Shown: positions 1-64,000 of the stretch, piece by piece
Layout: each line of letters starts with the position of its first letter
How positions within the stretch are numbered: the first letter of the stretch is position 1
Position numbers and translations under genes: made by a program
Origin: Candidatus Zhuqueibacterota bacterium
Lineage (GTDB): Bacteria > Zhuqueibacterota > Zhuqueibacteria > Oceanimicrobiales > Oceanimicrobiaceae
Direction of reading: 5' to 3'
DNA length: 64,000 nt
NCBI GenBank assembly: GCA_029262055.1
Contig: JAJDAD010000002.1
Coordinates: 66,791 to 130,790, forward strand
The notes under the pieces: model-generated
The model's input: only the letters and a program-made list of their open reading frames with translations
Database searches by the model: none
What the model was told of the DNA's origin: nothing

Positions 1-2
1 GC

Positions 3-5365
<5,363 letters not shown>

Positions 5366-5370
5366 TCAAC

Positions 5371-5486
5371 ATTTCTCACTTGCGTGGCTACCTTCTAAAC
5401 AATTCCCGAGAAGTCATTCTGAGCACGCAGTCCTAAATTCTGTGTTCCTACCAGGGAGCAAAGGTGTGCGAAGAATCATCGCGCTC
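5371..5486. repeat. Palindromic interspersed repeat, family A, copy 1 (partial or rearranged)
   Basis: Contains 'atttctcacttgcg...ttctaaacaatt...cattctgagcacgcag...ccagggagcaaaggtgtgcgaagaatc'. It matches the copies at 27565, 48512, 60903 and 35189. Confidence 0.7.
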
Positions 5487-5796
5487 CATGCCGGGTTCGA
5501 GGGACTCGCAGTCCGGGCATTTCATGGCAAGAATGTGGTGATGTGCAGTTGCAGTGAACCTAAGCCCGCAGCACAAATGGGTTGCGCCTGTGCTGTTGGT
5601 TCAGTAGATTAACCCGACCACTTCCAAACTGAATGTGAGGTCAGGTGTTGAAAAATCCCGAAAAACCACACGATGCATTGCCCGCTGCAAGGCCTGCCGT
5701 AAGACCGGCGCTCTGGGCGCGATCCGCACTGTTTGTGCGACGGCAGATTACCGTTGGTCAGAACTGGAAAGACGACAAGTGACCGACTCTCAGAAC

Positions 5797-5868
5797 TTTC
5801 TATATGTAGAAAAAAGCTCGTTAACAAAATGTCTATATGTAGAAACTTCTTTCTAAATGTAACATTTT
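5797..5868. repeat. Short repeat family C ('tatatgtagaaa' twice, then 'atatgtagaaacttctttctaaatgtaacatttt')
   Basis: An internal direct repeat 'tatatgtagaaa' occurs twice. The 3' part is near-identical to 53103-53155 (atatgtagaaacttctttctaatgtagat...tga.atga...aattcgg). Confidence 0.65.
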
Positions 5869-5966
5869 GAGATGAGGGGATTGGGTAGGTAGTCAACTAA
5901 TTCGGCGGCTAAATATAAATACATCAAAATGTCTTCATCACTATTTTATGGGTTGTATAGCAATAC

Positions 5967-8900
5967 GTGGCTTCTGAAAAGAACAAAGCAATCAGACTTA
6001 TCGAGTACTTGGGCGAGTTGGCAAAACTTCGATCCAAAATAGTTCGAGATATCGGTGCCTATCAAAAAATCCTGTGGCTTCATGAAATCCCAAAAGAGCA
6101 GAAGTATTGCTACACAAGAGTATGGGGGATTGAAGATGACATAGATGAAGATATCTGGATTGAAATAAAAAAAGATCAGGAGCCCCAATTACCGGCTATT
6201 CCCGACATTTGCGAAAAATGGGTTAATCATGATACTCTCTTTGATGCAGATAGCGTCCCTGAATTGTCTGGAAAAATTATTGAACAGGTTGAAGAACTAG
6301 ACAACGAAAGCGGAGAAACGATAGTTCTCAACAGAACAGTTCAACTTATTGATAATCCGCAGATTCAAGCTGAATGGGAAGAATATCTCCATGAGAAATG
6401 GACACCGTGGAAAGAATTGCATGCTAGGTGGCAAAGTATCCATAAAGTCTATTCTATACTCTTCAATATCTATCAAGATCAACTTAAATTGGGGGAAGAA
6501 TACGAACTTGCCGTCGGAATAGGTCTTCTCGCTTGGAAGACTCCAGGTGGTCACTTGGTGAGACGGCACTTAATTACAGCAAAAGCCTCTATCAGTTTTG
6601 AAGCACATCTTGGAAAATTCACCGTTCGGCCATCTACCGATGGATCTCAACTTGATGTTGAACTTGATATGCTCGACATTGAGGAACAACCGCCAAACAT
6701 CAAGAGAATCGTCGACGACGGTCTTAAGTCTGCGAATGACAATCTATGGGACCGTTCATCGACTAATATCCTACTTAAGGCTGTTACTAACTCACTGGCC
6801 GAGAAAGGCGAAGGTGATTACTTCCCTGAAAAAATTGTACCGACTTCCAACAATTCACCGGAAAAACCCGTAGTCGAATACGCGCCAGCCCTTTTTCTTA
6901 GAAAACGTTCAATACGCGGTCTGGAAACAACTCTCGAAGAGATAAAGAAGCAAGTGGAGAAAGACTCAATTATTCCACATGAGTTTCTTGATCTATGTGA
7001 ATTGGACGAGATTGATCGTGGGTCTGGCGAGAATTTAGGTGATGAAAAAAGTCAGGCTATCCCAGAATCCGATGGAAGAATTTATTTCCCACTTCCATCA
7101 AATGACCACCAACGTAGAATTATCGATACCCTGAATAATAATAAAGGTGTACTTGTCCAAGGGCCACCCGGAACAGGCAAATCACATACAATCACGAACC
7201 TCATCTGCCATCTTCTTGCCACCGGCAAACGCGTTCTCATTACGGCAAAAACACCAAGGGCTTTGCAGGTTCTGGAGAATATGTTGCCAGAAGCCATCAA
7301 GCCACTTTGCATAAATCTCCTTGGGAGTGGAATTCTGGAGCGCACTTCCTTGGAAGCAAGCGTAAGAAACATCCTGAGCAGACAGGATGGATGGAATGTA
7401 CGAGACGTCTCACAAAGAATTGATAATCTTGAACAACAGATCCATCGACTTCAAAAAGATAAAGCGGACACAGATTATAAGCTAAGGGCGCTTCGGGAAC
7501 AGGAAACATTCACGCATAATGTTGCAGAAGGAGCCTATTCTGGTACAGCAGCAAAGATTGCGATGCAATTACAAAAAGAATCAGCCCAACATTCTTGGTT
7601 TTCAGACAAGATTCCTACTGATCAAGTCTTTCCTTTGTCGATTGAGGAGGTCGATATTCTATGCAGTGCGCTAATAACTCTAAGTGCGGAGCAAGAAAAG
7701 GAGCTTGGTCTTTTGGTGCCTGCAAGCGATGACCTACCATCAACGGATACTCTGCAAAAGCTACTCGCGACAGAAAAGAGCAGTTTAAGCAAACTTTCAG
7801 CCAGCAGATCATTATTAACTTCCCCTGAAGGCAAGGCTGTTCAGCAGTCTAACCCCAAAATCGTGGCAGAGTTGGTTGACAGTATCAATTCGCTTAAAGC
7901 AGCGGTCGAGAGCATCAGAAAACGTCCGATGCCTTGGATAAAAAAGGCAGTGTTTGATATGCTCTCAGATAATGACATGCCTTGGAAAGAACTGTTGCAG
8001 TTATCCAAGAGAGAGAGGTCCAAGAAGGATTTAAAGGCGCACGCTCTTGATATTGATGGCGTCTCCATAAGAATTCCGAAAAATATTGATCGAGATAAGC
8101 TCTACCATGATGTCAGATCACTTTATCAGCATTTTGACAAGGGTGGTAAAATAGGACGGGGGCCGTTCAAACCCAAGATTGTGCAAGAGAATTACTATAT
8201 AATCAAAAATATACAGGTAGATGGACGTGAGTGTTCATCTAAAACGACTCTTAGAAAACTAAGGAGTTACTTGTATGTAACAAAAACCCTCAATAACATT
8301 TGGGCACTCTGGTCCGGGAAGGCTGAAAAAGAGCAAGATTCGCTGGTTCTGCAGATCGCGGAGATAGACGAACTGCATGAAGCACTGGGGAACATTGTTG
8401 CCTTGTACAATTTAGTGGAGCTGGCCAAGGAAAATATCAGGAGGATTAACGGCTTAAGTACTCCCGCCTGGCATGATCATGACAGTGAATCGTTACACAA
8501 TTTGCTTGACATATGTCAAGCAGCGACCGCCAGATTCGACCTTTTGGAGGCCCGAGAGAAACTAAAAAAGATTGAAAATCATCTATCGTCAATCATCAAT
8601 CAAGAAAAAGTTCATCCGATAGGTCATCAAATTCATTATGCTTTCCAAAAACGTGACATTGAGTTGTACAGAAAACTGTGCAAGGAAACTGACACCCTTT
8701 GCGAAGCAAAAGAGATTGTCCAAAGAAAGAATGCCGTTTTACAAAAGCTGGCGACCACTGCTCCGACCATTGCTGAAACAATAATAAGTACACCAGACAA
8801 GAATCTTTGGGTGCAGCGGTTGCGGAACATGGAAAAAGCATGGGCTTGGGCCAGAGGAAAAGCATGGCTTGAAGACTATATGGAAGCTGACAATTTCGAC

Positions 8901-10943
8901 AGCCTTGAGCGTAAATCAAATAGACTTGATGAGGACATCCGTAAGTATCTTGCAGAGCTCGCCGGTGATAAGGCTTGGAAGTTTTGTTTCTCGCGGATGA
9001 AAGAATCACACCGCAGACATTTGATTGGCTGGGAGCAGGCAATGAAAAAACTTGGCAAAGGTACCGGTAAACATGCGCCAAGACATCGTCGGACAGCACA
9101 ACAACATTTACATGAATGCCGTGATGCTGTTCCTGCATGGGTTATGCCACTACACAGAGTATATGAGACTGTTCGGCCAGAGCCTAGTCTATTCGACGTA
9201 ATAATTGTCGATGAGGCCTCCCAGTGTGGCCCAGAGGCGTTACCACTGATGTACCTTGCCAAACGTATCCTTGTCGTTGGGGATGACAAACAGATAAGTC
9301 CAGATGCCGTCGGCATTAACCGAGAGCACATGCATCGTCTGATGAGAGAATATCTTTTTGACTTTAAGCATGATGATTTATTCGATGTCGAGAACAGTCT
9401 TTTTGATCATGGACTAAGACGTTTCAATAATAGGATATCTTTGAGAGAACATTTTCGCTGTATGCCTGAGATCATTCGTTTCAGTAACGACCTTTGCTAC
9501 CATACAGGGCCGTTGATACCGCTGCGGCGGTATCCCCCAAACCGGATAGAGCCCCTAAAGGCCATCCATGTATCTTCAGGTTATCGAGAAGGTAAGTTTA
9601 ATAGAGTCATCAATAGGCCAGAGGCCGAAACTTTGGTTGAGAGTGTCCTGGCTTGTTGTAGAGATGAACGTTACAAGAACAAAACCATGGGGGTAATAGT
9701 TCTTCAGGGTGAAGCCCAAGCCTATATTATTGAGAATATGCTGCTTGACAAACTTGGTGCCGAGGAGATGGAGAGACGCCGGCTTGTGTGCGGCCACGCT
9801 TATAGTTTCCAAGGCGACGAAAGAGACGTGATTTTTCTGAGTATGGTCGCAGCCCCAAACGAAAGGATTGGTACCTTGACGAAGGCCGCTGACCAGCGCA
9901 GATTCAATGTTGCGGCAAGTCGAGCTAAAGACCAGATGTGCCTTTTTCATTCTGTTACCCAAAATGACCTTAGCGAGTCTTGCCTCCGTCGAAGATTGCT
10001 GGAATACTTTTATGATCCAGTTAGTCAGATTACCAAAGCATTAGGTGCGAATGCTGAGGAGTTACGGGAAATGGCACATAGAGCTGACAGGAAAATCGAA
10101 AGTCCGCCCTCCCCGTTTGACAGTTGGTTCGAAGTTGATGTCGCACTGCAGATCGCCACTAAAGGATACCGAGTCATTCCGCAGTATCCTTTTGCAGGCA
10201 AGCGAATTGACATGGTCATCGAGGGAAGTCAAACGCAATTAGCTGTTGAGTGTGACGGTGACTTTTGGCATGGTCCCGAGCAATACGAGAAGGACATGGA
10301 GCGCCAGCGAATGCTTGAAAGATGTGGTTGGCAGTTTTATAGGGTTCGTGAGTGTGAATATAATATCGATTCTGAAAATGCTCTTGAACCATTGTGGCAA
10401 CAATTAAACAAGGTGGGTATTGCACCAATATCAGGAAGTCCTAAGGAGGGCACGAAGCCATTTGATGGCGACATTGATAATACGGAGGAATCTACAAGTT
10501 TTTTTGAGAGTACTGCGTCACGTTCTCCACATAGCGGCGATAGCGGTAGTACGGTAAAGGCCGTAAATAACAACTCGAAGGACGATGAGAAGATAAGTGC
10601 AATCAAGAAGCATGAAGCGTCATCTTTAGAATCTGTCCATCCGACCGACATTCAAAATGCCTTGACTATTCAATCTGCAATAATTCGAGACACCATCATC
10701 GCAATATTAGAAGAAAGTCCAAACCATTCATGCATAAAAGAGAAATTGACCACAAATATTCTTCAAAAATGGAATATCAAAACGAGGAGTAAGCCAAGAG
10801 AAAGATTTTCCCGCAGAGTCAATAGAGCTGTTTCTTATTTAGACAGAGAAGGCTATGTTGAAATTTATAAAAGTAAAAATGTCAGAGTGAGACTTAGTGG
10901 AAGGCCATATCCGCGTCAAATGAGATTAAAAGACGTTGATTAA
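5967..10943 (+). CDS. Large SF1 (Upf1/DNA2-like, AAA_11/AAA_12) helicase with a C-terminal DUF559/Vsr-like PD-(D/E)xK endonuclease domain and an uncharacterised approximately 390-aa N-terminal region; GTG start
   Basis: Walker A GPPGTGKSHTITNL...GKRVLITAKT, motif II IIVDEASQ...VVGDDKQISP, and motifs V/VI VCGHAYSFQGDERDVIFLSMV are present. The C-terminus WFEVDVALQIA...VIPQYPFAGKRIDMVIEG...LAVECDGDFWHGPEQYEKDMERQRMLERCGWQFYRV is DUF559/Vsr-like. The gene body is visibly AT-rich compared with its flanks. Confidence 0.8.
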   Translation: MASEKNKAIRLIEYLGELAKLRSKIVRDIGAYQKILWLHEIPKEQKYCYTRVWGIEDDIDEDIWIEIKKDQEPQLPAIPDICEKWVNHDTLFDADSVPELSGKIIEQVEELDNESGETIVLNRTVQLIDNPQIQAEWEEYLHEKWTPWKELHARWQSIHKVYSILFNIYQDQLKLGEEYELAVGIGLLAWKTPGGHLVRRHLITAKASISFEAHLGKFTVRPSTDGSQLDVELDMLDIEEQPPNIKRIVDDGLKSANDNLWDRSSTNILLKAVTNSLAEKGEGDYFPEKIVPTSNNSPEKPVVEYAPALFLRKRSIRGLETTLEEIKKQVEKDSIIPHEFLDLCELDEIDRGSGENLGDEKSQAIPESDGRIYFPLPSNDHQRRIIDTLNNNKGVLVQGPPGTGKSHTITNLICHLLATGKRVLITAKTPRALQVLENMLPEAIKPLCINLLGSGILERTSLEASVRNILSRQDGWNVRDVSQRIDNLEQQIHRLQKDKADTDYKLRALREQETFTHNVAEGAYSGTAAKIAMQLQKESAQHSWFSDKIPTDQVFPLSIEEVDILCSALITLSAEQEKELGLLVPASDDLPSTDTLQKLLATEKSSLSKLSASRSLLTSPEGKAVQQSNPKIVAELVDSINSLKAAVESIRKRPMPWIKKAVFDMLSDNDMPWKELLQLSKRERSKKDLKAHALDIDGVSIRIPKNIDRDKLYHDVRSLYQHFDKGGKIGRGPFKPKIVQENYYIIKNIQVDGRECSSKTTLRKLRSYLYVTKTLNNIWALWSGKAEKEQDSLVLQIAEIDELHEALGNIVALYNLVELAKENIRRINGLSTPAWHDHDSESLHNLLDICQAATARFDLLEAREKLKKIENHLSSIINQEKVHPIGHQIHYAFQKRDIELYRKLCKETDTLCEAKEIVQRKNAVLQKLATTAPTIAETIISTPDKNLWVQRLRNMEKAWAWARGKAWLEDYMEADNFDSLERKSNRLDEDIRKYLAELAGDKAWKFCFSRMKESHRRHLIGWEQAMKKLGKGTGKHAPRHRRTAQQHLHECRDAVPAWVMPLHRVYETVRPEPSLFDVIIVDEASQCGPEALPLMYLAKRILVVGDDKQISPDAVGINREHMHRLMREYLFDFKHDDLFDVENSLFDHGLRRFNNRISLREHFRCMPEIIRFSNDLCYHTGPLIPLRRYPPNRIEPLKAIHVSSGYREGKFNRVINRPEAETLVESVLACCRDERYKNKTMGVIVLQGEAQAYIIENMLLDKLGAEEMERRRLVCGHAYSFQGDERDVIFLSMVAAPNERIGTLTKAADQRRFNVAASRAKDQMCLFHSVTQNDLSESCLRRRLLEYFYDPVSQITKALGANAEELREMAHRADRKIESPPSPFDSWFEVDVALQIATKGYRVIPQYPFAGKRIDMVIEGSQTQLAVECDGDFWHGPEQYEKDMERQRMLERCGWQFYRVRECEYNIDSENALEPLWQQLNKVGIAPISGSPKEGTKPFDGDIDNTEESTSFFESTASRSPHSGDSGSTVKAVNNNSKDDEKISAIKKHEASSLESVHPTDIQNALTIQSAIIRDTIIAILEESPNHSCIKEKLTTNILQKWNIKTRSKPRERFSRRVNRAVSYLDREGYVEIYKSKNVRVRLSGRPYPRQMRLKDVD

Positions 10944-10960
10944 AACACCCAATCGGGTAA

Positions 10961-10981
10961 GCGGGGGTTTTTCTCCCCCGC
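10961..10981 (+). terminator. Stem-loop immediately after the helicase gene (gcggggg-tttttct-cccccgc)
   Basis: Perfect 7-bp GC stem 18 nt after the stop codon. No clear U-tract follows, so it is a terminator-like hairpin only. Confidence 0.4.
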
Positions 10982-11170
10982 CCCCACAACACCCAGCGTG
11001 CGGGCCCGCACTGGGCGGTCACCGCAGATGAACCAACATCAAATGCGAAAATGTTCTTTCACATTTACAAGGCTGGGGGTGTCGCCGCGCCGCTCACGAC
11101 TGAGCCCGGTCGGGCATAAGTGCCGCAAGACAGTCGCTACCTTATCAAGTGCGGAGGTAAGAGACACAGA

Positions 11171-12355
11171 ATGCGAGGATTAGCTTTTTCAACATTCATA
11201 TTATGTATAACGGCGGCAGTAGCGCTGACTGCTCAAGAGCGTGCAAGATCCCGCGCACGTGAAGTCGGTATCGAAGTCGGGATTCTGGCAACAGGTCCAT
11301 TGAATTCCATAACGGACGTCGAGGGCGTCAAAGTTGGGCACAAGACAGTATGGCAGGGTGATGCGGTGCGAACAGGGGTAACCGTGATACTGCCCCACGG
11401 TGATAATCTGTTTCAAGAGAAAGTCCCCGCAGCAATCTATCTCGCAAACGCATTCGGCAAACTGGCAGGTTCAACTCAGGTTGCAGAACTGGGCAATCTC
11501 GAGACCCCTATTGCGCTAACCAATACACTTAGTGTCCCTGTAGCGGTTCAGGCATTGATTGGTTATACGCTGCACTATCCGGGCAATGAATCCGTTCGTT
11601 CAGTCAATGCTGTGGTCGGCGAAACCAACGACGGGTGGCTTAACGACATCAGAGGGCTTCATGTCACAGAGGCTGACGTTATAGCTGCTATTGAAGCAGC
11701 AGTCTCCGACCCCGTCGAAGAGGGATCGGTTGGTGCCGGTACCGGTACGTCCTGCTTCGGCTTCAAAGGCGGGATTGGCACGTCTTCACGGCAATTGCCT
11801 CATGACTTTGGGGGCTATACCGTGGGAGTGCTCGTGCAGACCAACTATGGCGGCATCCTGACCATCAATGGCGCGCCGGTCGGCCGCGAACTTGGCAAAT
11901 TTCCCCTAAGTCAGTATACGAAAGGGCCACAAAGTGAAGGTTCTTGCATGATTGTGGTCGCGACCGATGCGCCGCTCTCGCCACGCAACCTCAAACGGCT
12001 GGCCAAACGTGCCGTCCTTGCATTGGGCCGGACCGGTTCCTATATGGGTAACGGATCCGGGGATTTTGTGGTCGCATTTTCAACGGCGTATCGCATACCG
12101 TATAACAGTGAATTGTTGAATTCGCCGGTGACGTTGGTATCTAACGATAACATGAATACTCTGTTCATGGCGGTGGTGGAAGCCACGGAGGAAGCGGTAT
12201 ATAACTCATTGTTGAAAGCCACCTCGGTAACAGGTCGTGATGGACATACCATGGAAGCCATACCAGTCGAGCAGGTAATTGATATCTGTGGTAGGTACAA
12301 CGTGCTGAATTTACAACAACGATTGCCTGGTATACGCTCGACTCGTCTAAAATAG
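11171..12355 (+). CDS. P1/S58-family peptidase (DmpA/ArgJ-like L-aminopeptidase/D-esterase), secreted
   Basis: Signal peptide MRGLAFSTFILCITAAVALTAQE. The motif GIEVGILATGPLNSITDVEGVKVGH...TGVTVILP is the DmpA family signature. Start trimmed to the ATG at 11171. Confidence 0.75.
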   Translation: MRGLAFSTFILCITAAVALTAQERARSRAREVGIEVGILATGPLNSITDVEGVKVGHKTVWQGDAVRTGVTVILPHGDNLFQEKVPAAIYLANAFGKLAGSTQVAELGNLETPIALTNTLSVPVAVQALIGYTLHYPGNESVRSVNAVVGETNDGWLNDIRGLHVTEADVIAAIEAAVSDPVEEGSVGAGTGTSCFGFKGGIGTSSRQLPHDFGGYTVGVLVQTNYGGILTINGAPVGRELGKFPLSQYTKGPQSEGSCMIVVATDAPLSPRNLKRLAKRAVLALGRTGSYMGNGSGDFVVAFSTAYRIPYNSELLNSPVTLVSNDNMNTLFMAVVEATEEAVYNSLLKATSVTGRDGHTMEAIPVEQVIDICGRYNVLNLQQRLPGIRSTRLK

Positions 12356-12511
12356 CTATATGTGACGCTGAGTGGCCTGCCTACCAATCTGAGGTTGGCA
12401 CTAAGATTCCTAACATTCGCTTTCACGGCGACGGCGGCATATTTATTTTGCAAGTGATAATCGGTTTTGCTTATTTAGGCAAAACCGGAGGGTGAAATCT
12501 TGCTGCAGAAA

Positions 12512-13285
12512 ATGACTGTTGTGCTAAAGGCGTATTTGTTAGGTTTGACAGTCCTGCTTTGCCTGGGCACGCCTGTCACCGCCCAACACTTTCTTACGGT
12601 TGGAACCGGGGCAGGTTTGCGGATTTTTGCGTCGGACGAGGTAGACCGGTTTGCCGACACGTATAATCGTGTCAACCGGGACAACCTCGCATCATTGTTA
12701 GGTGGGTTCAACGGCGCTGAGGGCTTACGTTTCGAAGTAGGCTATCGGTATTGGAAGAAAAATACCGCCGCGACAATTATTGGCTGGACCACCTCAGTGC
12801 GCAACGACAACGCGACCTTCAACAACGACGAAGTGCGTAGCCTGGAGTTGAAGAGTAACCGGTTTTACCTCGAAGGTGAATTTGGCCGTCCCTTTGGCGA
12901 CGTTTTCGTCAACGGTGTACTGGCACTTTTTTTCAATCGCGAGCAGGAAATCGAGGCTGAGTATTTCGATCAGCGCCGTGCCCCGGTCGACAAAAGATTG
13001 AACGGCATCTATCGCGCCCGAACGGATTTTTCCACCGACATCGGCATTGCTGCCGGCTTCTATCGCAAACCGATTTTTCTGGTGCTCAAGATCACCCAAC
13101 CCATTCTTGCGACGAATGAGTCCGACCTGTTGTCCGACAACCGAACTGAAAAAGTCGTGGACAACAGCAACATCTTCCCGGATGATTTCTTCAGTTTTAC
13201 CGACCGCGAGGATTATGCCGGCGTACCGAATAAGATGGACGGGCTCAAGATTTCTCTGGTGGTGTCATTTGCGATGGAGCTGTAA
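12512..13285 (+). CDS. Hypothetical secreted or outer-membrane protein
   Basis: Signal peptide MTVVLKAYLLGLTVLLCLGTPVTAQ. No recognised domain. Its 3' end is partly duplicated downstream at about 14210-14335. Confidence 0.5.
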   Translation: MTVVLKAYLLGLTVLLCLGTPVTAQHFLTVGTGAGLRIFASDEVDRFADTYNRVNRDNLASLLGGFNGAEGLRFEVGYRYWKKNTAATIIGWTTSVRNDNATFNNDEVRSLELKSNRFYLEGEFGRPFGDVFVNGVLALFFNREQEIEAEYFDQRRAPVDKRLNGIYRARTDFSTDIGIAAGFYRKPIFLVLKITQPILATNESDLLSDNRTEKVVDNSNIFPDDFFSFTDREDYAGVPNKMDGLKISLVVSFAMEL

Positions 13286-13396
13286 TCGATTGAAATAGGC
13301 AGCACTGTTCTTTCCACCGCCCGTCTTGTTTCTGGTCATAGATTCCTTAGCAGAGGTGTACAATCGAGAATAAGCGGGTAATCTGAGAGAAAAAAT

Positions 13397-13640
13397 AGAA
13401 CCACGAAGAACACGAAGGGCACGAAGTGGAATTTGATGAGTTGTCAAATCGAGTCATTGGCTGTGCGATGAAATCTATCTGGGGAATAAACCAGAGTTCC
13501 AGTAGGGCTACTGTTAAACCTCAAAGTCGGCTCTCAAAGATGGTGGTGTCCGACGCTTTGTTGTTTAAGTCTTCGTGTTCTTCGTGCCCTTCGTGGTAGA
13601 AAAAAGAGCTGCTGACATTTGCGTGCAGCCGAGTGTCTTG
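13397..13640 (+). pseudogene. Internally deleted copy of the GxxExxY cassette, with both 25-bp inverted repeats retained
   Basis: IR-L cacgaagaacacgaagggcacgaag is followed by gtggaatttgatgagttgtcaaatcgagtcattggctgtgcg (MEFDELSNRVIGCA...). The sequence then jumps to the C-terminal segment (...ccagagttccagtagggct...gatggtggtgtccgacgctttg) and IR-R cttcgtgttcttcgtgcccttcgtgg. Confidence 0.6.
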
Positions 13641-13749
13641 GTTCAGCGACAATTGAAACAAGTAGTACTGTTCTTGCCACCGCTATCGTGTGGCAGAGGT
13701 AAAGTGTCAAATCGAGAAGAAGTGGGTAATTTGACAGAGAAAATCAAAC

Positions 13750-14177
13750 CCCGAAGAACACGAAGGGCACGAAGTGGAATTTGATGAGTTGTCAAGTCGA
13801 GTCATTGGCTGTGCAATTGAAGTCCATCGGGCTTTAGGTCCAGGACTCTTAGAGTCGGCATATGAACAGTGTTTTGCCAGAGAGTTGTCGTTGGCGGACA
13901 TTTCATTTGAAGTTCAAGTCCCTCTCCCTGTAGAATACAAAGGCATTCGTTTAGATTGCGGCTACCGAGTCGACCTGTTTGTGGAGAAAAAGCTCATAAT
14001 TGAATTAAAAGTGGTTGATAAGTTTTTGCCAATTCATGAAGCTCAGATATTGACCTACATGAAATTAGCCAGAGTTCCAGTAGGGCTGTTGATGAATTTC
14101 AATGTGGAGCTTCTCAAAGATGGTGGCATCCGACGCTTTGTTCTTTAAGTCTTCGTGTTCTTCGTGCCCTTCGTGGT
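13750..14177. mobile_element. GxxExxY mini-cassette bounded by perfect 25-bp inverted repeats (cacgaagaacacgaagggcacgaag / cttcgtgcccttcgtgttcttcgtg)
   Basis: The inverted repeats are exact reverse complements. A second, decayed unit lies directly upstream. Fragments of both flanking genes (the 12512-13285 3' end and the marC 5' end) are duplicated around the units. Confidence 0.55.
13774..14148 (+). CDS. GxxExxY-family protein (PDDEXK_3, putative PD-(D/E)xK nuclease); GTG start inside the left inverted repeat
   Basis: Sequence MEFDELSSRVIGCAIEVHRALGPGLLESAYEQCFARELS...YRVDLFVEKKLIIELK carries the GxxExxY signature (GLLESAY) and the D...E.K core. It is flanked by perfect 25-bp inverted repeats at about 13750-13774 and 14150-14177. 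Confidence 0.8.
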   Translation: MEFDELSSRVIGCAIEVHRALGPGLLESAYEQCFARELSLADISFEVQVPLPVEYKGIRLDCGYRVDLFVEKKLIIELKVVDKFLPIHEAQILTYMKLARVPVGLLMNFNVELLKDGGIRRFVL

Positions 14178-14351
14178 AGAAAAAAGAGCTGCTGACATTT
14201 GCGTGCAGCCGGGCCGTGCCCCCTGTCGACAAAAGGTTGAGAGGAGTCTGTCGCGCCAGAACGGATTTTTCTACAGACATTATGACGCGTGCCCAACAAG
14301 TTGGACGGGTTCAAGATTTCTCTGGTTGTGTCATTTGCTATGGAGTTGTAA

Positions 14352-14948
14352 TTGATTGAAATAAGCAGCACTGTTCTTTCTGCCGCGACCGTCTTGTTTC
14401 TGGTTATGGATCCGCTGGGCAACATTCCTTTGTTCTTGACGCTGCTAAAGGATATCGATGAAAAACGGCGCCGGCCGATCATCTTGCGTGAGGTCCTGTT
14501 TGCGCTGGTGATCCTGTTGATTTTTCTCTTCTTCGGCCAACATCTTCTGGACTTCCTGAAATTGCAGCAGGAGTCAGTCAGCATTGCAGGCGGGATCGTG
14601 TTGTTTGTGATCGCCATTCGCATGATCTTTCCGACCGGACGCGCAATCATGGGAGACCAACCGGAGGGCGAGCCCTTCATCGTCCCTTTAGCCATCCCGC
14701 TGGTGGCCGGGCCCTCGACATTGGCTACCCTCATTCTGATGGTGCGCAGCGACCCCAACCGCATGTCGGAATGGCTCGCTGCTTTGCTTATGGCCTGGGG
14801 TGTAACCGCGATGATCTTGTTGTCTGCGCCTTTTCTTTATCGCATTCTTCGGAAGCGAGGCCTGGCAGCAATCGAACGATTGATGGGAATGCTGCTGATT
14901 ATGATTTCAGTGCAGATGCTGCTGAACGGCGTAGAGAGCCTGAGATGA
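14352..14948 (+). CDS. MarC-family (UPF0056) integral membrane protein
   Basis: MIEISSTVLSAATVLFLVMDPLGNIPLFLTL... with multiple TM helices. The first roughly 50 bp are duplicated as a fragment at 13295-13340. Confidence 0.75.
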   Translation: MIEISSTVLSAATVLFLVMDPLGNIPLFLTLLKDIDEKRRRPIILREVLFALVILLIFLFFGQHLLDFLKLQQESVSIAGGIVLFVIAIRMIFPTGRAIMGDQPEGEPFIVPLAIPLVAGPSTLATLILMVRSDPNRMSEWLAALLMAWGVTAMILLSAPFLYRILRKRGLAAIERLMGMLLIMISVQMLLNGVESLR

Positions 14949-15037
14949 ACTGCTGCAGCGCAAGTACGTCCTGGTTGACCGCGACGGTATTATATGAACA
15001 GCACAGATAGTCCTGCCCTAACATACTTGAGGCTCAC

Positions 15038-15481
15038 ATGAAAGCAAATGACACCCCGGTTATTGTTGAACAGACCTTTAGCGCCACCATTGCGACTGTC
15101 TGGAGCGCCATAACGGAAGTCGACCAAATGCGCCAGTGGTTTTTTGAAAACATCCCGGCATTTAAACCCGAAGTCGGATTTGAGACCCAATTCAATGTGG
15201 AGAGCGAGGGCAGAAACTTCCTGCATCTATGGCAGGTGACGCAAGTCGTTCCCCTGAAAATGATCACCTGCAATTGGAAGTATGAAGGGTATGCGGGAGA
15301 TTCATTCGTCGCGTTTGAGTTGTTCGAAGAGAATGATTCAACCAGATTGAGGGTGACGCATCAAGTCACACAGAACTTCCCTGACGACATCCCCGAATTC
15401 TTGCGAGAAAGTTGTGTTGCAGGGTGGACATTCTTCATTAAAGAAAGGCTCGACGCGTTCTTGGCGCGTCCCCGGAGTTAG
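15038..15481 (+). CDS. SRPBCC-family protein (AHSA1/START-like, activator-of-Hsp90-ATPase homologue fold)
   Basis: PVIVEQTFSATIATVWSAITEVDQMRQWFF... is the typical N-terminus of this family. The length is about 147 aa. Confidence 0.65.
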   Translation: MKANDTPVIVEQTFSATIATVWSAITEVDQMRQWFFENIPAFKPEVGFETQFNVESEGRNFLHLWQVTQVVPLKMITCNWKYEGYAGDSFVAFELFEENDSTRLRVTHQVTQNFPDDIPEFLRESCVAGWTFFIKERLDAFLARPRS

Positions 15482-15704
15482 CTGCCGGAGGGCGTCGACG
15501 TTGCGAGGACTGGTGACGGGAGTGTGTTTTCTTTCCATTCATCTTTCTAATCCACGGTCAAGAAGTGCGCTAATCCGGTGAATTGCATTTATAGTTAGTG
15601 CGGGAGAGCAACCAACCCGACGAGTAAGACGACGATTAGTAAAACAAAGCTGTGGATTCCTTCCCACTAAGTCATCCACAGTCCCCACAGCCAACACGGA
15701 GGCG

Positions 15705-17036
15705 ATGATGTGTACCTTTCCTTTTCGCAGTCTTGGATTCCTGCTAATCACTCTGACAATCCTCCTGCCGGCAGAGAGTGCGCTGAGCATCGACAAAGCA
15801 AAATGGGGCAAAGTGCCGAAAGCGCACCTCAGCATGACTTCCTACGCGGCTGACACTTCGGCGGTGGCGGTTAAGCTTTTTGACTTTGCTCAATATGAGG
15901 TCTTTCTGGAGTCAGAGGTGGAGTTTCATTTTAAGCACCACTACCGCATCAAGATACTGAAGGAGTCAGGCAAATCATACGGCGATCTGGCCCTGGTCTT
16001 CCGCGACAAAGATAAGATCCTGAATCTGAAAGCGCAGACGATTCTGCCCAATGGCAAGAAGCACAAGATAAAGAAGATCTACGAGGAGCAGCAAAAAGGC
16101 AGCTTCAAAGTCAGGAAGGGATCTTTCCCCGCGCTGGAAGTGGGCGCAATCATCGAAGTCGAGTATCAGGTCTTAAAGAACAACTACACGTTTCCACCTG
16201 TCTGGTATTTTCAGGATGAGCTGCCAACCCTGGAGTCAACGGTGACCATGAAGATGTCGACCGGTTTCATCTTTAAGGAGAACGTTCACAACGATTCTCG
16301 CAACCGTGTGAAGTTTTTTGAGGAAGAGTACATGAACCAGGGCGAGCGCAGAGCTTTGCCCATGTTTGTCTGGCAAGCCCGTAACTTGCCGGCGGTGAAG
16401 CAGGAGCCCTACATTTCGAGCCTGGACAACTACCGGGCGAAGGTTACGTTTCAGTTTTCGGCCTATCGCTACGGTCGAACCAATGTGCAGTTCATCAAGG
16501 ATCTGCCGACTCTGTGTAATGAACTGCTCGACGAGAGTGACTATCGTTCGTTCTTGAAGCCGGATTCAAAAGTCAAAAAGCTTGTTTCAAAACTGACCAC
16601 GGGCGCAACATCCGATCGGGAAAAGATGAAGCGTGTGTATGAATACGCAAGGGACAACTTACAGGAAGAAACGTACACCAGTTCTTTTGGCGCGGCAAAG
16701 ACCCAGAAGAGCGTCTTCAAGGATGGCACGGCATCGCCGTCTGAACGCAACCTTTTTCTATTGTCCATGCTGCGCGCTGCCGGCATCGGCGCCCGGCCGA
16801 TGCTGATCAGCACACGCAGTAATGGCCGGGTCGTTCCTGAACGTCCTTTTCTGCGGCAATACAACCGCACGGTGGTCTTTGCGATGGAAGGCAGAAAAAT
16901 CTACCTGATGGATGCCAACGATCGCTTCGTGCCGTTTGGGGATGTGCCCCCGGACTGCCTGGTGGATGTCGGCCTGGTGATCGAAAAAGACAACCCTCAG
17001 TTTTTGCGCAACCCGAATCAGGACTTGAAAAGCTAG
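15705..17036 (+). CDS. Hypothetical secreted protein (possible DUF3857/transglutaminase-associated N-terminal domain)
   Basis: Signal peptide MMCTFPFRSLGFLLITLTILLPAESALS. No confident domain. The C-terminal LSMLRAAGIGARPMLISTRSNG is faintly transglutaminase-like. Confidence 0.45.
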   Translation: MMCTFPFRSLGFLLITLTILLPAESALSIDKAKWGKVPKAHLSMTSYAADTSAVAVKLFDFAQYEVFLESEVEFHFKHHYRIKILKESGKSYGDLALVFRDKDKILNLKAQTILPNGKKHKIKKIYEEQQKGSFKVRKGSFPALEVGAIIEVEYQVLKNNYTFPPVWYFQDELPTLESTVTMKMSTGFIFKENVHNDSRNRVKFFEEEYMNQGERRALPMFVWQARNLPAVKQEPYISSLDNYRAKVTFQFSAYRYGRTNVQFIKDLPTLCNELLDESDYRSFLKPDSKVKKLVSKLTTGATSDREKMKRVYEYARDNLQEETYTSSFGAAKTQKSVFKDGTASPSERNLFLLSMLRAAGIGARPMLISTRSNGRVVPERPFLRQYNRTVVFAMEGRKIYLMDANDRFVPFGDVPPDCLVDVGLVIEKDNPQFLRNPNQDLKS

Positions 17037-17288
17037 CAGCGCGCTCGCCAACCTGCTCGACAGGGATTGACAATGTCCCGGGAAACCGCTTGCATTTTTC
17101 TCATATGCGCCCTATTTTATACAACCCCAGTCCATTCAGTCCAGGACACTGTCTAACTTGTCTGTCATCGCTGTGGCATCCGCTGAGTGGATCGCTTTAT
17201 TTTGTTGCCGTGCTGGTCGATCCTGTTTAAATGTAACCTACTAGCCATCGTTTCACACAGGGATTCTTTATAGATCGATCTATACCGA

Positions 17289-18977
17289 ATGCAAAGTCTG
17301 ATTGACAAATTCCTTCTGAAGGCCCGGAAACTTGCGAGAGGCGAGTTTACGCCGCGTGATTCCTTTTCCCTTTCTCTGATTCTGCACGGCGCATTCTTTA
17401 TGTGTCTTGGTCTCCTTCTCGTCTGGTATGAGCCCACCGACCTGTCCGAAACTCCGCTGTCCATCGATTTTGTCTTTGTTCCCTCCGAGTCTGACACGGA
17501 GGCCCTGGAGGCGGGCCATGATTTGCGTCATGAGAAGCCCCCGGAAACCAGGCCGGCACAGCAGCAGGAAACGGGCCGGGTGCAACTCAAAGATGTAGAG
17601 CAAAGCCGGCAACAGCCTGCAACCGCCCTGACCAACCCGGACAGCTTCTCGCGCAATTTGCCGAGTGAAGCGAATTCTGATGAGCCCGGCCAGGATGCCG
17701 CAGAGGTCTCAGGAACGGAAAGCGATGAGTCGCAGCAGGACGTCAGAACGGCAGAAGCGGTCCGGCCTGAGCGCTATCTTTTGAGCTCGATCGTGCCGAC
17801 TTCTTTCTTGCGCCCGCCGGTCGACCTGGAAAAACGATCCGCTGTCAATGCCAAAATCTCGATGACCAGGAAAGAGCACAAGATGTTTCGCAAGAAGTTC
17901 AGAAAGTGGACCGAGGACTTCCACAAAATGGCGCAGCCGGACTCGATCATGACGTGGCGGCACAAGGGCAAAACATATTCGGCGTCCTTTCGCAACCGTC
18001 CGGCAAAGTCAAAGACTGACATCGATGAGGTCATGGTGGAAATCAGCAAAGTTGAAGACGGGCTTGCGCTCAACAGCCGCATGCGGATGAAGCGTCTGGC
18101 GTTTTCGAACTTTGCACAATTTGTAGATTTTTGGGACCCGTGGGTTGCCGTGCATGATGATGAGTTTGAAGGGCGGTTTCACGCGAATTCCCAGATCAGA
18201 ATTGTGTCGGCGCGCGGAGTCCAGCCCAAGTTTCATGGCAAAGTAACGACTGCTTCTACTCGTATCGATAGGAACGGCTCACCGTCATTCCTGGGGGATG
18301 AATCGACTTTTCTCGGGGGTCTTGAAACCGGGGTCAAGGCGATACGGCTGCCCCGCTATTTCCTGCCGTTCGCTACCGACTCGATCCCGGCGGGCGCAAA
18401 CCTGAAGCGATTTGACCAGGACACGCGCCTCGTCTTTCGTGCTGATGGCAGCTACCTGTGGAAAACCTTAGGGTCGGACGAGCCCGAGCAGAGGGTTGAG
18501 ATCGGAGAGGCCGCGGCCTACATACTTGGCCATAAGAAGAAAAAATTGCATGTGCGGGGCGTCGTGCGCGGCAAAGTCCTGATTTACTCGCCGGGTACGA
18601 TAATAATCGATGACGACCTGACTTATGCCCGCAATCCTGAAATCTCTGCCGTAGCTGATGACTACCTCGGCATCGTCAGCGACAGAGATGTTGAAATCGC
18701 ACATCCCTATGTCACCGGGCCGGGTGACTTGACTATCTACGCCGCCATCTTTGCCAAGCGTCGTTTTGTCGTGCGGCACCTGAGGGGCGGCGGCGATGAC
18801 ACGTTGTTCATTTATGGCAGCTTGACCGCCGGCTCGCTTTCCGCCACCGAACCGCGCTACGGAACCCGCATCCGGTTTGACAAACGGCTCGAGCGCAAAC
18901 GGCCGCCCGGCTTTCCGCTTTCTAACCGCTATGAAGTGTCTGAATGGCCTCGGGAGTGGGAAGTAAAGCAGAACTGA
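17289..18977 (+). CDS. Hypothetical membrane-anchored protein with a Pro/Gln/Glu-rich linker
   Basis: N-terminal TM helix GAFFMCLGLLLVWY, a low-complexity acidic/proline-rich region, and an uncharacterised approximately 380-aa C-terminal domain. Confidence 0.5.
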   Translation: MQSLIDKFLLKARKLARGEFTPRDSFSLSLILHGAFFMCLGLLLVWYEPTDLSETPLSIDFVFVPSESDTEALEAGHDLRHEKPPETRPAQQQETGRVQLKDVEQSRQQPATALTNPDSFSRNLPSEANSDEPGQDAAEVSGTESDESQQDVRTAEAVRPERYLLSSIVPTSFLRPPVDLEKRSAVNAKISMTRKEHKMFRKKFRKWTEDFHKMAQPDSIMTWRHKGKTYSASFRNRPAKSKTDIDEVMVEISKVEDGLALNSRMRMKRLAFSNFAQFVDFWDPWVAVHDDEFEGRFHANSQIRIVSARGVQPKFHGKVTTASTRIDRNGSPSFLGDESTFLGGLETGVKAIRLPRYFLPFATDSIPAGANLKRFDQDTRLVFRADGSYLWKTLGSDEPEQRVEIGEAAAYILGHKKKKLHVRGVVRGKVLIYSPGTIIIDDDLTYARNPEISAVADDYLGIVSDRDVEIAHPYVTGPGDLTIYAAIFAKRRFVVRHLRGGGDDTLFIYGSLTAGSLSATEPRYGTRIRFDKRLERKRPPGFPLSNRYEVSEWPREWEVKQN

Positions 18978-18978
18978 C

Positions 18979-21900
18979 TTAGCTGAACAGCTCTTCGATA
19001 TCCCGCAAGGTTAGTTGTTTAAACAGGCCCGCACTGCTGGTGATAATGCTCGACACCAGCTCCTTCTTCTTCTCCTGCAAATGCAGGATTTTCTCTTCCA
19101 CAGTGCCCTTGCTGATCATCTTGTAGACAAAAACGTGCTTGTCCTGCCCGATGCGATGACTGCGATCGGTAGCCTGGGCCTCGACCGCCGGGTTCCACCA
19201 GGGATCATAGTGGATGACGTAATCGGCGGACGTCAGGTTTAAGCCCGTACCGCCGGCCTTCAGGCTGACGAGAAAGATCCTGCACGCCTCATCTTTTTGG
19301 AATCGCTCTACACATTCTTTTCGGTTGCGGGTACTGCCGTCAAGATATTCATACGGCGTGCCTTGCGCGTCCAGTTGTTTGCGCACAATGGTTAGCATCT
19401 TGACGAATTGTGAGAACACCAGGACTTTGTGCCCCTCGGCCAGCAATTCTTCGAGATACTGGTTCAACAAGTCAAACTTTTGCACCGGGCCCTTGAAGGA
19501 GTCCTCCACAAGGTGCGGGTGACAGGCCAGCAAGCGCAACTTGACGAGGCCTTCGAGGACGTTCATGCGAGATTTGTTTAAACCGGAATCAGCGATTTGA
19601 TTCAGAACCTGAGCCCGGTAGTAGTCTCGCCACTTGTTGTAAACCTTTTCATGCTGTGGCGCCATCTCCGCGTAAACGATGCTTTCAATTTTGGGCGGCA
19701 GCTCGGGTGCCACTTTTTCTTTCGTGCGGCGCAATAGAAACGGAAAAACCATTTTTTTGAGCAGTTGCGCGGCGGCTTCATCCTGTTCCGCTTCGATCGG
19801 TTTGGCGAATTCGTTCTTAAAATAACTCAAGCTGCCGAGCAGTCCCGGATTTAGAAACGAAAACAAGGACCAAAGCTCGATGGTGTTGTTTTCGATGGGT
19901 GTGCCGGTCAGTGCCAGCCGGTGCCGGGCCTGCAGGACTTTCACGGCCTTGGCGGTTTGCGACAGCGGGTTCTTTATGTTCTGAGATTCATCCAGAATCA
20001 CGTAATCAAACATAACATCCTTGAGGAAGAGGATGTCGCGACGCAAGGTGCCGTAACTGGTCAGCACGATGTCGTAGTCACTATAATTGATGCCGGTGCG
20101 GAGACGATCTGCGCCGGTTTGGTTTAAGACGCGCAAACCGGGTGCGAACCGTTCTATTTCGGCCTGCCAGTTGAAAACCACCGAGGTCGGTGTGATGATG
20201 AGGCTTGGCAAATCGATCTCGTTTTCAACTTGCCACTGCAGAATTGAGAGAGCCTGGACCGTCTTGCCCAGACCCATGTCGTCAGCCAGGCAACCCCCGA
20301 ACCGGTAGTTACGCAAAAAATGCAGCCAATGGTAGCCGGCTTTCTGGTAGTTCCGCAGGTCGGCGGAAAGATTTGCGGGCAGGTCATACTCCGCGATGCC
20401 GTCGAAATCTTTTAACTGTTCCAGCCGCTCTTCAAAGACTGTATCCATGTTTTTTTGGTGAGCAGCGGCAAACAGTTCATCAATCAGAGTTACATGAAAG
20501 CTGGAAAGACGCACCCCGTCCTGACGTTCTTCGCCAAGATTGATCACATGCCGAAAGCGGTCCAGCCATTCCCTCGGCATTTTGCTTACGCTGCCGTCTA
20601 CCAGTCGGACATACTTGCTATTTTTCTTCAGCGCCTTTTTGATTTCCGACAACGAGAGCATGACACCACCGACATCGATTTCCATTTGCAGGTCAAACCA
20701 GTCGATGTTAGATTTGGTGCTTACGCTTATCGAGGCGGAGGCTCTGTTTACTCTGAACCTGGATAAGCTCTCTTCACCGTAAACGGCAAATCCGTTCGAT
20801 ACGAGTTGCGGGATTTCGTCGATGAGCCATTCCAGGGTTTGATTGCTCCTGGTAGTAATGACTCCGGCCTTGGCGGTCTTGACACTGGTGCGCTGCAGGA
20901 GGGCGACCGCCTCGGCTTCACGCTTCTGGTCACGTTGTATTTTGATGAATGTGCTACCGTCTTCGTTACTGCTCCATACGGCCGGTCTTGTATCTCGCGC
21001 CAGAACCTCTACCGGGCCATATCCGAACCGGAGGTCTACTTTGATGCAATCGCCAAACTCTTCGAGGTAGAGGCGCTGTTCGGTGATCTCGCCGATGGTC
21101 TCGGTACCGATACCTTCGGGTACGCGAAAATGTTGCAGCAACTCAGATTGCGCCCCCAGAGAGTTTAGAAATGATGGCATGTCCTTGCGGGGAACCGTCA
21201 CCTTGTAGTTTTTTCTGAGGAAGGGAATCAGGCTTTCAGCATTGTGATCTCCGGCAATGCTGATGATGCTGCTTTCACGCAAAATCCAAACAGGATTGAC
21301 GGTCAGTAAGGTGAACGTGTGGTCGAGGATGTGCTCCGAGTCGTCGAGCAGCAGAAATGGCTGCAGGCGCAAAACGTCTCCTTCACCGAGCATCCGAAAT
21401 TCGATTCTTCCGCTGTTTTCCCCGACCTGGAGCCCGGTGCGTTTTTCCCCGTCCGACAAGTACAGGCGACTGTCTTGCAACATATCGAAAATGACGCCCG
21501 CATCCGCACCATCGACAAATCTGTATTGCACGGGGCGTGGGTCGTAGTAGGCGTTCTGTGAGCCGTTACGGTAAGACTTGTCCAGGTAACTTAGAACCAG
21601 ATTGTCGTGACGGCTGCGGCGCAGGTTGGGATTATTGAAGTCGGTGGTGGCGAGGCCGCGCGGGACTCCCATGCCTCCGTCTTTTTTAGCCAACCGCTTC
21701 TGCGGTTCTATACTCCAACCTTTTTGGCTGGTTCTAAGGACGAAGACCAGGTGCCAGAGACGGTCGTAGGCAGTGACATTTTCTTTTTCAGGTCTGATGC
21801 GCGACAGATAGTTTTGCCAACCTGATTTGATGTCCGCGTCTGCCACCAGGTCTATGCGGCGCCAGTCGATCGCCTCCAGGACTGTTGCTACGATGTGTTT

Positions 21901-22188
21901 GCAGATGCCGTTAAACGGGCAAGTGCACTCGGTATACTTGTAATCATTTTCAAGCCAAATCTCGACGTGGTAGGGGCTGGTTCCGCTTACTTCCGCCTCA
22001 ACAAACTCGGGGGTGATCACTTTGATTTGTACACGGCCTTCTGCGTGGTAGCTCTGGCCGCGCGCAAAAATATGGGGCGCAACAATGGCCCGAATGTCTT
22101 CAACTGCCAGGTTCATCTTGGCGCAAGTCTCCGGTGGTATTGGCAACAGGGCAAACCGGAATATACGACCGTCAATCCAATTGAGCAA
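18979..22188 (-). CDS. SWIM zinc-finger SNF2-family helicase (RapA/HepA-like)
   Basis: SWIM motif CTCPFNGICKHIVATVL. SNF2_N motifs LRNYQKAGYHWL...LADDMGLGKTVQAL and DESQNIKNP. Helicase_C motif RIFLVSLKAGGTGLNLTSADYVIHYDPWWNPAVEAQATDRSHRIGQ. The true start may be the internal MNLAVED at 22116. Confidence 0.85.
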   Translation of the reverse strand: MLNWIDGRIFRFALLPIPPETCAKMNLAVEDIRAIVAPHIFARGQSYHAEGRVQIKVITPEFVEAEVSGTSPYHVEIWLENDYKYTECTCPFNGICKHIVATVLEAIDWRRIDLVADADIKSGWQNYLSRIRPEKENVTAYDRLWHLVFVLRTSQKGWSIEPQKRLAKKDGGMGVPRGLATTDFNNPNLRRSRHDNLVLSYLDKSYRNGSQNAYYDPRPVQYRFVDGADAGVIFDMLQDSRLYLSDGEKRTGLQVGENSGRIEFRMLGEGDVLRLQPFLLLDDSEHILDHTFTLLTVNPVWILRESSIISIAGDHNAESLIPFLRKNYKVTVPRKDMPSFLNSLGAQSELLQHFRVPEGIGTETIGEITEQRLYLEEFGDCIKVDLRFGYGPVEVLARDTRPAVWSSNEDGSTFIKIQRDQKREAEAVALLQRTSVKTAKAGVITTRSNQTLEWLIDEIPQLVSNGFAVYGEESLSRFRVNRASASISVSTKSNIDWFDLQMEIDVGGVMLSLSEIKKALKKNSKYVRLVDGSVSKMPREWLDRFRHVINLGEERQDGVRLSSFHVTLIDELFAAAHQKNMDTVFEERLEQLKDFDGIAEYDLPANLSADLRNYQKAGYHWLHFLRNYRFGGCLADDMGLGKTVQALSILQWQVENEIDLPSLIITPTSVVFNWQAEIERFAPGLRVLNQTGADRLRTGINYSDYDIVLTSYGTLRRDILFLKDVMFDYVILDESQNIKNPLSQTAKAVKVLQARHRLALTGTPIENNTIELWSLFSFLNPGLLGSLSYFKNEFAKPIEAEQDEAAAQLLKKMVFPFLLRRTKEKVAPELPPKIESIVYAEMAPQHEKVYNKWRDYYRAQVLNQIADSGLNKSRMNVLEGLVKLRLLACHPHLVEDSFKGPVQKFDLLNQYLEELLAEGHKVLVFSQFVKMLTIVRKQLDAQGTPYEYLDGSTRNRKECVERFQKDEACRIFLVSLKAGGTGLNLTSADYVIHYDPWWNPAVEAQATDRSHRIGQDKHVFVYKMISKGTVEEKILHLQEKKKELVSSIITSSAGLFKQLTLRDIEELFS

Positions 22189-22408
22189 TCGAATTTAAAG
22201 GAAAAGCAGGTTGATCTACCCCAAAGACGCCTGCAGGTGTATCGGATGTTCGTGGGAACACCTTCAGTTTCTCCTCGGCTGACGGCGTCTCGCTGAGCCT
22301 GTCACAAGTTGGTGGGAAAGCTTTCGCGCCAGACTCCAACAGCATGGAGCCTGGCGCGGGGATTCATCCGGTCATGGCACAGGATGAACAGCCTGGGAAG
22401 TTTGAGGG

Positions 22409-23614
22409 TTAGATGGCGTGTAAATCACGCGGGGACAGGCCGTGGAAACCCAGCCAGGGGAGCAGCCAGTTTCGGAAAAGCCGCGGACGCATGCTGTTCG
22501 ACGCGCGCAACTCTTCGGAAGCCGATAAGAGCTGTCTCAGCCGTTGCAGCGCCTGCGGTCGCGTTGCCGGATGCTTGATTTCACGCGTGCCCTGCAGGAC
22601 CAGCACCAGCGGATTATCCGGACGGGCAGCTTTGGCTTTGGTAAAAGCCTTCTTCGCCTGCTTCGAAAACACTTTGTGGCTTGCGCGATCCAACATAAGC
22701 TCGAAGTGCCTGGCCTGTATTGCATAAACGTTGGCGCGCAACGCGTAGAGATCGGATTCCTCACCCAGTGTTTTTACCGGGAGCCTCTGCCACGCCAGCT
22801 CTGCAAACTGCGAGGCCGTCGCCAGGTGGTCATGGAAATTGCGCGCGGATGAGTTTTGCCACGAAAGAAGGGCAGCGTGACAGTACGCGAATGCGGTCCA
22901 GTATGCGGCTAGCCATTTTTCGGGCTTCTTGTGCGCTATCTTCTCGAACCCTTTTGCAATCTTCAGGCAGTCCTGGTACGAATCCACCCGTTCAATAGCG
23001 GCGATGGCCTCTTGCATTTGTGTGACAAAGTCTTTTTTGGGTCCGATTCCGAGCAGGGGAACGCCTCCTTTAGGCGGGCAATTGCCGCGGCCAAAACCGG
23101 CTACTTTCAGAATACCGCTATTCAGAGCTTCGAGAGTGGCTTTGGTATCGGGAGCGATTCCCGGTGTGGGTGAGAAGGCGCCCACTGCATCTGCCGGCAG
23201 TCGCTGCCGAATAAAATGGAAGCTGGAACGCATTTGGTCCAACATGCTCAGCGACGCCAGAAGAACCTGGTCGCGTTGCGGCGAGGTATTGCCGGTCTCA
23301 GTCCGGCTTTGTCCGTTGGTAGGTGAGGAGTTCGGCTGCAAGATCTCGTCGTCTTCTTCGGAATGCTCAAGATTGGTAAACTTTTCGGAATTCGAGCTTT
23401 TGTCGAACGCGACCTCCTTATGCACTTCCAACTCGAATGCTATCTCATACTCGGTTGGAGATGGCAGACCGGTGATTTTCTCGAATTCAAACCTGCTCAG
23501 GAATGCCGCCAACAGCAAATGCATGCTGATAGAAACCAGTAGTGCCTGCTTGCGCGTAATGCGCAAGGAAGATACTCGGGCCGTCCAGTCGTAGTTGGCT
23601 TTGTTGGGATTCAA
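22409..23614 (-). CDS. Hypothetical membrane-anchored protein, directly upstream of and co-oriented with the SNF2 helicase
   Basis: N-terminal TM ALLVSISMHLLLAAFL. No recognisable domain. A competing antisense ORF (22929-23594 +) is shorter. Confidence 0.4.
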   Translation of the reverse strand: MNPNKANYDWTARVSSLRITRKQALLVSISMHLLLAAFLSRFEFEKITGLPSPTEYEIAFELEVHKEVAFDKSSNSEKFTNLEHSEEDDEILQPNSSPTNGQSRTETGNTSPQRDQVLLASLSMLDQMRSSFHFIRQRLPADAVGAFSPTPGIAPDTKATLEALNSGILKVAGFGRGNCPPKGGVPLLGIGPKKDFVTQMQEAIAAIERVDSYQDCLKIAKGFEKIAHKKPEKWLAAYWTAFAYCHAALLSWQNSSARNFHDHLATASQFAELAWQRLPVKTLGEESDLYALRANVYAIQARHFELMLDRASHKVFSKQAKKAFTKAKAARPDNPLVLVLQGTREIKHPATRPQALQRLRQLLSASEELRASNSMRPRLFRNWLLPWLGFHGLSPRDLHAI

Positions 23615-23736
23615 TTTCTACACCACCGGTTCTTGACCACGTTTGCGCGACAGGGTTACCGATAAACTGTGCTGCCGGGTTTACCTAACTTTCTAATATT
23701 TCGCTGTTTCATGAATAGCAAATTGTCAGGTTTCAC

Positions 23737-23912
23737 AGAAGCTAAGCAAATCCCCTCTCTCCGGGAGGGGACAGATTCAAACTCGCAGAGAGTTTGAATC
23801 AGGGGTGGGTGCGTGATCAGCGGCAGGCAGGCCTACCCACCCCGGTTCAAGACGCTGAACGCGATTTTGAACCTGCCCCTCCGCGCGCGTTGCGCGTTTG
23901 GAGCGGATTTAG
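23737..23912. repeat. Structured interspersed repeat, family B, copy 1 (about 175 bp, multi-hairpin, terminal inverted complementarity)
   Basis: Sequence aaatcccctctctccgggagggg...gattcaaactcgcagagagtttgaatc...ggggtgggt...acccacccc...ccgcgcgcgttgcgcgtttggagcggattt. It is about 80% identical to 61073-61243. Confidence 0.7.
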
Positions 23913-24007
23913 ATACCAAAAACAATTTCCTCAGAAGGAGGAAGCCAAGTGAAAAATATTAGTAACTTAATTACAATTACAGTGTTAGCCTATTCCTTTG
24001 CACGCTG

Positions 24008-27000
24008 TCAAAACAGCGAGATTTGTGTCTTGTCCGGGTCTTTCTTTTTCTTGATGGCTTTCGCCTGTTCTGCTTTTGTGAGGCTGCGTTCGATGTTGTT
24101 TAGGAATTTCGATCTTGGGGGAGTGAGCGTTTTCCCGAACCGCAGCCGCTTGTTTGCGTGTGTCAGGACAAGCTGCTCCCGGGCGCGGGTCATGCCGACG
24201 TAAAGTAACCTCCGCTCCTCATCTTCGTCAGAGGTAGCTTTCTCACTTTCAAACGGCAGGATACCCTGTTCGCAGCCCACAATAAAGACAACGCCAAACT
24301 CCATTCCTTTGGCCGCGTGCAGAGTCATCAGGGAAACCCGGTCCGCCCTGGGATCGTAATCATCCGTTTCTGAGGTAATGGCGCAGGCGCGCAGAAATCC
24401 TGCCAGGTCTGCACCGAACGGCTTCGCGGCTAAAATAAACCGGCTGAGCGTGCGCGCGGGTTTATCAGCGGCGAAATAGTCGTCCGGATAAAATCCGGCG
24501 ATTGTCCTCACAATGATTTCCGATACCGACAGCGGGACGGTGTTCGTTCTCAAGGCCTTAAGCCGGGTCGAAAACGTCGCGATCGCCGCACGTTGACGCG
24601 TATTCAGGCCTGGGATTTTGGCGACGGTTTGCATGGCCTCCCAGATTCCGGTTGCTTCATGGTGCGCGAAATTCAGCAGTTTTTGCAAAGCCATAGGGCC
24701 GATCCCCAGCCGCGTCTCGGCCAGACGTTGTGCAAGAAGTGTATCGTTGACTTCGCCCACGAGTAACCAAAGCTGCTGTAGCAGTCCTTTGAAGGGTTGG
24801 TTCTGGTAACTCGATTGCCGCCCGATTACCTGATAAGGTATGCCCGAGCGGTCAAATGCTTCCTCCAGCAGCGTGCTTTGAGAATTCAAACGGTAGAGGA
24901 CCGCAAAGTCACGAAATGTGGCCGACGGCAGTGTTTGTCCGCTAACCCGCTCCGAGTCGATGGAAAAATAACTGGTTCCTCCAACCATTTTTTCGATTTG
25001 GTGAACCACATATTCGGCTTCGGCTTTGCCGGTCGGCGCGCTATAGATACTGATTTTTTTTTCGGTGACTATTTGCGACCAGTTGGAATATTCATCGTCT
25101 CGCGCCGTCCGGTTCAGAACCTGGGCGGAGGCCGCCACAATGTTGTGGGCTGAGCGGTAGTTGCGTCCCAACCTGATCATACGTGTGCCCGGAAAGTCCC
25201 TGGCAAAATCCAGAAAATATTGCGGCGTCGCACCCCTGAATCCGTAAATCGCCTGGTCAGGATCGCCGATGGCGCAGAGGTTGGTGTGGTCTCCGCAGAG
25301 AAGTTTCAGGAATCGATATTGTGCGAAATTGACATCCTGGTATTCGTCTACCGATATCCACTTGAAACGTTGCCGGCAAGCCGTCCGAACGCCGGCATGC
25401 TCTTGCAGCAAGCACACGGTCCTGCTAATGAGGTCTTCGAAATCAAGTGCCTGACGCGCACGTAACTCATCTTCATAGCCTTGAAAGTACCCGGAAAAAT
25501 GAGCGGGGGTAGCGAACGTGTTTGATTTCCTCGCCGTCTCCGGACTCAAAAGTGAGCGCTTTGCGGCAGAGATGGCTGCGCTGAGCTCCTGAAGCTCCAC
25601 TTTCGGGATATCTTTGACCAGCGTCCGTAGCAAGCCTAACTTGTCAGCCTCATCGCAAATGGAAAAGATAGGCGGAACATCGATTAGATGGCCGAACTCG
25701 GCAAGAATCCTGATTCCGAGGCTATGAAATGTACAAATGGTTAGCGCTGCGATTTGCTGAGGCTGCAGGGACCGCGTCAGCCGGGCTTGCATTTCTTCTG
25801 CGGCTTTGTTGGTAAATGTGACGGCCAGTATTTCATCCGGGCGCGCGTGGCCCGCGGCGATCAGGCCGACGATTCTATTAGTCAGGGTCCGGGTTTTGCC
25901 GGTGCCGGGACCTGCCACGATCAGGAGTGGACCTGCGGTATGCTTGACCGCCTGCTCCTGTTCGTGGTTATGCATCTCTCCGCCATCGCCTTGCGCGGTT
26001 AACCGCGGTGAATCGGGCATTACTGTTTTAGCTTTCGGAACAGGACGGACGGGAGCCGGTGTGTCGGTTTCGTCCGACACGGCGGCGCTGGCCTGTTTCT
26101 CCATATCTTCCTGTGCCGCCCGCTTTACATTGTCCATGAAGAAACTCAATTGGGTCGTAAACTCTTCTCTCTCAGCCTTTTCAAAGAGCTGGATTTTACC
26201 GAACTCGCCGTCGTATCCCGCGGCTATTTTGATTTCGCCGGCTCGGATGCGTTTGATGCCTTCGGCTACCATGTCACCGGCAAACCTGCTGATGTCGGCG
26301 ATAGCGGCTTCCTGCAAAATATGCAGCTCGGATCCAAGTTTGGACAAAAGGTAGTCAAAACTCTGCCTGACCCGCTTTGAATTAACGCCTACCCCATGAA
26401 TCTCGGATAAGACCTCGGGCAGCGGCACCAGGCTTTGGTAGGGATGCGGAAGTGACGGTATTTGGCCGGGTTCTCTGTCGGCCAGCGCCTCGACGCGGTG
26501 CATAACCCCGACTGTGACTCGCTTGCCACAGTCAGAACAGATGCCGTCGTGCGCAATTGTGGTGCGCGGGTCCCAGCATACCCGGCACTTCCGGTGGCCA
26601 TCGTAATGGTACTTGCCCTCCTCCGGGAAAAATTCGATGGTCCCCAGAAACTTGTCGCGGTCGCCGCTCTTCAAAGCAGAAAAAATCGCGTCGTACGACA
26701 AGTCCGTGTCAAACAGATTCGCCTCCCTCGCTAGTTTCTGTGGTGAATGTGCGTCGGAATTTGACACCAGCGTGTAGCGGTCGAGGATGGAGAGACGTTC
26801 ATTCATTGGCGGGTCCGACGACAGGCCGGTTTCAAGGGCAAAAATCTGGTCGGTTAAGTCGCCGAAGCATTCTTCCACCGAATCAAATCCGGACATGGAA
26901 CCGAGCATTGCGAACCAGGGCGTCCAGATGTGGGCAGGAATCAGATAGCCCTGCGGGTCAGTTTCCAAAACGATTTCGAGCAAATCGCGCGAATCCAGGC

Positions 27001-27421
27001 CGAGAATTGGCCGGCCATCCGACCGGATGTTGCCGATTTTGTCCAGCGTGGACTGGAATTTCTCTAAAGCATCAAACGACGGCATGAAGACGACATTGTG
27101 AATTTTGCGAACCTTGTCGTGGCGTTTGTAAATGTTGCTGATTTCGCCGGCCAGCATGAAACGCACCATGCCGGCGCACGCTTTCGGGACTTCCGGCTGG
27201 GTGACTTTGCTGTACTCCGGCTTTAAACGGAAAAGCCCATCCTCTGCCGGTTCCAGCTTTTCTTGCATCTCCTGCAGCCAGCCCGGATGCGCGATGTCGC
27301 CGGTCCCGACCACATTGACGCCCTTCAGTTGCGCCCATTTGTGCAGATGTTCCAGATTGAGGCTTTTGCTGGTGGCGCGCGAGTAGTAGGAATGGAGGTG
27401 AATGTCTGCTACGATTTTCAT
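24008..27421 (-). CDS. Fusion protein: N-terminal EndoQ-like PHP-domain nuclease with a Zn ribbon, plus a C-terminal UvrD/PcrA-family SF1 helicase
   Basis: N-terminus MKIVADIHLHSYYSRATS...GVNVVGTGDIAHPGW is PHP/EndoQ-like, followed by CRVCWDP...CSDCGK. A Glu-rich linker leads to UvrD motifs LLIVAGPGTGKTRTLTNRI...LAVTFTNKAAEEM and later helicase motifs (TLHAAKGMEFGVVFIVG, VGMTRARE). Confidence 0.8.
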   Translation of the reverse strand: MKIVADIHLHSYYSRATSKSLNLEHLHKWAQLKGVNVVGTGDIAHPGWLQEMQEKLEPAEDGLFRLKPEYSKVTQPEVPKACAGMVRFMLAGEISNIYKRHDKVRKIHNVVFMPSFDALEKFQSTLDKIGNIRSDGRPILGLDSRDLLEIVLETDPQGYLIPAHIWTPWFAMLGSMSGFDSVEECFGDLTDQIFALETGLSSDPPMNERLSILDRYTLVSNSDAHSPQKLAREANLFDTDLSYDAIFSALKSGDRDKFLGTIEFFPEEGKYHYDGHRKCRVCWDPRTTIAHDGICSDCGKRVTVGVMHRVEALADREPGQIPSLPHPYQSLVPLPEVLSEIHGVGVNSKRVRQSFDYLLSKLGSELHILQEAAIADISRFAGDMVAEGIKRIRAGEIKIAAGYDGEFGKIQLFEKAEREEFTTQLSFFMDNVKRAAQEDMEKQASAAVSDETDTPAPVRPVPKAKTVMPDSPRLTAQGDGGEMHNHEQEQAVKHTAGPLLIVAGPGTGKTRTLTNRIVGLIAAGHARPDEILAVTFTNKAAEEMQARLTRSLQPQQIAALTICTFHSLGIRILAEFGHLIDVPPIFSICDEADKLGLLRTLVKDIPKVELQELSAAISAAKRSLLSPETARKSNTFATPAHFSGYFQGYEDELRARQALDFEDLISRTVCLLQEHAGVRTACRQRFKWISVDEYQDVNFAQYRFLKLLCGDHTNLCAIGDPDQAIYGFRGATPQYFLDFARDFPGTRMIRLGRNYRSAHNIVAASAQVLNRTARDDEYSNWSQIVTEKKISIYSAPTGKAEAEYVVHQIEKMVGGTSYFSIDSERVSGQTLPSATFRDFAVLYRLNSQSTLLEEAFDRSGIPYQVIGRQSSYQNQPFKGLLQQLWLLVGEVNDTLLAQRLAETRLGIGPMALQKLLNFAHHEATGIWEAMQTVAKIPGLNTRQRAAIATFSTRLKALRTNTVPLSVSEIIVRTIAGFYPDDYFAADKPARTLSRFILAAKPFGADLAGFLRACAITSETDDYDPRADRVSLMTLHAAKGMEFGVVFIVGCEQGILPFESEKATSDEDEERRLLYVGMTRAREQLVLTHANKRLRFGKTLTPPRSKFLNNIERSLTKAEQAKAIKKKKDPDKTQISLF

Positions 27422-27564
27422 TTAATTGAATGTCCTGATCAAAACGGAAGGCGGTCATTTATATCGAAAACTGAGAATTCGAGACTCCATTTTCAAGATA
27501 AAAGAAATAGTGACTAACATTTGGCATTTGCATATTTACGTTCTAAACAATTGTTTAGATGTAA

Positions 27565-27722
27565 TTCTGAGCACGCAGCCCAAATTCTGTGTTTCTACCA
27601 GGGAGCAAAGGCGTGTGAAGAATCTCCCCAGACATTCGAAGATTCTTCGCACTCAATGTCTTTCGCGACCTCAAAATCCATCACTTCGCGCTCAGAATGA
27701 CCTTGAATCGAAGTGAGAAATG
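27565..27722. repeat. Palindromic interspersed repeat, family A, copy 2 (full length)
   Basis: aattctgagcacgcag...gtgtgaagaatctccccagacattcgaagattcttcgcac...cgcgctcagaatgaccttgaatcgaagtgagaaatg shows terminal inverted repeats and an internal palindrome. Confidence 0.75.
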
Positions 27723-27773
27723 TAAGTAATGCCCTTCAAGGGAGAAAGCATGCAGGGACGTTTCGGGTTTATT

Positions 27774-28232
27774 TCAGGACTTGTGACCCAATCCTTGAGC
27801 TAGCCTGGCTCTATTGACCAGGGATTTTCCAACCTGTTCCTCAAGCTTTACCAGGCGTGCACCGGATCTGAACAAGCCGCGCCTTATTTTGACTTCAACA
27901 AAATAGTTCTCTCCCGCCGAAGCTGTCACGGTCATCGAATCCTGATTGTGTCCGGAGAGCACAGAAACCGAGTGCGCCCCCGGTTCAACCGTCAGAAAAA
28001 GATAAGCCCCGGGCGCAGCGCCGCCGACGGGCTCCTCGTCTACGAAGACCTGAAACAGAACCCCCTTACTGAAAAGGCCACCGCCTCTGGCTATGTAAAG
28101 ATTCGCCTTCGCGGCCGGTGGGTTGAACAGTTTGGCCTCGGCATCCAGATTCCTGGAAGAAAAAGGCACTGAGGCGGAACAACCAATTAGAATGGAAAGA
28201 GACAGCCAAAAGAAAGACCTGGGAGCAATCAT
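27774..28232 (-). CDS. Hypothetical lipoprotein (DUF2846-like size)
   Basis: Signal peptide plus lipobox MIAPRSFFWLSLSILIGCSAS. About 150 aa. It overlaps the next gene by about 10 nt. Confidence 0.5.
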   Translation of the reverse strand: MIAPRSFFWLSLSILIGCSASVPFSSRNLDAEAKLFNPPAAKANLYIARGGGLFSKGVLFQVFVDEEPVGGAAPGAYLFLTVEPGAHSVSVLSGHNQDSMTVTASAGENYFVEVKIRRGLFRSGARLVKLEEQVGKSLVNRARLAQGLGHKS

Positions 28233-28246
28233 TATTGCCTCCATGG

Positions 28247-29062
28247 CTAGTACCAAACCCGCAGTCCAATGCGGAAGCCATCCAGCAGATCCTGTGATTT
28301 GTTTTTCAAAATACGGATTCCGCCAAGCACTTCAAATCGGTCAATCGCGACGCCGGCGCTGGATTCGACTGTGTACAGCGCCCCGTTGCTGACATAAGCG
28401 GCCGCGATTTCGGTTTCCAGGATTAAGGGACGTTTTGGGAAGAGCTGTAAGTCCAAAGCGATCTCAGGGCCACCGTGCGCGGCATTGCGCTGAAAACCGC
28501 GAAAACCGGCCTCCAGGTTAAGGATTATCTGAGGTGATCGGTAAAGGGCATGGCCGTAACGCACGCCAAAGAATGTCAGGTGGTCCTTGCGCGTTCCCCC
28601 GAATTCCCGGTCAACCAGATCCTCCTCATAGACAGCCACATCGAATGACAACTTACTGCTGTGCGCGAATTGCGTTTCCCACTTAAACAGGTAGCTGCGC
28701 AGGTTTTCGTTCAAATAGTGAACGTCAAATTCCGTGTTAAAATAGTAGCTGCGAAAATCTGCTTCCGAATGCATAAAGCCGTCCAGGCTTTGGTACGGAA
28801 ATGAAGGATACGGGCCAACGGCGGTGCCGGGTGTGCCACCCCATAATTGCGCAACATCAACAATATTGTCTAGTAGAAGATAAAGGAAAAAGTCGGTGCC
28901 GCTGTCGCCACTTTCATCGTCGTCTGATTCCTCCTCGCCGTAGTCGTCGGCGAAGTCCTCGAGATCTCCCTTGCCCTTCTCCTGAGAATATACCGGCGCT
29001 AGTCCTGCCAGCATCAGGCTACAGCAGAGCAGGAATCCGAAAAACAATCTAGCATTTTTCAT
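28247..29062 (-). CDS. Hypothetical secreted protein with an acidic low-complexity N-terminal region
   Basis: Signal peptide MKNARLFFGFLLCCSLMLAGLAPVYSQ, then DLEDFADDYGEEESDDDESGDSG, then a beta-rich C-terminal region. Confidence 0.5.
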   Translation of the reverse strand: MKNARLFFGFLLCCSLMLAGLAPVYSQEKGKGDLEDFADDYGEEESDDDESGDSGTDFFLYLLLDNIVDVAQLWGGTPGTAVGPYPSFPYQSLDGFMHSEADFRSYYFNTEFDVHYLNENLRSYLFKWETQFAHSSKLSFDVAVYEEDLVDREFGGTRKDHLTFFGVRYGHALYRSPQIILNLEAGFRGFQRNAAHGGPEIALDLQLFPKRPLILETEIAAAYVSNGALYTVESSAGVAIDRFEVLGGIRILKNKSQDLLDGFRIGLRVWY

Positions 29063-29570
29063 GGTACATGTTTCCGATTATTGTGTGTGAACTTGAGCCC
29101 CCTAACGTATCCCTTCGATAGCAAAGGTTGTACCACCATGCCCGGAAAAAGTATCATCATCCTACCCGAGAGTTGCCCGCGCGAAAGGGGACTCGCTGCC
29201 ATTCCCGTCCGGCACAGGACCGCTTCCGTTTTGCAACGGCGCCCGGCATCCGGCGCATGACATCCACGCCGGCGCACATGACCCTGGGCAGGGTTGAGAA
29301 TAGCAGAAAATGTCCGGATTCCTGGCTCCGTGACAAATGTTTGTCCACGCCCGGTAATCGTGTCGGGGTGGCCTAGCACGGGATTCGCAACCTCCCGCAA
29401 TCTGTCAAAACGTCAGCGGAATGACGGTTATGATCGAATTTTTAGTCGAGGATCGGCTCACCGGGTCCGGCTGGCCGCTGGCTCTCTGAAAACAAGATTA
29501 CCGGAGCTGTCAATCAGGTAAGCAGCGGGAATGCTGAGAACGAGAACCTGAAATCTTTTTTTTGGGGCTT

Positions 29571-30650
29571 CTACTCTTTCTTAGATGAGTCTGTCAGAAG
29601 ATCGGATTCGACAGCTTTGTTCAATTTGAGCAGGTTCTCCTTTATTTCAGAGAAACTCTCCATCGGTCCGTCCATCTCGCCGGAGAAATCACAGACTTCG
29701 AGAAGTGCCATCGCTTCGTCGCAGAGTCGTTGTGTCTGGAACAGATTCTTGCTTTCATAGTGGTTGCGTGCCTGCTGGTACAGCGCTTCCACCTTGTAGC
29801 TGGTACACTGGTAAGGCGCGGCAACCAGGAGCCGTTGCAGCTTTTCGAAGGACTGGTTTGACTTTTCCCATTCGCCAAACTGCTGTAACAGGCGGCCTTG
29901 CTTGTAGTGTGTTGTGGGATTGTTGGGGAACATCTCGGTCAGGGTGTTGGCCAGCTCAAGCGCCTGCTCGTACTGTTTTTCGTTCTGGTAAACGGCCATC
30001 AGACCATACATTGCATTTATCTTCAAAAACCGGCCTTTCTCGGCGGTCAGTTTCATTTGTTCGATTCCGGCTTTCCTTTTGCCGGCTGAGAACGGCAGGT
30101 AGCGCATGGCGCCTTTGGCCCCGAGCCAGTATTTTTGCAGTCCCAAGCCATAATAAGCATCATAGAATTCGGGGTTGTATACAATAGCCTTCTTGAAATA
30201 CCTGGGCGCCTGTGAGCCGTCTCTGAAGGCCGACATCCAATGCCCGGCCCGCGCAGACCTCATGGTACGAAAGCCCAGAGCGCAGCCCATGTAAAAGTAA
30301 TTGGTCCCGTCCTTCTTATTTTTCTTTTGCGCCTTTTTTGAAAGCTCCATCGACAGGTCGATGAGGCTGTCGATAGTGGCGTCGAAGCGGCGGACCCGGT
30401 AGTTCCATTTCATGGATTGGTAAGTGCTGAGGAGCCCGAATGCCCCAGCCGGATTTTCCGGAAATTCTTCCCGGATCTGTTTGCCCAGGGCAATGGCCTC
30501 ATCAAAACGTTCATGTAAATACAGGTCCACTGTTTTTTCATAAAGGCTGGACAAGTTTTGGTCCTGGCCGTAGGATTCGTGCGTCAAACTCGAGACGATA
30601 GTGATGGCAAAGAAGCAAATAGTCTTAGCGTTGGCACGAATTCCGGCCAT
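29571..30650 (-). CDS. TPR-repeat protein, secreted
   Basis: Signal peptide, then multiple TPR-like helices (AIALGKQI..., YDAYYGLGLQKYWLG, AMYGLMAVYQNEKQYEQALELANTL). Confidence 0.6.
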   Translation of the reverse strand: MAGIRANAKTICFFAITIVSSLTHESYGQDQNLSSLYEKTVDLYLHERFDEAIALGKQIREEFPENPAGAFGLLSTYQSMKWNYRVRRFDATIDSLIDLSMELSKKAQKKNKKDGTNYFYMGCALGFRTMRSARAGHWMSAFRDGSQAPRYFKKAIVYNPEFYDAYYGLGLQKYWLGAKGAMRYLPFSAGKRKAGIEQMKLTAEKGRFLKINAMYGLMAVYQNEKQYEQALELANTLTEMFPNNPTTHYKQGRLLQQFGEWEKSNQSFEKLQRLLVAAPYQCTSYKVEALYQQARNHYESKNLFQTQRLCDEAMALLEVCDFSGEMDGPMESFSEIKENLLKLNKAVESDLLTDSSKKE

Positions 30651-30961
30651 ATTCCCTCCTGAGAGAATTGTGAGGACAGATTTGATAGGCGAAGGTAGGT
30701 TTCTTGATTACCCCTGCCATGAATTTACCCAAATGATACTATTTTAGCAAGAAATACTTGTATTAAACACAAAATGTTAGGCCTCCTTCTCCACACCCGG
30801 ATTTTTGGTCTTTATCCCGCAAACAGCCTCAGACAAACCGGACAATGGCAGGGAATAGCGCCACCAGAGTCACCCCTTTCAGGCAGCTGTGCGAACCCCA
30901 ATCCTCGTATTTCCCTTGACATCCGCAGCTTGAATACGGAACTTGCCCGTATGTTTTTTAG

Positions 30962-32830
30962 GTGAATCCCACAGTGTCATTAATTTATCGGTACTTACCG
31001 GCAATTAGTTTTGCAGAACTCGACGCGGCGCCCGAATTTGTTCTCCTTGAGACAAATCGCTTCAGTCAGGCCGAGAAGTGCAGTTACTTATTCACGCGGC
31101 CACTGAAGGTCTTGCGGACCCGCGATTACGGCGCAATCGAGCGGCTCTTCAGCGAAGTCGAGGAACTTGCGCAACAGTATTACCTGGCCGGATGGTTTTC
31201 CTACGAACTCGGTTGTGGAATGGACGGCACGCGCCATGAAATGCACACGGGTTCAATGCCGCTCCTCTGGCTGGGGGTCTTTGAAAATGCCGTGATTTTT
31301 GACCACGCAAGCGGAATCTTTTCCGGGGATAGCAGCGGCTTGTTCAGCGACAAAGAGGAGGACCGGTCTTTCTCTGTCACCCAGACAGGGCTGGCCATCG
31401 GGCAAGCTGAGTATCTGGCCGCAGTAGCCCGCATCAAGTCGTGCATCGAAGCCGGCGACACGTACCAAACCAACTTTACCACAAAACATCGCTTCCGTTT
31501 TACGGGCTGCCCGTACGGACTTTACCAGGCGCTGAAACAGCGACAACACGTCGCTTACAATTCATTTATGAAATTCGACGGTAGCTACGTCATCTCAATC
31601 TCGCCCGAGCTGTTCTTTCGACGGACCGGGGATGTGATGCAGACCCGGCCGATGAAGGGGACGCTGGCCCGGGGCCGCACGCTGGATGAAGATCGAGTGC
31701 AAAGCCGCTTCCTGAAGGATGACCCCAAGAATCGCAGCGAAAACGTGATGATAGTCGACTTGCTGCGCAATGACCTGGGCCGGGTCTCGCAGGTGGGCAG
31801 CGTCGAAGTGCCGAAGTTGTTCGAGGTAGAGAAGTATGATTCGATTTTCCAGATGACTTCAACGGTACAGAGTAAGTTGCGAGCCGGGACCACGTATCAT
31901 GACCTGTTCAAAGCGCTGTTTCCGTGCGGTTCGGTGACCGGCGCCCCCAAGATTCGCACAATGAAAATAATCAGGCAACTGGAACAGAGGGAGCGCGGTA
32001 TCTACACCGGTGCCATCGGTTTCATGGCGCCATCGGGCAACGCGGTTTTCAACGTTCCCATTCGTACGATTACCCTGCGGAACGGCGCAGGGGAAATGGG
32101 AGTCGGGAGCGGCATCGTCTACGATTCCGACGCAGAAGCTGAGTTTGATGAGTGTATTCTCAAAACTCGATTTTTGATTGAAGATTGGCCGGACTTTGCG
32201 TTAATTGAGACCATGCTCTGGGATGGGGAGTATGGGCGGCTGCCGCGCCATCTGGACAGACTTGCCGCCTCAGCGAGCTATTTTGATTTTAGCTTTGACA
32301 GAGCCAGGGTCAGCGCAAAGCTCAAAAATACCGCAGCGCACTTTGGGGCTGGCGAGCAACAGAGAGTCAGGCTTTTGCTGCAAAGAAATGGCGACTTGAG
32401 CGTCACGAACACACCGGTCCGGGAACAAATCACGCACTCCCCGAAAGTCACTTTGTCTGCCGCGCAGACATCGAGTCGCGATCGTTTCTTTTTTCACAAG
32501 ACCACCAATCGCGCGCTTTACGATCGGGAGTTCCGGTATTTTTCCGAGCGCGGGTACTACGACGTCCTGTTCACCAACGAGCGCGGCGAAGTCACCGAGG
32601 GCGCCATTTCCAATATTTTCATCCAAAAAGACGGGAAACTGCTCACGCCGCCCATCGCTTGTGGATTGTTGAACGGCGTCTACCGGCAGGAGTTGTTAGG
32701 GACGGATAAGGACGTGCAGGAGGGAGTGCTCTTGCCGCAAGATTTGGATAAAGCGGAAGCGATCTATTTGACGAACTCGGTGCGTGGAATGGTGCGCGTT
32801 CGGCTCGAACCTGCAAAGAATTCAGAATAA
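30962..32830 (+). CDS. pabBC: Aminodeoxychorismate synthase component I fused to aminodeoxychorismate lyase (PabB-PabC fusion); GTG start
   Basis: The chorismate-binding region (PMKGTLARG...GSVTGAPKIRTMKIIRQLEQRERGIYTGAIGF) is followed by a class-IV aminotransferase-like C-terminal domain of about 230 aa. Confidence 0.75.
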   Translation: MNPTVSLIYRYLPAISFAELDAAPEFVLLETNRFSQAEKCSYLFTRPLKVLRTRDYGAIERLFSEVEELAQQYYLAGWFSYELGCGMDGTRHEMHTGSMPLLWLGVFENAVIFDHASGIFSGDSSGLFSDKEEDRSFSVTQTGLAIGQAEYLAAVARIKSCIEAGDTYQTNFTTKHRFRFTGCPYGLYQALKQRQHVAYNSFMKFDGSYVISISPELFFRRTGDVMQTRPMKGTLARGRTLDEDRVQSRFLKDDPKNRSENVMIVDLLRNDLGRVSQVGSVEVPKLFEVEKYDSIFQMTSTVQSKLRAGTTYHDLFKALFPCGSVTGAPKIRTMKIIRQLEQRERGIYTGAIGFMAPSGNAVFNVPIRTITLRNGAGEMGVGSGIVYDSDAEAEFDECILKTRFLIEDWPDFALIETMLWDGEYGRLPRHLDRLAASASYFDFSFDRARVSAKLKNTAAHFGAGEQQRVRLLLQRNGDLSVTNTPVREQITHSPKVTLSAAQTSSRDRFFFHKTTNRALYDREFRYFSERGYYDVLFTNERGEVTEGAISNIFIQKDGKLLTPPIACGLLNGVYRQELLGTDKDVQEGVLLPQDLDKAEAIYLTNSVRGMVRVRLEPAKNSE

Positions 32831-32839
32831 GTTAATCGC

Positions 32840-35017
32840 ATGGCAAAACAGAAAATAAAATCCGGCGGGGGCTGGCCCGCCATTCGCTATTCGTTGCAAA
32901 TGGCCGGCAAGGCAGGCGGCCTGGGAAAGTTGTACCGTTCCCTGCGCAACTCAAACACCTGCAAGACCTGTGCGTTCGGCATGGGCGGCATGCGCGGCGG
33001 CATGGTCAATGAGCTTGGCCAAAGCTGGCAGGTCTGCAAGAAATCCATGCAGGCACAGAGCCAGGATATGCAGCCCGGCATTCCGCCGGATTTTTTCGAG
33101 AAGAATTCTGTCGGTGATTTGAAGTCATTAGGCGGGCGCAAACTGGAGGCGCTGGGGAGGTTGGCACACCCTCTGTATTTACGGGCGGGGGCTACGCATT
33201 TCAAAGTGCTGTCGTGGAGCGAGGCTCTTGACAAGCTGGTCACCGCCTGGCAAGCGGCGACACCAGAGCGCAGTTTTTTTTACACCTCAGGGCGCTCCTC
33301 GATGGAGGCGGCCTTTCTGGTGCAACTGTTGGCCAGGGAGTGGGGCAGCAACAATATCAACAACTGCTCCTACTACTGTCATCAGGCGTCGGGCGTCGGT
33401 CTGGGGCAAAGCTTGGGCGGCGGCACCAGTACGGTCGAATTGCAGGATCTGCGCAAGGCGGATTTGGTGGTTCTCGTCGGTGCGAACCCCGCCAGCAACC
33501 ATCCCCGGCTGATGACCTTTCTGGTCGAGTTGCGGCGCCGGGGCGGGAAAGTCGTGGTCATCAATCCGTTCCGGGAACTCGGTCTGCAAAGATTTAACAT
33601 CCCCAGCGATCCGCGTTCGCTCCTGTTCGGCTCCGAAGTTTGCGACCTCTATCTGCAGCCGCACTGCGGTGGTGATTTGGCCCTGCTGAAAGCCGCGGCC
33701 TGCCTGCTTTGGCGCGACGGCCAGGCAGAGGTCGACTTCCTGAACAATTACACAAATCATCTGCCCGAGTTCCGGAAAGACCTGGAGTCTGAGGACGTTC
33801 ATGAACTGCTCCTGCGCTCCGGCGTGAGCCGTGAGCATTTGCAGAAGTTATGTGAGTTGTTGGCGCAATCACAGAACTCGATCTTTGCCTGGGCTATGGG
33901 GATTACCCATCACTTGCAGGGCGTTGAAAACGTGCGCGCCATTACCAACCTCGCGCTCTTGCGCGGCATGATCGGCAAACCGGGTGCAGGCCTGCTGCCG
34001 ATTCGCGGGCACAGCAATGTGCAGGGGGTCGGTACCGTGGGCGTGGTTCCCACACTGAAACCGGCCATGGCGGAAGCGTTGCTGCAGCATTTGGGCGTGC
34101 AAGTGCCGGAGCAGGCCGGCATGGATACGTTCAGTTGCATGCAGGCCGCATCTGCCGGAGCCATCGACTTCGCGCTTTTGATGGGCGGCAATCTGTATGG
34201 CGCCAACCCTGACCTGCGGTGGAGCGCACAAGCCCTGAACCGCATCGGGTTCAATGCGTATCTGAGCACAACTATGAACCCCGGTCATGTGTTCGGCACC
34301 GGCAAGGAAACGCTTATTCTGCCGGTGCGTGCGCGCGAAGAAGAGACCCAAAGCACCGCGCAGGAGAGCATGTTCAACTATGTTCGCCTTTCCAAAGGAG
34401 GAGAGCGTGCGCCGTCGGACGACCTGCTTTCCGAAAGCGAGATCCTGATCCACTGTGCCAAAGCGCTGATGGTGGGCAGCCCGCTACTGTGGGCGGAGAT
34501 GAGCAGCCACGAGACCATCCGGAAATTTATTTCAGCAACCGTACCGAATCTGGCGTCGATAAAGGACCTCGGCGCGGGCAAAGAATTTACTATTCCGCAG
34601 CGCATCAAACACACGCCGCATTTTGCAACGGACAACGGCAAAGCCAACCTCGCAATCATGACGGCGCCTGATGCCCGTCCGCCGGCGGGTTGGTTCAACC
34701 TGATGACGTTCCGGTCCGAGGGCCAGTTTAATACAATAATCTATGATGAAGAAGATATCTACCGCGGCGCAAGCCATCGGCTGGTTGTGTTCATGAACGA
34801 GGACGATATGCGCAGAGAATCGCTACTCGCAGGCCAAACAGTCTGGGTGGAAAGCGAAATCGGCAAAATGAGCGTAGAGTTGCTGCCCGCCCCGATTCGG
34901 TCCGGTAACCTCGCCATGTACTATCCGGAAGCAAATGAAATCGTGCCCGGCAAGATCGACCCGCAGTCACGCACGCCCGTGTTCAAGAAAGTCCTGGTAA
35001 AGGTGACGGCCGCATGA
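32840..35017 (+). CDS. Molybdopterin-dependent oxidoreductase alpha subunit (YdeP/FdhF-like)
   Basis: N-terminal Cys cluster CKTCAFGMGGMRGG and molybdopterin-oxidoreductase family motifs along the length. The length is about 725 aa. Confidence 0.65.
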   Translation: MAKQKIKSGGGWPAIRYSLQMAGKAGGLGKLYRSLRNSNTCKTCAFGMGGMRGGMVNELGQSWQVCKKSMQAQSQDMQPGIPPDFFEKNSVGDLKSLGGRKLEALGRLAHPLYLRAGATHFKVLSWSEALDKLVTAWQAATPERSFFYTSGRSSMEAAFLVQLLAREWGSNNINNCSYYCHQASGVGLGQSLGGGTSTVELQDLRKADLVVLVGANPASNHPRLMTFLVELRRRGGKVVVINPFRELGLQRFNIPSDPRSLLFGSEVCDLYLQPHCGGDLALLKAAACLLWRDGQAEVDFLNNYTNHLPEFRKDLESEDVHELLLRSGVSREHLQKLCELLAQSQNSIFAWAMGITHHLQGVENVRAITNLALLRGMIGKPGAGLLPIRGHSNVQGVGTVGVVPTLKPAMAEALLQHLGVQVPEQAGMDTFSCMQAASAGAIDFALLMGGNLYGANPDLRWSAQALNRIGFNAYLSTTMNPGHVFGTGKETLILPVRAREEETQSTAQESMFNYVRLSKGGERAPSDDLLSESEILIHCAKALMVGSPLLWAEMSSHETIRKFISATVPNLASIKDLGAGKEFTIPQRIKHTPHFATDNGKANLAIMTAPDARPPAGWFNLMTFRSEGQFNTIIYDEEDIYRGASHRLVVFMNEDDMRRESLLAGQTVWVESEIGKMSVELLPAPIRSGNLAMYYPEANEIVPGKIDPQSRTPVFKKVLVKVTAA

Positions 35018-35188
35018 GTCCCGCTGCAATTTTTCTCTGACAAAAGCCTCGTCATTTTGCAGACACTGATTGCTTCTTATCCCCCCAAAGCTTACATTTG
35101 ATATTCTTTCGCGCAAGCAGAGTGTGGAATGCGCGAGTCGTTAATGCTTCGCCCGTGACGGCCTTTCCTGACACAGCAACCCGTCAGT

Positions 35189-35226
35189 TCGTGCTCAGAA
35201 AGACGTTGATTGGGAAGTGAGAATAC
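35189..35226. repeat. Degenerate fragment of the repeat family A right end
   Basis: gttcgtgctcagaaagacgttgattgggaagtgagaatac resembles the consensus cgcgctcagaatgaccttgaatcgaagtgagaaat. Confidence 0.4.
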
Positions 35227-35315
35227 CGGGCGAGAATGTTAAGAATTGAGCTTGCCACCGAAAGCCTGATGTTCGCGTGCGCTTCTTTTGTGACTTCTAA
35301 CCAGGAAGAATACAG

Positions 35316-36557
35316 ATGAATCAAGATACCCCCATCAAATATTCTGAAGACCTCAGAGAACTAATTGCCAGAATGCCAAAAACCGACCTGCACGTCCATT
35401 TGGATGGCAGCGTTCGCCTGCCGACTCTGATCGAAATTGCGCAGAAGGAGAATATCGATCTGCCCAGCTATACGGTCGAGGGCCTGAACGAACTCGTCTT
35501 CAAAGATGACTACGAAAACCTCGAGGAGTATCTGAAGACTTTTGGTTATTCTTGTGCCGTCATGCAAAAGCCGGAATATTTGGAGCGCATCGCTTACGAA
35601 ATGGCGCAGGACAATCAAAGCGAAGGTGTGCGCTACATGGAAGTCCGCTTTGCGCCGCAACTACACATCAACCAGATTATGGACATGAAGACCGTCATCA
35701 AGCATGTCGATGATGGCCTGGCGCGTGCCCAGCAGGAGTTCAACAACCGCGCGGAAGTCGTGTCCGGCAAGGAGCCGCCCTTCAATTACGGCATCATCAC
35801 ATCGGCCCTGCGCTCGTTTGGCCCGTACTCGGACTACTACGCCAAGTTCATGGACGTGCACGCTTACTCTGATACCAAGACCCTGTTCGCCCTCGGCTCC
35901 CTTGAGTTGGCGCAGGGAGCGGTCAGGGTTCGCGATGAGTTGGGTTTACCCATCGTCGCTTTTGACCTGGCAGGGGCGGAGAAAGGCAACCCGGCCAAGG
36001 ATCACTGGCAGGCGTTTCAGTTTGCGCATGAGAATTTTATGGCTAAGACCGTACACGCCGGCGAGGCCTACGGGCCACCTTCGATTTTTCAGGCCATCAC
36101 CGAGCTGCACGCGGACCGCATCGGACACGGTTACTACCTGTTCGATACCACCAAAGTTGATGACAAGAAAATCGCCGACAAGAAAAAATATGTAGAAGAC
36201 CTGGCCATGTACATCGCTGAGCATCGCGTGACCATCGAAGTCAACCTGACCAGCAATTTACAAACCAATCCCGCTCTCACCAGCCTCAAAGATCATTCCT
36301 TTAAAGAGATGGTCAAACATGATTTGAGCACCTCCATTTGTACCGACAATCGCACCGTCAGCAAGACCAGCGTCACCAACGAGATTATGCTCGCGCTGGC
36401 TAATTTCGAGCTGACGCCGAGGCGGTTGAAAAATATCATCGTTTACGGCTTCAAGCGATCTTTTTTCCCGGATAGCTACTCGCGCAAACGGGAGTACGTG
36501 CGGCGCTGTATCGATTTTTACGAAGAAACGGTGAAGGGGACTGCGCTCGAGGCGTAA
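35316..36557 (+). CDS. Adenosine/AMP deaminase-family protein
   Basis: N-terminal metal-binding signature DLHVHLDGSVR. The length of 413 aa fits the PF00962 family. The stop codon lies 20 bp upstream of the NACHT-DGR target gene. Confidence 0.75.
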   Translation: MNQDTPIKYSEDLRELIARMPKTDLHVHLDGSVRLPTLIEIAQKENIDLPSYTVEGLNELVFKDDYENLEEYLKTFGYSCAVMQKPEYLERIAYEMAQDNQSEGVRYMEVRFAPQLHINQIMDMKTVIKHVDDGLARAQQEFNNRAEVVSGKEPPFNYGIITSALRSFGPYSDYYAKFMDVHAYSDTKTLFALGSLELAQGAVRVRDELGLPIVAFDLAGAEKGNPAKDHWQAFQFAHENFMAKTVHAGEAYGPPSIFQAITELHADRIGHGYYLFDTTKVDDKKIADKKKYVEDLAMYIAEHRVTIEVNLTSNLQTNPALTSLKDHSFKEMVKHDLSTSICTDNRTVSKTSVTNEIMLALANFELTPRRLKNIIVYGFKRSFFPDSYSRKREYVRRCIDFYEETVKGTALEA

Positions 36558-36577
36558 ATGAAAGGAGGGGACGTCTG

Positions 36578-39500
36578 ATGGGCAAGCTCTGCATAGGACT
36601 CTTTATCTTTGCGATTGTGTCAGTTCCTCTTTCCACGCTGCTTGCGAGGGAGGGAGGTCAGCAAGCCGACTCCTCTAAGCAACATCGTGCAAGCACAAGC
36701 GTGTCTGCGGATACTTCCTCGAAATCGCCCAAACCACTACCGGCAACTCTCCCTGAAAAATCAAAACAGAACTCAAGCGATGAAACGGACATGAATCAAA
36801 TGATGCCCTGGTTGATTGCCTTGGGTGCATTGGTGTTAGCAGTGTACCAGTACTATCGAAGAAGAACTGATACCAGAGACATGCTCCGTGATGAAATGAG
36901 GGTCAAAGACGAGTTCGAGACAAGTCAGGCGAAAGAGCGAGAGCTGACTGCGGAAGAGAGCTACCGTGCAGCCTTACACAAGGAACTCGGCAGCATAAAA
37001 ATTCTCGGTTCCCCGGACATTGACAGCCTGCCGGTAAGTCTGTTAGACTCGTTTGTCTCGCTTCGCATTTCCGAGACCTGGCGCAATGAATCGCGCTTCG
37101 ATCCCAGGAAGATGGAACGGCAACATGAGGATCGGGACCTTTCTCCGGAGGAGATCCTGCAGCGTGCTTTTCGGCAAGACCGGATGCTGGTGCTCATAGG
37201 CGAACCCGGCTCGGGCAAGACCACCCTCATGAAATTTTATGCCATGACCTGCCTGGAAGGTGGCGGCGGAAGCGCCCTCGGATTCAAGCAAGCTGTGCTG
37301 CCGCTGTACTTACCGTTGCGCGACCTCAAGTTTAAAGAAAAAGAGGATGGGATAGAATCTCTGCCGAATAACCTGGCGGCCAGGGCGGAAAAGCACGTTC
37401 TCGACATCGAGGCAAAGGAATTTTATGACTGGCTGCACAACCGGGAAACACTGGTTCTGCTGGATGGGTTGGACGAAATCAGCGATCTGAAAAAACGCAA
37501 GCAGGTCTGCAAGTGGATAGACAACACTTGCACCGGCCTTACGAAGGCCCGCTTTGTCGTGACCTCACGCTGGACCGGCTATCGCAAGGCAGAGGGCATT
37601 GAGCTGGAAACCGACCACCTGCGGGCGGACGTGCGTGACTTTTCTCGGGACCAGCAAGAGGAGTTTTTACGAAAATGGTTCCGGGCGGTATATCTGCGCG
37701 AGTATAAAGAGAGCGGAAAACCACCAGTCGATTGGCAGGAACGCCAACGTAAAAAGGCCGATCTGCGTGTCGACAAAATTCTTGGCTTCCTGAAAAGGGC
37801 CAGCAACCACAGCCTGCGCGAGCTTGGCGCCACACCAATGCTACTGCAGATCATGGCTATCCTTTGGAAAGAGCGCGACATTTTACCGGAAAGCCGTGCC
37901 TCTCTGTATGCCGCCGCACTAAACTACCTCCTGGTTTTTCGGGACAGGCGCCGAGATCTGGACCCGGTTCTGCCGGTAGACAAAGCTCGGCGCGTACTGT
38001 TGCCGACGGCCCTCTGGATGCAGGCGGAGGTTGGCAAAGATGAGGTGCCGAAAAATGATATGTACGACCAAATGCAACCGAAACTGAACAGCATGGAAGA
38101 GCAGGCTGACGCCGCCGTCTTCTGCCAAAACCTGGTTGACCGGGCTGGGCTGCTGGCAGAGTACGGCGAGGCCGATTATATCTTCCGGCACAAGTCATTT
38201 CGCGAGTATTTAGCCGGCGTGCAGCTCACCAAGGAGGAAAACAAGATAGAGTGGCTGCAGAAATTGATTGACCACTTTGGTGACGACTGGTGGGAAGAAC
38301 CTTTGCGGTTTTTTATAAATGAAGGCGACGACAAGCTGTTTGACGCTTTTATGGACTTATTTTTTACTTCCGAAATGAGTAAAGAGCTTGACCAAAAGCA
38401 GCAGGATTTGTTGCAGACCCTGGTGCGGGAGGCACCACAACGGGAACTAACCGCCCTTGCTCAGTGGCTGAATAAAAACGAAACCAATACCCAGCAGAGA
38501 AGATATATTCTGGAATGCCTTAAGACAATCGGAACTGCTGCAGCACTGGAGGAAGTCGAGAAGTACCTGGACAAGATGTTTACGAGACATGAAAAGCGTC
38601 TAAATAGACCGAGTGTGCAAGAGACTCATCAAGAGGCAAGCAGGCTGGATCCTAACTTCAAGTATGCCACTGAGATTCTTGCTGAATCAGCCAGGCGCAC
38701 GCCGGCGGTTGCCGCCAAAGGCCGGGCTCAAGTCGAGTCATCAGCAACTCTTGCTGATGACCTGTTTAGGAAATTGCCAGCTTCTTTCGTAAATGACCAC
38801 GAACAAAGCGCAGAGTATATCCTCATTCCGCCCGGCGAGTTCAAATTCTCCGTTTCAAAAAACATAGAGCCTGTACCTAATATTTACTTCGCTAAGTATC
38901 CTGTGACCAACAAGCGTTACCGCCGCTTTATCGCATACCTGAGCAACCAGCTTGACGAGCAAAGTGGCCGCCTGCCGACAGACCTGTTTTCTCAAAAGCT
39001 ATCTGAGTTTGCTGCGGGCATCAAGGACTTCACGGATTATCTGGGAACTGACCGAAATGGGTGGGCGAATAAACTACGGTCTGGGTACGATGACAACAAA
39101 CGTTTCAATCACGACGATCAACCCGTTGTCGCTGTAACCTGGTTCGCGGCGCGCGCCTACTGTTTCTGGCTGTCATGCCTGCAAGAGACTGAACTTGACC
39201 ATAAGCTGGAAGATGCAAACAAGCTGGCGAATAACTGTCGTTTGCCAACCGAGTTGGAGTGGGAGTGGGCGGCGGCCGGCCGCGAACGGGATGGCTCTTT
39301 GCGCGACTACCCGTGGCCCAAAGAAGAAGGTTCGCCAACGGACAAGCTGGCGAATTATGGTGGCACTGTTGGCGCCACTACGCCTGTAGGCCGCTACCTC
39401 GAGGGTGCAACTCCGGAAGGGTTGCTGGACATGGCAGGCAACGTTCTTGAGTGGTCGGAAAGCTGGCGCGATGAAGGCAGGAGCCGCCGGGCGCTTCGTG

Positions 39501-39613
39501 GGGGTTCGTGGGGCATTGCTACAGACTTCCTGCGGTGCTCGGCGCGCAACAGCCTCTATCCCGGCGACAGGGACGGCAATGTTGGGTTTCGAGTTGTTCG
39601 GCCCCAGTCCTAA
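36578..39613 (+). CDS. DGR target protein: membrane-anchored NACHT (STAND) NTPase with a C-terminal FGE-sulfatase/C-type-lectin-fold domain that carries the variable region
   Basis: Two N-terminal hydrophobic segments (MGKLCIGLFIFAIVSVPLSTLLA; MMPWLIALGALVLAVYQYY). NACHT Walker A LVLIGEPGSGKTTLMKF and Walker B LVLLDGLDEI. The C-terminus YPVTNKRYRRFIAY...VTWFAARAYCFW...LEWEWAAAG...LRGGSWGIATDFLRCSARNSLYPGDRDGNVGFRVV is FGE-sulfatase-like with an RGGSW-type DGR VR motif. Confidence 0.85.
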   Translation: MGKLCIGLFIFAIVSVPLSTLLAREGGQQADSSKQHRASTSVSADTSSKSPKPLPATLPEKSKQNSSDETDMNQMMPWLIALGALVLAVYQYYRRRTDTRDMLRDEMRVKDEFETSQAKERELTAEESYRAALHKELGSIKILGSPDIDSLPVSLLDSFVSLRISETWRNESRFDPRKMERQHEDRDLSPEEILQRAFRQDRMLVLIGEPGSGKTTLMKFYAMTCLEGGGGSALGFKQAVLPLYLPLRDLKFKEKEDGIESLPNNLAARAEKHVLDIEAKEFYDWLHNRETLVLLDGLDEISDLKKRKQVCKWIDNTCTGLTKARFVVTSRWTGYRKAEGIELETDHLRADVRDFSRDQQEEFLRKWFRAVYLREYKESGKPPVDWQERQRKKADLRVDKILGFLKRASNHSLRELGATPMLLQIMAILWKERDILPESRASLYAAALNYLLVFRDRRRDLDPVLPVDKARRVLLPTALWMQAEVGKDEVPKNDMYDQMQPKLNSMEEQADAAVFCQNLVDRAGLLAEYGEADYIFRHKSFREYLAGVQLTKEENKIEWLQKLIDHFGDDWWEEPLRFFINEGDDKLFDAFMDLFFTSEMSKELDQKQQDLLQTLVREAPQRELTALAQWLNKNETNTQQRRYILECLKTIGTAAALEEVEKYLDKMFTRHEKRLNRPSVQETHQEASRLDPNFKYATEILAESARRTPAVAAKGRAQVESSATLADDLFRKLPASFVNDHEQSAEYILIPPGEFKFSVSKNIEPVPNIYFAKYPVTNKRYRRFIAYLSNQLDEQSGRLPTDLFSQKLSEFAAGIKDFTDYLGTDRNGWANKLRSGYDDNKRFNHDDQPVVAVTWFAARAYCFWLSCLQETELDHKLEDANKLANNCRLPTELEWEWAAAGRERDGSLRDYPWPKEEGSPTDKLANYGGTVGATTPVGRYLEGATPEGLLDMAGNVLEWSESWRDEGRSRRALRGGSWGIATDFLRCSARNSLYPGDRDGNVGFRVVRPQS
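39487..39606 (+). repeat. DGR variable region (VR), 120 bp, the 3' end of the NACHT-FGE gene
   Basis: Identical to the TR at 40076-40195 except for about 16 positions. Every difference corresponds to an adenine in the TR. Confidence 0.9.
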
Positions 39614-39687
39614 GTTGTTGTAACTCTGTTTTCTGTCTGTCTGTTGTTCTGATCAAATGGTTTTAAAAAAAATGAGGAGGAAGCAAC

Positions 39688-40047
39688 ATGCCTAAAACCG
39701 AGATGCTCGTTATCAAAAAAGGGTATGATTTCTCGAAATGGCTATTAAATCATACCGGCAAATTTCCAAAGAGCTATCGTTTCAGTGTAGCAGCCAAGCT
39801 CGAAAACGGTATTCTTGATTTCATAGAGGCGACGACTGTAGCCAATATGAGAAGGGATAAGATATCATTCTTAACAAAGGCAGACGAGGCGCTTGCCCGG
39901 CTACGATTGTTGTTCCGGCTTAGTTACGAAATGCGGTTTATCAACCTCAAGTCATACGAATACGGAAGCCGGCAAATGGCGGAACTAGGACGGTTACTCG
40001 GCGGCTGGTTGAAGAATCCCGGTGCCGGTTTCGCAAGAACTAATTGA
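39688..40047 (+). CDS. avd: DGR accessory variability determinant (Avd; four-helix-bundle protein)
   Basis: At 119 aa the sequence MPKTEMLVIKKGYDFSKWLLNHTGKFPKSYRFSVAAKLENGILDFIEA... matches the Avd / 23S-rRNA-IVS protein family. It sits between the target gene and the TR, as in canonical DGRs. The RBS is gaggagg. Confidence 0.8.
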   Translation: MPKTEMLVIKKGYDFSKWLLNHTGKFPKSYRFSVAAKLENGILDFIEATTVANMRRDKISFLTKADEALARLRLLFRLSYEMRFINLKSYEYGSRQMAELGRLLGGWLKNPGAGFARTN

Positions 40048-40075
40048 TGAGAATAATAGGACAGGAGTCACGGTG

Positions 40076-40195
40076 ACCGGGCGCTTCGTGGGGGTTCGTG
40101 GAACAATACTACAGACAACCTGCGGTGCTCGGCGCGCAACAACAACAATCCCGACAACAGGAACAACAATGTTGGGTTTCGAGTTGTTCGGCCCC
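40076..40195 (+). repeat. DGR template repeat (TR), 120 bp
   Basis: ccgggcgcttcgtgggggttcgtggAAcAAtActacagacAAcctg...cgcgcaacAaCAaCaAtcccgAcAacaggAacAAcaatgttgggtttcgagttgttcggcccca. The Asn (AAC) codons sit at the positions that vary in the VR. Confidence 0.9.
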
Positions 40196-40338
40196 AATCA
40201 TGCCCAACCCATGCATCCTTTATGGTGCCCTACCTGATGCCGGATGGTTTCACGGAACCCCGGACTGCTGTACGGGCATGACATGCGGCTCTTGCATCCT
40301 GGGTTTGCTCGCTGCTGAGCCAGCCCGAACATAAACCA

Positions 40339-40382
40339 GGGTGGGTTTCTTTAGTAGGAAGTTTCGGACAAGAAACCCACCC
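40339..40382 (+). other. 13-bp perfect stem-loop (gggtgggtttctt...aagaaacccaccc) between the TR and the RT start codon
   Basis: A perfect inverted repeat 14 nt upstream of the RT ATG. It may be part of the DGR RNA spacer structure. Confidence 0.5.
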
Positions 40383-40395
40383 ATAATTTCGTCAG

Positions 40396-41433
40396 ATGAA
40401 GACCCATAAGCATTTATTCGACAAGATAGTAGCATTTGAGAACTTGCTTGCGGCGGCAAATAAGGCAGCGCTTGGAAAGCGGGAAAAACCATACGTTATC
40501 GAGTTCTTTGCGAAACTGGAAGAGAACCTGTTCCGGCTTCAATCAGAACTTGAACACAAAACTTACTATCCAGGCAGGTACTCAACCTTTCAAATTTACG
40601 AACCTAAACCCAGAATGATCAGCGCTGCCCCATTCCGCGATCGGATTGTGCATCACGCACTAATAAATATTATTGGCACTGGCTTGGAACGCAGTTTCAT
40701 TTTTGATACTTATTCGAATCGACTAGGAAAGGGTACGCACAAAGCTATTCGGCGTTACCAGACTTTCTTGCGGCGAAATAGTTACGTTTTGAAATGTGAT
40801 ATTAAGAAGTACTTCCCATCAATTGATCATGCTATTTTGAAATGTTTACTGAAGAAACGTATTTCTTGTGAGGCCACTCTTTGGCTAATCAACAAGATCA
40901 TCGACTTCAGTAATCCGCAAGATCCCGTTGATGATTACTTCCCGGGCGACACGCTCTTTACGCCTCAAGACCGTAGAAAAGGGCTACCGATCGGAAATTT
41001 GACGAGCCAGTTTTTCGCAAACCTCTACTTGAATCAGCTAGACCATTTTGTCAAGGAGGAGTTGAGGTGCAGAGCGTATGTCAGGTACGTAGACGATTTT
41101 GTTCTCTTTGGTGACTCGAAGCAATGCCTACGGGAATGGCGAGATTCCATAGCTATATTCTTATCTGAGTATCGTTTGAAATTGCACCCAACAAGATGCC
41201 AGATCTACCCTGCTCCGGTTGGTGGAAGATTTCTCGGACAAGTAATTTGGCGAACACATCGTCTCCTACCAGGACAAAATGTCCACCGATTCAAAAGCCG
41301 AGTGCAATCCTGGAGGACCAATCCACCCGAAAATATTGACCAACGCCTTGCTAGTTGGGTAGGTCATGCCTCGCAGGCAAATACTTTTTGCTTATTGAAA
41401 GCACAGGGATTAAGTTTAAAATCAATTGAATAA
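40396..41433 (+). CDS. DGR reverse transcriptase (group-II-intron-like RT)
   Basis: RT motifs: PFRDRIVHHALINII (motifs 1/2), the YxDD box in RAYVRYVDDFVLFGDS, and a thumb region. It sits immediately downstream of the TR. Confidence 0.88.
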   Translation: MKTHKHLFDKIVAFENLLAAANKAALGKREKPYVIEFFAKLEENLFRLQSELEHKTYYPGRYSTFQIYEPKPRMISAAPFRDRIVHHALINIIGTGLERSFIFDTYSNRLGKGTHKAIRRYQTFLRRNSYVLKCDIKKYFPSIDHAILKCLLKKRISCEATLWLINKIIDFSNPQDPVDDYFPGDTLFTPQDRRKGLPIGNLTSQFFANLYLNQLDHFVKEELRCRAYVRYVDDFVLFGDSKQCLREWRDSIAIFLSEYRLKLHPTRCQIYPAPVGGRFLGQVIWRTHRLLPGQNVHRFKSRVQSWRTNPPENIDQRLASWVGHASQANTFCLLKAQGLSLKSIE

Positions 41434-41562
41434 AAGTCCGTGCCGCAACTTTTTTCAATGAGCTACGTTTCAAAAGTCATTATCTCCGTTTTAATAACTT
41501 TAGAAAAGATAAAATCTTAGGCGTTCAGTTCTAACTCCTGAAAAAACACGAGGAGCGGTACC

Positions 41563-42951
41563 ATGTTGCGACAAATGAGATTATCCCTGGTGGTCGCTTG
41601 TGCAATTCTTGCGACGGCGGCGGTCTTGCAGGCGGCAGAAGACGGGCAGAGCGGCAAGACTTACTCTTTGCAGGAGTGCATCGATCTTGCTTTGAAAAAC
41701 AATTCTTCCCTCAAAACCGCGGTTTATGAAGTTGACCGCGCCGGAGCCAACGTCAAGGGTTCCTACTCCAATGTTCTGCCGACCATCACGTCGTCCTTCA
41801 ATTCCAGCCGCACCTTTCGCGGCGAAAGCGTGGACACCCGGGATGTTCAGGCTGTCGATCCAACAACCGGGCAGGTGGTAATCGATCGCCAGGATATTAC
41901 CTCTCCCAGCCGGCAGTTTAATTTCCACCAGGTACAGATTCGCTACAATCAACGCCTGTTCGATTTTGGCCGAAGCTGGAATCTTGTCAAGCAGGCAAAA
42001 ACCTCGTTCGAGGCCAGCTCGCAGAATCTGGTTTTTGCCCGGCACAACATGCACTCAAACGTCAAGCTGCGCTACTTTGAGCTATTAAAGGCACAAAAAC
42101 TGGAACAGGAGTTCAAGCTGGCGGTGGAGCGCAGCAAGGAACAATTGCAGCGCACACAGAGCATGTATGAGATTGGCTCCGTGGCGCAGATCGATGTCTA
42201 CCGCCAGGAAGTGACCCTTGGTTCCGATGAGGTCAATCTGATCACCCAAAGCAACGTGGTGGAGATCGCCAGGGGCAACCTCAACATCGAAGTGGGAAGG
42301 GATCCCGACAACGACATCGCGATCGCGGATTTGGAAATTGATATGTCTCCGCCCCGGCTCAGCCTGACGGAGGCGATCACCGTTGCATACGAAAACAGCC
42401 CGGAATTGAAACGCTTTGAGTTTGACATGAAGAGCGCCAACTACGGCCGTAAAGCAGCCCGGGGGCGTTACTTCCCGTCGTTCGCAGTTGGAATCACCTA
42501 TACCAAAAACAATGAGCTTGCCGACCGGGTCTATGGCTCCCTGGACCAGAACTTCTCGGTGGGCGTTGGCGCGCAAGTCGATTTCAATATTTTCAACGGC
42601 CTCTCCGATGCTGCGGAAGTCAGTCGCCAGACGGCCAATTACTCCATCGCCAACGAGAATTGGATCAATACCAAGCGCTGGAAAGAGCTCGAAGTGAAAC
42701 AAGCCTACCTGAACGTGAAGGCTTTCTCAAATATCGCGCAAATCAATGAACGCAATGTTCGTTCGGCGGAAGAGGACTTTCGCCTGGCACAGGAGCGCTA
42801 CCGGGTTGGCGCCGGCACGTCCCTGGAAGTGACCGATTCACAGGTCAATCTCACCCGTGCCCGCGTGCAACTGGTTGCATCCAAGTATGATGCCATGATC
42901 GCCAGGGCGCAACTTGAGGCAGCCATGGGAGTGATCGAAAACCCGGAATAA
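41563..42951 (+). CDS. TolC-family outer membrane efflux protein
   Basis: Signal peptide, then LQECIDLALKNNSSLKTA and two OEP repeats. Confidence 0.8.
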   Translation: MLRQMRLSLVVACAILATAAVLQAAEDGQSGKTYSLQECIDLALKNNSSLKTAVYEVDRAGANVKGSYSNVLPTITSSFNSSRTFRGESVDTRDVQAVDPTTGQVVIDRQDITSPSRQFNFHQVQIRYNQRLFDFGRSWNLVKQAKTSFEASSQNLVFARHNMHSNVKLRYFELLKAQKLEQEFKLAVERSKEQLQRTQSMYEIGSVAQIDVYRQEVTLGSDEVNLITQSNVVEIARGNLNIEVGRDPDNDIAIADLEIDMSPPRLSLTEAITVAYENSPELKRFEFDMKSANYGRKAARGRYFPSFAVGITYTKNNELADRVYGSLDQNFSVGVGAQVDFNIFNGLSDAAEVSRQTANYSIANENWINTKRWKELEVKQAYLNVKAFSNIAQINERNVRSAEEDFRLAQERYRVGAGTSLEVTDSQVNLTRARVQLVASKYDAMIARAQLEAAMGVIENPE

Positions 42952-43003
42952 GTCAACGAGAATCACCGCTTCTCCGGCCAAACCAGGGCCGGAAGTAGTT
43001 GCA

Positions 43004-43032
43004 AAGGCCGACCATCGTGTCGGCCTTTTTTG
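43004..43032 (+). terminator. Rho-independent terminator after tolC (aaggccgac-catcgt-gtcggcct + TTTTTT)
   Basis: GC stem followed by a T-run, about 50 nt after the stop codon. Confidence 0.7.
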
Positions 43033-43137
43033 TTGCATGTTTCACTTGATTATGTGGTGCGATTTGTCTATAATCAATGTTCGGCTTCAACCTGTTCGAC
43101 AGAGATAAATATCAATATATCAATGGATTGAGCAGAC

Positions 43138-44127
43138 TTGTCAGAAAGAGACTCTTTCGAATTGTTGACCTGGGCATGGCGTAAGGAGATCGATGCGCGC
43201 CTGTCAGGCGTTCAGGACTCGCGCAATCCCCGCACACTTTACCAGCCGATGGATTATGCGCTGGCGGGAAAGGGAAAGCGCATTCGACCGATGCTGCTCT
43301 TGCTGGCCTGTCAGGCAGTGGGCGGCAAAGTCGGCGCCGCGTGGGATGCTGCGGTCGCTATTGAGCTTTTGCATAACTTCACTTTGGTGCACGATGACAT
43401 CATGGATATGGACGACACGCGCCGCGGTCGTCCGACCCTGCACCGCAAGTGGAATGCCGATGTTGCGCTTCTGGCCGGCGACGGGCTGTTTGCGCTCGCT
43501 TATCAGGCTTTGCTGCGCACGCGGTCGCCGAGAATTGTAGAAATCGCCAACAGATTCACGGATGGTGTTCTCAGTATTTGCGAGGGGCAGGCACTGGACA
43601 TGGAATTTGAGTCGCGCGCCCAGGTGACTCCGGTCGAATATCTGGAGATGATTCAGAAAAAGACGGCGACGCTTTTGAAAGTTTCGGCTGAAATCGGCGG
43701 ACTGATTGGAGAAGGCTCGGATGACGAAGTCGAAGCTCTGGGTCTGTTTGCCGAGAATCTCGGTTATGCGTTCCAGGTCCAGGACGATTTGCTCGACCTG
43801 TTTGCCGACGAAGCGACTCTGGGCAAGACCCACGCCAGCGACATCAAGCAGGGCAAGCGCACCTTTCTGATCGTGCATGCCTTGTCCAGGGCGGACGACG
43901 AACAACGCGCGCGCCTTGAAAAACTGTTGGCCCGACGAGAAGCCAATGGCGAGAATGAGAATGGCTTCTGTCAACTTTTTGAGGAACTGGGTTCAATCGC
44001 AGCAGCCACGGCGGCCGTTGATGGTTTCTTGCTGGCAGCTAAGAACAATCTGGAGACCCTGTCCTGCGCGACGAAAAATGCCGGCCTGTTCAACCTGATC
44101 GAGCTGATCGCGAAGCGAAAAACCTGA
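43138..44127 (+). CDS. ispA: Polyprenyl diphosphate synthase (IspA/GGPP synthase family); TTG start
   Basis: First DDxxD motif LVHDDIMDMDDTRRGRPTLH and second FQVQDDLLD. The KGKRIRP region is present. Confidence 0.8.
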   Translation: MSERDSFELLTWAWRKEIDARLSGVQDSRNPRTLYQPMDYALAGKGKRIRPMLLLLACQAVGGKVGAAWDAAVAIELLHNFTLVHDDIMDMDDTRRGRPTLHRKWNADVALLAGDGLFALAYQALLRTRSPRIVEIANRFTDGVLSICEGQALDMEFESRAQVTPVEYLEMIQKKTATLLKVSAEIGGLIGEGSDDEVEALGLFAENLGYAFQVQDDLLDLFADEATLGKTHASDIKQGKRTFLIVHALSRADDEQRARLEKLLARREANGENENGFCQLFEELGSIAAATAAVDGFLLAAKNNLETLSCATKNAGLFNLIELIAKRKT

Positions 44128-44184
44128 TGATGCAGCAGCATTAATCAAACAACCCACGCTACGGGAGAAAGGTTCTACGACAGG

Positions 44185-44451
44185 ATGTTGCAGAGAGAGG
44201 TAACCGTTACAAACAAACTAGGCCTGCACGCCCGGCCCGCGGCACTGTTTGTCCAGGCAGCCGCCAAATACAAATCCGACGTCTTTCTGGAGAAAGGCGC
44301 GCACGAAGTAAATGGCAAAAGCATCATGGGGGTGATGATGCTGGCGGCGGAAATGGGCAGCACCCTGACTTTGACCGTCAAAGGGGAAGACGAGAAAGAT
44401 GCTCTGGCCGCCCTGTTGACACTGTTTGAAAACAAATTCAACGAAGACTGA
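44185..44451 (+). CDS. ptsH: Phosphocarrier protein HPr
   Basis: 88 aa. The active-site region KLGLHARPAA and GVMMLAAEMGSTLTL are present. Confidence 0.85.
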   Translation: MLQREVTVTNKLGLHARPAALFVQAAAKYKSDVFLEKGAHEVNGKSIMGVMMLAAEMGSTLTLTVKGEDEKDALAALLTLFENKFNED

Positions 44452-46228
44452 TCCTCTGGATACACGACCGGAAAAACTTTATTGCGCCTACCGCCTGAAA
44501 GGCGTTGCGGCCTCACGCGGAATTGCCATTTCAAAGGCCTTTGTGCTGCAAGGTGATTCTGTCAAAATAGATCCCGTGCTGGTCCCGTGCGACGACGTCG
44601 AAACCGAAGTGGCAAAATTCCGGCATGCGGTCGATAGGGCCAAGGGCGAGTTGCGGTCTTTACAGAGCAAAGTCGCGCACAGGATAGGGCAGGAGAGCGC
44701 CAAGATATTCGATGTGCACCAACTGCTGCTCGAAGACAATGCCATCATCGATGAAACCATCGGAGATATCCGCAAGGACAAGAAAAGCGCCGATTACGCC
44801 TTTTACGATATCATGCAAAAGTACCAGAACACGCTGGATGAAACGTCAGTCGAGTTCTTTCAGAGTCGCATCTCAGACATCAGAGATGTGAAGCGCCGCG
44901 TGATCAAGCACATTCAGGGGGACCGCACCGACTATCTGAACAAGCTGGAAGGTTCGGCAGTGATCATTGCCTCCGATTTAACCCCGTCCGATACGGTAAA
45001 GCTGGACCGGCACAAAGTCACCGGGTTTGCGACTGACCTCGGCGGACGTACGTCTCATGTGGCGATCATGGCCCGTTCCATGCAAGTACCGGCGGTGGTA
45101 GGCCTGCGGCGGATCTCCAAGCTAATCAAAGAGGGTGATCGCATCATCCTGGACGGCAATGAAGGCGTTATCCTGATAGAGCCCGATGAAGCAACGATCC
45201 GGTATTATCGCGAACTGCAGGAGCGCTACTATGATACGGAGCGCAAGTTATCCGCATTCAGAGATCTGCCGAGCATCACTCTCGACGGCAAACCCATAGA
45301 ACTTTCGGCAAATCTGGAGTTTTCTGACGAAGCGGCAGCTGCAAAAACCCACGGCGCCAAAGGTGTGGGACTGTTTCGCACCGAATACATGTATCTGGCA
45401 AACGACGAACTCCCGACCGAAGATGAGCAGGCCGCCGAGTACCAAAAAATTACAAAAGAGATTTCTCCGGATCCGGTCATTATCAGGACCCTCGATGTCG
45501 GCGGAGACAAGGAGCCGAAATCGTTCAGCATCGCGCCGGAAGAAAACCCTTTTCTGGGCTGGCGCGCAATCCGGATTTGCCTGGAACGACAGGATATTTT
45601 TGAAACCCAGCTTAAGGCCATCCTGAGGGCCAGCGCCAACAGCGATGTGAAAATCCTGCTGCCGATGATCTCCTGTCTCGATGAACTGCACGATTGTATG
45701 AAAATAATCGACAAGACAAAAGCGGCACTCTCTAAGGCCAAAGTCGCTTTTAACGAGCAGATCGAAGTTGGCGTCATGATAGAGGTCCCGGCGGCGGCGG
45801 TTCTTGCGGACAAGATAGCGGAGTATGCAGATTTTTTGAGCATCGGCACCAACGATCTGGTGCAATACCTGCTGGCAGTTGACCGCGGCAACGAAAGGAT
45901 CGCCTACCTGTACCGGCACTTGCATCCGGCCGTTTTGCGAACCATCAAAGGCATCATTTCCGCTGGACACAAGGCAGGTGTCTGGGTTGGCATGTGCGGG
46001 GAAATGGCCAGTGACCCATTGTCAACGTTGATCCTGATAGGGATGGATTTGGACGAATTCAGCGTTACGCCTATGTCGGTGCCTGAGATTAAGAAAATCA
46101 TCCGGTCTACCGATTATCGCGAAGCGGCTCGCATCGCCACAAAAGCGCAGGAGTTTGAGACGGCCTCAGAAGTAGAGCGGTTTATGGTCAAGATCATGCG
46201 GCAGAAATTCAAGGATATCATTTTCTAG
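44426..46228 (+). CDS. ptsI: Phosphoenolpyruvate-protein phosphotransferase (PTS Enzyme I)
   Basis: LKGVAASRGIAISKAFVL, GGRTSHVAIMARSMQVPAVVG and the PEP-utilising C-terminal domain are present. It overlaps ptsH by 26 nt. Confidence 0.85.
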   Translation: MKTNSTKTDPLDTRPEKLYCAYRLKGVAASRGIAISKAFVLQGDSVKIDPVLVPCDDVETEVAKFRHAVDRAKGELRSLQSKVAHRIGQESAKIFDVHQLLLEDNAIIDETIGDIRKDKKSADYAFYDIMQKYQNTLDETSVEFFQSRISDIRDVKRRVIKHIQGDRTDYLNKLEGSAVIIASDLTPSDTVKLDRHKVTGFATDLGGRTSHVAIMARSMQVPAVVGLRRISKLIKEGDRIILDGNEGVILIEPDEATIRYYRELQERYYDTERKLSAFRDLPSITLDGKPIELSANLEFSDEAAAAKTHGAKGVGLFRTEYMYLANDELPTEDEQAAEYQKITKEISPDPVIIRTLDVGGDKEPKSFSIAPEENPFLGWRAIRICLERQDIFETQLKAILRASANSDVKILLPMISCLDELHDCMKIIDKTKAALSKAKVAFNEQIEVGVMIEVPAAAVLADKIAEYADFLSIGTNDLVQYLLAVDRGNERIAYLYRHLHPAVLRTIKGIISAGHKAGVWVGMCGEMASDPLSTLILIGMDLDEFSVTPMSVPEIKKIIRSTDYREAARIATKAQEFETASEVERFMVKIMRQKFKDIIF

Positions 46229-46276
46229 CCTGCACAGGCGCCGGTTGCGTCCCGGTTTGCGGTGTTGGTGTTCTTC

Positions 46277-47197
46277 ATGGAAGAAAAAGTATACAGCTTT
46301 ATCATTGACCTTGCGGTCGAGATTCGTAGCGCCGTGGCTGCCCGGGGCAATAGTGCCGACATGAAGGCCGCTGATGACATTGCGTTTTCAGGGGATACAA
46401 CATTTGCAATTGACAAAGTAGCCGAGCAGAGTTTAATAGACGTAGCCCAAAATTCCGGCAAGAAACTCGCTTTCTTCTCTGAAGACAAAGGGCTTGTGAA
46501 ACTCGACCCGGATCCGGAGTTGTTGTTGATTGTTGACCCAATAGACGGGACGCGGCCCCTGCTCTGCGGCCTGAAAACATCGGTGGTCTCAATTGCTCTT
46601 TGCCCTTACTCGGAGGTCGCCACTTTCGGCAACATCATCGCAGCCGCGGTGGTCGACATTGACAGCGCTGACTGGTTTTACGCTGAATCCGGAAAAGGAC
46701 TCGACTCCAACAGGACGGACCTCGGACCCTCTGCGACCTCGGAGATCGAGGAGATGTTTTGGAATTTTGACACAATTGGTCGCCCGGTGCGCCGGGTGGT
46801 GCACTACCTGCACCGCCTGATCGACGCATCCGGCATGAAGGGCGCGCCGTTTCTCATCAATAGCGCCTGCTTTTCGTTGACGAAAGTCATCACCGGTGAG
46901 CTCGATGCTTATGTCGATGTCGGTGGTAGAATCCTCAATGATGAGCCGGAAAGTGAATCGGAGTTTTTGAAAATTGGTAATGGCAGCGTAATGGGTACCT
47001 TTCCTTATGATCTGGCGGCAGCTTACCTCCTGGTCAAGGAAGCGGGCTGCGCCATTACGGATGCCTATGGCCGTCCTCTCGACGATCGATTTCTGATCCG
47101 GAGGGGGAAAAAGGCGGTAATGTCGTGCATCGCCGCCAGCAACAACAAGTTACATCGCGAAATCCTAAACACTCTAAACGGAGAGAACAGCAACTGA
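46277..47197 (+). CDS. Inositol monophosphatase / FBPase-family protein
   Basis: Signature DPIDGT ([12 protein letters not shown]). An alternative GTG start lies at 46262. Confidence 0.7.
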
Positions 47198-47211
47198 AAG
47201 GAGAAATCTGC

Positions 47212-48348
47212 ATGTCATCAACTCTTTTTACATCTGAGTCTGTGACCGAGGGCCACCCGGACAAAGTCGCCGACCAGATCTCGGATGGAATTCTGGACGC
47301 CATCTTTGAGGAAGATCCGAACGGCCGTGTGGCGTGTGAAACCTATGTGACCACTGGCCTCGTCCTGGTTGGCGGGGAAATCACGACCAAGACCTACGTG
47401 GAAATACCCCAGCTTGTGCGCGGCATCGTTAAGGAAATCGGCTACACAGACGCTAGCTTCGGGTTTGATTATCTTACTTGTGCCATTCTCAATACCATTC
47501 AGACACAATCACCGGATATCGCGCTGGGGGTTGACCGGGAAGGCGCCGGCGATCAGGGCATGATGTTCGGTTATGCGACCACGGAAACAAAAGAGCTGAT
47601 GCCTCTGCCCATCATGGTTGCACACAAACTGGCTATGCAACTGGCAAAAGTAAGGAAAGAAGGGACTCTGCCGTATGTCCGCCCGGACGGCAAATCGCAG
47701 GTCAGTGTCCGCTATGAGGACGGCAAACCAGTGAGAATCGACACCGTGGTCATATCGACGCAGCACGAACCCGATGTCGATCAGGAAACCATCAAGGCCG
47801 ACATCATAAAAAAGGTAATCAAGCCGATCCTGCCTGCTGATTATTTTGACGAAAACAGCACGGTTTTTCATATCAACCCAACCGGTAGGTTTGTGGTTGG
47901 TGGTCCGCACGGCGATACCGGCCTGACCGGCCGCAAGATCATAGTGGATACCTACGGCGGCTATGGCCGGCATGGCGGTGGCGCTTTTTCAGGAAAAGAT
48001 CCCACCAAGGTTGACCGCTCCGCCACCTATGCCGCGCGCTACGTGGCCAAGAATATCGTCGCCGCCGGTCTGGCCGAAAAATGTGAAATCCAGTTGGCCT
48101 ACGCTATCGGCGTTGCGGAGCCGGTATCGGTACGCGCCGAAACATTCGGCACCGGCCAAGTGCCCGAAGCCGAAATCGCCGAACTGGTGCGGAAGAACTT
48201 TGACCTGACGCCGCGCGGTATTATGGAGATGCTCGATCTGCGTCGTCCGATTTACAAAAAGACGGCGGCTTACGGCCATTTTGGACGGGAAGAGAATGAG
48301 TTTACCTGGGAAAAAACCGACAAGGCGGCTGCGCTATCCCGTGGCTAG
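47212..48348 (+). CDS. metK: S-adenosylmethionine synthetase
   Basis: [25 protein letters not shown]..., the [16 protein letters not shown] motif, and an RBS aaaggag. Start trimmed to the ATG at 47212. Confidence 0.92.
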
Positions 48349-48511
48349 CGGGATGCCTGGCCTGAATGATTCATTGTCCATTGCAGCAGGAGCATGTCAA
48401 ACAACGGCAGTCAGGAGGAATCCATTTTGAAGCATTCTGCCTCGTTAGACAGGCCCGGATTCAACCAAAAAGGATCCTTCCAGGAATACAGAAGAAGAAA
48501 TTCATGAATAA

Positions 48512-48648
48512 TGCACGTTAGATGTCATTCTGAGCACGCAGGCCAAGATTCCGTGTATCGACCTGGGAACGAGGGTGTGCGAAGGATCTCCACAGACACA
48601 CCAAGATTCTTCGCGCTCAGAATGGCCTTGAATCGAAGTGAGAAATAG
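48512..48648. repeat. Palindromic interspersed repeat, family A, copy 3
   Basis: gtcattctgagcacgcaggccaagattccgtgt...gaacgagggtgtgcgaaggatc...gattcttcgcgctcagaatggccttgaatcgaagtgagaaatag. Confidence 0.75.
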
Positions 48649-48686
48649 AACTAATTTATGATAAAGAAAGATCATACAATCTTTGA

Positions 48687-49955
<1,269 letters not shown>

Positions 49956-49969
49956 GCCCTGCCTGCAAT

Positions 49970-50023
49970 CCACTTATAGCAAGGTCTTCTCAACTCTTTT
50001 CTCCCCACAGGAGAAATCTGCTT
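49970..50023 (+). terminator. Long stem-loop after ahcY (aaggtcttctcaa...ttgagaagacctt with a nested hairpin)
   Basis: 13-bp perfect inverted repeat 15 nt after the stop codon, followed by tttgttaat. Confidence 0.5.
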
Positions 50024-50256
50024 GAGAAGACCTTTGTTAATCCTTTCCAGCGACCGTACATTCCTATTTTGCCGACCTACCTACCTAACGACTAACCCCA
50101 CAGTAGCCCAAATAGCCACAATTCATCTGCAACCCCCGAATCCTTTTGCGCGCTTCGCGCCTCCGCACGCCCAGCTTTTGTTTTAGTACTCCCCACCATT
50201 GCCATGAATCACTTTTTTTTACTATATTCCTCGCTATCCTTTAGCAGAACGGATTC

Positions 50257-51090
50257 ATGAAACCAGCAGAACCACATCACCTACAGATACTGACGAAAAC
50301 GGAAAGATTCATTTTCCGTGTCATGCACCGGCTAAACTGGTCGCACGGAACGCGCGCCCTCCTGGGCAGGGTTGGTGCATCGTTTGGGAAAAGCTGGGTT
50401 GAGTTCGTCATCTCCGATACCGTGCAAGACCACGGCTTTGAAAACTTCAAGAAAATAGACCCCACGCGCGGACTGCTGCTAGTGGCAAATCATCGCAGCT
50501 TCTATGATCAATTCGCCATCGCAGCCCGCCTGTTCACGCTGTACGGCAATCATCACAACATCTACTTCCCGGTTCGATCCAACTTTTTTTATGATTCGAT
50601 GCCCGGCCTGTTCATGAATGTGACTGTGGCCACGGCCATGATGTATCCCCCCGTCCTGCGCGATGCAAAGAGGAAAAGTTGGAATCGCTATGCCACCGAC
50701 ATCATGGCTGAACTGCTGAAAAGGCCCCAGAACATGGTAGGATTTCATCCGGAGGGGACACGTAGCCGCGGACCCGATCCGTACGAATTTTTGTCCCCCA
50801 AGCCGGGCTGCGGCGAGCTTATTTTCCGCGCGAACCCCAATGTTGTTCCGGTCTTTCTGCAGGGCTTTCCGCGTAGCCTGTTTAAGCTGCGCAGGGGAGA
50901 TGCCAGGCACGGACAACGCCGGCCATTGGTGCACATGGTGATGGGGCCGCCGATTGATTTTTCAGGCAAGCTTGCCGGGGAAGGCGACCGGAAACTGTTT
51001 CTATCCCTATCTCAAACCGTCATGACAGCCATCGCAGCGTTGGCAGAGCAGGAGCAGGAAATCCGTGCGCAGCAGGTTGGACCGGAGTGA
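50257..51090 (+). CDS. Lysophospholipid (1-acyl-glycerol-3-phosphate) acyltransferase-family protein
   Basis: HX4D motif ANHRSFYDQF and a PEGTRS acyltransferase motif. Confidence 0.65.
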   Translation: MKPAEPHHLQILTKTERFIFRVMHRLNWSHGTRALLGRVGASFGKSWVEFVISDTVQDHGFENFKKIDPTRGLLLVANHRSFYDQFAIAARLFTLYGNHHNIYFPVRSNFFYDSMPGLFMNVTVATAMMYPPVLRDAKRKSWNRYATDIMAELLKRPQNMVGFHPEGTRSRGPDPYEFLSPKPGCGELIFRANPNVVPVFLQGFPRSLFKLRRGDARHGQRRPLVHMVMGPPIDFSGKLAGEGDRKLFLSLSQTVMTAIAALAEQEQEIRAQQVGPE

Positions 51091-51197
51091 CCCGCCGACT
51101 TGATTCCATTTGCTTTTGGCCTCGGGCCACGCTATATTTTGGTTTGGTTGTAAATCCGCTGCTGGATTTCAGCAGAGATTTTGAAGCGCCGGCATAG

Positions 51198-52307
51198 ATG
51201 GACCAGGTCATCAAAGAATCCCTCAGACTGCTCGAAGCCCGCGAACCGCACGTGGTTTGCACAGTGGTTCGCACCACCGGAATGACGCCGCAAAAGGCAG
51301 GCGCGCGGCAGCTTATTCGCCAGGATGGTAGCCGCGTGGGCACACTCGGCGGTGGATGCGTAGAAGGGGACGTCTGGTACTATGCGCGCCAGATCCTGCG
51401 CGAAAACAGCGGCCCAATGTTCCGGGAATATGAACTGACCGCTGACGTCGCCGAGCGCGACGGGCTGGTTTGTGGCGGCAAGATGTTCTTTTTTCTTGAG
51501 CCCAGGTACCCTAGTGACGAGAAGATTGCTTTGCAGAAAGCGCGGGCAACCGCTGCCGAGGCGGGCCCGCCCATCATCTCCGTCACGGTTGTTCGCAGTG
51601 ACCGGCCGGATGTGCGGGTGGGGGAGAGTACCAACACCATGCCTGACGGCCGGATTTTCGGCACCGTGCGCCGTCCGGATTTGCTCACCCCGGCAATTGC
51701 GTTAGGAAAACAGTTTTCCGAACTCAGCGCTGCGGCCTCCCTGAACATTGAGCCCGGCACCGAACTTCTGGTGGAAGCGATCGCGCCGGCCCCGACTCTC
51801 GTTATTTTGGGCGGGGGTCACGTAGGCAAAGCCGTTTATGAACTGGCCTTGAAACTTGCTTTCCGGATCGTTGTCATTGATGACCGGGAAGAGTTTGCCA
51901 ACCCGAAGCGGTTTCCGCAGGCAACCGCAGTCGTGGCAGACTTTTCGAACCCGTTCGAAAAGGTAGAATTGACGGCAAACAGCTTTGTTCTGGTCGCCAC
52001 GCGCGGCCACAAATATGACGACCAGGCGACCCTGGCCGCGGCCAATTTGAACGTGCGCTACATCGGATTGCTCGGTAGCCGGCGTAAGAATCTCTTGATT
52101 TTCAAACGATTGCTGGAGCATGGCATCGCACTCGACCGAATCAAGGAAATCCACGCCCCGGTCGGGTTGGACATCGGCGCCCTGACTCCCGCAGAGTTGG
52201 CGGTCAGCATCGTGGCTGAGCTTGTGCACATACTGCGCGGCGGCACTTGTCGTCCCATGAAGATGTCCGCCGATGATTTGGAACGGGAGTTGCAGGAAGA
52301 TACCTAA
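51198..52307 (+). CDS. XdhC/CoxI-family molybdoenzyme maturation protein
   Basis: N-terminal domain VCTVVRTTGMTPQKAGARQLIRQDGSRVGTLGGGCVEGDV and a C-terminal Rossmann-like domain ILGGGHVGKAV. Confidence 0.75.
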   Translation: MDQVIKESLRLLEAREPHVVCTVVRTTGMTPQKAGARQLIRQDGSRVGTLGGGCVEGDVWYYARQILRENSGPMFREYELTADVAERDGLVCGGKMFFFLEPRYPSDEKIALQKARATAAEAGPPIISVTVVRSDRPDVRVGESTNTMPDGRIFGTVRRPDLLTPAIALGKQFSELSAAASLNIEPGTELLVEAIAPAPTLVILGGGHVGKAVYELALKLAFRIVVIDDREEFANPKRFPQATAVVADFSNPFEKVELTANSFVLVATRGHKYDDQATLAAANLNVRYIGLLGSRRKNLLIFKRLLEHGIALDRIKEIHAPVGLDIGALTPAELAVSIVAELVHILRGGTCRPMKMSADDLERELQEDT

Positions 52308-52415
52308 CCGGACAATTTGGCGAACAGCCGGACATTTTTTGGCCAGTACGCGCGTTTTGTGGTACTATTAGAAAGAGCAAGCTCACACCGTATTCGCAAT
52401 GTTGAGGTTTTACGA

Positions 52416-52940
52416 ATGGTAAGAATACAGAAGCACTATTTGATTATCCTGACTCTGTTATGCTGCTTTGGTTGCGACCAGATCAGCAAGCGGGTCGCCA
52501 AGCAGTCACTGGAAAAATCCCCGCCTATTTCTTACCTTGGTGAGACCTTCCGGCTGCAGTACGCCGAAAATTCCGGCGCGTTTCTGAGCCTTGGCTCCAG
52601 TTTGTCCAAGACCGCAAGAACCTGGCTATTTACTATATTCAGTGGCGGCCTGCTGGCGGCGCTTTTCATCTATATTTTTTACAACCGCAGCTTGGATCGC
52701 AGCCATGTTTTTGCGCTTTCGCTTATTCTCGGAGGTGGGTTTAGCAATCTGTTTGACCGGATCGTCAATGACGGCAAAGTCATCGATTTTATGAACATGG
52801 GCGTTGGTCCAATTCGGACCGGGATTTTTAATTGGGCTGATGTCGTGATCATGGTTGGTATGGGGCTGATTATTCTGTACAATTTCGTTGGCGACAATCC
52901 GGATAACCCTGAGTCGATTCCTGCCTCCAAAACTGACTGA
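52416..52940 (+). CDS. lspA: Lipoprotein signal peptidase II
   Basis: DQISK, ENSGAFLS and FNWADVVIMVG motifs, with 4 TM helices. Start trimmed to the ATG at 52416. Confidence 0.8.
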   Translation: MVRIQKHYLIILTLLCCFGCDQISKRVAKQSLEKSPPISYLGETFRLQYAENSGAFLSLGSSLSKTARTWLFTIFSGGLLAALFIYIFYNRSLDRSHVFALSLILGGGFSNLFDRIVNDGKVIDFMNMGVGPIRTGIFNWADVVIMVGMGLIILYNFVGDNPDNPESIPASKTD

Positions 52941-53089
52941 AGCACCGGTGGCCTGCCAACCACTCCTACGGGTTGCGCATTTGCGGTTCCTGCTGAACAC
53001 ATAGTCCACAACCTCTGCACGCCGACACCCAGCGCACGTGTGCTAAGAATACTCATAGATAGGAACATTCTCTGGCTGTCCGGAGACTT

Positions 53090-53155
53090 CTAAACGCTGT
53101 GTGCATATGTAGAAACTTCTTTCTAATGTAGATATTCTGAAATGATTGAATTCGG
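53090..53155. repeat. Short repeat family C, copy 2
   Basis: catatgtagaaacttctttctaatgtagatattctgaaatgattgaattcgg matches 5833-5900. Confidence 0.6.
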
Positions 53156-53244
53156 TAAGTGCTCAGATAGTCAGAAGGGTGCGAAAATGAATACGTCTAT
53201 GGATACAGATCTTTCTATATTTCTACGAGTTCCTGAACCTTGCT

Positions 53245-54993
53245 ATGGGGGTATCTGATATGACCAAGGCACAGATCGACGAACCGATTGGGCAGAAACC
53301 TCTCCTGCTGTGGCCTGGCGTGGCCATCGTGGTACTGCAATGGCTGGTCAGGTTTGGCGTTCCTGTTGTTCTTCCTGAGGCCACTGCTTTCGGGATTTTT
53401 GGAGGACTCTTGGGTTGGCTGATGATTGTCGTGTGGTGGTTGTTTTTTAGCCGTGCGCTGAGGCTCGAACGTTGGGGCGCAGTTGCATTGATGCTCATCG
53501 CACTGGCCGCCACGCCGCTCATTCTTCACAGGTCGATTGCAACGGCAATGCGGGGATTGATTTTCGTCTTTTATGCCACCCCGGTCATGAGTCTTGCTTT
53601 TGTTCTTTGGGCGATTGCCAGCCCTCGCCTCGCTGACGGTCCGCGACGCGCGGCTCTGGTTGTGACCATGCTTCTTGCGAGTGGCGTGTGGGCTTTTCTG
53701 CGCATGGAAGGCATGGGCTTCGGCGGCGGCGCACAGTTCGCATGGCGATGGTCGGAGACGTCCGAGGAACGATTCCTGGCGGGAGCAGTCGATGAGGAGA
53801 TAGCGCTGCCGTCGAATCCGGAAACTATGGCGAGTCGAGCTGCGTGGCCCGGTTTTCTCGGCCGCAATCGTGACGGTATCATTACTGGCGTGTGGATAGA
53901 GACTGACTGGTCTGCATCGCCACCCGTCGAACTTTGGCGCCGCCCCGTCGGTCCGGGCTGGGCGTCCTTCACGGCTAACAGCGATCTGCTCTACACTCAG
54001 GAGCAGCACGGTGAGGACGAGGTCATCGCCTGCTACAACCTGGCCACCGGCAAGCCGGAGTGGAGACACAGTGATCGTACCCGGTTCTGGGAGGCGATTG
54101 GCGGCGCCGGTCCGCGCGGCACACCGACCCTCAGCAACGGCTTTGTATATACATTCGGTGCCACCGGAATCCTGAATGTTCTCGACGGTGGTGACGGCAG
54201 CGTCATCTGGTCGCGCAACGCGGCGTCGGACGCGGGGGCGAAGCTGCCGTACTGGGGTTTCGCAAGCTCACCGTTGCTGGTCGATGACGCCGTCATCATC
54301 GCCGCCTCCGGTTCGCTTGCTGCCTATGACCGTGCCACCGGCGAACCGCGCTGGTTCGCCCCAGCCGGCGGTGTGAGTTATAGTTCACCACATCTGTTGA
54401 CGATCGACGGAGTCACTCAGATCCTCATGCTGAACGGAACCGGTGTGACCAGCGTCGCGCCGACCGACGGCGCTCGGCTCTGGCAGCACGCATGGCCTGG
54501 GGAATCCATCCTGCAGCCGGCTCTGACCCGGGCCGGGGACATTCTGGTCAGCGTGGGCCAGGGCAGCGGCATACGCCGCCTCGCTGTCAGACAGGGCCCC
54601 GACGGCTGGACCACCGAAGAACGCTGGACATCGGCGCGGCTGAAGCCCTACTACAGCCAGTTTGTCGTCCACCAAGGGCATGCCTTCGGTTTTGACGGAA
54701 GCATCCTGGCGTGCATCGACCTGGAGGATGGTAAGCGCAAGTGGAAGGGCGGACGGTACGGGGCCGGCCAGCTCCTCCTTTTGACCGAGCAAGATTTACT
54801 GCTGGTGCTATCAGAGAGAGGTGAGTTGGCTTTGGTCTCGGCTGCCTCGGAGAAGTTCAAAGAGATCGCGCGGGTCCCGGGGATTGATGGCAAGACCTGG
54901 AACCACCCGGTGTTAGTCGGCGACGTCTTGCTGGTTCGCAATGGCCAGGAGATGGCCGCATTTCGGTTGTCCATGGTTGGCGGCCACCTGTAA
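53245..54993 (+). CDS. Membrane-anchored PQQ-like beta-propeller repeat protein
   Basis: N-terminal TM helices, then repeated PQQ/BamB-like blades (e.g. GSVIWSRNA, GEPRWFAPAGG, GKRKWKGGRYG). Confidence 0.65.
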   Translation: MGVSDMTKAQIDEPIGQKPLLLWPGVAIVVLQWLVRFGVPVVLPEATAFGIFGGLLGWLMIVVWWLFFSRALRLERWGAVALMLIALAATPLILHRSIATAMRGLIFVFYATPVMSLAFVLWAIASPRLADGPRRAALVVTMLLASGVWAFLRMEGMGFGGGAQFAWRWSETSEERFLAGAVDEEIALPSNPETMASRAAWPGFLGRNRDGIITGVWIETDWSASPPVELWRRPVGPGWASFTANSDLLYTQEQHGEDEVIACYNLATGKPEWRHSDRTRFWEAIGGAGPRGTPTLSNGFVYTFGATGILNVLDGGDGSVIWSRNAASDAGAKLPYWGFASSPLLVDDAVIIAASGSLAAYDRATGEPRWFAPAGGVSYSSPHLLTIDGVTQILMLNGTGVTSVAPTDGARLWQHAWPGESILQPALTRAGDILVSVGQGSGIRRLAVRQGPDGWTTEERWTSARLKPYYSQFVVHQGHAFGFDGSILACIDLEDGKRKWKGGRYGAGQLLLLTEQDLLLVLSERGELALVSAASEKFKEIARVPGIDGKTWNHPVLVGDVLLVRNGQEMAAFRLSMVGGHL

Positions 54994-55148
54994 TCCAGCA
55001 CACAATCAGATAAGAATACATCACTGCCTTCCGTTTTTGAGGTCGAGCTTATGCTGATTACGTCCGGTCATGAGGGACATTGGGCGCCGGCCCCGTGATC
55101 TGCCCGGTCGGCAAAACGACTGTTGGGAATGGGTGTTTGGCGGCTCAG

Positions 55149-55703
55149 TCAACCGGCATTGTCGTAAGCGGTTTGCAGCCATGCAATAACTTCTTCGTCA
55201 ATATCATTCACATTAGAGAGATTGATCTTGTGCGAACACATCGAGTTGGCTTTTGTTATTGCTTCGAGTTTTGACGTTGGTTCCTGACCTTTGAGATTCA
55301 GACCAATTTCAAACCTCGTTTTTGTTGCCGGTTGTAGAATGGCAAACTGTTTCTTCCGTCTCAGACTCACATAAGCCTTCTTTGGGGCTATCTCCACGTC
55401 CTTCCCGAATTGCCGGATTTCGGCGATCAGTTTTTCATAGAGTGCCTCAAAATGCTCCTTACCCTGATATTGTTTTGCTATGAGTTCATTCTTGTCCTCG
55501 ACAGAACCGGCGTCTGAGCTTCTTGCTTTGTGAGCAACCAGGTTGGCAAATCCGTACGTGAAAGCGTGCTCCGTTTTGAGAAATTTGATTATTTCTCCGT
55601 GCTTTTCAAAGTTCTCTCTTCTCACAATCGCGATCCACTGTTCCAGGGTCTTACCGGTGTTCTTGTGCAGATTTTCCACCATCGTTGTTTCTGCCGTTGT
55701 CAT
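55149..55703 (-). CDS. DUF4287/DUF5655 domain protein
   Basis: MTTAETTMVENLHKNTGKTLEQWIAIVRR... (DUF4287-like), then a DUF5655-like C-terminal half. Confidence 0.55.
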   Translation of the reverse strand: MTTAETTMVENLHKNTGKTLEQWIAIVRRENFEKHGEIIKFLKTEHAFTYGFANLVAHKARSSDAGSVEDKNELIAKQYQGKEHFEALYEKLIAEIRQFGKDVEIAPKKAYVSLRRKKQFAILQPATKTRFEIGLNLKGQEPTSKLEAITKANSMCSHKINLSNVNDIDEEVIAWLQTAYDNAG

Positions 55704-56125
55704 TTCGTCACCTTTCTTTTTAGTTTAACAGAGCAGAATTTGGCCATCTTTCCTTAAACGGCTGAGTCGCTTTTTGCATCCGGTCCGCGTGCAAGGGTTG
55801 TCAGACATTTTGGTTCGGTTCCCGGATCGATCCCTTGATCTCTCCGGGATAAAGGAGACTGAGAAAATTGCAGCACAAAGCGGTTGCTCAGCGCCGGCCA
55901 TTTCAGTAGATTAATGCAACTAGCTGCAACCCAATGCATACGTACCATCCCACTTGTGCCGACGATCGGACCAGCCAGGAAGAAGCGCCTTGTTCTTCAA
56001 AAGAAGCGCATTAGGTCGTCCGGGACCCGGCAATGCAGCGCAATAACAAGTCAAGCGGGAAGCGGGTTCCTGGATGCTGTCACCCGTGCAATTAATCTCT
56101 CCAAAGGAAGACTAAGGCCTGCACT

Positions 56126-56362
56126 ATGAGTAAACCACAACCCAAAAACCCACTGCACGGCAAGACCCTGGAACACATTGTGACAAGCCTGGTCGAGCAT
56201 TATGGCTGGCACGAATTGGGTATGCACATCAACATCCGTTGTTTCAATTTTGATCCGTCAGTGAAATCCAGCCTGAAGTTCTTGCGGAAAACCCCCTGGG
56301 CCCGGAAGAAAGTCGAGGACTTATTCATTGCCACGCAGAAAAATGTGGATGATGATGCCTGA
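56126..56362 (+). CDS. VF530/DUF2132-family small protein
   Basis: [25 protein letters not shown]...[27 protein letters not shown] matches the VF530 signature. Confidence 0.6.
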
Positions 56363-56518
56363 GCGCAGATACTTCCGGACTACACCGCCGCCAACACCGC
56401 AACTGAGGACAATGACCCTGGCTGGATGACGCGGTGTCCTGGCTGAAGAAAGCCCGCAAGGGTCTATATCCGGTTAGAGATAACGGCCTGTATTTACAGT
56501 ACGTCGGATACTCGAGTT

Positions 56519-59500
56519 TTAACCCACCAATTCCGTCTCCAGCGGCCCTTCGGTTTTCTGCAATTCTGCTGCAATCCCACCGGTGCCTTCCTTTGAGAAA
56601 TAAGAATAGATCGCGGGAATCACAAAGAGCGTCAGGAAGCTGGCCAGAACCAGACCGCCAATCACCGCAATTCCCATCGACACCCGGCTCTCCGAGCCAG
56701 CGCCCAGCGCCAATGCGATTGGCAGAATGCCGAGGACCGTAGACAAACTGGTCATCAGGATGGGCCGGAAACGGGCAACCGAGGCGTCCAGAATGGCATC
56801 CATTGCGGACAGGCCCTGTTGCTTGCGCTGATTGGCAAACTCGACAATCAAGATTCCGTTTTTGGTCACCAGGCCGATGAGCATGATTTGGCCAATTTGG
56901 CTGAAAATATTGAGCGTCTGACCGAAGTACCACAGGGAAAACAGCGCGCCACCCAAGGCCAGCGGCACGGTAAACATAATAATGAACGGGTCGCGGAAAC
57001 TCTCGAATTGCGCTGCCAGAATCAAATAAATGAGCACGATTGCCAGCGCAAACGCAAACCCGAGGCTGGATGAACTGTCCTTGAAATCGCGTGCCTGGCC
57101 GGCAAGGTCAGTGGCGAAGGAGTCGTCCAGCACTTTTGCCGCGACTTCGTCCATTGCCTTAATGCCGTCGCCGATGGTCACGCCCTTCGCCATTGAGGCC
57201 CCGACCGTGGCAGAGACATACCGGTTAAAGCGGTAGCGCTGCGGCGGACTGCTCTCCTCCACCAGGTTAACCAGGTTGTCCAACTGGATGATTTCGCCCT
57301 GCTTGTTTTTAACGAAGAGCGACTTCAAGTCCAGCGGGTCGTTGCGATCTTCGCGGCCAACCTGTCCGATCACCTGGTACTGTTTTCCGTTCATGATAAA
57401 AAACCCGAAGCGCTGCCCGCTGAAAGCCAGTTGCATGGTCTGTGCGATATCAAGGGTTGACACACCCAGGGCGCGGGCACGCTCGCGGTCGATCTCGACG
57501 CGAATCTCAGGTTTGTTAAACTTCAGGTCGGCGTTGACAAACTGAAAATTCGGGTTCTGCCGGGCTTCTTCCAGGAACTTGGGCAGGACCTCTTTCAGTT
57601 TTTCAAAATTCGGCGCCTGCAAAACATATTGCAGCGGCAGTCCGAACGACCGTCGCCCGATGGATTCAAACTGCTTCACGAAAGACTGCGCCCCGCTCAA
57701 CTGCCCAAGCTCGCCGGTCAGTTGGTCGGCGACCGCCTGCTGCGACCGCTCTCTGTCGTCAGGATGCTTCAGGATCATGTACATAAAGCCTGAGTTCACC
57801 GAACTGGCAGCGCCAAAACCCGGCGACGTCAACGTTATGATGGCCTCCTTTTCCGGCACGGAGTTTACGGACGCGGAGATCAATTCATCCATGTAGCGAT
57901 CCATGTATTCGAAAGTGGCGCCCTCAGGCGCGGTCGAGAAAACCAGAAGGCCACTGCGGTCTTCAATGGGAGCCAACTCTGAAGACAGCATCTTGCCGAA
58001 GGCTACGATCGCGACACAGGAAACAGCGACAATCACAAAAGCCAGCCAGCGGCGCTGCATGAATGTTTCCAGAGATTTCTTGTAGTTGCCGGTGAGCCTG
58101 TTGAAGAATGGCTCGGTGCGCAGATAGAATTGACTGTGTTTCTGCTGCCGGCGCAACAGCCGGGTGCTGATCATCGGGGTGAGCGACAACGCGACAAACG
58201 AAGAAATCACCACGGCACCTGCCAGCACGATACCGAATTCCCGGAACAGCCGCCCGGTAAAGCCTTGCAGGAACATGATTGGCAGAAACACCGCGACCAG
58301 CGCCACGGTGGTGGCGATGACCGCAAAGTAAACCTCCTTGGCTCCCTTCAGACCTGCGGTGAAGCGATCCATGCCCTGTTCGATTTTTGCATAAATATTT
58401 TCCAGCATGACGATGGCGTCATCCACCACCAGTCCGATGGCGAGTACAATTCCGAGCAGCGTCAAAATGTTGATGGCAAAGCCAGCAATGTACATGATGA
58501 AGAAAGCGCCGATCAGGGATATCGGAATGGTGATGACCGGGATAATCGTCGTGCGCCAATCGCGCAGGAAAGCGAAGATGACGAGAACCACGAGGCCAAA
58601 GGCCACAAAAATGGTCTGAATTACTTCGAAAATCGCTGACCGAATATATTTTGTGGAGTCAAAGCCGAGGCCTAGCACGATGTCTTCCGGCAGATCTTTC
58701 TTGATCTGATCCACTCTTTTATAAAACTCATCAACGATGGCGATGTAGTTGGCGCCCGGTTGTGGGATGAGCACAACGCCCACCATCGGGGTACCGTCAC
58801 GCTTCAAAATCGTGCGGTAATTCTCCGGCCCTAATTCCGCACGGCCGATGTCGCGGAAGCGAACCACGATGCCGTCCGCGTCCTTAACCACCAGCTTGTT
58901 AAAATCTTCCACGGTTAGCAGGCGGCCCATGGTACGAACGGTTAGCTCCGTGTGCGTGCCTTCAATTCTGCCCGCCGGCAACTCCACATTTTCACGAGTC
59001 AGGGCGTCGCGCACATCCAACGGCGTCAGCTTGTAAGCCGCCAATTTCCCCGGATCGATCCAAAGCCGCATGGCGTAGCGTTTGGAGCCCCAGACCTGAA
59101 CATTGCTCACGTCCGGAATGGTCTGCAGCCGTTCCTTGAAATCATTGATCGCGATGTTCGAGATTTCGAGCAGATCGCGTCTGCTGCTGGAAATGTTCAG
59201 GAAGACAATCGGCACCGCGTTCGCGTCTGCTTTCGACACCACCGGGTTGTCGACATCAGGAGGCAGCCGGCGGATGGCCTGGGAGACTTTGTCGCGCACA
59301 TCGTTGGTGGCCGCTTCCAGATCGACACTCAGGTCGAATTCAACCGTGACCGTGCTCCGGCCCTCGCGGCTGACCGAGGAAATCGTGCGAATGCCGGCGA
59401 TGCCGCTTATCGACTCCTCCAGCGGCTCAGTGATCTGTGACTCGATGACGTCGGCATTCGCGCCGGTGTAATTGGTCACCGCCGTAACGATGGGCGGATC

Positions 59501-59620
59501 AACACTTGGAAACTCACGCACACCCAGATAGTTGAAGCCGATGGCACCGAACAGAACAATGGTGATCGACATTACAAGTGCCAACACGGGACGACTGATG
59601 GAAACTGCTGACAGACTCAT
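56519..59620 (-). CDS. RND efflux transporter permease (AcrB/HAE1 family)
   Basis: 1033 aa, 12-TM topology with two large periplasmic loops. The N-terminus is MSLSAVSISRPVLALVMSITIVLFG. Confidence 0.9.
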   Translation of the reverse strand: MSLSAVSISRPVLALVMSITIVLFGAIGFNYLGVREFPSVDPPIVTAVTNYTGANADVIESQITEPLEESISGIAGIRTISSVSREGRSTVTVEFDLSVDLEAATNDVRDKVSQAIRRLPPDVDNPVVSKADANAVPIVFLNISSSRRDLLEISNIAINDFKERLQTIPDVSNVQVWGSKRYAMRLWIDPGKLAAYKLTPLDVRDALTRENVELPAGRIEGTHTELTVRTMGRLLTVEDFNKLVVKDADGIVVRFRDIGRAELGPENYRTILKRDGTPMVGVVLIPQPGANYIAIVDEFYKRVDQIKKDLPEDIVLGLGFDSTKYIRSAIFEVIQTIFVAFGLVVLVIFAFLRDWRTTIIPVITIPISLIGAFFIMYIAGFAINILTLLGIVLAIGLVVDDAIVMLENIYAKIEQGMDRFTAGLKGAKEVYFAVIATTVALVAVFLPIMFLQGFTGRLFREFGIVLAGAVVISSFVALSLTPMISTRLLRRQQKHSQFYLRTEPFFNRLTGNYKKSLETFMQRRWLAFVIVAVSCVAIVAFGKMLSSELAPIEDRSGLLVFSTAPEGATFEYMDRYMDELISASVNSVPEKEAIITLTSPGFGAASSVNSGFMYMILKHPDDRERSQQAVADQLTGELGQLSGAQSFVKQFESIGRRSFGLPLQYVLQAPNFEKLKEVLPKFLEEARQNPNFQFVNADLKFNKPEIRVEIDRERARALGVSTLDIAQTMQLAFSGQRFGFFIMNGKQYQVIGQVGREDRNDPLDLKSLFVKNKQGEIIQLDNLVNLVEESSPPQRYRFNRYVSATVGASMAKGVTIGDGIKAMDEVAAKVLDDSFATDLAGQARDFKDSSSSLGFAFALAIVLIYLILAAQFESFRDPFIIMFTVPLALGGALFSLWYFGQTLNIFSQIGQIMLIGLVTKNGILIVEFANQRKQQGLSAMDAILDASVARFRPILMTSLSTVLGILPIALALGAGSESRVSMGIAVIGGLVLASFLTLFVIPAIYSYFSKEGTGGIAAELQKTEGPLETELVG

Positions 59621-59660
59621 TTTATACCTCAGTTTGTGCCTGGCCCAAATACGGGCACGA

Positions 59661-60764
59661 CTATTCGACTTTGGTTACGGAGACAGCGGAACCCAGCCGC
59701 ACCTGCAGAATTCCCGTAGTCAGGACAGAATCTCCCGGCTGCACGCCTGCGGTGATTTGAATACTGGCTTCCGTTCGCAAACCGGTCTCAACCGGTTGCG
59801 GGGCTACTTTCCCATCTTTTAACAGGTAAATTCTCTGGCCATTGAGATATGGAATGATAGACTCGGTCGGCACCATTAACGCATCTTCGATCTCATCGAG
59901 CACGAGTTCTACTTCAACAAAAGAACCGGCCAAAATGCGTCCGCCCGGATTGGGGCTGAGCGCTCTCAGACGCGCTGTCCGCGTGACCGGGTCGACCTTG
60001 GGCTCGATGGCGTAGACTTCACCTTTGAAAACATCATCAGAGCCCTGGATCTTAAACGAAATCTCGTTGCCCTTGCTGACCTGTGCTACATATTTTCCGG
60101 GAATTGAAAAATCGACTTTCACCGGATCCGTGGCAAGCAGGTTCGCAATTCTGGTATTCGGGGACATGTAACTGCCCAGGCTGACATAGCGCAACCCGAT
60201 GGTCCCGTCGAACGGAGCGATAATTTCGGTCTTGGCCAATTGCGCGCTGATCAAATCGACTTCCGCCTTCTGGACGTTGAGTTCATTTAGGATAATATCG
60301 TAGTCTTGCTGGCTGATCGCGTCGATCTCGAACTGCTTGCGGCCTCGCTCTTCTTTCTGCTGCGCTAACTGTTTTTGAAACTCTGCCTTCTTTAGCCGGG
60401 CCTGCAGCTCTTCATCGTTGGAACGCAGGAGCAGTTGGCCCTGTTTTACGCGGCTTCCTTCTTCAAAGAAGATCGCAGTTACTTTTCCGGATATTTCGCT
60501 CTGCAGCTCGACTTCTTCGTTGGCCAGAACGGTTCCGGTGGTCAGGATTTTGTCCTGCAAGCGTCCGGGCTGCACGATCATGACCGAAACCGGGGTCGCA
60601 GGCGGCCGAAAAGCGGCCGCATCGTTGGGGCCCTTATCTACCGATTTTAACCTCGGAATGACAAAAGAGAGGATTATCGCCACTAAGACTGCTCCGAGGA
60701 TGAGTTTGCTCTTGGAAAAGTTCATGTTATTGTTGCCAAATCCCTTCGTGGTTATAGATGACAC
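59661..60764 (-). CDS. RND efflux periplasmic adaptor (membrane fusion protein, AcrA/HlyD family)
   Basis: N-terminal TM/signal, coiled-coil hairpin, beta-barrel domain. The stop codon lies 40 bp upstream of the RND permease. Confidence 0.85.
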   Translation of the reverse strand: MSSITTKGFGNNNMNFSKSKLILGAVLVAIILSFVIPRLKSVDKGPNDAAAFRPPATPVSVMIVQPGRLQDKILTTGTVLANEEVELQSEISGKVTAIFFEEGSRVKQGQLLLRSNDEELQARLKKAEFQKQLAQQKEERGRKQFEIDAISQQDYDIILNELNVQKAEVDLISAQLAKTEIIAPFDGTIGLRYVSLGSYMSPNTRIANLLATDPVKVDFSIPGKYVAQVSKGNEISFKIQGSDDVFKGEVYAIEPKVDPVTRTARLRALSPNPGGRILAGSFVEVELVLDEIEDALMVPTESIIPYLNGQRIYLLKDGKVAPQPVETGLRTEASIQITAGVQPGDSVLTTGILQVRLGSAVSVTKVE

Positions 60765-60902
60765 GTGGTGAATTTCAAACTTAGGAAATTGTAGTTCAAA
60801 TGAAAACAGAAATCCACCAAAGGCACGCTTTGATGAGCAAATACCATCGGCGCTCTGACGACGCAGATTACTTAAGCGTGATGCCGCAGGTAGAATCTAC
60901 CC

Positions 60903-61036
60903 GGTCAATGAAGGATTCTTCGCGCCTAATGGCTTTCTTGACCCAGAAATCTGTCATTTCGCGTTCAGAATGACGTCAAGTTCGAAGTGGGAATGTTAGT
61001 CATGCGCAGGCGATTTACTAACATTTCTCACTTCAG
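60903..61036. repeat. Palindromic interspersed repeat, family A, copy 4 (right half)
   Basis: aaggattcttcgcgc...cgcgttcagaatgacgtcaagttcgaagtgggaatg...acatttctcacttcag. A further tail fragment lies at 61262-61290 (ggtaagtgagaaatgtgagtgat). Confidence 0.6.
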
Positions 61037-61072
61037 AGATTGTAATTAATTATAGGTTCTTATGTAACTAAC

Positions 61073-61243
61073 TAAGCAACCTCCACTCCTGGGAGGGGAC
61101 AGATTCTAACTCGTGCAGAGTTAGAATCAGGGGTGGGTCCGTGGTATGCGGCCAGGTGTAGCACCCTCCCCGGCTCAAAACGCTAAACGCGATTTGAACC
61201 TGCTCCTCCGCGCGCGTTGCGCGTTTGGAGGGGATTTACCTTC
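61073..61243. repeat. Structured interspersed repeat, family B, copy 2
   Basis: aactaagcaacctccactcctgggagggg...gattctaactcgtgcagagttagaatc...ccgcgcgcgttgcgcgtttggaggggattt. Hairpin 2 carries a compensatory A/T swap relative to copy 1. Confidence 0.7.
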
Positions 61244-61416
61244 TGACATTGCTTCGGGTCAGCGGAAGGTAAGTGAGAAATGTGAGTGATTTATTCTTTT
61301 GATAATAACGAATGAGCCGCCGCGCGTTCGACAGGGCAGGCGACCTTTTCTTGTTTCATACGATGTTCGCCTTGATTATATTTCCTGAACCTATCCTTTT
61401 CACCTTTCGAGCCTGA

Positions 61417-62568
61417 ATGACACCCTTACGCGACCTCTTCTTGCTGCGTCCCGAAATAGTCTTTCTAAACCACGGGTCTTTTGGCGCCTGCCCCAAACCG
61501 GTTTTTGAGGTTTACCAGAATTGGCAGATCGAGCTTGAACGGGAACCGGTAGAGTTTCTTGGCCGGCGTTTTGCCGGCCTGATGCAGGAAGCCCGCGGTT
61601 CGTTGAGCGAGTTTTTAGGCACGCAGCGGGACAATCTGATATTTGTCCCCAACGCCACCACCGGACTTAACCTGGTTGCGCGCTCCTTGCCGTTGCAACC
61701 GGGCGATGAAGTTCTGGCCACAAACCAGGAATACGGCGCCATCGACCGGGTCTGGCAATTTATCTGTCAAAAGCGCGGTGGACGCTACGTGCGCCAGCCC
61801 TTAACTCTTCCGGTTCGATCCGCAGCCGAATTGGTCGACGAATTCTGGCAAGGTGTGACTGACCGGACCCGCGTCATTCTTCTCAGTCACATCACCTCGG
61901 TGACAGCCCTCATTTTGCCGATAGAAAAAATTATCGCGCGCGCAAAATCAGCGGGATTGCTGGTCGTGATCGACGGGGCGCATACCGCCGGCCAGTTGCC
62001 GCTCGACCTGGATTCCCTGTCTGTCGATTTCTACGCCGGTAACTGCCACAAGTGGATGATGGCCCCGAAAGGCGCCGGTTTTTTATACGTACATCCGGAC
62101 AGACAGTCTTTGATTTCACCGTTGGTGATCAGTTGGGGAGACAAATCCCTCGCTGATTCAGCCTATATCCAGGAAAACGAATACCAGGGCACGCTCGACA
62201 TTGCCGCCTATCTTACCATCTCGGATGTAATCTCTTTTATGAAAAATCACAACTGGCCGGCGGAACAGGAACGCTGTCACCGGCTGGTACGCCGGGCGCG
62301 CCTGCGCCTGGCCGAGATAACCGGCCTGGAGCCTCTCTGCCAGGACAGCGAGGTTTGGTTTCGGCAAATGCTGGCGCATCCCCTGCCAAACCTGGACGGC
62401 GAAAAGTTACACCAGAGGTTGTTCAATGAGTTCGGCATCGAAATACCCGTAAATGAGATTAACGGCGAACAGTTCATTCGCATCTCCGCGCAAGGGTACA
62501 ATTCAGACGCCGACGTCGACACCTTCCTGACGGCCTTCGAAAAACTCATTGCCGAGATGGTTCACTAA
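61417..62568 (+). CDS. Class-V aminotransferase-fold PLP enzyme (cysteine desulfurase / isopenicillin-N epimerase-like)
   Basis: VFLNHGSFGACP at the N-terminus, and the PLP-lysine region YAGNCHKWMMAPKGAGFLYV. Confidence 0.7.
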   Translation: MTPLRDLFLLRPEIVFLNHGSFGACPKPVFEVYQNWQIELEREPVEFLGRRFAGLMQEARGSLSEFLGTQRDNLIFVPNATTGLNLVARSLPLQPGDEVLATNQEYGAIDRVWQFICQKRGGRYVRQPLTLPVRSAAELVDEFWQGVTDRTRVILLSHITSVTALILPIEKIIARAKSAGLLVVIDGAHTAGQLPLDLDSLSVDFYAGNCHKWMMAPKGAGFLYVHPDRQSLISPLVISWGDKSLADSAYIQENEYQGTLDIAAYLTISDVISFMKNHNWPAEQERCHRLVRRARLRLAEITGLEPLCQDSEVWFRQMLAHPLPNLDGEKLHQRLFNEFGIEIPVNEINGEQFIRISAQGYNSDADVDTFLTAFEKLIAEMVH

Positions 62569-62582
62569 CCGGGAGAAACTCT

Positions 62583-63899
62583 GTGCAAAAGCTGCGACGG
62601 GATTTGTCTTTGTATGGTCTCACGATGGTGGCGGTCGGTTCCTGCATTGGCTCCGGCATCTTTCTGACCCCCTCACAGGTCGCAGCGCACCTGGGAACGC
62701 CGGGCCTGATTCTCTCCGCGTGGGCGCTTGGCGGGCTTATCGCCCTGACCGGCGCGCTCACCTTTGCCGAGCTGGGTGGCATGTACCCGCAGGCTGGCGG
62801 TGTTTACGTTTATCTCAAAGAAGCCTATGGGCCTGTTGCCGGTTTCATGTACGGCTGGGCCTATTTGACTGTGATTAACTCCGGCTCGCTGGCTGCATTG
62901 AGCCTGGCATTCACGTACTATGTTTCTTTTGTCATCCCGGTTTCCGCTGCAATGCAAACCCCATTTGCTGTTGCCACTATTGTCACAATTACACTGATGA
63001 ATATCTTTCGGGTCAAATTTTCGGAGTATTTTTCCAATGTGTTCACCGGCCTGAAGCTGATCGGCATCGCAGCAGTGGTCCTGATCGGCTTGTTTCTCGG
63101 CTCTCATGTCAACCTGACAGAGAGTGTCGCACCCATAACCACCACCTCCGGAAGTCTGGCCGGTGCCTTTGGACTGGCCATGGTCGGGGTCCTCTGGTCG
63201 TACGGCGGCTGGCAGCACGCCTCCTACCTGTCCGGAGAGGCCAGGGACGCAGGCAGAGCCATCCCGCGCGCCATGGTCCTCGGCGCTTTGATCGTGACCG
63301 TAGTCTATCTCCTGGTCAATCTGAGCTATATGTTTCTGCTGCCGGCCGCGGAAATCGCCCAGGCCCGCAGTCTGGCGGCGGATGCTGTCCAAACCGTCAT
63401 ACCGTGGGGCGGTAGTTTGGTGGCAATCATTATCGCCATTTCAACGCTTGGCACAGCTCTCATTTACATGTTTTCCGCGCCCAGGATTTACTTTGCCATG
63501 GCTGATGACGGTCTGTTCTTCAAGAAGATAGCGACGGTTCATCCCCGATACCGCACTCCGGTAAACGCCGTTCTGCTGCAATCATTCTGGGCAATCATAC
63601 TGCTGCTTTTGTGGGGCACTTTTGAGGAAGTCATCACCTACGTAACCTTCACGGATTGGATATTTTTTATGTTAGCTGCCTGCGCGGTCATCCTTTTCAG
63701 GTATAAACGAGAAGATGTCGTGCGACCCGTGCGGACTTTTGGCTACCCGCTGACGCCGCTCATTTTCATCACCACATCGTTTTTGTTTGTCATAAATACA
63801 CTGATTGAAAAACCGATCCAGGCCGGCGCCGGACTTGCGCTAATGTTGATCGGGTTGCTGGTTTACCGGTATTTTACGAGGGCTTCCCGAACAGCGTAG
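62583..63899 (+). CDS. APC-family amino acid permease; GTG start
   Basis: GLTMVAVGSCIGSGIFLTPSQVA and 12 predicted TM helices over 438 aa. Confidence 0.8.
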   Translation: MQKLRRDLSLYGLTMVAVGSCIGSGIFLTPSQVAAHLGTPGLILSAWALGGLIALTGALTFAELGGMYPQAGGVYVYLKEAYGPVAGFMYGWAYLTVINSGSLAALSLAFTYYVSFVIPVSAAMQTPFAVATIVTITLMNIFRVKFSEYFSNVFTGLKLIGIAAVVLIGLFLGSHVNLTESVAPITTTSGSLAGAFGLAMVGVLWSYGGWQHASYLSGEARDAGRAIPRAMVLGALIVTVVYLLVNLSYMFLLPAAEIAQARSLAADAVQTVIPWGGSLVAIIIAISTLGTALIYMFSAPRIYFAMADDGLFFKKIATVHPRYRTPVNAVLLQSFWAIILLLLWGTFEEVITYVTFTDWIFFMLAACAVILFRYKREDVVRPVRTFGYPLTPLIFITTSFLFVINTLIEKPIQAGAGLALMLIGLLVYRYFTRASRTA

Positions 63900-64000
63900 A
63901 TTTAGATCCCATGCTGTCAGGCTGAGAACTTTTCCTTGTTTCACATGCGAGGGCTGTTTACATTGTGACGGTCCCGCCACTTAAATTGATGAATAATGCC

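Follow-up and report, generated by a model that had tools for sequence, protein, structure and literature searches.

A self-contained helicase-nuclease gene, most likely acquired horizontally and probably defensive, between two metabolic genes

The stretch of DNA analysed here (the window, 64,000 nucleotides) carries, at positions 5967..10943 of its forward strand, a complete gene for a 1658-aa protein that joins a helicase to a nuclease. The gene opens with a GTG, a start backed by an ATG in the equivalent place of a 73%-identical homologue (L084), and the identical 1658-aa protein is present in two sister metagenome assemblies. Its flanks are ordinary, with a GH2 beta-galactosidase gene upstream and an S58 peptidase gene downstream, and no integrase, tRNA or recognised defence gene lies beside it in the window. 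Its composition is not that of its surroundings: GC is 0.437, against 0.525 for the window, 0.587 for the upstream neighbour and 0.523 for the downstream one, and GC3 (0.409) is the lowest among the 37 large ORFs of the window, for which values of 0.60-0.70 are typical. In blastn comparisons, DNA homology to the nearest relatives (79% and 73% homologues) is restricted to 5901-10949, and the flanks of both differ from those of the window. The shared stretch takes in a leader, or putative promoter region (5901..5966, forward strand), where homology begins at 5901 for the relative L083 and at 5939 for L084, and which travels with the gene.

We suggest that the gene was most likely acquired horizontally, as its foreign base composition indicates. 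This proposal draws on the outlying GC3, on the lack of conserved synteny (no cluster of neighbours is common to more than 4 of ~80 loci), on the differing flanks of the homologues and on a gene GC below that of the flanks, which recurs in 53 of 65 loci. The initial annotation had described a low-GC gene between high-GC neighbours and had read it as an acquisition; description and reading both hold, and GC across the locus is not uniform. No insertion-lacking relative was found to represent the empty site, an exact look-up of the lacZ protein having matched the same contig only. In this genome, then, one gene alone would have been inserted cleanly between two metabolic genes.

Repeats upstream of the gene and a GC hairpin downstream had also been pointed out as companions of the insertion. 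All are real, and none marks the boundary of the acquired unit. The copy of the 'family A' palindromic repeat at 5363..5508 lies where GC is still host-like, and related copies occur at 27511-27730, 48518-48655 and 60892-61003; judged by these copies, it is a host-wide intergenic element outside the acquired unit. Where the low-GC stretch begins on the left, the 14-nt motif TCTATATGTAGAAA is directly repeated without a mismatch on the forward strand, its two copies standing 33 nt apart (5799-5812 and 5832-5845), and the motif has 4 matches at no more than 2 mismatches where 0.13 are expected, a count reached in none of 100 shuffles. We reject these repeats as cassette ends or att sites: they fall outside the stretch of homology, they are not kept in the nearest relatives (no conservation upstream of the 79% and 73% homologues), part of them recurs elsewhere (the 66-nt element at 5830-5895 reappears as a 74% copy at 53100-53165, in front of a PQQ_2 gene unrelated to this one), and no tRNA or integrase accompanies them. 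They may instead constitute an operator or promoter-associated site. The hairpin (10960-10980) is contained in a minus-strand match to group II intron domain V/VI (10952..11020; Rfam RF00029), which scores 33.6 bits in the window against a gathering score of 40 (E 4e-4). At the same site of a sister contig (L002), which departs from the window sequence after 11017, RF00029 scores 47.5 bits and the match runs into a maturase ORF. By these alignments the hairpin probably belongs to what is left of a group II intron on the opposite strand, outside the helicase unit; as a terminator of the gene it was discarded, there being no T-run on the plus strand and the hairpin aligning as group II intron domain VI.

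Within the protein, the domain order originally proposed (N-terminal domain, split helicase, nuclease, tail) is upheld by Pfam matches to AAA_11, AAA_12 and MTES_1575. The motor starts at 7098..7682 (forward strand) with the first part of SF1B helicase domain 1A, matched by AAA_11 over aa 378-572 and carrying the Walker A motif GPPGTGKS at aa 399-406. A conserved insertion inside domain 1A (7683..9074, forward strand; aa ~573-1036) fills the gap between two AAA_11 stretches, and the rest of domain 1A follows at 9075..9956 (forward strand) together with domain 2A and its motifs V and VI (AAA_12, aa 1142-1326); motif II reads DEASQ at 1082-1086 and motif III GDDKQ at 1105-1109. Among 114 sequences no variation is seen at residues G399, G402, K405, D1082, E1083, Q1086, G1105, D1106, Q1109, Q1282, G1283, R1286, N1314 and R1319. 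With motifs I (GxxGxGKS/T), II (DEAxQ), III, V and VI all in place, the motor is by its motifs an Upf1/Sen1-like SF1B helicase, and the closest solved helicases are Sen1, Upf1, IGHMBP2 and DNA2 (PDB profile matches, E 3e-19 to 2.5e-12). The split Upf1-like helicase of the initial annotation thus stands, but not its 650-aa insertion: K405 of Walker A and D1082 of motif II are 677 residues apart, and the net length of the insertion relative to the Pfam model is ~470 aa. The insertion matches no Pfam family and contains many invariant Trp residues, and aa 797-1060 align to the MkoC, PDC-S37 and ProA models.

Behind the motor comes a PD-(D/E)xK endonuclease of the Vsr type (REase_MTES_1575/DUF559; 10119..10412, forward strand; aa 1385-1482). 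Of the earlier label, DUF559/Vsr-like, the Vsr-type half is strongly supported by MTES_1575 (aa 1388-1480, 98.6 bits against a cut-off of 38.2, E 2e-28), whereas DUF559 itself is marginal (22 bits against 20.6). All of 114 sequences keep E1389, D1415, E1428, H1435 and R1446, and the alignments show the catalytic motifs of helicase and nuclease alike to be intact and invariant in relatives.

That leaves the two ends of the protein. At the N-terminus, a family-specific alpha/beta domain (5967..6989, forward strand; aa 1-341) is predicted by AF2 with pLDDT 79 and pTM 0.71, and is followed by a disordered linker at aa 347-369. No Pfam family matches aa 1-376 of the 1658-aa protein, and none, DUF4011 (PF13195) included, matches the domain in 18 family members even at E <= 10; nor is there a PDB sequence match or a Foldseek-PDB match (best E 0.29). 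The domain is nonetheless widespread, with 583 clusters at 50% identity for E <= 1e-30 and up to 1947 for E <= 1e-3, and in the 150 best-scoring clusters listed it always stands N-terminal to the same architecture. The protein had been likened to DUF4011-type giant helicase-nucleases, yet no DUF4011 is detectable by Pfam in its N-terminal domain, and homology of that domain to DUF4011 was further rejected on an hhalign probability of 1.3% (E 0.039; 109- vs 118-sequence profiles) and on reciprocal hmmsearch E-values above 0.05. A collinear 'G-[LF]-L-x-W ... R ... L' motif may reflect remote homology between the two. We infer that the domain serves as a sensor or regulatory module.

The C-terminal tail of 190 aa had been noted without further description. 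Its aa 1481-1658 have no Pfam match, but the models show that it is not featureless. A low-complexity linker (10413..10649, forward strand; aa ~1483-1561), with a mean column identity of 0.18 for aa 1501-1550 and pLDDT under 50 where the tail model begins, leads into a winged-helix domain (10650..10895, forward strand; aa 1562-1643) modelled by AF2 at pLDDT 87, with a core above 95 and the topology a1-b1-a2-a3-b2-b3. The top Foldseek-PDB matches of the tail are mostly winged helices (Zalpha, MukE, MarR, cullin WHB and forkhead), the best being Zalpha at E 8e-3 among dozens of them. As modelled, then, the tail is a disordered linker plus a single winged helix. Such a tail is common to 88 of the 120 closest homologues, and the rest have different tails. 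In relatives the tail can be swapped for an entire sigma factor of SigA type, which matches B. subtilis SigA at E 1e-135, for a GerE/sigma-r4 HTH or for a GreA/GreB domain (PF01272); sigma fusions account for 3 of 120 clusters.

Of the species genomes scanned, no fewer than 583 carry a relative; the family is distributed patchily over many phyla and includes members from archaea. Among plasmids, 551 records match, a figure that includes distant relatives such as Hhe, and only 6 of them cover at least 80% of the protein; among 50,697 phage records there are only 5 weak partial matches. No partner gene is conserved across the loci, although on two Streptomyces plasmids an ORF of 271-280 aa, itself without a Pfam match, overlaps the end of a tail-less homologue. 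The defence or mobile context that the initial annotation had anticipated is found at many loci. Relatives lie directly behind BREX-1 brxL on Acinetobacter plasmids, directly after QatABCD, next to Wadjet, near a type I R-M S subunit with an integrase, near another type I R-M system, inside toxin-antitoxin clusters and beside a WYL regulator; others are near insertion sequences (IS110, IS701, IS66, IS21), resolvase or Mob genes, and in one relative an IS701 element has broken the gene. Repeated intergenic modules of ~600 bp enclose the L083 gene on both sides, in the manner of a cassette array. Another relative (L099) is placed between housekeeping genes. Two paralogues, P0088 and P0102, both give 3,175,754 bp as their longest contig, which is probably one and the same contig. 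A PADLOC scan of the 133 immediate neighbours of 67 loci found no family matched by more than 3 neighbours, and since there was also no background set, the association with defence islands is only qualitative.

We propose that the gene is an acquired, self-contained one-gene helicase-nuclease which probably defends its host against phage or other invading DNA. The winged-helix tail and the N-terminal domain would recognise, by binding or sensing it, either a structure in nucleic acid or a cue that comes from the invader; this would release the Upf1/Sen1-type SF1B motor, which would translocate 5'->3' along single-stranded nucleic acid at the expense of ATP; and the fused Vsr-type endonuclease would nick or cut the DNA along which it is carried. 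The outcome would be destruction of the invader DNA or, in an abortive-infection variant, of host DNA. The defence role, a DNA rather than an RNA substrate, the polarity of translocation and sensing by the N-terminal domain are what we infer. Counting against the defence reading, no named anti-phage model matches the protein above its curated cut-off, some loci, this window and L099 among them, are flanked by ordinary or housekeeping genes only, and the link to defence islands is qualitative.

An RNA substrate is possible, since the closest solved helicases are RNA helicases, and on this an alternative can be built in which the protein is an RNA- or transcription-directed surveillance enzyme. 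The targets of its motor would be transcripts, R-loops or RNA polymerase engaged in transcription, a mode of action that has been proposed for Mokosh, and its variable C-terminal module would target it to promoters or to RNA polymerase. The best solved matches, Sen1 and Upf1, are consistent with this, as are the matches to the MkoA and MkoC models (E 2e-33 to 2e-39), the nature of the tail swaps and the Zalpha domain at the head of the tail's structural matches. We nevertheless consider it unlikely, as nucleases of the Vsr/REase type are DNA endonucleases, winged helices are generic DNA binders and Zalpha is one such match in a crowd, and the sigma-factor fusions are a small minority. A related and similarly doubtful extension would have the exchangeable tail deliver the helicase-nuclease family to promoters or RNA polymerase to police transcription, the Sen1-like motor acting on the transcription complexes or R-loops of the invader before the Vsr-type nuclease cuts. 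If this were true, a sigma-factor-tethered immune nuclease would represent a new way to recognise foreign DNA, and in the N-terminal domain there would be a sensor with a new fold.

We hold it improbable that the protein is instead a selfish or addiction gene, or an inter-element weapon, kept because it harms cells or rival elements without a copy, and spread with insertion sequences, plasmids and cassette arrays. The insertion sequences, resolvase and Mob genes nearby, carriage on plasmids, the cassette-like modules around the L083 gene and surroundings rich in toxin-antitoxin genes would all suit such an element, but no antitoxin-like partner is conserved, and the idea overlaps so heavily with defence that sequence data alone cannot separate the two. 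Nor do we give much credence to a genome-maintenance role in repair or recombination for the host or for carrier plasmids, in which the coupling of a helicase to a PD-(D/E)xK nuclease would follow the logic of DNA2 (itself among the PDB matches) or AddAB and the housekeeping flanks of this window and L099 would be expected company, because the patchy distribution without synteny, the foreign composition, the possible presence of two paralogues in one genome, the proximity to BREX, Wadjet, Qat and R-M systems and the copy broken by IS701 all speak against it.

Should the gene prove to belong to a defence system, as we favour, it would be a widespread addition to defence catalogues. It would also offer a natural domain-swap series, in which the N-terminal sensor, motor and nuclease are fixed while the tail varies between DNA-targeting and RNA-polymerase-targeting modules, and such a series would be useful for learning how these proteins tell foreign nucleic acid from self. 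Single-protein helicase-nucleases of the Hhe and ProA kind are among the least understood anti-phage systems, and the papers that mention Hhe give no mechanism for it.

The likeness to known systems is graded. With Mokosh, the protein has in common an SF1 helicase core of the Upf1/Mov10 type and some of the insertion (MkoC, E 2e-39 over aa 797-1357). The effector of Mokosh is a PLD-type nuclease. Here the match to MkoC, of Mokosh type II, is confined to the helicase region, Pfam finds no PLD domain, and the nuclease is of the Vsr type. Among MTES_1575-type proteins, an architecture of HEPN, transglutaminase, SF1 helicase, Vsr REase and two wHTH domains has been described (Anantharaman et al., 2013, PMC3710099); the succession of an SF1 helicase, the same Vsr-type REase and one or more winged-helix domains is common to both, whereas our protein has neither HEPN nor transglutaminase by Pfam and begins with another N-terminal domain. 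That domain goes unrecognised in Pfam, NCBIfam r20 and PADLOC v2, which return only sub-threshold matches for the protein as a whole. The likeness to giant helicase-nucleases claimed in the initial annotation is supported as a resemblance to Hhe-type proteins; the curated Hhe and ProA thresholds are not reached.

Hhe (HheA; NF042953, PDLC02194), a single-protein anti-phage system of DUF4011 helicase and Vsr endonuclease, has the same one-gene layout: an N-terminal domain, an SF1 helicase split by a large insertion, MTES_1575 and a C-terminus of winged-helix type. An annotated Hhe of a Klebsiella plasmid is 27% identical by BLASTP over aa 1028-1487, helicase domain 2 and nuclease (E 1e-29), with a further match over the Walker A region; its insertion, at the same place, is larger still and does not align to ours. 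NF042953 aligns only to aa 1056-1489, at 160.7 bits against a cut-off of 2000 (E 3e-47; six relatives score 112-166 bits), the PADLOC Hhe model reaches E 4e-33, and the C-terminal DUF3320 of Hhe has no match, a single winged helix standing in its stead. The 'anti-phage protein ProA' (NF058533), for which our literature search found no primary paper, aligns collinearly over a longer stretch than any other named model, with aa 371-1624 corresponding to model positions 643-1830 of 1903 (E 3e-65; 220.5 bits against a cut-off of 1500) and the match spanning helicase, insertion, nuclease and part of the tail; relatives score 171-261 bits, and in the query as in six relatives the first ~640 model positions go unmatched by the N-terminal domain. 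The best PADLOC match is PDC-S37 (PDLC05009; E 4e-59), a candidate single-gene system of PADLOC-DB v2 for which the literature search found no paper and which, to our knowledge, is a candidate without an experimental test. In relatives its alignment sets in where the helicase begins and extends to the nuclease (E 1e-48 to 1e-66), and it aligns over model positions 721-1451 of 1550 in the query (198.5 bits; 160-224 bits with relatives included). Its first ~290 positions are left unaligned in every case, which makes the N-terminal domain a different one; we judge this to fall short of a full-length match, which is a judgement call, as PADLOC has no curated cut-off. By these profile comparisons, the helicase-nuclease and its relatives are an unnamed sister family of Hhe, ProA and the candidate PDC-S37.

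The helicase-nuclease gene is an uninterrupted ORF at window 5967..10943 (+) that opens with GTG and encodes 1658 aa. This start is credible, since no earlier start codon follows the preceding in-frame stop and L084, a homologue of 73% identity, carries an ATG at the equivalent position. GC content of the gene is 0.437, against 0.525 for the window, 0.587 for the GH2 beta-galactosidase upstream and 0.523 for the S58 peptidase downstream, and its GC3 (0.409) is the minimum among the window's 37 large ORFs, the majority of which lie at 0.60-0.70. The AT-richness relative to the neighbours described in the initial annotation is thus confirmed, and in place of the uniform GC that would count against acquisition, the locus has a compositional anomaly confined to the gene and ~170 nt upstream.

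The closest relatives, L083 (79% protein identity) and L084 (73%), lie in surroundings that differ from those in the window, and their DNA similarity to it spans only 5901-10949 and 5939-10944, respectively, which is the gene with a leader of 30-65 nt. In L083, an IS110 transposase and IS110 fragments lie upstream of the homologue, which is bracketed by intergenic modules of ~600 bp (1510-2122 and 7174-7644 of that locus) that are 77-90% identical, combine a terminator-like hairpin with a promoter-like part, and look like a cassette array. Scanning one genome per species yielded at least 583 relatives, from Desulfobacterota, Nitrospirota, Planctomycetota, Acidobacteriota, Chloroflexota, Bacillota, Cloacimonadota, Ignavibacteria, Patescibacteria and archaea; of 65 loci, 53 have a gene GC below that of the flanks, and in 24 of these the difference exceeds 5 points. 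No neighbour gene is conserved, the biggest neighbour cluster being common to 4 of ~80 loci, and the unit is therefore a single gene. Taken with the foreign GC and GC3, these observations support the horizontal acquisition first proposed from composition. Within the window, no tRNA, integrase or transposase gene flanks the helicase-nuclease, and the family is practically absent from phages, with 5 weak partial matches among 50,697 records.

The contexts of relatives, taken from existing annotation or Pfam annotation, include a homologue immediately behind the BREX-1 gene brxL on Acinetobacter plasmids and one adjoining Wadjet on Variovorax and Streptomyces plasmids. In other loci the homologue has a type I R-M S subunit and an integrase close by, or IS701, a recombinase and a DUF4276/AAA pair; it adjoins toxin-antitoxin pairs, a type I R-M system, a WYL regulator with a Bro-N protein, IS110, IS21 and MobC genes, or a resolvase with IS66 and IS110; and in one it is broken by IS701. 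As to whether orthologues sit in defence islands, the BREX-1, Wadjet, Qat, R-M and toxin-antitoxin contexts speak for it; one relative, like the window gene, lies between housekeeping genes only, and when PADLOC was run on 133 immediate neighbours no family was matched by more than 3. This qualitative context, read without statistical control, supports horizontal spread and an association with defence and mobile elements.

The repeats and hairpin that the initial annotation placed around the gene do exist, but the meaning given to the repeats there is not supported. The 14-nt direct repeat TCTATATGTAGAAA, at 5799 and 5832, is real and non-random. Its second copy lies in a 66-nt element (5830-5895, containing ATATGTAGAAACTTCTTTCTAA) that recurs with 74% identity at 53100-53165; it looks like a local regulatory or promoter element and may be a shared promoter/operator. 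As a cassette end the repeat can be dismissed, not being conserved upstream of the L083 and L084 genes, with the second copy of the element preceding an unrelated PQQ_2/BamB-like gene (53245-54993). The palindromic repeat termed 'family A' (5363-5508) belongs to a host intergenic family with copies at 27511-27730, 48518-48655 and 60892-61003; these are ~150-220 nt long, are positioned past gene ends, have terminal inverted repeats GTCATTCTGAGCGCGAAG / CTTCGCGCTCAGAATGAC, and may be MITE- or REP-like. The GC hairpin past the stop codon is part of a sequence at 10952-11020 (-) that matches domains V and VI of group II introns at 33.6 bits (E 4e-4), under the gathering score of 40. At the same position the sister metagenome contig L002 (5313-5744) reaches 47.5 bits, with a typical maturase ORF following on; this contig is 99.9% identical to the window over 5640-11017 and divergent beyond 11017, and the two domain V copies show a compensatory pair difference. 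A further contig (Logan L001) ends at window 11109. What lies 3' of the gene is an intron relic, or else a variant in the population has the intron in full; the features of L002 and L001 suggest that the intron insertion is polymorphic or that assembly broke off at a repeated intron. This intron match is unrelated to the helicase gene.

Elsewhere in the window, we note a complete diversity-generating retroelement at 36578-41433, with a target gene (36578-39613), variable repeat (39487-39609), bAvd (39688-40047), template repeat (40077-40199) and reverse transcriptase (40396-41433; GC3 low, 0.448), in which all 16 positions where the two repeats differ are A in the template. A small PDDEXK_3 gene of low GC (13774-14148) is surrounded by a cluster of segmental duplications, 80-97% identical, at 12981-14386; examples are 13532-13631 = 14112-14211 and 13221-13320 = 14287-14386. 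In two other loci (L011, L018), PDDEXK_3 genes are likewise close to the helicase homologue. Two more large helicase genes, 18979-22188 (-) and 24008-27421 (-), encode one SNF2 + SNF2_assoc protein and one UvrD-like protein with a 480-aa N-terminal extension.

In the 1658-aa protein, Pfam matches AAA_11 (aa 378-572 and a second stretch), AAA_12 (aa 1142-1326) and the Vsr-type REase_MTES_1575 (aa 1388-1480; E 2e-28, 98.6 bits against a cut-off of 38.2), with DUF559 barely over threshold and no match to aa 1-376 or 1481-1658. A profile of 22 full-length relatives matches the solved structures of Sen1, Upf1, IGHMBP2 and DNA2, which identifies the motor as an Upf1-like SF1B helicase. The split helicase, Vsr-type nuclease and tail initially described all stand, but the insertion is ~470 residues relative to the Pfam model (aa 573-1036) rather than 650, with 677 residues separating K405 (Walker A) from D1082 (motif II). 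It is kept across the family, many of its Trp residues being invariant, and its C-terminal part aligns with the MkoC (Mokosh), PDC-S37 and ProA models. In an alignment of 114 sequences that took in plasmid relatives of 27-35% identity, the helicase residues G399, G402, K405, D1082, E1083, Q1086, G1105, D1106, Q1109, Q1282, G1283, R1286, N1314 and R1319 and the nuclease residues E1389, D1415, E1428, H1435 and R1446 are invariant, which argues that both enzymes are under purifying selection; the catalytic motifs of motor and endonuclease alike are intact.

The N-terminal region, initially called unknown, has no match in Pfam (even at E <= 10), in a PDB sequence search or, for its model, in Foldseek-PDB (best E 0.29, TM <= 0.11). 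The AF2 model of aa 1-376 (mean pLDDT 79, pTM 0.71, from an 18-sequence alignment) has a mixed alpha/beta domain (aa 1-341) and, behind it, a linker predicted to be disordered. A search of 1.84 billion representatives with a profile of the domain gives 1947 clusters (50% identity) with E <= 1e-3, of which 583 have E <= 1e-30, and among the best 150 of the 1947 the domain is always N-terminal in proteins of this kind or their fragments.

At the other end, beyond a poorly conserved linker, aa 1562-1643 are modelled with pLDDT > 95 as an a1-b1-a2-a3-b2-b3 unit, predicted to be a winged helix: its top Foldseek-PDB matches are mostly of that fold (Zalpha, MukE, MarR, cullin WHB, forkhead, Fur; probability ~1, TM up to 0.74 on target), with E >= 8e-3, as expected for a domain of only 80 residues. 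The same winged helix occurs in 88 of the 120 closest clusters, whereas the others are tail-less or end in unrelated tails, in a GerE/sigma-r4 HTH or in the GreA/GreB domain PF01272. The tail is thus exchangeable. SigA-type, GerE HTH or GreA/GreB tails are found in clusters P0112, P0116, P0083 and P0095; P0112 and P0116 carry a whole primary sigma factor (phmmer E 1e-135 against B. subtilis SigA, full length), and one sigma-fused gene (L101, 6797-12862) lies directly behind QatABCD and a Type ISP fragment. On two Streptomyces plasmids, a 271-280 aa ORF without a Pfam match (L086, 12545-13360; L091, 11374-12216) overlaps the end of a tail-less homologue and may be a tail replacement encoded separately.

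The protein thus brings together an SF1B motor, a Vsr-type endonuclease, a winged helix and a family-specific N-terminal domain, with no partner gene. Upf1-like SF1B helicases translocate 5'->3'. We posit that the N-terminal domain and winged helix would recognise a nucleic-acid structure or invader cue, that the motor would translocate 5'->3', and that the nuclease would cut DNA along its track. The chief rival reading has the protein act on RNA, R-loops or transcription complexes, as suggested by its resemblance to Sen1, Upf1 and Mokosh, by the tails that some members carry (sigma factor, GreA domain, HTH), and by the Zalpha-like top structural match of the tail. The initial reading of a giant helicase-nuclease, probably of defence, is supported, and it seems rather probable that the helicase-nuclease serves defence.

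By the comparisons made, the protein belongs neither to the anti-phage families Hhe and ProA (NCBIfam) nor to the PADLOC candidate PDC-S37, as scores are under cut-offs or partial and the N-termini of the models are unmatched: Hhe reaches 161 bits over aa 1056-1489 (cut-off 2000), ProA 220 bits (cut-off 1500; query 371-1624 to model 643-1830 of 1903), and PDC-S37 198 bits over positions 721-1451 of 1550. In six relatives, likewise, these matches set in at the helicase and leave the N-terminal portions of the models uncovered. A BLASTP alignment with an annotated Hhe from a Klebsiella plasmid is limited to aa 1028-1487 (27% identity, E 1e-29) plus the Walker A stretch, and a bona fide Hhe has a still longer insertion at the same helicase position. 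The DUF4011 label proposed initially is not sustained: there is no Pfam match, hhalign of a 118-sequence DUF4011 profile with a 109-sequence profile of the N-terminal domain gives a probability of 1.3% (E 0.039), and reciprocal hmmsearch E-values exceed 0.05. Since that alignment is collinear and pairs core motifs ('GLLtW-x6-RRHLI' with 'GFLEW-x6-R-APLf' of DUF4011), the two may be very remotely related. A fair description, judging from these comparisons, would be a sister family in a wider group whose members combine a split SF1B helicase with an MTES_1575 nuclease, a winged helix and an N-terminal domain that varies. Anantharaman et al. (2013; PMC3710099) had already recorded the helicase-REase-wHTH combination in their comparative analysis. 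In Hachiman (PMC12278908) and Druantia III (bioRxiv 10.64898/2026.05.13.724313), a helicase-coupled nuclease is activated by particular DNA structures; their helicases are SF2, whereas the window protein is SF1B, and the analogy is hence a functional one only.

Follow-up and report, generated by a model that had tools for sequence, protein, structure and literature searches.

Archaeal EndoQ, as represented by the P. furiosus and T. kodakarensis enzymes (5zb8, 7k30-7k33), is made up of a PHP catalytic, a Zn-binding, and a C-terminal helical domain, with a clamp-docking motif placed directly past the last of these. In T. kodakarensis EndoQ (TkoEndoQ), this C-terminal PIP box is required for PCNA binding and stimulation, and Shiraishi et al. 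(2016) noted that EndoQ homologs from bacteria likewise carry a C-terminal clamp-binding consensus (PMC4858679). For P. furiosus EndoQ (PfuEndoQ), the roles of E76/H84/H139 and H139/G169/S171 have been described, with the H139, G169, and S171 pocket excluding T and A (PMC8307549). The Bacillus pumilus and B. subtilis proteins (annotated "endonuclease Q family protein") are bacterial and stand-alone, and reviews still credit only "a few bacteria" with EndoQ. How alternative excision repair proceeds once the endonuclease has cut is conceded to be unsettled (PMC8438529).

AddA, RecB, and AdnB combine an SF1A motor of the UvrD-like type with a nuclease on one chain, the nuclease being a C-terminal PD-(D/E)xK domain working at DNA ends in double-strand-break resection. 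SF1A unwinding that starts from a site-specific nick is the arrangement of MutL/MutH-UvrD in mismatch repair (MMR), UvrC-UvrD in nucleotide excision repair (NER), and RepD-PcrA in rolling-circle replication, to which we compare our protein by analogy only; MutS and MutL, moreover, dock on the β-clamp. In these systems, nuclease and helicase are separate and interact transiently, whereas in the case described here they are found on one chain or in adjacent genes. No study of an EndoQ-helicase fusion was found in the literature searched. Sequence and structural comparisons establish that this fusion contains an intact EndoQ-type module, an intact PcrA/UvrD-type SF1A module, a flexible tether, and two β-clamp-binding-like motifs; on this basis, the protein is probably a DNA repair enzyme of a "nick-and-unwind" kind, built as one chain and tethered to the sliding clamp.

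The window, i.e., the 64,000-nucleotide stretch of Candidatus Zhuqueibacterota contig JAJDAD010000002.1 (positions 66,791 to 130,790) that was analysed, contains at exactly 24008..27421, on the minus strand like all features below, a complete and uninterrupted CDS (1137 aa plus stop, ATG start) for an EndoQ-like nuclease, a linker, and an SF1A helicase. A preliminary description had proposed this one-chain fusion, with the proviso that a frameshift might have joined two genes; the strings it quoted (DIHLHSYYSRATS, VVGTGDIAHPGW, CRVCWDP...CSDCGK, and GPGTGKTRTLTNRI) are all located in the protein, and a frameshift is ruled out. The N- and C-termini match those of 89 aligned homologs, a second, independently assembled Logan contig encodes the identical 1137-aa protein, and the 119 homologs listed besides the query all share the same architecture at 1081-1213 aa, the fusion being present in no fewer than 600 species genomes from many phyla. 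With an N-terminal 421-aa query, no protein among the matches listed exceeded 734 aa, and the query's own protein was not among them; the full-length query then returned the 1081-1213-aa fusions. A truncated form, consisting of EndoQ and half a helicase, was at first suspected and then dropped, the ~680-690-aa matches ending in frameshift garbage.

The EndoQ-like module (aa 1-416; 26174..27421) aligns end to end over residues 3-416 with PfuEndoQ residues 3-386 (5zb8/7k30; E 3e-51, 33.4% identity in a PDB sequence search), and its AF2 model superposes on PfuEndoQ 5zb8 with a TM of 0.84-0.85 and an rmsd of 3.2 Å (Foldseek); alignment and superposition both place the C-terminal helical domain, and with it the three-domain EndoQ fold, in this protein. 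In Pfam, a precomputed PF27218 (MJ0043_C) assignment exists for the protein. Our local Pfam search gave the N-terminus only a sub-threshold PHP_C match, which is an effect of library date since the newer PF27218 covers the domain, and which was not counted against the PHP/EndoQ fold. Residues 5-410 are covered by positions 2-374 of the 374 in the TIGR00375 profile (E 9e-51), at a score of 173.4 bits that lies below the curated NCBIfam cutoff of 326.6; this argues for a distinct EndoQ-like subfamily rather than a TIGR00375 equivalog, with a range of substrates that may depart from that of PfuEndoQ. The proposal that the first ~430 aa are EndoQ-like is thus borne out, also when set against PolX- and histidinol-phosphatase (HisPPase)-type PHP domains: EndoQ is the sole PDB sequence match of the module, and neither of the other types occurs among the 50 structural matches listed.

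Agreement with the archaeal enzyme extends to individual residues. The metal/catalytic set H8, H10, E93, H108, H164, D223, and H225 corresponds to Pfu H8, H10, E76, H84, H139, D193, and H195, with all seven identical (D223-A-H225 at 26747..26755), as are the lesion-pocket residues H164, G199, and S201 (Pfu H139, G169, and S171); both sets are invariant in the 89 aligned fusions. At the Zn-binding motif H276-x2-C279 ... C295-x2-C298 (26528..26596), all four positions are likewise invariant and correspond to PfuEndoQ C249/C252/C268/C271, the first ligand position being His and the other three Cys, such that an HCCC variant of the archaeal CCCC site is predicted. The Zn ribbon that had been read from the cysteine-rich string quoted above therefore stands as to the presence of a Zn-binding domain, but not as to its ligands, in that C282 of "CRVC" is not conserved and H276 takes the ligand position. 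The window protein further differs from archaeal EndoQ in having 17-residue and 6-residue insertions, extra invariant Cys82 and Cys185, a bacterial β-clamp-type motif instead of a PIP box, and an attached helicase of ~650 aa. Relative to the Bacillus proteins, it falls in a separate, fusion-dominated clade.

Directly past the EndoQ module lies an internal β-clamp-binding-like motif, CBM1 (QLSFF, aa 424-428; 26138..26152), in a segment modelled as a helix by AF2. It is followed by a variable linker (aa 429-484; 25970..26137) that has no family consensus and is predicted to be disordered at 448-481 (pLDDT <50); described earlier as acidic, this linker is mildly so (10 D/E vs 7 K/R) but is chiefly P/A/S/T-rich. 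A second such motif, CBM2 (QISLF, aa 1133-1137; 24011..24025), forms the extreme C-terminus, past a Lys-rich tail. With the β-clamp motif consensus taken from PMC11139829, CBM1 was found at the residue-424 alignment position in 77 of the 89 fusions and CBM2 at residue 1133 in 85, as against at most 8 of 89 for alignment positions other than these two sites. A strict clamp motif within the last 8 residues is present in 58/69 genome fusions vs 0/995 unrelated neighbour ORFs. Stand-alone-length homologs also end in a clamp motif (44 of 58), with stand-alone and split EndoQ-like proteins terminating at the CBM1 site with the same motif; where the genes are split, the EndoQ-like half and the helicase half each terminate in a clamp motif of their own. 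CBM1 and CBM2 are thus putative β-clamp docking sites as judged from their sequence, and the presence of the pair in the fusion is new in the present analysis.

Such split forms occur as adjacent same-strand EndoQ-like and helicase genes in Omnitrophota (L081/L082, L029) and Nitrospirae (L022), and this fusion/fission of two genes points to a functional link between nuclease and helicase. Carriers of the fusion in culture include Geobacter argillaceus, Neomoorella stamsii, Micromonospora halophytica, and Desulfonema magnum. The term "unusual," as applied in the preliminary description, is apt only when the comparison is with characterised enzymes; in sequence databases, the fusion predominates among bacterial EndoQ-like modules.

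The second module (aa 485-1128; 24038..25969) is a PcrA/UvrD-type SF1A helicase core, matched by UvrD-helicase/UvrD_C in Pfam, by the PcrA, Rep, and UvrD models of NCBIfam, and by PcrA 1pjr at E 2e-110. Its AF2 model displays the 1A/1B/2A/2B fold, with a TM of 0.80-0.88 to DNA-bound 4c2t, 4c30, 2is1, 3pjr, and 1uaa_A (Foldseek). The Walker A and further motifs through VI that had been reported are all in place and intact, namely Q488, GPGTGKT 504-510 (K509; 25892..25912), Ia TFTNKAA, II DEYQD 692-696, III GDPDQAIY 719-726, IV NYRS 754-757, V TLHAAKGMEF 1033-1042, and VI YVGMTRA 1074-1080, and the motif residues are invariant in the 89 homologs. These motifs, the four subdomains, and a separation-pin-like hairpin (1090-1106) are common to the window protein and PcrA/UvrD/Rep (1pjr, 3pjr, 2is4, 4c2t, 1uaa). 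Membership of the AddA/RecB group was rejected: matches to AddA/RecB/AdnB are weaker, partial over the motor domain, and far under cutoffs, and the C-terminus is a short Lys-rich tail. The window protein instead has an N-terminal PHP/EndoQ nuclease, predicted by homology to be a lesion-specific nickase, and no partner subunit.

Given that its best NCBIfam matches come from the equivalog models for PcrA, Rep, and UvrD, which cover the motor core at near full length, the protein might simply be a general-purpose PcrA/UvrD (for NER, MMR, replication-transcription conflicts, or rolling-circle replication) that carries EndoQ as an accessory domain, its two activities being uncoupled at the nick; the linker is both long and disordered, which would allow the modules to act independently. 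We consider this unlikely, since scores fall far under all three equivalog cutoffs (496 vs 911 for PcrA, 461 vs 951 for Rep, and 378 vs 1144 for UvrD), making the helicase an equivalog of none, and since the PcrA match ends at profile position 649 of 725, indicating that the PcrA/UvrD C-terminal domain is absent, with the Lys-rich tail and clamp motif in its place. The split genes, furthermore, stay adjacent and both encode clamp motifs, and no stand-alone ~430-aa protein occurs in the best 150 representative clusters of the window protein's EndoQ clade.

In the nick-and-unwind repair enzyme that we favour, the targets would be uracil, hypoxanthine, and abasic sites. The protein would dock on the β-clamp via CBM1 and/or CBM2, comparable to archaeal EndoQ on PCNA via its C-terminal PIP box. 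The EndoQ module would then flip out a uracil, hypoxanthine, xanthine, or abasic residue and cut the phosphodiester on its immediate 5' side, the ends produced being a 3'-OH and a lesion-bearing 5'-phosphate. At this self-made nick, the tethered 3'->5' helicase would load on the intact strand and peel off the lesion-bearing 5' strand, much as PcrA does at nicks made by RepD, or UvrD at those of MutH/MutL. A clamp-bound polymerase could subsequently extend the 3'-OH, with the displaced strand removed by a flap nuclease or 5' exonuclease and the remaining nick sealed by ligase. Strand displacement after EndoQ incision would, on this view, be provided in cis by the fusion. The order of these events, the choice of displaced strand, and the downstream partners we infer entirely by analogy. 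Counting against the model are the below-cutoff TIGR00375 score, the HCCC Zn site, the AF2 helix at CBM1, and the finding of no repair gene as a conserved neighbour in the loci examined. The preliminary description had left the function between an excision or processing machine and a defence-type nuclease-helicase; the clamp-binding motifs and split-gene forms favour the former. A broader and more tentative proposal, to which we would give slightly less than even chances, is that EndoQ direct-incision repair is no peculiarity of archaea with a handful of bacterial cases, its main bacterial form being a widespread β-clamp-loaded chain whose lesion-specific nickase passes the nick it has made to a tethered SF1A helicase.

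A variant of this model places the clamp-bound enzyme with or behind the replisome, where it would remove misincorporated dUMP/dIMP from nascent DNA while the helicase remodels the fork or nascent strand instead of carrying out patch repair. Two clamp motifs on one chain are consistent with such surveillance, as are EndoQ's interaction with PCNA and its activity on ssDNA and duplex DNA alike, in which a review sees a potential tie to the replication complex (PMC8307549). Although the present data fit this version and the patch-repair model alike, we hold replication-coupled surveillance to be improbable.

Genomic context bears on a role in defence. The fusion gene is chromosomal with neighbours of a housekeeping type; immediate-neighbour Pfam families are mostly metabolic/housekeeping, including dnaN and gyrB in Desulfobacterales, and in the window the gene is flanked by a DUF2846 protein and by proteins without a Pfam match. 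All-against-all ORF clustering of 80 loci revealed no conserved operon or partner (maximum 10/80, a histidine kinase), and no repair gene was found as a conserved neighbour in the loci examined. Among 125 immediate neighbours, PADLOC matches were sporadic and generic, with no defence-island context found. A search of 50,697 phage records gave 0 matches, and the only plasmid-borne match, a stand-alone EndoQ (29% identity over 74% of the module), lies on a Brevibacillus replicon of 733 kb.

An anti-phage nuclease-helicase, in which the EndoQ module attacks phage DNA containing uracil or non-canonical bases with the helicase supplying or processing the substrate, akin to Gabija (GajA/GajB) or another UvrD-containing system, might be suggested by the scores of the helicase half against the PADLOC GajB (E ~1e-88) and DRT "RTasHel" models, by the antiviral role suggested for Bacillus EndoQ (reviewed in PMC8307549), and by the defence-like SF1B helicase-REase and NACHT genes several kb away in the window; yet these PADLOC matches reflect generic UvrD homology with no adjacent GajA/OLD-type or reverse-transcriptase partner, the context and replicon data above run counter to it, and the conserved clamp-binding motifs point toward the replication/repair hub, leaving it a poor prospect. 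Gabija membership itself was rejected: GajB shares the UvrD-like helicase homology, but there is no adjacent GajA (ATPase-TOPRIM/OLD nuclease) and no recurrent partner in the 80 loci.

Both the nuclease and the helicase families are well known; it is their covalent union, together with two clamp-docking-like motifs, that constitutes a widespread architecture, with the EndoQ-like module now placed in 600 or more bacterial species genomes, for the most part fused. The fusion and split-gene forms point to a helicase as the step after incision. Should the broader proposal above hold true, bacteria would have a self-contained pathway of alternative-excision (nucleotide-incision) repair, and strand displacement by the helicase would be the step that has been missing downstream of 5' incision. 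EndoQ already serves as a deamination-detection reagent, and a helicase-coupled variant could be of practical interest.

With respect to regulatory features, an Rfam scan of the window returned no match, and promoter/terminator scans of the region gave site counts no higher than in shuffled sequence. A tentative terminator-like hairpin with a T-run, called by consensus scan, lies at 23927..23943, ~65 nt past the stop codon. Upstream of the gene, the regulatory-motif search detected a single feature, a unique perfect 18-bp palindrome.

The fusion is encoded by a single uninterrupted open reading frame on the minus strand (24008..27421; ATG start, 1137 aa), the sub-feature coordinates of which were checked by direct translation; all strings cited in the preliminary description were found in the translated product. 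The exact protein is present in a public protein collection and on a 3.8-kb Logan contig that was assembled independently, thus excluding a frameshift from the window's own assembly. With an upstream intergenic region of 352 nt and a terminator-like hairpin ~65 nt past its stop, the gene looks monocistronic. A perfect 18-bp palindrome (TCTAAACAATTGTTTAGA; 27542..27559) lies in the AT-rich intergenic region ~120 nt upstream of the ATG and could serve as an operator; its 14-bp core occurs only once within the window with 2 mismatches allowed, and the nearest fusion homologs, against which its conservation would be judged, are only ~58% identical.

The identities of the two domains, EndoQ-type and SF1A helicase, are close to certain. 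For residues 3–416, endonuclease Q was the only match among all PDB sequences searched, the next being noise (E 0.9); the Pyrococcus furiosus enzyme (PfuEndoQ, 5zb8) was matched at E 3e-51 over Pfu residues 3–386 of 400, with 7k30/7k31 equivalent. NCBIfam TIGR00375 aligned to residues 5–410 over profile positions 2–374 of 374 (E 9e-51) at 173 bits, under the curated cutoff of 326.6; the fusion protein is EndoQ-like, yet not a TIGR00375 equivalog. A newer Pfam family, PF27218 (MJ0043_C), is precomputed for it and for all relatives. The AlphaFold2 model (mean pLDDT 84, pTM 0.61) superposed on 5zb8 with TM 0.84–0.85 and an rmsd of 3.2 Å, and no PolX or histidinol-phosphatase PHP proteins were among the best 50 matches listed in the structure comparison; the module is therefore of EndoQ type, as initially proposed. 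With EndoQ its sole PDB sequence match and 5zb8 its structural match, a PolX or histidinol-phosphatase PHP assignment was rejected.

At 33.4% identity over 380 columns, a residue map taken from the PDB-search alignment equates (i) the metal/catalytic residues H8, H10, E76, H84, H139, D193, and H195 of PfuEndoQ with H8, H10, E93, H108, H164, D223, and H225, (ii) the lesion-pocket residues H139, G169, and S171, which keep out thymine and adenine (PMC8307549), with H164, G199, and S201, and (iii) the Zn ligands C249, C252, C268, and C271 with H276, C279, C295, and C298. None of these residues varies across 89 aligned full-length homologs. The putative Zn site is an HCCC variant of the CCCC set in PfuEndoQ, and C282 of the "CRVC" quoted in the preliminary description is variable across the same homologs. 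Two further cysteines, Cys82 (nt 27176–27178), inside a 17-residue insertion without PfuEndoQ equivalent, and Cys185 (nt 26867–26869), are invariant in the 89 fusion proteins and have no counterpart Cys in PfuEndoQ; they may contribute to an additional metal or redox site or pair as a disulfide.

Residues 485–1128 match Pfam UvrD-helicase, UvrD_C, AAA_19, and UvrD_C_2, with motifs Q, I, Ia, II, III, IV, V, and VI all there and invariant across the family. The best PDB helicase match was PcrA 1pjr (E 2e-110), followed by Deinococcus UvrD, Mycobacterium tuberculosis UvrD1, and Rep, and the AlphaFold2 model superposed on UvrD, PcrA, and Rep in DNA-bound form with TM 0.80–0.88; domains, motifs, and superposition hence agree on the complete UvrD-type SF1 helicase called at the outset. 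A hairpin at 1090–1106 (NKRLRFGKTLTPPRSKF) resembles the separation pin of E. coli UvrD. Compared to PcrA, UvrD, and Rep, the fusion helicase is of SF1A type but an ortholog of none of them; the respective equivalog models were all matched far under their cutoffs, the PcrA match stops at profile position 649 of 725, and a Lys-rich tail stands in place of the PcrA/UvrD C-terminal domain. Membership tests placed the protein in none of Gabija, AddA, or RecB.

A full-length search returned at least 119 homologs besides the query (1081–1213 aa, 50–58% identical), all with PF27218 and UvrD domains, from sources including KSB1, Caldilineaceae, Anaerolineae, Ignavibacteria, Calditrichota, and KSB3; together with the identical protein on the Logan contig, this common architecture bears out a single-polypeptide fusion that is no frameshift artefact. 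When one genome per species was scanned, at least 600 species genomes had a relative, and every listed stretch encoded one. The best 80 loci come from Chloroflexota, KSB1, Bacteroidota, Desulfobacterota, Planctomycetota, Spirochaetota, Gemmatimonadota, Myxococcota, Actinomycetota, and Bacillota (among the carriers in culture are Desulfonema magnum, Geobacter argillaceus, Neomoorella stamsii, Propionispora, Micromonospora halophytica, Planosporangium, and Dactylosporangium), and 69 contain a single ORF of 1032–1236 aa. When the EndoQ-like module by itself was searched against 50%-identity representatives, it matched 3,830 clusters (1,069 with E ≤ 1e-30); among the best 150 of the 3,830, 128 were at least 1000 aa long and no ~430-aa stand-alone protein was found. 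Given these homolog, locus, and cluster lengths, the fusion is genuine and is the dominant bacterial form of its EndoQ-like clade. "Unusual", as it was first termed, is therefore apt relative to characterised enzymes but not in databases, where such proteins are named "UvrD-helicase domain-containing protein", "DNA 3'-5' helicase", or "TIGR00375 family".

Split forms also occur. In Omnitrophota, ~430-aa EndoQ-like genes have a UvrD-type helicase gene downstream on the same strand (430 + 507 aa at locus L029), and in a Nitrospirae locus (L022) the pair (423 + 650 aa) is separated by nine bases. At loci L081 and L082, an unrelated 176-aa ORF separates a 431-aa EndoQ-like gene from the 524-aa helicase that comes after it; this intervening ORF (7307..7837) has a hydrophobic N-terminus and occurs in two independent assemblies. 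That the halves are fused in most lineages and adjacent in the others is classical evidence that the EndoQ and helicase activities work together. A general-purpose PcrA/UvrD whose accessory nuclease is uncoupled from it, a reading with which the near full-length cover of the motor core by the PcrA, Rep, and UvrD models would agree, is unlikely beside this genomic coupling of the two halves and the distance from the PcrA and UvrD equivalogs. An "EndoQ + half-helicase" architecture was rejected, as many Chloroflexota proteins of ~680–690 aa (e.g., P0041, P0022, P0031) are frameshift truncations; on long contigs, their C-termini are Arg/Ala/Gly-rich nonsense, and these copies reflect either pseudogenes or misassembly of high-GC genomes.

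Two conserved clamp-type motifs in the fusion family are new here. When the pattern Q-[LIVMF]-x-[LIVMF]-[FLWY] was scored over the 89-sequence alignment, it was present in 77 sequences at residue 424 (CBM1, aa 424–428; QLSFF in the window) and in 85 at residue 1133, the extreme C-terminus (CBM2, aa 1133–1137; QISLF in the window), compared to at most 8 of 89 at any other position. The family consensus C-terminal end is QLxLF, and a strict motif falls within the last 8 residues of 58/69 genome-locus fusions versus 0/995 unrelated neighbour ORFs. In all split loci, the EndoQ-like and helicase halves each end in their own motif (EQLTLF and QQINLF in L082, DQLTLF and FQMTLF in L029, GQGTLF and PQMGLF in L022), as do 44 of 58 stand-alone-length homologs. 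CBM1, CBM2, and the split-half motifs agree with the published β-clamp-binding consensus, QL(S/D)LF or Q-phi-x-[L/M]-[F/L] (PMC11139829). Archaeal EndoQ depends on its C-terminal PIP box both to bind PCNA (KD 55 nM) and to have its cleavage stimulated by PCNA, and Shiraishi et al. reported clamp-motif consensus sequences at the C-termini of bacterial EndoQ homologs (PMC4858679). CBM1 would thus be the EndoQ clamp motif, kept, with CBM2 the helicase's own predicted clamp motif.

Neighbours in the window comprise a DUF2846 protein, Pfam-less proteins, a TPR protein, PabB/aminotransferase, a molybdopterin oxidoreductase, and a bacterial SNF2 helicase. No neighbour family was conserved in more than 10 of 80 loci, and the recurrent ones (histidine kinase, ABC ATPase, ThyA-like protein, gyrB, dnaN, RdgC) are lineage-specific. 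Among 125 immediate neighbours, the commonest Pfam family occurred at most 4 times and PADLOC matches were sporadic and generic. None of 50,697 phage records matched the EndoQ-like module, and of 72,556 plasmid records one did, through a stand-alone EndoQ encoded by a 733-kb Brevibacillus replicon. Such a context characterises a self-sufficient maintenance gene on the chromosome rather than a defence module, and anti-phage defence, for which the good scores of the helicase half against PADLOC GajB and DRT "RTasHel" models might be cited, is improbable. In several Desulfobacterota (L017, L018, L042, L047, and related loci), the fusion lies near dnaN and gyrB in an origin-proximal cluster, with RdgC-like and ThyA-like genes nearby; these links are lineage-specific, not family-wide.

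SF1A helicases translocate 3'→5' and can begin at nicks made by partner nickases, as for MutH/MutL–UvrD and RepD–PcrA. EndoQ incises directly 5' of dU, dI, dX, and AP sites and produces 3'-OH and 5'-P ends (PMC4357722). Judging from sequence and model, a nuclease module of this lesion-specific type and an SF1A motor are both intact in the fusion, with a disordered tether at 448–481 in the AlphaFold2 model. Docked on the clamp, the protein would nick 5' of a lesion, after which the helicase would grip the intact strand and peel away the lesion-bearing 5' strand. Clamp-bound polymerase would lengthen the 3'-OH during strand displacement, and a flap nuclease or 5' exonuclease, then ligase, would complete repair. 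Repair of deaminated bases or AP sites is the probable function, and the specific nick-to-helicase hand-off is advanced tentatively, at slightly under even chances. Replication-coupled surveillance, a variant of this repair scheme that the clamp motifs would also suit, has little probability. No published description of an EndoQ–helicase fusion was found in the open-access full-text literature; a real and widespread architecture thus has no study in the literature searched, and the mechanism proposed for it is concrete and testable.

Other genes in the window merit mention. The SNF2 helicase (18979..22188, minus strand, 1069 aa; SNF2_assoc, SNF2-rel_dom, Helicase_C) bears a CxC...CxH segment at its N-terminus, SWIM-like by eye; its gene is on the same strand as the fusion, two genes downstream, and does not recur as a neighbour across the 80 related loci. 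An adenosine-deaminase-family gene (35316..36557, plus strand; PF00962, 413 aa) is followed after 20 nt by a gene (36578..39613, plus strand) for a NACHT NTPase of 1011 aa that ends in an FGE-sulfatase domain and resembles a STAND/NLR-type protein. In a Caldilineaceae locus (L083), NACHT and FGE-sulfatase genes lie a few kb from a frameshifted EndoQ–helicase gene called as three pieces (6001–8856), whether by coincidence or linkage. A 1658-aa ORF (5967..10943, plus strand) is a second helicase–nuclease fusion, unrelated to the EndoQ fusion, with an SF1B Upf1-like helicase (AAA_11, 378–572; AAA_12, 1142–1326) and a C-terminal REase_MTES_1575 restriction-endonuclease-like domain (1388–1480); it lies in a low-GC stretch (0.43–0.45 vs ~0.53 in the window) and is possibly a defence gene gained by horizontal transfer.

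Follow-up and report, generated by a model that had tools for sequence, protein, structure and literature searches.

The locus analyzed here is almost certainly, when taken as a whole, a complete and apparently functional diversity-generating retroelement (DGR) located in a bacterial chromosome. This reading is supported by the presence and intactness of every defining component that can be tested at the level of the sequence (Table 1). The parts of the element, their integrity, the adenine-only pattern of the repeat mismatches, and the covariation of the RNA are all direct observations of this type. The locus represents a good new example of a class of DGR which, with this kind of target, has already been described.

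Table 1. Features of the element, in positions of the window, that is, the whole 64,000-nucleotide (64-kb) stretch of DNA that was analyzed.
Feature	Position	Strand	Evidence and details
DGR target gene, 1011 aa	36578..39613	+	ORF with RBS; Pfam NACHT 59.7 bits, FGE-sulfatase 129 bits
NACHT NTPase domain, residues 202-370	37181..37687	+	PF05729 E = 4e-16, above gathering score; Walker A GEPGSGKT
FGE-sulfatase / C-type-lectin-fold domain, residues 746-1008	38813..39601	+	PF03781 E = 3e-37; displays the VR
Variable region (VR)	39487..39609	+	Diversified core 39512-39576; constant IMH-like 3' part 39577-39609, last mark fixed G39607
Tandem YCTG(A) array (TCTGtttTCTGTCTGTCTGttgtTCTGatc)	39625..39655	+	Between target stop codon and avd; VR-linked, RT sub-clade-specific
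avd, accessory variability determinant, 119 aa	39688..40047	+	NCBIfam NF033474 DivGenRetAVD; Pfam bAvd
Upstream strand GGACAGGAGTC of the "cPRT-stop"-like duplex	40059..40069	+	Pairs with spacer 40287-40299; MFE fold, RNAalifold
Template repeat (TR)	40077..40199	+	31 adenines, 29 upstream of the junction (A40196, A40197); 11 AAY codons in the VR frame
TR-side strand TCATGCCC of the predicted template:primer duplex	40198..40205	+	RNAalifold
Spacer (Sp) of the DGR RNA	40200..40395	+	H2 40240-40263, H3 40303-40324, H4 40340-40381
Primer strand GGGCATGA in the spacer	40274-40281	+	Pairs with TR-side 40198-40205
DGR reverse transcriptase (RT), 345 aa	40396..41433	+	RVT_1; PDB 8ub7 match; BPP-1 brt similarity; motifs

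The Repeat Pair

A repeat search and base-by-base comparison recovered a direct repeat of 123 nt, at an offset of 590, in which the VR and TR differ at 16 positions. The TR base is an adenine in all 16 cases, replaced in the VR by G (ten times), T (five), or C (once), and the chance of every mismatch falling on an A is P = 6.3e-12 (hypergeometric, with 31 A in the 123 nt of the TR). At the other 107 positions, the VR and TR match exactly, which points to homing in the recent past. Upstream of the junction, 15 of the 29 TR adenines (52%) are changed in the VR. This fraction agrees with the mean of 0.52–0.53 over 117 VR-TR pairs, and with the misincorporation rate of 52% that has been published for bRT (PMC7826257).

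These 15 changes fall on the first or second base of 11 codons, which read, on the TR side, AAC (seven), AAT (two), ACT (one), and GAC (one). The TR adenines as a whole are concentrated at these codon positions (28 of 31), and no stop codon can be reached by their substitution. The only VR of the window lies at the end of the target ORF, in a fold that tolerates variation, and with AAY codons, as is typical of a DGR. In an alignment of 38 homologues, the hypervariable protein columns (about 3 bits) are the TR-adenine codons and the scaffold columns are invariant, that is, the hypervariability is restricted to these codons throughout the family.

An earlier sequence-only reading had recognized this repeat pair, with asparagine codons of the TR opposite the variable codons of the VR and mismatches solely at TR adenines; the peptides that it quoted are exact, and tabulation by TR base returned no non-adenine differences. 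Its placement of the TR at 40076–40195 was one base out of register, and only 15 of its approximately 16 mismatches lie inside the 120 nt that it delimited, the 16th being found at 39607/40197. The attribution of the pattern to mutagenic retrohoming holds for the DGR itself, but not for this last mismatch, which is a fixed mark rather than a product of random mutagenesis.

The Junction and the YCTG(A) Array

The difference between A40197 in the TR and G39607 in the VR recurs as the same TR-A/VR-G pair in all 28 of the sub-clade pairs that reach the junction, in any reading frame, and is therefore not the result of adenine mutagenesis. In the present locus, a constant stretch of 30 nt lies 3' of the last variable codon, and the sequence that comes next is CCAATC in the TR versus CCAGTC in the VR, a difference found in all 28 pairs. 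This is a fixed donor/recipient mark of the IMH/IMH* type, in which the IMH of the VR differs from the IMH* of the TR, and it may act in the directionality of homing.

Every VR of the RT sub-clade is followed directly by a tandem YCTG(A) array, with four to six units. The array follows all 28 sub-clade VRs, including the remote VRs that have no avd after them. It is missing after approximately 90 other VRs, save for one possible match (L160), and also after the TRs. This array looks to be undescribed. It occupies the position of the GC-rich inverted repeat that lies 3' of the IMH in some DGRs, such as that of the Bordetella phage, and which is lacking here, given that no significant structure was found in 39575–39690 (fold test z = -0.31), with no stem-loop 3' of the IMH-like region. 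A stem-loop in this position is found in only 34% of DGRs, however, and is thus not universal (PMC5758913).

The RNA of the Element

The spacer RNA has no match in Rfam. The five helices of the DGR RNA (42 pairs) have 93.5% of the cells paired, versus 37–49% in slid controls, and double (compensatory) changes in 26 of the 42 pairs, values reached in none of the 500 shuffles. The template:primer duplex is 99% paired over 18 loci, with compensatory changes in two of them (L002 and L019), and helix 1, the stop duplex, has compensatory changes in five of its seven pairs (RNAalifold and pair counts, 18 loci). A duplex homologous to the “cPRT-stop” is also found in the relatives. The VR/TR similarity ends 2 nt inside the predicted primer duplex.

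The cryo-EM structure of the bRT-Avd RNA contains a TR:Sp primer duplex and an avd:Sp “cPRT stop” (bioRxiv 10.1101/2023.10.23.563531), and the helices of the present spacer appear, by position and analogy, to match this architecture. The self-priming elements of a DGR RNA (primer duplex, stop duplex, and stem-loops) are all represented, and A40281 is the predicted priming nucleotide, by comparison with Sp A56 of Bordetella.

The Target Protein

The target begins with a hydrophobic helix (residues 3–21) and a disordered linker rich in Ser, Lys, and Pro (approximately 21–73), followed by a hydrophobic segment at residues 75–92, which opens a long helix and is followed by RRR (hydropathy profile). 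The NACHT NTPase comes after this helix. Helical domains follow, and the C-terminus is formed by an FGE-type C-type-lectin (CLec) fold, which carries the VR. The AF2 model has a pLDDT of 80.2, and its Foldseek matches include NLRC4, NOD2, and NLRP3, which align with the NACHT module over about 580–640 columns (E = 1e-11 to 1e-9), in addition to FGE, PvdO, and TvpA. The score of the NACHT domain is 59.7 bits against a threshold of 26.7 (PF05729), and its Walker A residues G208, G211, S212, G213, K214, and T215 are invariant in the 38 homologues. A central NACHT with a Walker A motif and helical/winged-helix domains is the arrangement of a STAND/NLR-like protein.

The sequence of the FGE domain matches PDB 2y3c (the Treponema variable protein TvpA; E = 3e-8, with a TM of 0.56 in Foldseek), PvdO, EgtB, and PorK, and the domain would provide a ligand-binding scaffold for the display of the VR. 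The homologues of the target, which number more than 1100, are named “SUMF1/EgtB/PvdO family nonheme iron enzyme” by the NCBI, but the target shares the fold only, and none of the equivalog models comes anywhere near its cut-off. An enzymatic role is unlikely, because the catalytic-cysteine segment of FGE presumably falls at the hypervariable VR codons.

Taken together, these features suggest a membrane-tethered STAND/NLR-like NACHT NTPase, in which the CLec domain probably faces the cytoplasm, by the rules of thumb of membrane orientation, and probably serves as a variable sensor of ligands, the likeliest of which are molecules derived from invaders. No N-terminal effector domain was recognized in Pfam, the hydropathy profile, or the AF2 model, which departs from the tripartite architecture of antiviral STAND proteins, and no PADLOC model matched the target, so that it is the architecture of the protein that points to a role in defense. 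The NCBIfam antiphage NACHT models (EruA and DS8) are also far below their cut-offs. The target may, alternatively, be a variable receptor in signaling or regulation, or a protein of ligand binding or adhesion, roles of the kind put forward for other chromosomal DGR targets, and this would be consistent with these negative results, as well as with the lack of an adjacent effector gene, the housekeeping genes, rather than a defense island, on its flanks, and the regulatory role proposed for the targets of cyanobacterial DGRs (PMC7517822). A non-immune role is nevertheless rather unlikely, given the roughly 600 columns over which the NACHT module aligns structurally with NLRC4, NOD2, and NLRP3, the TIR or other N-terminal effector-type domains of some homologues, and the placement of NACHT-CLec DGR targets among the conflict systems (PMC10907252, PMC7159879).

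Genomic Setting and Activity

The neighbors of the locus encode an adenosine deaminase, a TolC-like protein, MetK, and AcrB, housekeeping genes that bear out the chromosomal, non-phage context noted in the sequence-only reading. That reading had contrasted this context with the canonical Bordetella-phage arrangement, but it is the norm for DGRs, about 70–90% of which are chromosomal (PMC5758913).

A majority of the 160 related RT loci that were retrieved come with adenine-specific TR/VR pairs of their own. The closest RTs are found in MAGs of the Calditrichota, Acidobacteriota, Ignavibacteriota, Chlorobiota, and KSB1, and no relative with an RT identity above 70% was found. With regard to ongoing diversification, a pattern scan of the JGI metagenomes found nothing, and no sign of it was seen in contigs of SRR15505513, SRR15505514, and SRR15505515, in which the whole cassette, including the VR, is identical to that of the window; these are consensus assemblies and hide any minor VR variants.

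The sameness of the VR in these three independent assemblies, from three runs, would be expected of a DGR whose structure is intact but which is now silent, or of a relic, with a VR that is a fixed allele from a past homing event, and the lack of a relative above 70% RT identity for the comparison of VRs at the strain level leaves room for this interpretation. The three accessions are adjacent, however, and the samples may be near-replicates, in which a consensus would conceal the minor alleles. The target, avd, and RT ORFs are all intact, with their catalytic and signature residues kept, and a long-inactive repeat pair would have drifted at the 107 positions that are still 100% identical. A silent or relic element is, on this evidence, improbable, and the DGR is apparently functional.

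The Reverse Transcriptase and Avd

The gene order of target, avd, TR, and RT, together with a YVDD-box RT downstream of the TR, had been proposed from the sequence, and both are confirmed. The RT contains the motifs PKPR70-73, D135, IGNLTSQ199-205, and YVDD231-234, and thus has the [I/V/L]GxxxSQ that replaces QGxxxSP in the RTs of DGRs (PMC7826257). It shows 39.7% identity to BPP-1 brt, over 96% of the latter, and conserves the counterparts of bRT R74 and I181. It is far closer to PDB 8ub7 (E = 5.9e-61) than to any other class of RT, with E = 4e-13 for the closest group II intron RT. The 8ub7 chain (328 aa) is labeled “Reverse transcriptase” only, but the published numbering of the bRT residues is recovered in the alignment, and the chain is therefore taken to be the Bordetella bRT. 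Both similarity and motifs place the enzyme in the DGR lineage.

The accessory protein that adjoins the TR is Avd, which scores 98.8 bits for NF033474 (cut-off 80) and 74.4 bits for Pfam bAvd PF22296 (cut-off 40), and is 82% identical to the Avd of two relatives (L001 and L015).

An ordinary duplication or gene-conversion tract beside a non-DGR RT (group II intron, retron, or defense-associated), as the sub-threshold NCBIfam/PADLOC matches to group II intron, retron, and DRT models might suggest, has practically no chance of being correct and is refuted, given that these matches are far under their cut-offs (e.g., 120 vs 300 bits), that 8ub7, taken as bRT, is much closer (E = 6e-61 vs 4e-13), that no Rfam family, group II intron and retron RNAs included, reached the threshold, that the mismatches are adenine-only (P = 6e-12), and that Avd is present.

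Proposed Mechanism

The inferred priming site, function of the array, topology of the target, and immune-sensor role of this protein all draw on homology to the DGR of the Bordetella phage. In this model, the avd-TR-spacer-RT transcript would fold through the pairing of 40059–40069 with 40287–40299, and of the 3' end of the TR (40198–40205) with GGGCATGA in the spacer (40274–40281). The RT-Avd complex would then prime the cDNA from the spacer adenosine A40281 and copy the TR leftwards, with misincorporation at approximately half of the template adenines, and the cDNA would replace the 3'-terminal VR of the target gene from 39487 to approximately 39606. Homing of this type could rewrite up to 16 codons, which would provide about 6.6e15 possible proteins, with no stops. 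The direction from TR to VR, and never the reverse, would be set by features found at the VR only, namely G39607, which is fixed, and probably also the array of YCTG(A) units (39625–39655).

Comparison with Known Systems

The element has the same gene order as the DGR of the Bordetella phage BPP-1 (mtd-avd-TR-brt), and shares with it the presence of Avd, the signature and fidelity residues of the RT, a VR at the C-terminus of a C-type-lectin fold, and an RNA in which the spacer pairs with the TR as a primer duplex and with the upstream sequence as a stop duplex. The BPP-1 element is carried by a phage, however, rather than a chromosome, and its target is a tail-fiber protein, rather than a NACHT protein with an FGE-type CLec. 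The present locus has neither a GC14 element nor a post-IMH stem-loop, with the YCTG(A) array found instead, and its TR/VR similarity ends at the primer duplex, whereas that of BPP-1 runs through the 21-bp IMH*. The priming nucleotide is separated from the stop duplex by five nucleotides here, and by two in BPP-1.

The target also resembles the bacterial NLR-like antiviral proteins (Avs and bNACHT), which combine a central STAND NTPase with a C-terminal sensor domain, and its fold matches NLRC4, NOD2, and NLRP3. Its sensor is a CLec rewritten by the DGR, rather than TPR, LRR, or WD repeats, and, unlike those proteins, it has neither a recognizable N-terminal effector nor a PADLOC match. The TvpA DGR of Treponema denticola similarly has its VR in an FGE-type C-type-lectin fold, but TvpA itself is a small lipoprotein of the cell surface and lacks an NTPase module.

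The DGRs with STAND/NACHT-CLec targets (PMC10907252; PMC7159879, Kaur/Aravind), which include the “putative antigen sensors” of clade 5D (Doré et al. 2024, PNAS, PMC10907252), share the central NACHT, the C-terminal FGE-type CLec with the VR, the N-terminal extensions, which are sometimes transmembrane, and the chromosomal, non-viral location. The likeness to clade 5D is one of target architecture. The present DGR differs from these systems in its single target, the lack of neighboring effector or adaptor genes, and its host, an uncharacterized environmental bacterium. The relatives of this DGR often have two targets.

Variable and Template Repeats

The element is classified, on its sequence, as a diversity-generating retroelement (DGR), as proposed in an earlier sequence-only reading, and it presents every testable defining feature of these elements except the inverted repeat, which is not universal. 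Its gene order (target, avd, TR, RT) is the canonical arrangement of the DGR of the Bordetella phage BPP-1, as that reading had also stated. A repeat search of positions 36000-42000 recovered a single long direct repeat, formed by the variable region (VR) and the template repeat (TR), with 87% identity. The base-by-base comparison of the two copies, at an offset of 590, revealed 16 mismatches in 123 nt, every one of them opposite a TR adenine, with G in the VR in ten cases, T in five, and C in one. The TR contains 31 adenines in 123 nt, and the probability of all 16 mismatches falling on A by chance is 6.3e-12 (hypergeometric); the non-adenine positions are identical throughout (107/107). The central claim of the sequence-only reading, that the mismatches occur at TR adenines and nowhere else, is thus upheld, and the TR and VR peptide strings that it quoted are exact. 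Its TR (40076-40195) is shifted by one base relative to its VR, and its count of about 16 mismatches in 120 bp includes 15 that lie within those 120 nt, the sixteenth being found at 39607/40197.

A search with the TR/VR pattern, in which each adenine was replaced by N, returned just two copies in the window, the VR and the TR themselves. In the frame of the target, 28 of the 31 TR adenines occupy codon positions 1 or 2, with 11 AAC or AAT codons, and no stop codon can be reached by adenine substitution. The 29 adenines located 5' of the junction, which face VR positions 39512-39578 and 39592, would permit 2.9e17 variants of the DNA and 6.6e15 of the protein.

Of the 160 related RT loci retrieved from genomes and metagenomes, most bear their own adenine-specific TR/VR pairs, which provided 117 distinct pairs for comparison. 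The proportion of changed adenines 5' of the junction in the window (15/29, 52%) and that of changed TR adenines across the 117 pairs (52-53%) both match the 52% misincorporation at adenines reported for bRT, the reverse transcriptase of BPP-1 (PMC7826257). A clade-specific A-to-G bias, hinted at by the window (10/16) and one related locus (L001), vanishes when the VRs of the sub-clade formed by the window RT and its closest relatives are pooled, with T, G, and C accounting for 51%, 40%, and 9% of the substitutions in 26 sub-clade VRs, and 47%, 42%, and 12% in the 91 others.

Table. Features of the element (all genes on the + strand).
Feature	Position	Strand	Description
Target gene	36578-39613	+	ORF, 1011 aa, AGGAGG-like RBS
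NACHT	target residues 202-370		above Pfam gathering score
FGE-sulfatase	target residues 746-1008		above Pfam gathering score
VR	39487-39609	+	3' end of target gene
Tandem YCTG(A) array	39625-39655		3' of VR
avd	39688-40047	+	ORF, 119 aa; DivGenRetAVD and bAvd models
Stop duplex	40059-40069 with 40287-40299		TR-upstream strand pairs with spacer
TR	40077-40199	+	template repeat
Primer duplex	40198-40205 (TCATGCCC) with 40274-40281 (GGGCATGA)		compensatory changes in L002 and L019
H2	40240-40263		stem-loop
H3	40303-40324		stem-loop
H4	40340-40381		stem-loop
Reverse transcriptase	40396-41433	+	ORF, 345 aa

The Fixed Difference at the Junction

In all 28 sub-clade pairs that reach the 3' junction (the window, L001, L003, L004, L005 twice, L007, L008 twice, L015, L086-L091, and L093-L102), the TR reads C/G-AATC and the VR reads C/G-AGTC, while the neighbouring TR adenine, 40196, is never changed either. 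The junction G falls in different reading frames, being part of CAG (Gln) in the window and of AGT (Ser) in L005, and this constancy, irrespective of the frame, points to a nucleotide-level mark that distinguishes donor from recipient, of the type represented by the IMH and IMH*, the VR-side and TR-side sequences at the 3' limit of mutagenesis. On this comparative evidence, A40197/G39607 is interpreted as a fixed donor/recipient mark, and not as a product of adenine mutagenesis, to which the sequence-only reading had attributed all the differences, correctly in the case of the other 15. Other RT clades have fixed junction differences of their own, such as AGGAC in the VR versus AGCAC or AGTAC in the TR.

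The Tandem Array Downstream from the VR

Behind every sub-clade VR, a unit of approximately 8 nt with the core YCTG(A) is repeated four to six times in tandem, at the same loci as those listed for the junction. The array usually begins around 15-20 nt past the CAGTC, occasionally nearer, and at 55-70 nt in three VRs. A regular expression of four YCTG at 7-11-nt spacing, applied to both strands of 785 kb, found 13 sites, compared with approximately one in shuffled sequence, and in nine of the 13 cases the site immediately follows a sub-clade VR. In the enlarged set, the array was positive after 26 of the 26 automatically detected sub-clade VRs. It is absent after the TRs, and after some 90 VRs of other RT clades, bar one possible match (L160). 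The array is still present at remote VRs that have no avd behind them, and is lacking in L009, a locus with a P-loop NTPase-FGE target as well, but with a different RT clade and layout. This indicates that the array travels with the type of RT, Avd, and RNA, rather than with avd or the target class. This distribution fits a role in retrohoming.

The Bordetella phage relies on GC14, the IMH, and a stem-loop (PMC12875486), and an inverted repeat of this kind is found in 34% of DGRs, leaving 66% without one (PMC5758913). No stem-loop is predicted after the window VR (z = -0.31), whereas the tandem array of the sub-clade occupies the same place, and a non-exhaustive search of the DGR literature found no mention of a tandem array after the VR. 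It is possible, though rather doubtful, that the phased array and the fixed G together replace the Bordetella stem-loop, marking the recipient and recruiting the RT-Avd-RNA-cDNA particle for retrohoming; if true, this would represent a second, sequence-specific solution to target recognition by DGRs. The array and the A/G mark are concrete candidate cis-elements for the poorly understood step of cDNA integration.

Other RT clades (Bacteroidota, Saprospiraceae, and cyanobacteria) have a recurrent motif of their own directly 3' of the VR (..ACTAACCCTT..), as seen in the 3' flanks of L010, L029, L036, L037, L047, L055, L131, L135-L136, and others. Together with the fixed junction differences of these clades, this suggests that VR-specific flank motifs may be general, and yet clade-specific.

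The DGR RNA and the Predicted Priming Site

The alignment of 18 sub-clade loci, running from 45 nt before the TR to the start codon of the RT gene, yielded five helices in RNAalifold (Table). In the named structure, 93.5% of the cells are paired, compared with 37-49% when the partners are slid, and 26 of the 42 pairs present compensatory double changes across the 18 loci, while none of 500 shuffles reached any of the observed pairing measures. The stop duplex was not singled out by RNAduplex in the window alone, but was found by both the MFE fold and the 18-locus alignment. A conserved yCUGAUGCCGG motif is located directly 5' of H2. Rfam returned no match in the window or the spacer, even at E <= 1, and the value of the structure lies in providing a covariation-supported DGR RNA model, with a predicted priming site, for a non-phage clade that has no Rfam family.

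The layout of the primer and stop duplexes mirrors that of the Bordetella bRT-Avd RNA, in which cryo-EM has revealed that spacer nucleotides 53-56 pair with TR 118-121, that A56 primes on TR G117, and that an avd:spacer duplex (the "cPRT stop") comes immediately after (bioRxiv 10.1101/2023.10.23.563531). By analogy, A40281 would be the priming nucleotide, with synthesis beginning opposite TR 40196-40197, which is consistent with the fact that the similarity between the VR and TR stops 2 nt inside the predicted primer duplex. The junction mark lies 1 nt 5' of this predicted duplex, and a G in this position would lengthen it by a single G-C pair, formed with C40282 of the spacer.

A weak sigma-70-like site (TTCGCA-16-AATAAT) is found at 40030-40057, inside the 3' end of avd and 20 nt upstream of the TR, and this consensus match might drive a separate TR-Sp-RT transcript (Sp being the spacer, 40200-40395).

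Target, Avd, and Reverse Transcriptase

The AlphaFold2 model of the target, based on an alignment with 38 homologues (mean pLDDT 80.2, pTM 0.70), begins with a helix at residues 3-21, followed by a disordered region up to approximately residue 73, and a long helix (76-122) that opens with the hydrophobic stretch MMPWLIALGALVLAVYQYY, and then RRR. The remainder consists of the NACHT module with helical domains, and a C-terminal alpha/beta domain. In Foldseek, the target aligns with NLRC4, NOD2, and NLRP3 over some 580-640 columns (E = 1e-11 to 1e-9), while its C-terminal domain matches FGE, PvdO, EgtB, PorK, and the Treponema DGR protein TvpA, which is also matched directly at the sequence level. 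By rule of thumb, we would place the variable domain in the cytoplasm, tethered to the membrane, given that the NTPase depends on nucleotide from the cytosol, and that the chain has no hydrophobic segment between this NTPase and the CLec domain. No effector domain is recognisable on the window target, and no PADLOC model matches it.

The target family includes 1129 proteins at E <= 1e-10 among the scored candidates, and the best 120 of these homologues all combine NACHT and FGE-sulfatase, with 44-60% identity. Its members (P0003-P0121) are named "SUMF1/EgtB/PvdO family nonheme iron enzyme" by NCBI and "formylglycine-generating enzyme" by JGI. Both enzymatic names are probably misleading, as the domain at the C-terminus of these NACHT proteins is a scaffold for binding, diversified by a DGR; this is of some value for the annotation of more than 1100 proteins. 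Across 38 family members, the codon columns of the TR adenines have an entropy of approximately 3 bits, which indicates that diversification at these codons is a property of the family as a whole, and hardly any variation is seen in the intervening scaffold (RGGSW, LRCSAR, P, GFRV). The N-termini of the relatives differ, and include transmembrane segments, a KIKVLVASPSDV-type domain, TIR, HTH, and a TWLHISDLHL motif, which we take to be metallophosphoesterase-like. Four loci (L005, L008, L099, and L100) have two NACHT/NTPase-CLec targets for a single TR, and the paired targets have differing N-termini (the KIKVLVASPSDV-type domain, transmembrane segments, or the TWLHISDLHL motif).

Proteins that combine a NACHT/STAND NTPase with a DGR-diversified FGE-type CLec are known from clade 5D of the cellular DGRs, where they were named "putative antigen sensors" (PMC10907252), and the same class was predicted earlier in surveys of conflict systems (PMC7159879). 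The target class is, then, already described, and the locus leaves this picture unchanged, while representing a well-preserved, fully annotatable example of hypermutation aimed at an NLR-like sensor domain. The interest of the class lies in the possibility of a prokaryotic immune receptor with a pre-generated repertoire. Three comparative observations add to the literature found, namely the fixed A/G difference at the junction, the YCTG(A) array linked to the VR, and the RNA model, which is supported by covariation and predicts a priming site; the function proposed for each is a hypothesis.

The Avd protein scores 98.8 bits with NCBIfam DivGenRetAVD (cut-off 80) and 74.4 bits with Pfam bAvd (cut-off 40). 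The RT matches chain A of PDB 8ub7 at E = 5.9e-61, compared with 3.9e-13 for the best group II intron RT. This chain has 328 aa and is labelled "Reverse transcriptase" and nothing more; we take it to be the Bordetella bRT, because its alignment to the window RT reproduces the published bRT residue numbering. The identity with BPP-1 brt is 39.7% over 96% of the length, and R73 and I199 of the window RT align with R74 and I181 of bRT, the two residues shown to promote adenine mutagenesis (PMC7826257). The protein also has the DGR signature [I/V/L]GxxxSQ (PMC7826257), in the form IGNLTSQ, and the YVDD box that had been noted in the sequence-only reading. Assignment to the group II introns, retrons, or DRTs was rejected, given NCBIfam and PADLOC scores far below the cut-offs.

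Genomic Context, Possible Mobility, and Activity

The chromosomal, non-phage setting that the sequence-only reading emphasized is real, but is not unusual, given that some 70-90% of DGRs are chromosomal (PMC5758913). An adenosine deaminase gene ends 20 nt before the target gene, a TolC-like outer-membrane protein also adjoins the element, and polyprenyl synthase, PtsI, MetK, AhcY, PabB, UvrD, LacZ, and AcrB lie further out. No phage structural or integrase genes were found among the larger neighbouring ORFs scanned, and no rRNA or tRNA in the window. The GC content at the RT end of the cassette (40001-42000) is 0.47, versus 0.53-0.55 in the flanks.

The four-part cassette looks like a horizontally moving unit. 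None of the related loci compared (L001-L015) shares the flanking genes, and the target, avd, TR, and RT are kept together in MAGs of Calditrichota, Acidobacteriota, Ignavibacteriota, Chlorobiota, and KSB1; unshared flanks and the persistence of the four parts across at least five phyla suggest horizontal transfer at the level of the cassette.

The intact genes, and the perfect match at each of the 107 non-adenine positions, speak against an old relic. Contigs with an identical RT from SRR15505513, SRR15505514, and SRR15505515 match the window at 100% identity for 7-11 kb, a span that takes in the VR, and thus show one dominant VR allele in the three samples, consensus contigs being silent on minor variants. 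The TR/VR pattern (N at adenines) had no match in the JGI metagenomes, which indicates that the organism is absent from that collection, and the closest other RTs in the genome and metagenome scans have at most 70% identity.

Elsewhere in the window, a 1658-aa helicase (AAA_11/AAA_12) that also has a REase_MTES_1575 nuclease domain is encoded at 5967-10943 (+), in a low-GC stretch (0.43-0.45). Its matches among the PADLOC candidate-defence models are PDC-S37, MkoA/MkoC (Mokosh), and Hhe, so that its gene may be a separate defence gene.

Follow-up and report, generated by a model that had tools for sequence, protein, structure and literature searches.

A complete, chromosomal DGR cassette is present in the window (the whole 64-kb stretch of DNA that we analysed), with its parts in the order target, Avd, template region (TR) and reverse transcriptase (RT). 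The target gene (36578–39613, + strand) encodes a TM-NACHT-CLec protein of 1011 residues, in which N-terminal hydrophobic segments precede a NACHT NTPase and a C-type-lectin-fold (CLec) domain ends the chain. The variable region (VR) of the CLec domain differs from the TR at template adenines only, the same codons are hypervariable in the DGR manner across the family, and the N-terminus of the family is modular. Our best reading makes the target an NLR-like switch that is tethered to the inner membrane, faces the cytoplasm and has a ligand-binding face diversified by the DGR; as such it is a candidate sensor. To the whole proposal, in which the ligand would derive from a phage or mobile element and a TM hairpin would deliver the output, we assign a probability of about 0.6. 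The class of protein, its coupling to DGRs and the idea of an adaptive-like antigen sensor have already been published. The target is a further example, and the locus leaves existing knowledge of the class unchanged.

The cassette and the variable lectin domain

The four parts of the cassette are co-oriented and lie within 4.9 kb, with one intact target. The target ORF starts with ATG, 8–9 nt downstream of the ribosome-binding site AGGAGG, and its coordinates, strand and length are those given in a first-pass annotation made from the sequence alone. NCBI and Logan assemblies contain an identical protein. The Avd accessory protein (119 aa; 39688–40047, + strand) matches Pfam bAvd (E = 1.2e-20) and NCBIfam DivGenRetAVD (98.8 bits against an equivalog cutoff of 80). 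The TR (40077–40202, + strand), located by repeat comparison with the VR, is rich in AAY and has 32 adenines, and adenine mutagenesis of it can reach no stop codon. An RNA fold of 40190–40400 placed a 13-bp perfect stem-loop in the TR–RT spacer (40339–40382, + strand), just upstream of the RT start. The RT itself (345 aa; 40396–41433, + strand) is identified by Pfam RVT_1 (E = 4e-20), the PADLOC RT model (2.4e-45) and two motifs in its translation, the catalytic YVDD and IGNLTSQ, the latter of which we take to be typical of, and diagnostic for, DGR enzymes. Related loci carry RTs of 60–65% identity at the same position. Promoter and terminator scans returned nothing above shuffles, and Rfam gave no matches in the 64-kb window.

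Pfam assigns residues 746–1008 (38813–39601, + strand) to the FGE-sulfatase family, a C-type-lectin fold (E = 3.3e-37). This domain and the NACHT domain are matched in one ORF, and the fusion of the two that the first-pass annotation described is real; a STAND NTPase joined to a C-terminal FGS/CLec DGR target is the arrangement of the STAND-FGS/DGR class. The VR (residues 971–1011; 39487–39612, + strand), recognized as a direct repeat of the TR, contains 17 diversifiable codons and lies in this domain at the 3′ end of the gene, in a C-type-lectin fold as expected of a DGR target and as the annotation had it. Between 39487 and 39609 there are 16 mismatches to the TR, all at TR adenines, and a 17th at 39612 (TCC against TCA) is also at a TR adenine. 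Over 126 nt, then, 17 of 17 differences fall on adenines and none on other bases; with 32 A in 126 nt the chance of this is about 0.25^17, or roughly 1e-10. An identical, GC-rich block of 30 nt (39577–39606) near the 3′ end of the repeat is followed by divergence. A search for a hairpin downstream of the VR gave nothing significant (z = −0.67). On both strands of the 64-kb window there was no further VR, and no second copy of the NACHT or CLec domain was found there.

The target shares an FGE-type/C-type-lectin fold and a C-terminal VR with DGR variable proteins of solved structure, namely TvpA of Treponema denticola (PDB 2y3c), Mtd (1yu0) and TaqVP (5vf4). Their scaffold motifs RGGSW ... R ... 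P ... GFR recur in the target, where the variable residues are interleaved with them. Those three are stand-alone surface or phage-tail binding proteins, whereas in the target the fold forms the C-terminal domain of a predicted cytoplasmic NTPase switch. Unlike them, the target has an extra helical insertion at about residues 778–900 in the AF2 model. The homology, together with the near-maximal entropy at these sites, suggests that the VR residues lie on an exposed face.

The fold invites the question of whether the domain is an active FGE- or EgtB-like enzyme instead of a binding module. Source annotation names it a 'SUMF1/EgtB/PvdO family nonheme iron enzyme' or a 'formylglycine-generating enzyme', the best fold matches are EgtB, PvdO and ToxD, and the FGE-sulfatase fold is indeed there. 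We nevertheless give an enzymatic role hardly any credence. The catalytic cysteine pair of FGE (Cys336/Cys341 in the human enzyme) presumably sits in the loop after GGS[YW]; in the target the stretch that follows GGSW (residues 979–984) is shorter, free of Cys, templated as N-N-T-T-D-N and hypervariable across the family. Every NCBIfam model of an enzyme scores far below its cutoff.

The NACHT module and probable membrane attachment

Homology of the target to NACHT/STAND NTPases, claimed at first pass, is solid, resting on a Pfam match, conserved motifs and fold comparison. The NACHT core spans residues 202–370 (37181–37687, + strand; PF05729, E = 4e-16, 59.7 bits against a cutoff of 26.7). 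The Walker A motif GEPGSGKTT (residues 208–216; 37199–37225, + strand) and the Walker B motif LVLLDGLDEI (residues 292–301; 37448–37480, + strand) can both be read in the translation just as they had been quoted. The former conforms to GxxGxGK[ST], with Gly211, Gly213 and Lys214 invariant in 116 relatives; the equivalent lysine is essential in bNACHT01 (Kibby et al., 2022/2023). The latter contains D[GAS]hDE, the Walker B part of the NACHT definition quoted by Kibby et al., as Asp296-Gly297-Leu298-Asp299-Glu300, of which Asp296, Gly297 and Glu300 are invariant in the same 116 sequences. The TSR sensor-1 (Arg331) is invariant in them or nearly so. We expect the NTPase to be catalytically competent.

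Residues 371–735 (37688–38782, + strand) form NACHT-associated helical and winged-helix domains and helical repeats according to AF2 and Foldseek, with pLDDT mostly above 90; the full-length model has a pLDDT of 82.7. A winged-helix histidine motif, FRHKSFRE (His538; 38183–38212, + strand), stands out in the conservation, with Arg537, His538, Lys539 and Glu543 invariant in the 116 relatives. The top Foldseek matches to the full-length model are NLRC4, NOD2 and NLRP3 (E = 2.5e-11 to 1e-9), aligned over about 585 columns of their NACHT modules. The NBD-HD1-WHD-HD2 arrangement of these animal NLRs is the best structural match, and it includes the ADP-contacting histidine motif of the WHD. The sequence identity is 13–18%, and where animal NLRs have an LRR sensor and a CARD/PYD N-terminus, the target has a lectin-fold candidate sensor and a putative membrane hairpin. 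The NLR relationship emerged from the fold search alone; a profile search of PDB sequences (E ≤ 0.01) returned FGE-type chains and no NACHT chain.

Pfam detects no domain N-terminal to the NACHT, where the target has a TM hairpin and a stalk only. Two TM segments had been predicted ahead of the NTPase at first pass. Two hydrophobic segments are there, the first strong and the second weaker, and for both the TM label is a call based on hydropathy. Segment 1 (residues 4–22; 36587–36643, + strand) reaches a KD value of 2.45 in a 19-residue window; it is modelled by AF2 at low pLDDT with no helix, and it could equally be a cleaved Sec signal peptide or a TM helix. A low-complexity loop rich in S/T/P/K follows (residues 23–75; 36644–36802, + strand), which is predicted to be periplasmic; the pLDDT of residues 1–75 in the AF2 model is below 50. 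Segment 2 (residues 76–93; 36803–36856, + strand), the putative TM anchor, scores 1.74 in a 17-residue window and about 1.42 in the 19-residue window, below the cut of 1.5 that applies there. It opens a continuous 47-residue helix (76–122) in the AF2 model, is retained in the family consensus as W...L.AL..L.F.IYQY..R and runs into YQYYRRR. The remainder of the helix (residues 94–122; 36857–36943, + strand) is a highly charged stalk that would lead from the membrane to the NACHT domain.

We place the NACHT and CLec domains in the cytoplasm because of the positive-inside rule and the NTP requirement. By hand count the net charge of the loop at 23–75 is about 0, against +3 with the RRR motif after segment 2. 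Segment 2 and RRR would act as a stop-transfer signal, and therefore the C-terminus should be inside whether or not segment 1 is cleaved. Display of the CLec domain in the periplasm or on the surface would follow the pattern of most cellular DGR targets, for which Roux et al. (2021) describe an N-terminal signal peptide or TM segment and extracellular substrates as the likely ligands; segment 1 resembles a signal peptide, and periplasmic NACHT and CLec domains were predicted for one PB-PSB1 target (Doré et al., 2024; PMC10907252). We judge such a display very improbable here, since it conflicts with the stop-transfer signal, with the basic cluster on the C-terminal side of the segment in the consensus of single-TM relatives and with an NTPase that has invariant catalytic residues and needs cytoplasmic NTP.

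Of 120 homologues, 108 have at least one hydrophobic segment at the N-terminus and 81 have at least two, as counted by a hydropathy scan in which a single segment is sometimes divided into overlapping peaks. Most family members keep such membrane segments. The few close relatives that have no TM segment carry SEFIR/TIR, DUF4062, HTH or ParA at the same N-terminal position, which in NLR-like proteins is occupied by effector or adaptor modules (Kibby et al., 2022/2023; Kaur et al., 2021).

Diversification in the family and at this locus

The family comprises more than 1197 database matches and 295 loci in species-representative genomes, a set that left out the window's own genome. The locus in the window and those related to it belong to KSB1, Calditrichota, Aminicenantes, Chlorobiaceae, Sedimentisphaerales and comparable lineages. 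Across the family the signatures of mutagenic retrohoming are clear. The same 17 codons are hypervariable and have the amino-acid repertoire expected from adenine mutagenesis: entropy lies at 3.0–3.6 bits in 15 of the 17 codons with a TR adenine, with codons 998 and 1010 lower at about 2 bits, whereas the scaffold residues interleaved with them in the VR do not exceed 1.5 bits. Mutagenesis of AAY cannot yield Lys, Glu, Gln, Met or Trp; at the 11 positions templated by AAY these five account for 1.4% of residues, compared with 33.6% at other high-entropy positions. In close orthologue pairs the mismatch density of the VR is about 3- to 10-fold that of the rest of the domain. Avd or RT occurs in the same order at 23 of 76 related loci, and many VR/TR pairs at related loci differ purely at adenines. 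One of these DGRs has a remote target about 75 kb from the TR on the same contig, with 18 of 18 mismatches at A, and multiple diversified paralogues in a genome can be served by one DGR.

At the locus in the window no ongoing diversification is visible in assemblies or protein collection. Three independent assemblies have zero nucleotide differences over 9–15 kb, VR included. No VR variant of the target occurs in a collection of 15 billion proteins, where the 90% clusters of the target and of the RT have a single member each. Consensus assemblies hide minority variants.

These data raise the prospect that the DGR is a recently silenced relic with a frozen VR, and that the target works as an ordinary, non-variable NACHT-CLec protein. 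The identity of the three assemblies and the single-member clusters are what would be expected of a relic, as is the lack of a hairpin downstream of the VR. We consider this decidedly unlikely. RT, Avd and TR are each intact and retain their conserved motifs, the divergence between related loci is concentrated in the VR, and the masking of minority variants blunts the comparison of assemblies. There has been no drift between VR and TR since the last retrohoming, because non-adenine differences are absent over the 126 nt.

Related systems, a candidate mechanism and its genomic setting

Conflict systems in which a STAND NTPase (NACHT or nSTAND1) is fused to an FGE-type lectin and coupled to a DGR were described by Kaur, Burroughs, Iyer & Aravind (eLife, 2021; PMC8195603) and Kibby et al. 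(2022/2023) took them up under the name 'FGS antigen-receptor type' for bacterial NACHT proteins. In the parts of the Kaur paper that cover them, these systems resemble ours in the central NACHT, the single C-terminal FGS/CLec domain, the modular N-terminus of the family, an RT and a four-helix accessory protein beside the gene or elsewhere in the genome, and several paralogues per genome. The N-terminal modules named in those parts are EADs, TIR, DRHyd, caspase, trypsin, kinase and FHA, with a plain TM hairpin absent from them, whereas the TM version is dominant here (about 90% of the 120 closest relatives). The targets of DGR 3 of Thiohalocapsa sp. PB-PSB1 and of DGR clade 5D include TM-NACHT-CLec proteins (Doré et al., PNAS, 2024; PMC10907252). 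Like ours, they combine a diversified CLec domain with a NACHT domain and have annotated TM segments; there are one or two per cassette, and remote ones too, and antigen sensing was the role proposed for them. Attention was drawn to those systems in multicellular bacteria, and the lineages here are not known as multicellular; the comparison made is one of architecture. The bNACHT and Avs proteins, STAND proteins with experimentally validated antiviral activity, are built on the same three-part plan, in which an N-terminal output module, a central STAND NTPase and a C-terminal sensor follow one another. Unlike that of the target, their sensors are germline-encoded short domains or helical repeats with no retroelement diversification. 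The view taken at first pass, that DGR-STAND pairings have been described and are functionally unexplored, agrees with Kaur et al. (2021), Kibby et al. (2022/2023) and Doré et al. (2024); in the literature searched we found neither functional data on a DGR-coupled NACHT-FGS protein nor a report of phage protection by a DGR-coupled NACHT.

In the mechanism that we propose, the RT would make cDNA from TR RNA, with errors specific to adenines, and this cDNA would replace the final 126 nt of the target gene. Retrohoming would re-randomize 17 codons, giving about 10^16.5 possible proteins with no reachable stop, and the variable residues would be carried on the ligand-binding face of the CLec domain. 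The protein would have an N-terminal membrane hairpin, or a signal peptide plus anchor, followed by the charged helical stalk, and its NACHT and CLec domains would be tethered to the inner face of the membrane in the cytoplasm. The variable face would bind a ligand, most plausibly one that belongs to an invading phage or mobile element, and binding would relieve autoinhibition, leading to nucleotide exchange and oligomerization of the NACHT. This may in turn cluster the stalks and TM hairpins as the output, by membrane perturbation or signalling.

The membrane hairpin may itself be the output module. We suggest, tentatively and with well below even odds, that hairpin and stalk are the death or output effector of a self-contained receptor, in a family found mainly in uncultured lineages not known to be multicellular. 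Ligand-triggered oligomerization would then bundle pre-inserted helices into a membrane-disrupting assembly, with a logic analogous to that of CC-NLR resistosomes or of CBASS/Pycsar TM effectors. If so, a single polypeptide would be a receptor of somatically diversified specificity. The TM-NACHT-CLec family, with one DGR per genome acting in cis and in trans, would be found mainly in KSB1, Calditrichota, Aminicenantes and Chlorobiaceae, and such a spread would weaken the link that has been proposed between multicellularity and NLR-like sensors diversified by DGRs.

Nothing in bacteria comes closer than the DGR-coupled NACHT-lectin proteins to a receptor with an NLR-type switch wired to a binding site that targeted hypermutation rewrites. 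The family is easy to align and provides a clean map of natural variation at 17 positions, and the natural exchange of TM segments for TIR/SEFIR, DUF4062, HTH or ParA points to the location of the output module. We regard the locus as a reasonable candidate for heterologous reconstitution because it is compact, has one intact target and belongs to an alignable family with such N-terminal swaps.

The cassette lies between pabB-like, Mo-oxidoreductase and adenosine deaminase genes upstream and TolC-like, polyprenyl synthase, HPr and PtsI genes downstream. Since these immediate neighbours are housekeeping genes, it is not embedded in a defence island. Defence models on the target gave no family-level match: those of PADLOC matched at the level of the P-loop only, with E of 1e-3 or weaker, and the NCBIfam antiphage models EruA and DS8 scored 33.8 bits (cutoff 1000) and 21.6 bits (cutoff 790). 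The setting and the lack of a matching defence family would suit the same architecture without anti-phage sensing, in which the variable CLec binds self, kin-derived or metabolic ligands and the NACHT tunes signalling or kin recognition. Analogous roles have been suggested for regulatory proteins that carry DGR targets in cyanobacteria and for the HET NLRs of fungi, kin recognition was raised as an alternative by Doré et al. (PMC10907252), and the HTH or ParA N-termini of some close relatives look regulatory, not lethal. This is a serious alternative that we nonetheless think unlikely: the TIR/SEFIR and DUF4062 domains of other relatives are typical immune effectors, and a genome with multiple diversified paralogues served by one DGR is more in keeping with an arms-race receptor repertoire than with one regulatory input.

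More than 9 kb upstream there are helicase-type, defence-like genes; their matches are generic, and we did not retain them as a defence-island context for the cassette. We also considered the adenosine deaminase, whose gene ends 20 nt before the target and which matches a PADLOC CARF_ADA-like model (2e-36), as a partner effector. It was rejected, as it scores near housekeeping adenosine deaminase equivalogs and is beside none of the 76 related loci. The host is an uncultured bacterium of the FCB group, with candidate division KSB1 and Calditrichota as its closest named relatives, as judged by homologues of PtsI only.

The retroelement cassette

A direct repeat of 123 nt links the 3' end of the target gene (39487–39609) to a downstream copy at 40077–40199, and all 16 differences between the two lie at adenines of the downstream copy, the template region (TR). 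A 17th difference at 39612 (TCC versus TCA) extends the pair to 126 nt, giving a variable region (VR) at 39487–39612 and a TR at 40077–40202. With 32 adenines per 126 nt of TR, we calculate a probability of about 1e-10 that 17 of 17 differences would fall on adenines by chance; over the 126 nt there are no differences at non-adenine bases. An Avd gene of 119 aa (39688–40047, +; NCBIfam DivGenRetAVD, 98.8 bits against a cutoff of 80; Pfam bAvd, 1.2e-20) lies between VR and TR, and a reverse transcriptase (RT) of 345 aa (40396–41433, +; RVT_1, 4e-20) with YVDD and IGNLTSQ motifs lies 3' of the TR. Since target, Avd, TR and RT are all present in that order and co-oriented within 4.9 kb, the cassette is complete and the locus is a diversity-generating retroelement (DGR).

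The TR contains 17 diversifiable codons, 11 of which are AAY, so that about 10^16.5 protein variants are theoretically attainable and stop codons are unreachable. The window yielded neither a further VR nor a second copy of NACHT or CLec, and no hairpin was found 3' of the VR. A perfect 13-bp stem-loop (GGGTGGGTTTCTT...AAGAAACCCACCC; 40339–40382, +) in the TR–RT spacer stops 13 nt short of the RT start codon and may belong to the DGR RNA; taken whole, the spacer folds only marginally better than its shuffles (z = -1.96).

Over 9–15 kb, VR included, no difference separates the window from three independent assemblies (SRR15505513-15). At 90% clustering the target and the RT each form a cluster of one member, so the locus gives no sign of current diversification. 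The possibility that the element is an old relic is argued against by the strict confinement of VR/TR differences to adenines together with the intact RT, Avd and TR.

The target protein

The target gene (36578–39613, +) encodes 1011 residues, with an AGGAGG ribosome-binding site ahead of its ATG. The first-pass annotation had described this ORF as carrying two hydrophobic stretches, a NACHT NTPase with Walker A and Walker B motifs and a VR inside a C-terminal FGE-sulfatase/CLec domain. The ORF list and translation, hydropathy (on which the transmembrane, or TM, call is based) and Pfam bear out this description, with the VR at the 3' end of the gene.

Pfam places NACHT at residues 202–370 (E = 4e-16; 59.7 bits, gathering score 26.7), and the motifs GEPGSGKTT (Walker A, 208–216) and LVLLDGLDEI (Walker B) are read directly in the translation. 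The motifs containing Lys214 of Walker A, D296-G-L-D-E300, Arg331 of the TSR sensor 1 and His538 of the winged-helix FRHKSFRE are invariant or nearly so in 116 aligned relatives; D[GAS]hDE is the NACHT-specific signature in the definition quoted in Kibby et al. NLRC4, NOD2 and NLRP3 were the best Foldseek matches to a full-length AlphaFold model (E = 2.5e-11 to 1e-9, about 585 aligned columns); a sequence-profile search of the PDB found no NACHT chain. The target is a NACHT protein.

Segment 1 (residues 4–22) is strongly hydrophobic and is followed by a low-complexity, S/T/P/K-rich stretch with no net charge (residues 23–75). Segment 2 (residues 76–93) has a KD value of 1.74 over 17 residues, or about 1.42 over 19 by our own arithmetic, and directly precedes YYRRR and a highly charged helix. 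In the AlphaFold model, for which the 116 relatives formed the input alignment (mean pLDDT 82.7, pTM 0.78), residues 1–75 are unmodelled (pLDDT <50), and residues 76–122 form a single continuous helix that runs into the confidently folded NACHT module. Segment 1 could be either a TM helix or a cleaved signal peptide. In either case NACHT and CLec should be cytoplasmic, since segment 2 has its basic cluster on the C-terminal side and since an NTPase whose catalytic residues are invariant has to function in the cytoplasm.

The FGE-sulfatase match covers residues 746–1008 (E = 3.3e-37). In FGE the catalytic cysteine pair lies in the stretch after GGSW. In the target this stretch is shorter than in FGE, has no cysteine and is templated as N-N-T-T-D-N, so the domain is best regarded as a binding scaffold and not an enzyme. 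Identity as an FGE-type enzyme was rejected on the Cys-free segment, despite the source annotation 'SUMF1/EgtB/PvdO family enzyme'.

The C-terminus of TvpA, the Treponema denticola DGR variable protein (PDB 2y3c), aligns position by position with the target VR, with RVLRGGSW-AGSADY-CAVGER-VNIS-P-GVRCSD-LGFRLA opposite it. This homology, the alternation of variable sites with invariant hydrophobic or structural scaffold residues (Gly975, Gly976, Trp978, Leu985, Cys987, Arg990, Pro995, Gly1003, Phe1004 and Arg1005) and the near-maximal entropy tolerated at the variable sites suggest that the variable residues form a single exposed face.

A large and hypervariable family

A search of a 5.8-billion-cluster protein collection gave more than 1197 matches to the target, the best 120 of which share 44–60% identity over about 90–100% of its length and all combine NACHT with FGE-sulfatase. 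When one genome per species was scanned, 295 relatives turned up, and 76 of these loci were retained. They derive from Chlorobiaceae MAGs, in which several paralogues often share a genome, from Aminicenantes (at least five in one MAG) and from KSB1, Calditrichaceae, Sedimentisphaerales, Pirellulales, Melioribacteraceae and others. Freshwater Chlorobiaceae MAGs (loci L018 and L059; also L034, L057 and L058) hold several TM-NACHT-CLec paralogues per genome, with up to four CLec copies in 22 kb.

Avd and/or RT, in the order target–Avd–TR–RT and often with a second target after these, accompany 23 of the 76 loci; 32, each with 3 kb or more of sequence available downstream, lack a cassette, and 21 are uninformative. 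At five loci from Aminicenantes, KSB1, Acidobacteria and unclassified-bacterium MAGs (L011, L012, L013, L028 and L031), Avd and targets are present and the RT is seen only as tblastn fragments of 30–114 aa, which may be degraded, frameshifted or an assembly artefact. VR/TR pairs with pure or near-pure adenine mismatches are frequent among the related loci, trans pairs included. The L059 VR, for example, pairs with the L018 TR about 75 kb away on the same contig (SZXV01000002.1, Chlorobium sp. L227-S-6D), with 18 of 18 mismatches at adenines. Since one TR matches the VRs of targets tens of kilobases off, a single DGR appears to serve a distributed receptor repertoire in Chlorobiaceae MAGs.

Entropy across the 116 aligned relatives is 3.0–3.6 bits at 15 of the 17 TR-adenine codons and about 2 bits at codons 998 and 1010, with interleaved scaffold positions at 0–1.5 bits. 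Lys, Glu, Gln, Met and Trp, the five residues not attainable from AAY through adenine substitution, account for 1.4% of 1265 residues at the 11 AAY positions; at other positions of high entropy in these proteins their share is 33.6%. Tyr (17%), Asp, Asn and Ser are commonest at the AAY positions (116 relatives; residues 979–1001 of the target). This composition, which resembles that of antibody CDRs, reads as a direct footprint of adenine mutagenesis. In four near-orthologous pairs the VR mismatch density is about three- to tenfold that of the rest of the domain. The entropy pattern, the AAY residue bias and the VR-concentrated mismatches together indicate that the footprint of DGR diversification is present across the whole family.

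Output module, published systems and genomic setting

A hydropathy scan placed at least one hydrophobic segment before Walker A in 108 of the closest 120 relatives and at least two in 81, the latter count being approximate since a single segment is at times scored as overlapping peaks. Four of the 12 relatives with no segment are apparently N-terminally truncated. N-termini scanned among the segment-less relatives carry SEFIR/TIR (P0083), DUF4062 (P0102), HTH (P0078 and P0112) or a ParA-like ATPase (P0027), with nothing recognizable in the other two of these seven (P0079 and P0104). P0094 has an HTH too; in P0070 an AAA_35 module precedes the TM segments, which are kept. The family N-terminus is thus modular. 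This position is the effector or adaptor slot of NLR-like proteins (Kibby et al.; Kaur et al., 2021, PMC8195603), and it is mainly because the swaps occupy that slot that the TM hairpin (both segments) and stalk (residues 94–122) would be an output module and not a mere tether.

Our preferred reading, with a probability of roughly 0.6, is that the target is a membrane-tethered NLR-like switch facing the cytoplasm, in which the DGR-diversified lectin face would sense a ligand and the N-terminal membrane module would act as output. We regard the architecture as close to certain; ligand class, oligomerization and effector role we infer. The earlier interpretation as a DGR-diversified, membrane-anchored NACHT is supported, the DGR and NACHT evidence confirming the underlying observation.

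Kaur et al. (2021; PMC8195603) describe a widespread 'STAND NTPase-FGS combination' with NACHT, MNS or nSTAND1 cores, variable EADs or effectors at the N-terminus and a frequently associated DGR RT and four-helix accessory protein, adjacent or elsewhere in the genome; they propose analogues of hypermutating vertebrate antigen receptors. Kibby et al. treat the 'FGS domain type' as one antigen-receptor-type sensor among bacterial NACHT proteins and mention diversification by DGRs. Doré et al. (2024; PMC10907252) report that such targets, some of them with TM, NACHT and CLec, diversify naturally in Thiohalocapsa PB-PSB1; they discuss cytoplasmic versus periplasmic placement and state that CLec-STAND proteins are experimentally uncharacterized. 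A 2026 preprint on bacterial STAND sensors lists FGE-sulfatase-like sensors; 'DGR' and 'retroelement' are absent from its text. The literature searched held no functional work on any DGR-coupled NACHT, and Kaur et al., Kibby et al. and Doré et al. agree with the first-pass remark that DGR-STAND pairings are described yet functionally unexplored.

The target locus fits this published class and adds a member to it. Membership of a curated antiphage family was rejected with PADLOC and NCBIfam models. It is modestly new that the plain TM hairpin is the dominant form in a very large subfamily, and that this subfamily lies mostly in lineages not known as multicellular, a spread that may be in tension with the multicellularity emphasis of earlier papers.

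The host is probably an uncultured FCB-group bacterium: a T9SS C-terminal sorting domain (Por_Secre_tail) on an FG-GAP repeat protein (3–2012, +) is consistent with this, and PtsI, 5 kb downstream, shares 66–70% identity with proteins under the names candidate division KSB1 and Calditrichaeota, pointing to KSB1/Calditrichota. The cassette is flanked by housekeeping genes, with pabB-like, Mo-oxidoreductase and adenosine deaminase genes upstream and TolC-like, polyprenyl synthase, HPr, PtsI, IMPase, MetK and AhcY genes downstream. The adenosine deaminase (413 aa; 35316–36557, +), which matches Pfam in two stretches separated by an insertion and the PADLOC CARF_ADA-like model at 2e-36, ends 20 nt before the target. 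This adjacency looks incidental since none of the 76 related loci has an adenosine deaminase beside it. The closest relative (53% identity) has other neighbours and no cassette nearby.

Elsewhere in the window are an SNF2 helicase with a bacterial SNF2_assoc domain (18979–22188, -; generic DpdE/ZorD-like matches) and a UvrD-like helicase whose N-terminal extension of about 480 aa is unannotated (24008–27421, -; generic GajB/RTasHel-like matches). Pfam gave no match for the ORF of 401 aa that separates the two (22409–23614) or for the one of 562 aa flanking them (17289–18977). An ORF of 1658 aa (5967–10943, +) carries both an SF1 helicase (AAA_11/AAA_12) and an MTES_1575 restriction-endonuclease-like domain and matches PDC-S37 (4e-59), Mokosh MkoC/MkoA and Hhe in PADLOC. 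The segment in which this ORF lies (about 6001–10000) has a GC content of 43–45% versus about 53% elsewhere, and the ORF may be a defence gene gained by horizontal transfer.
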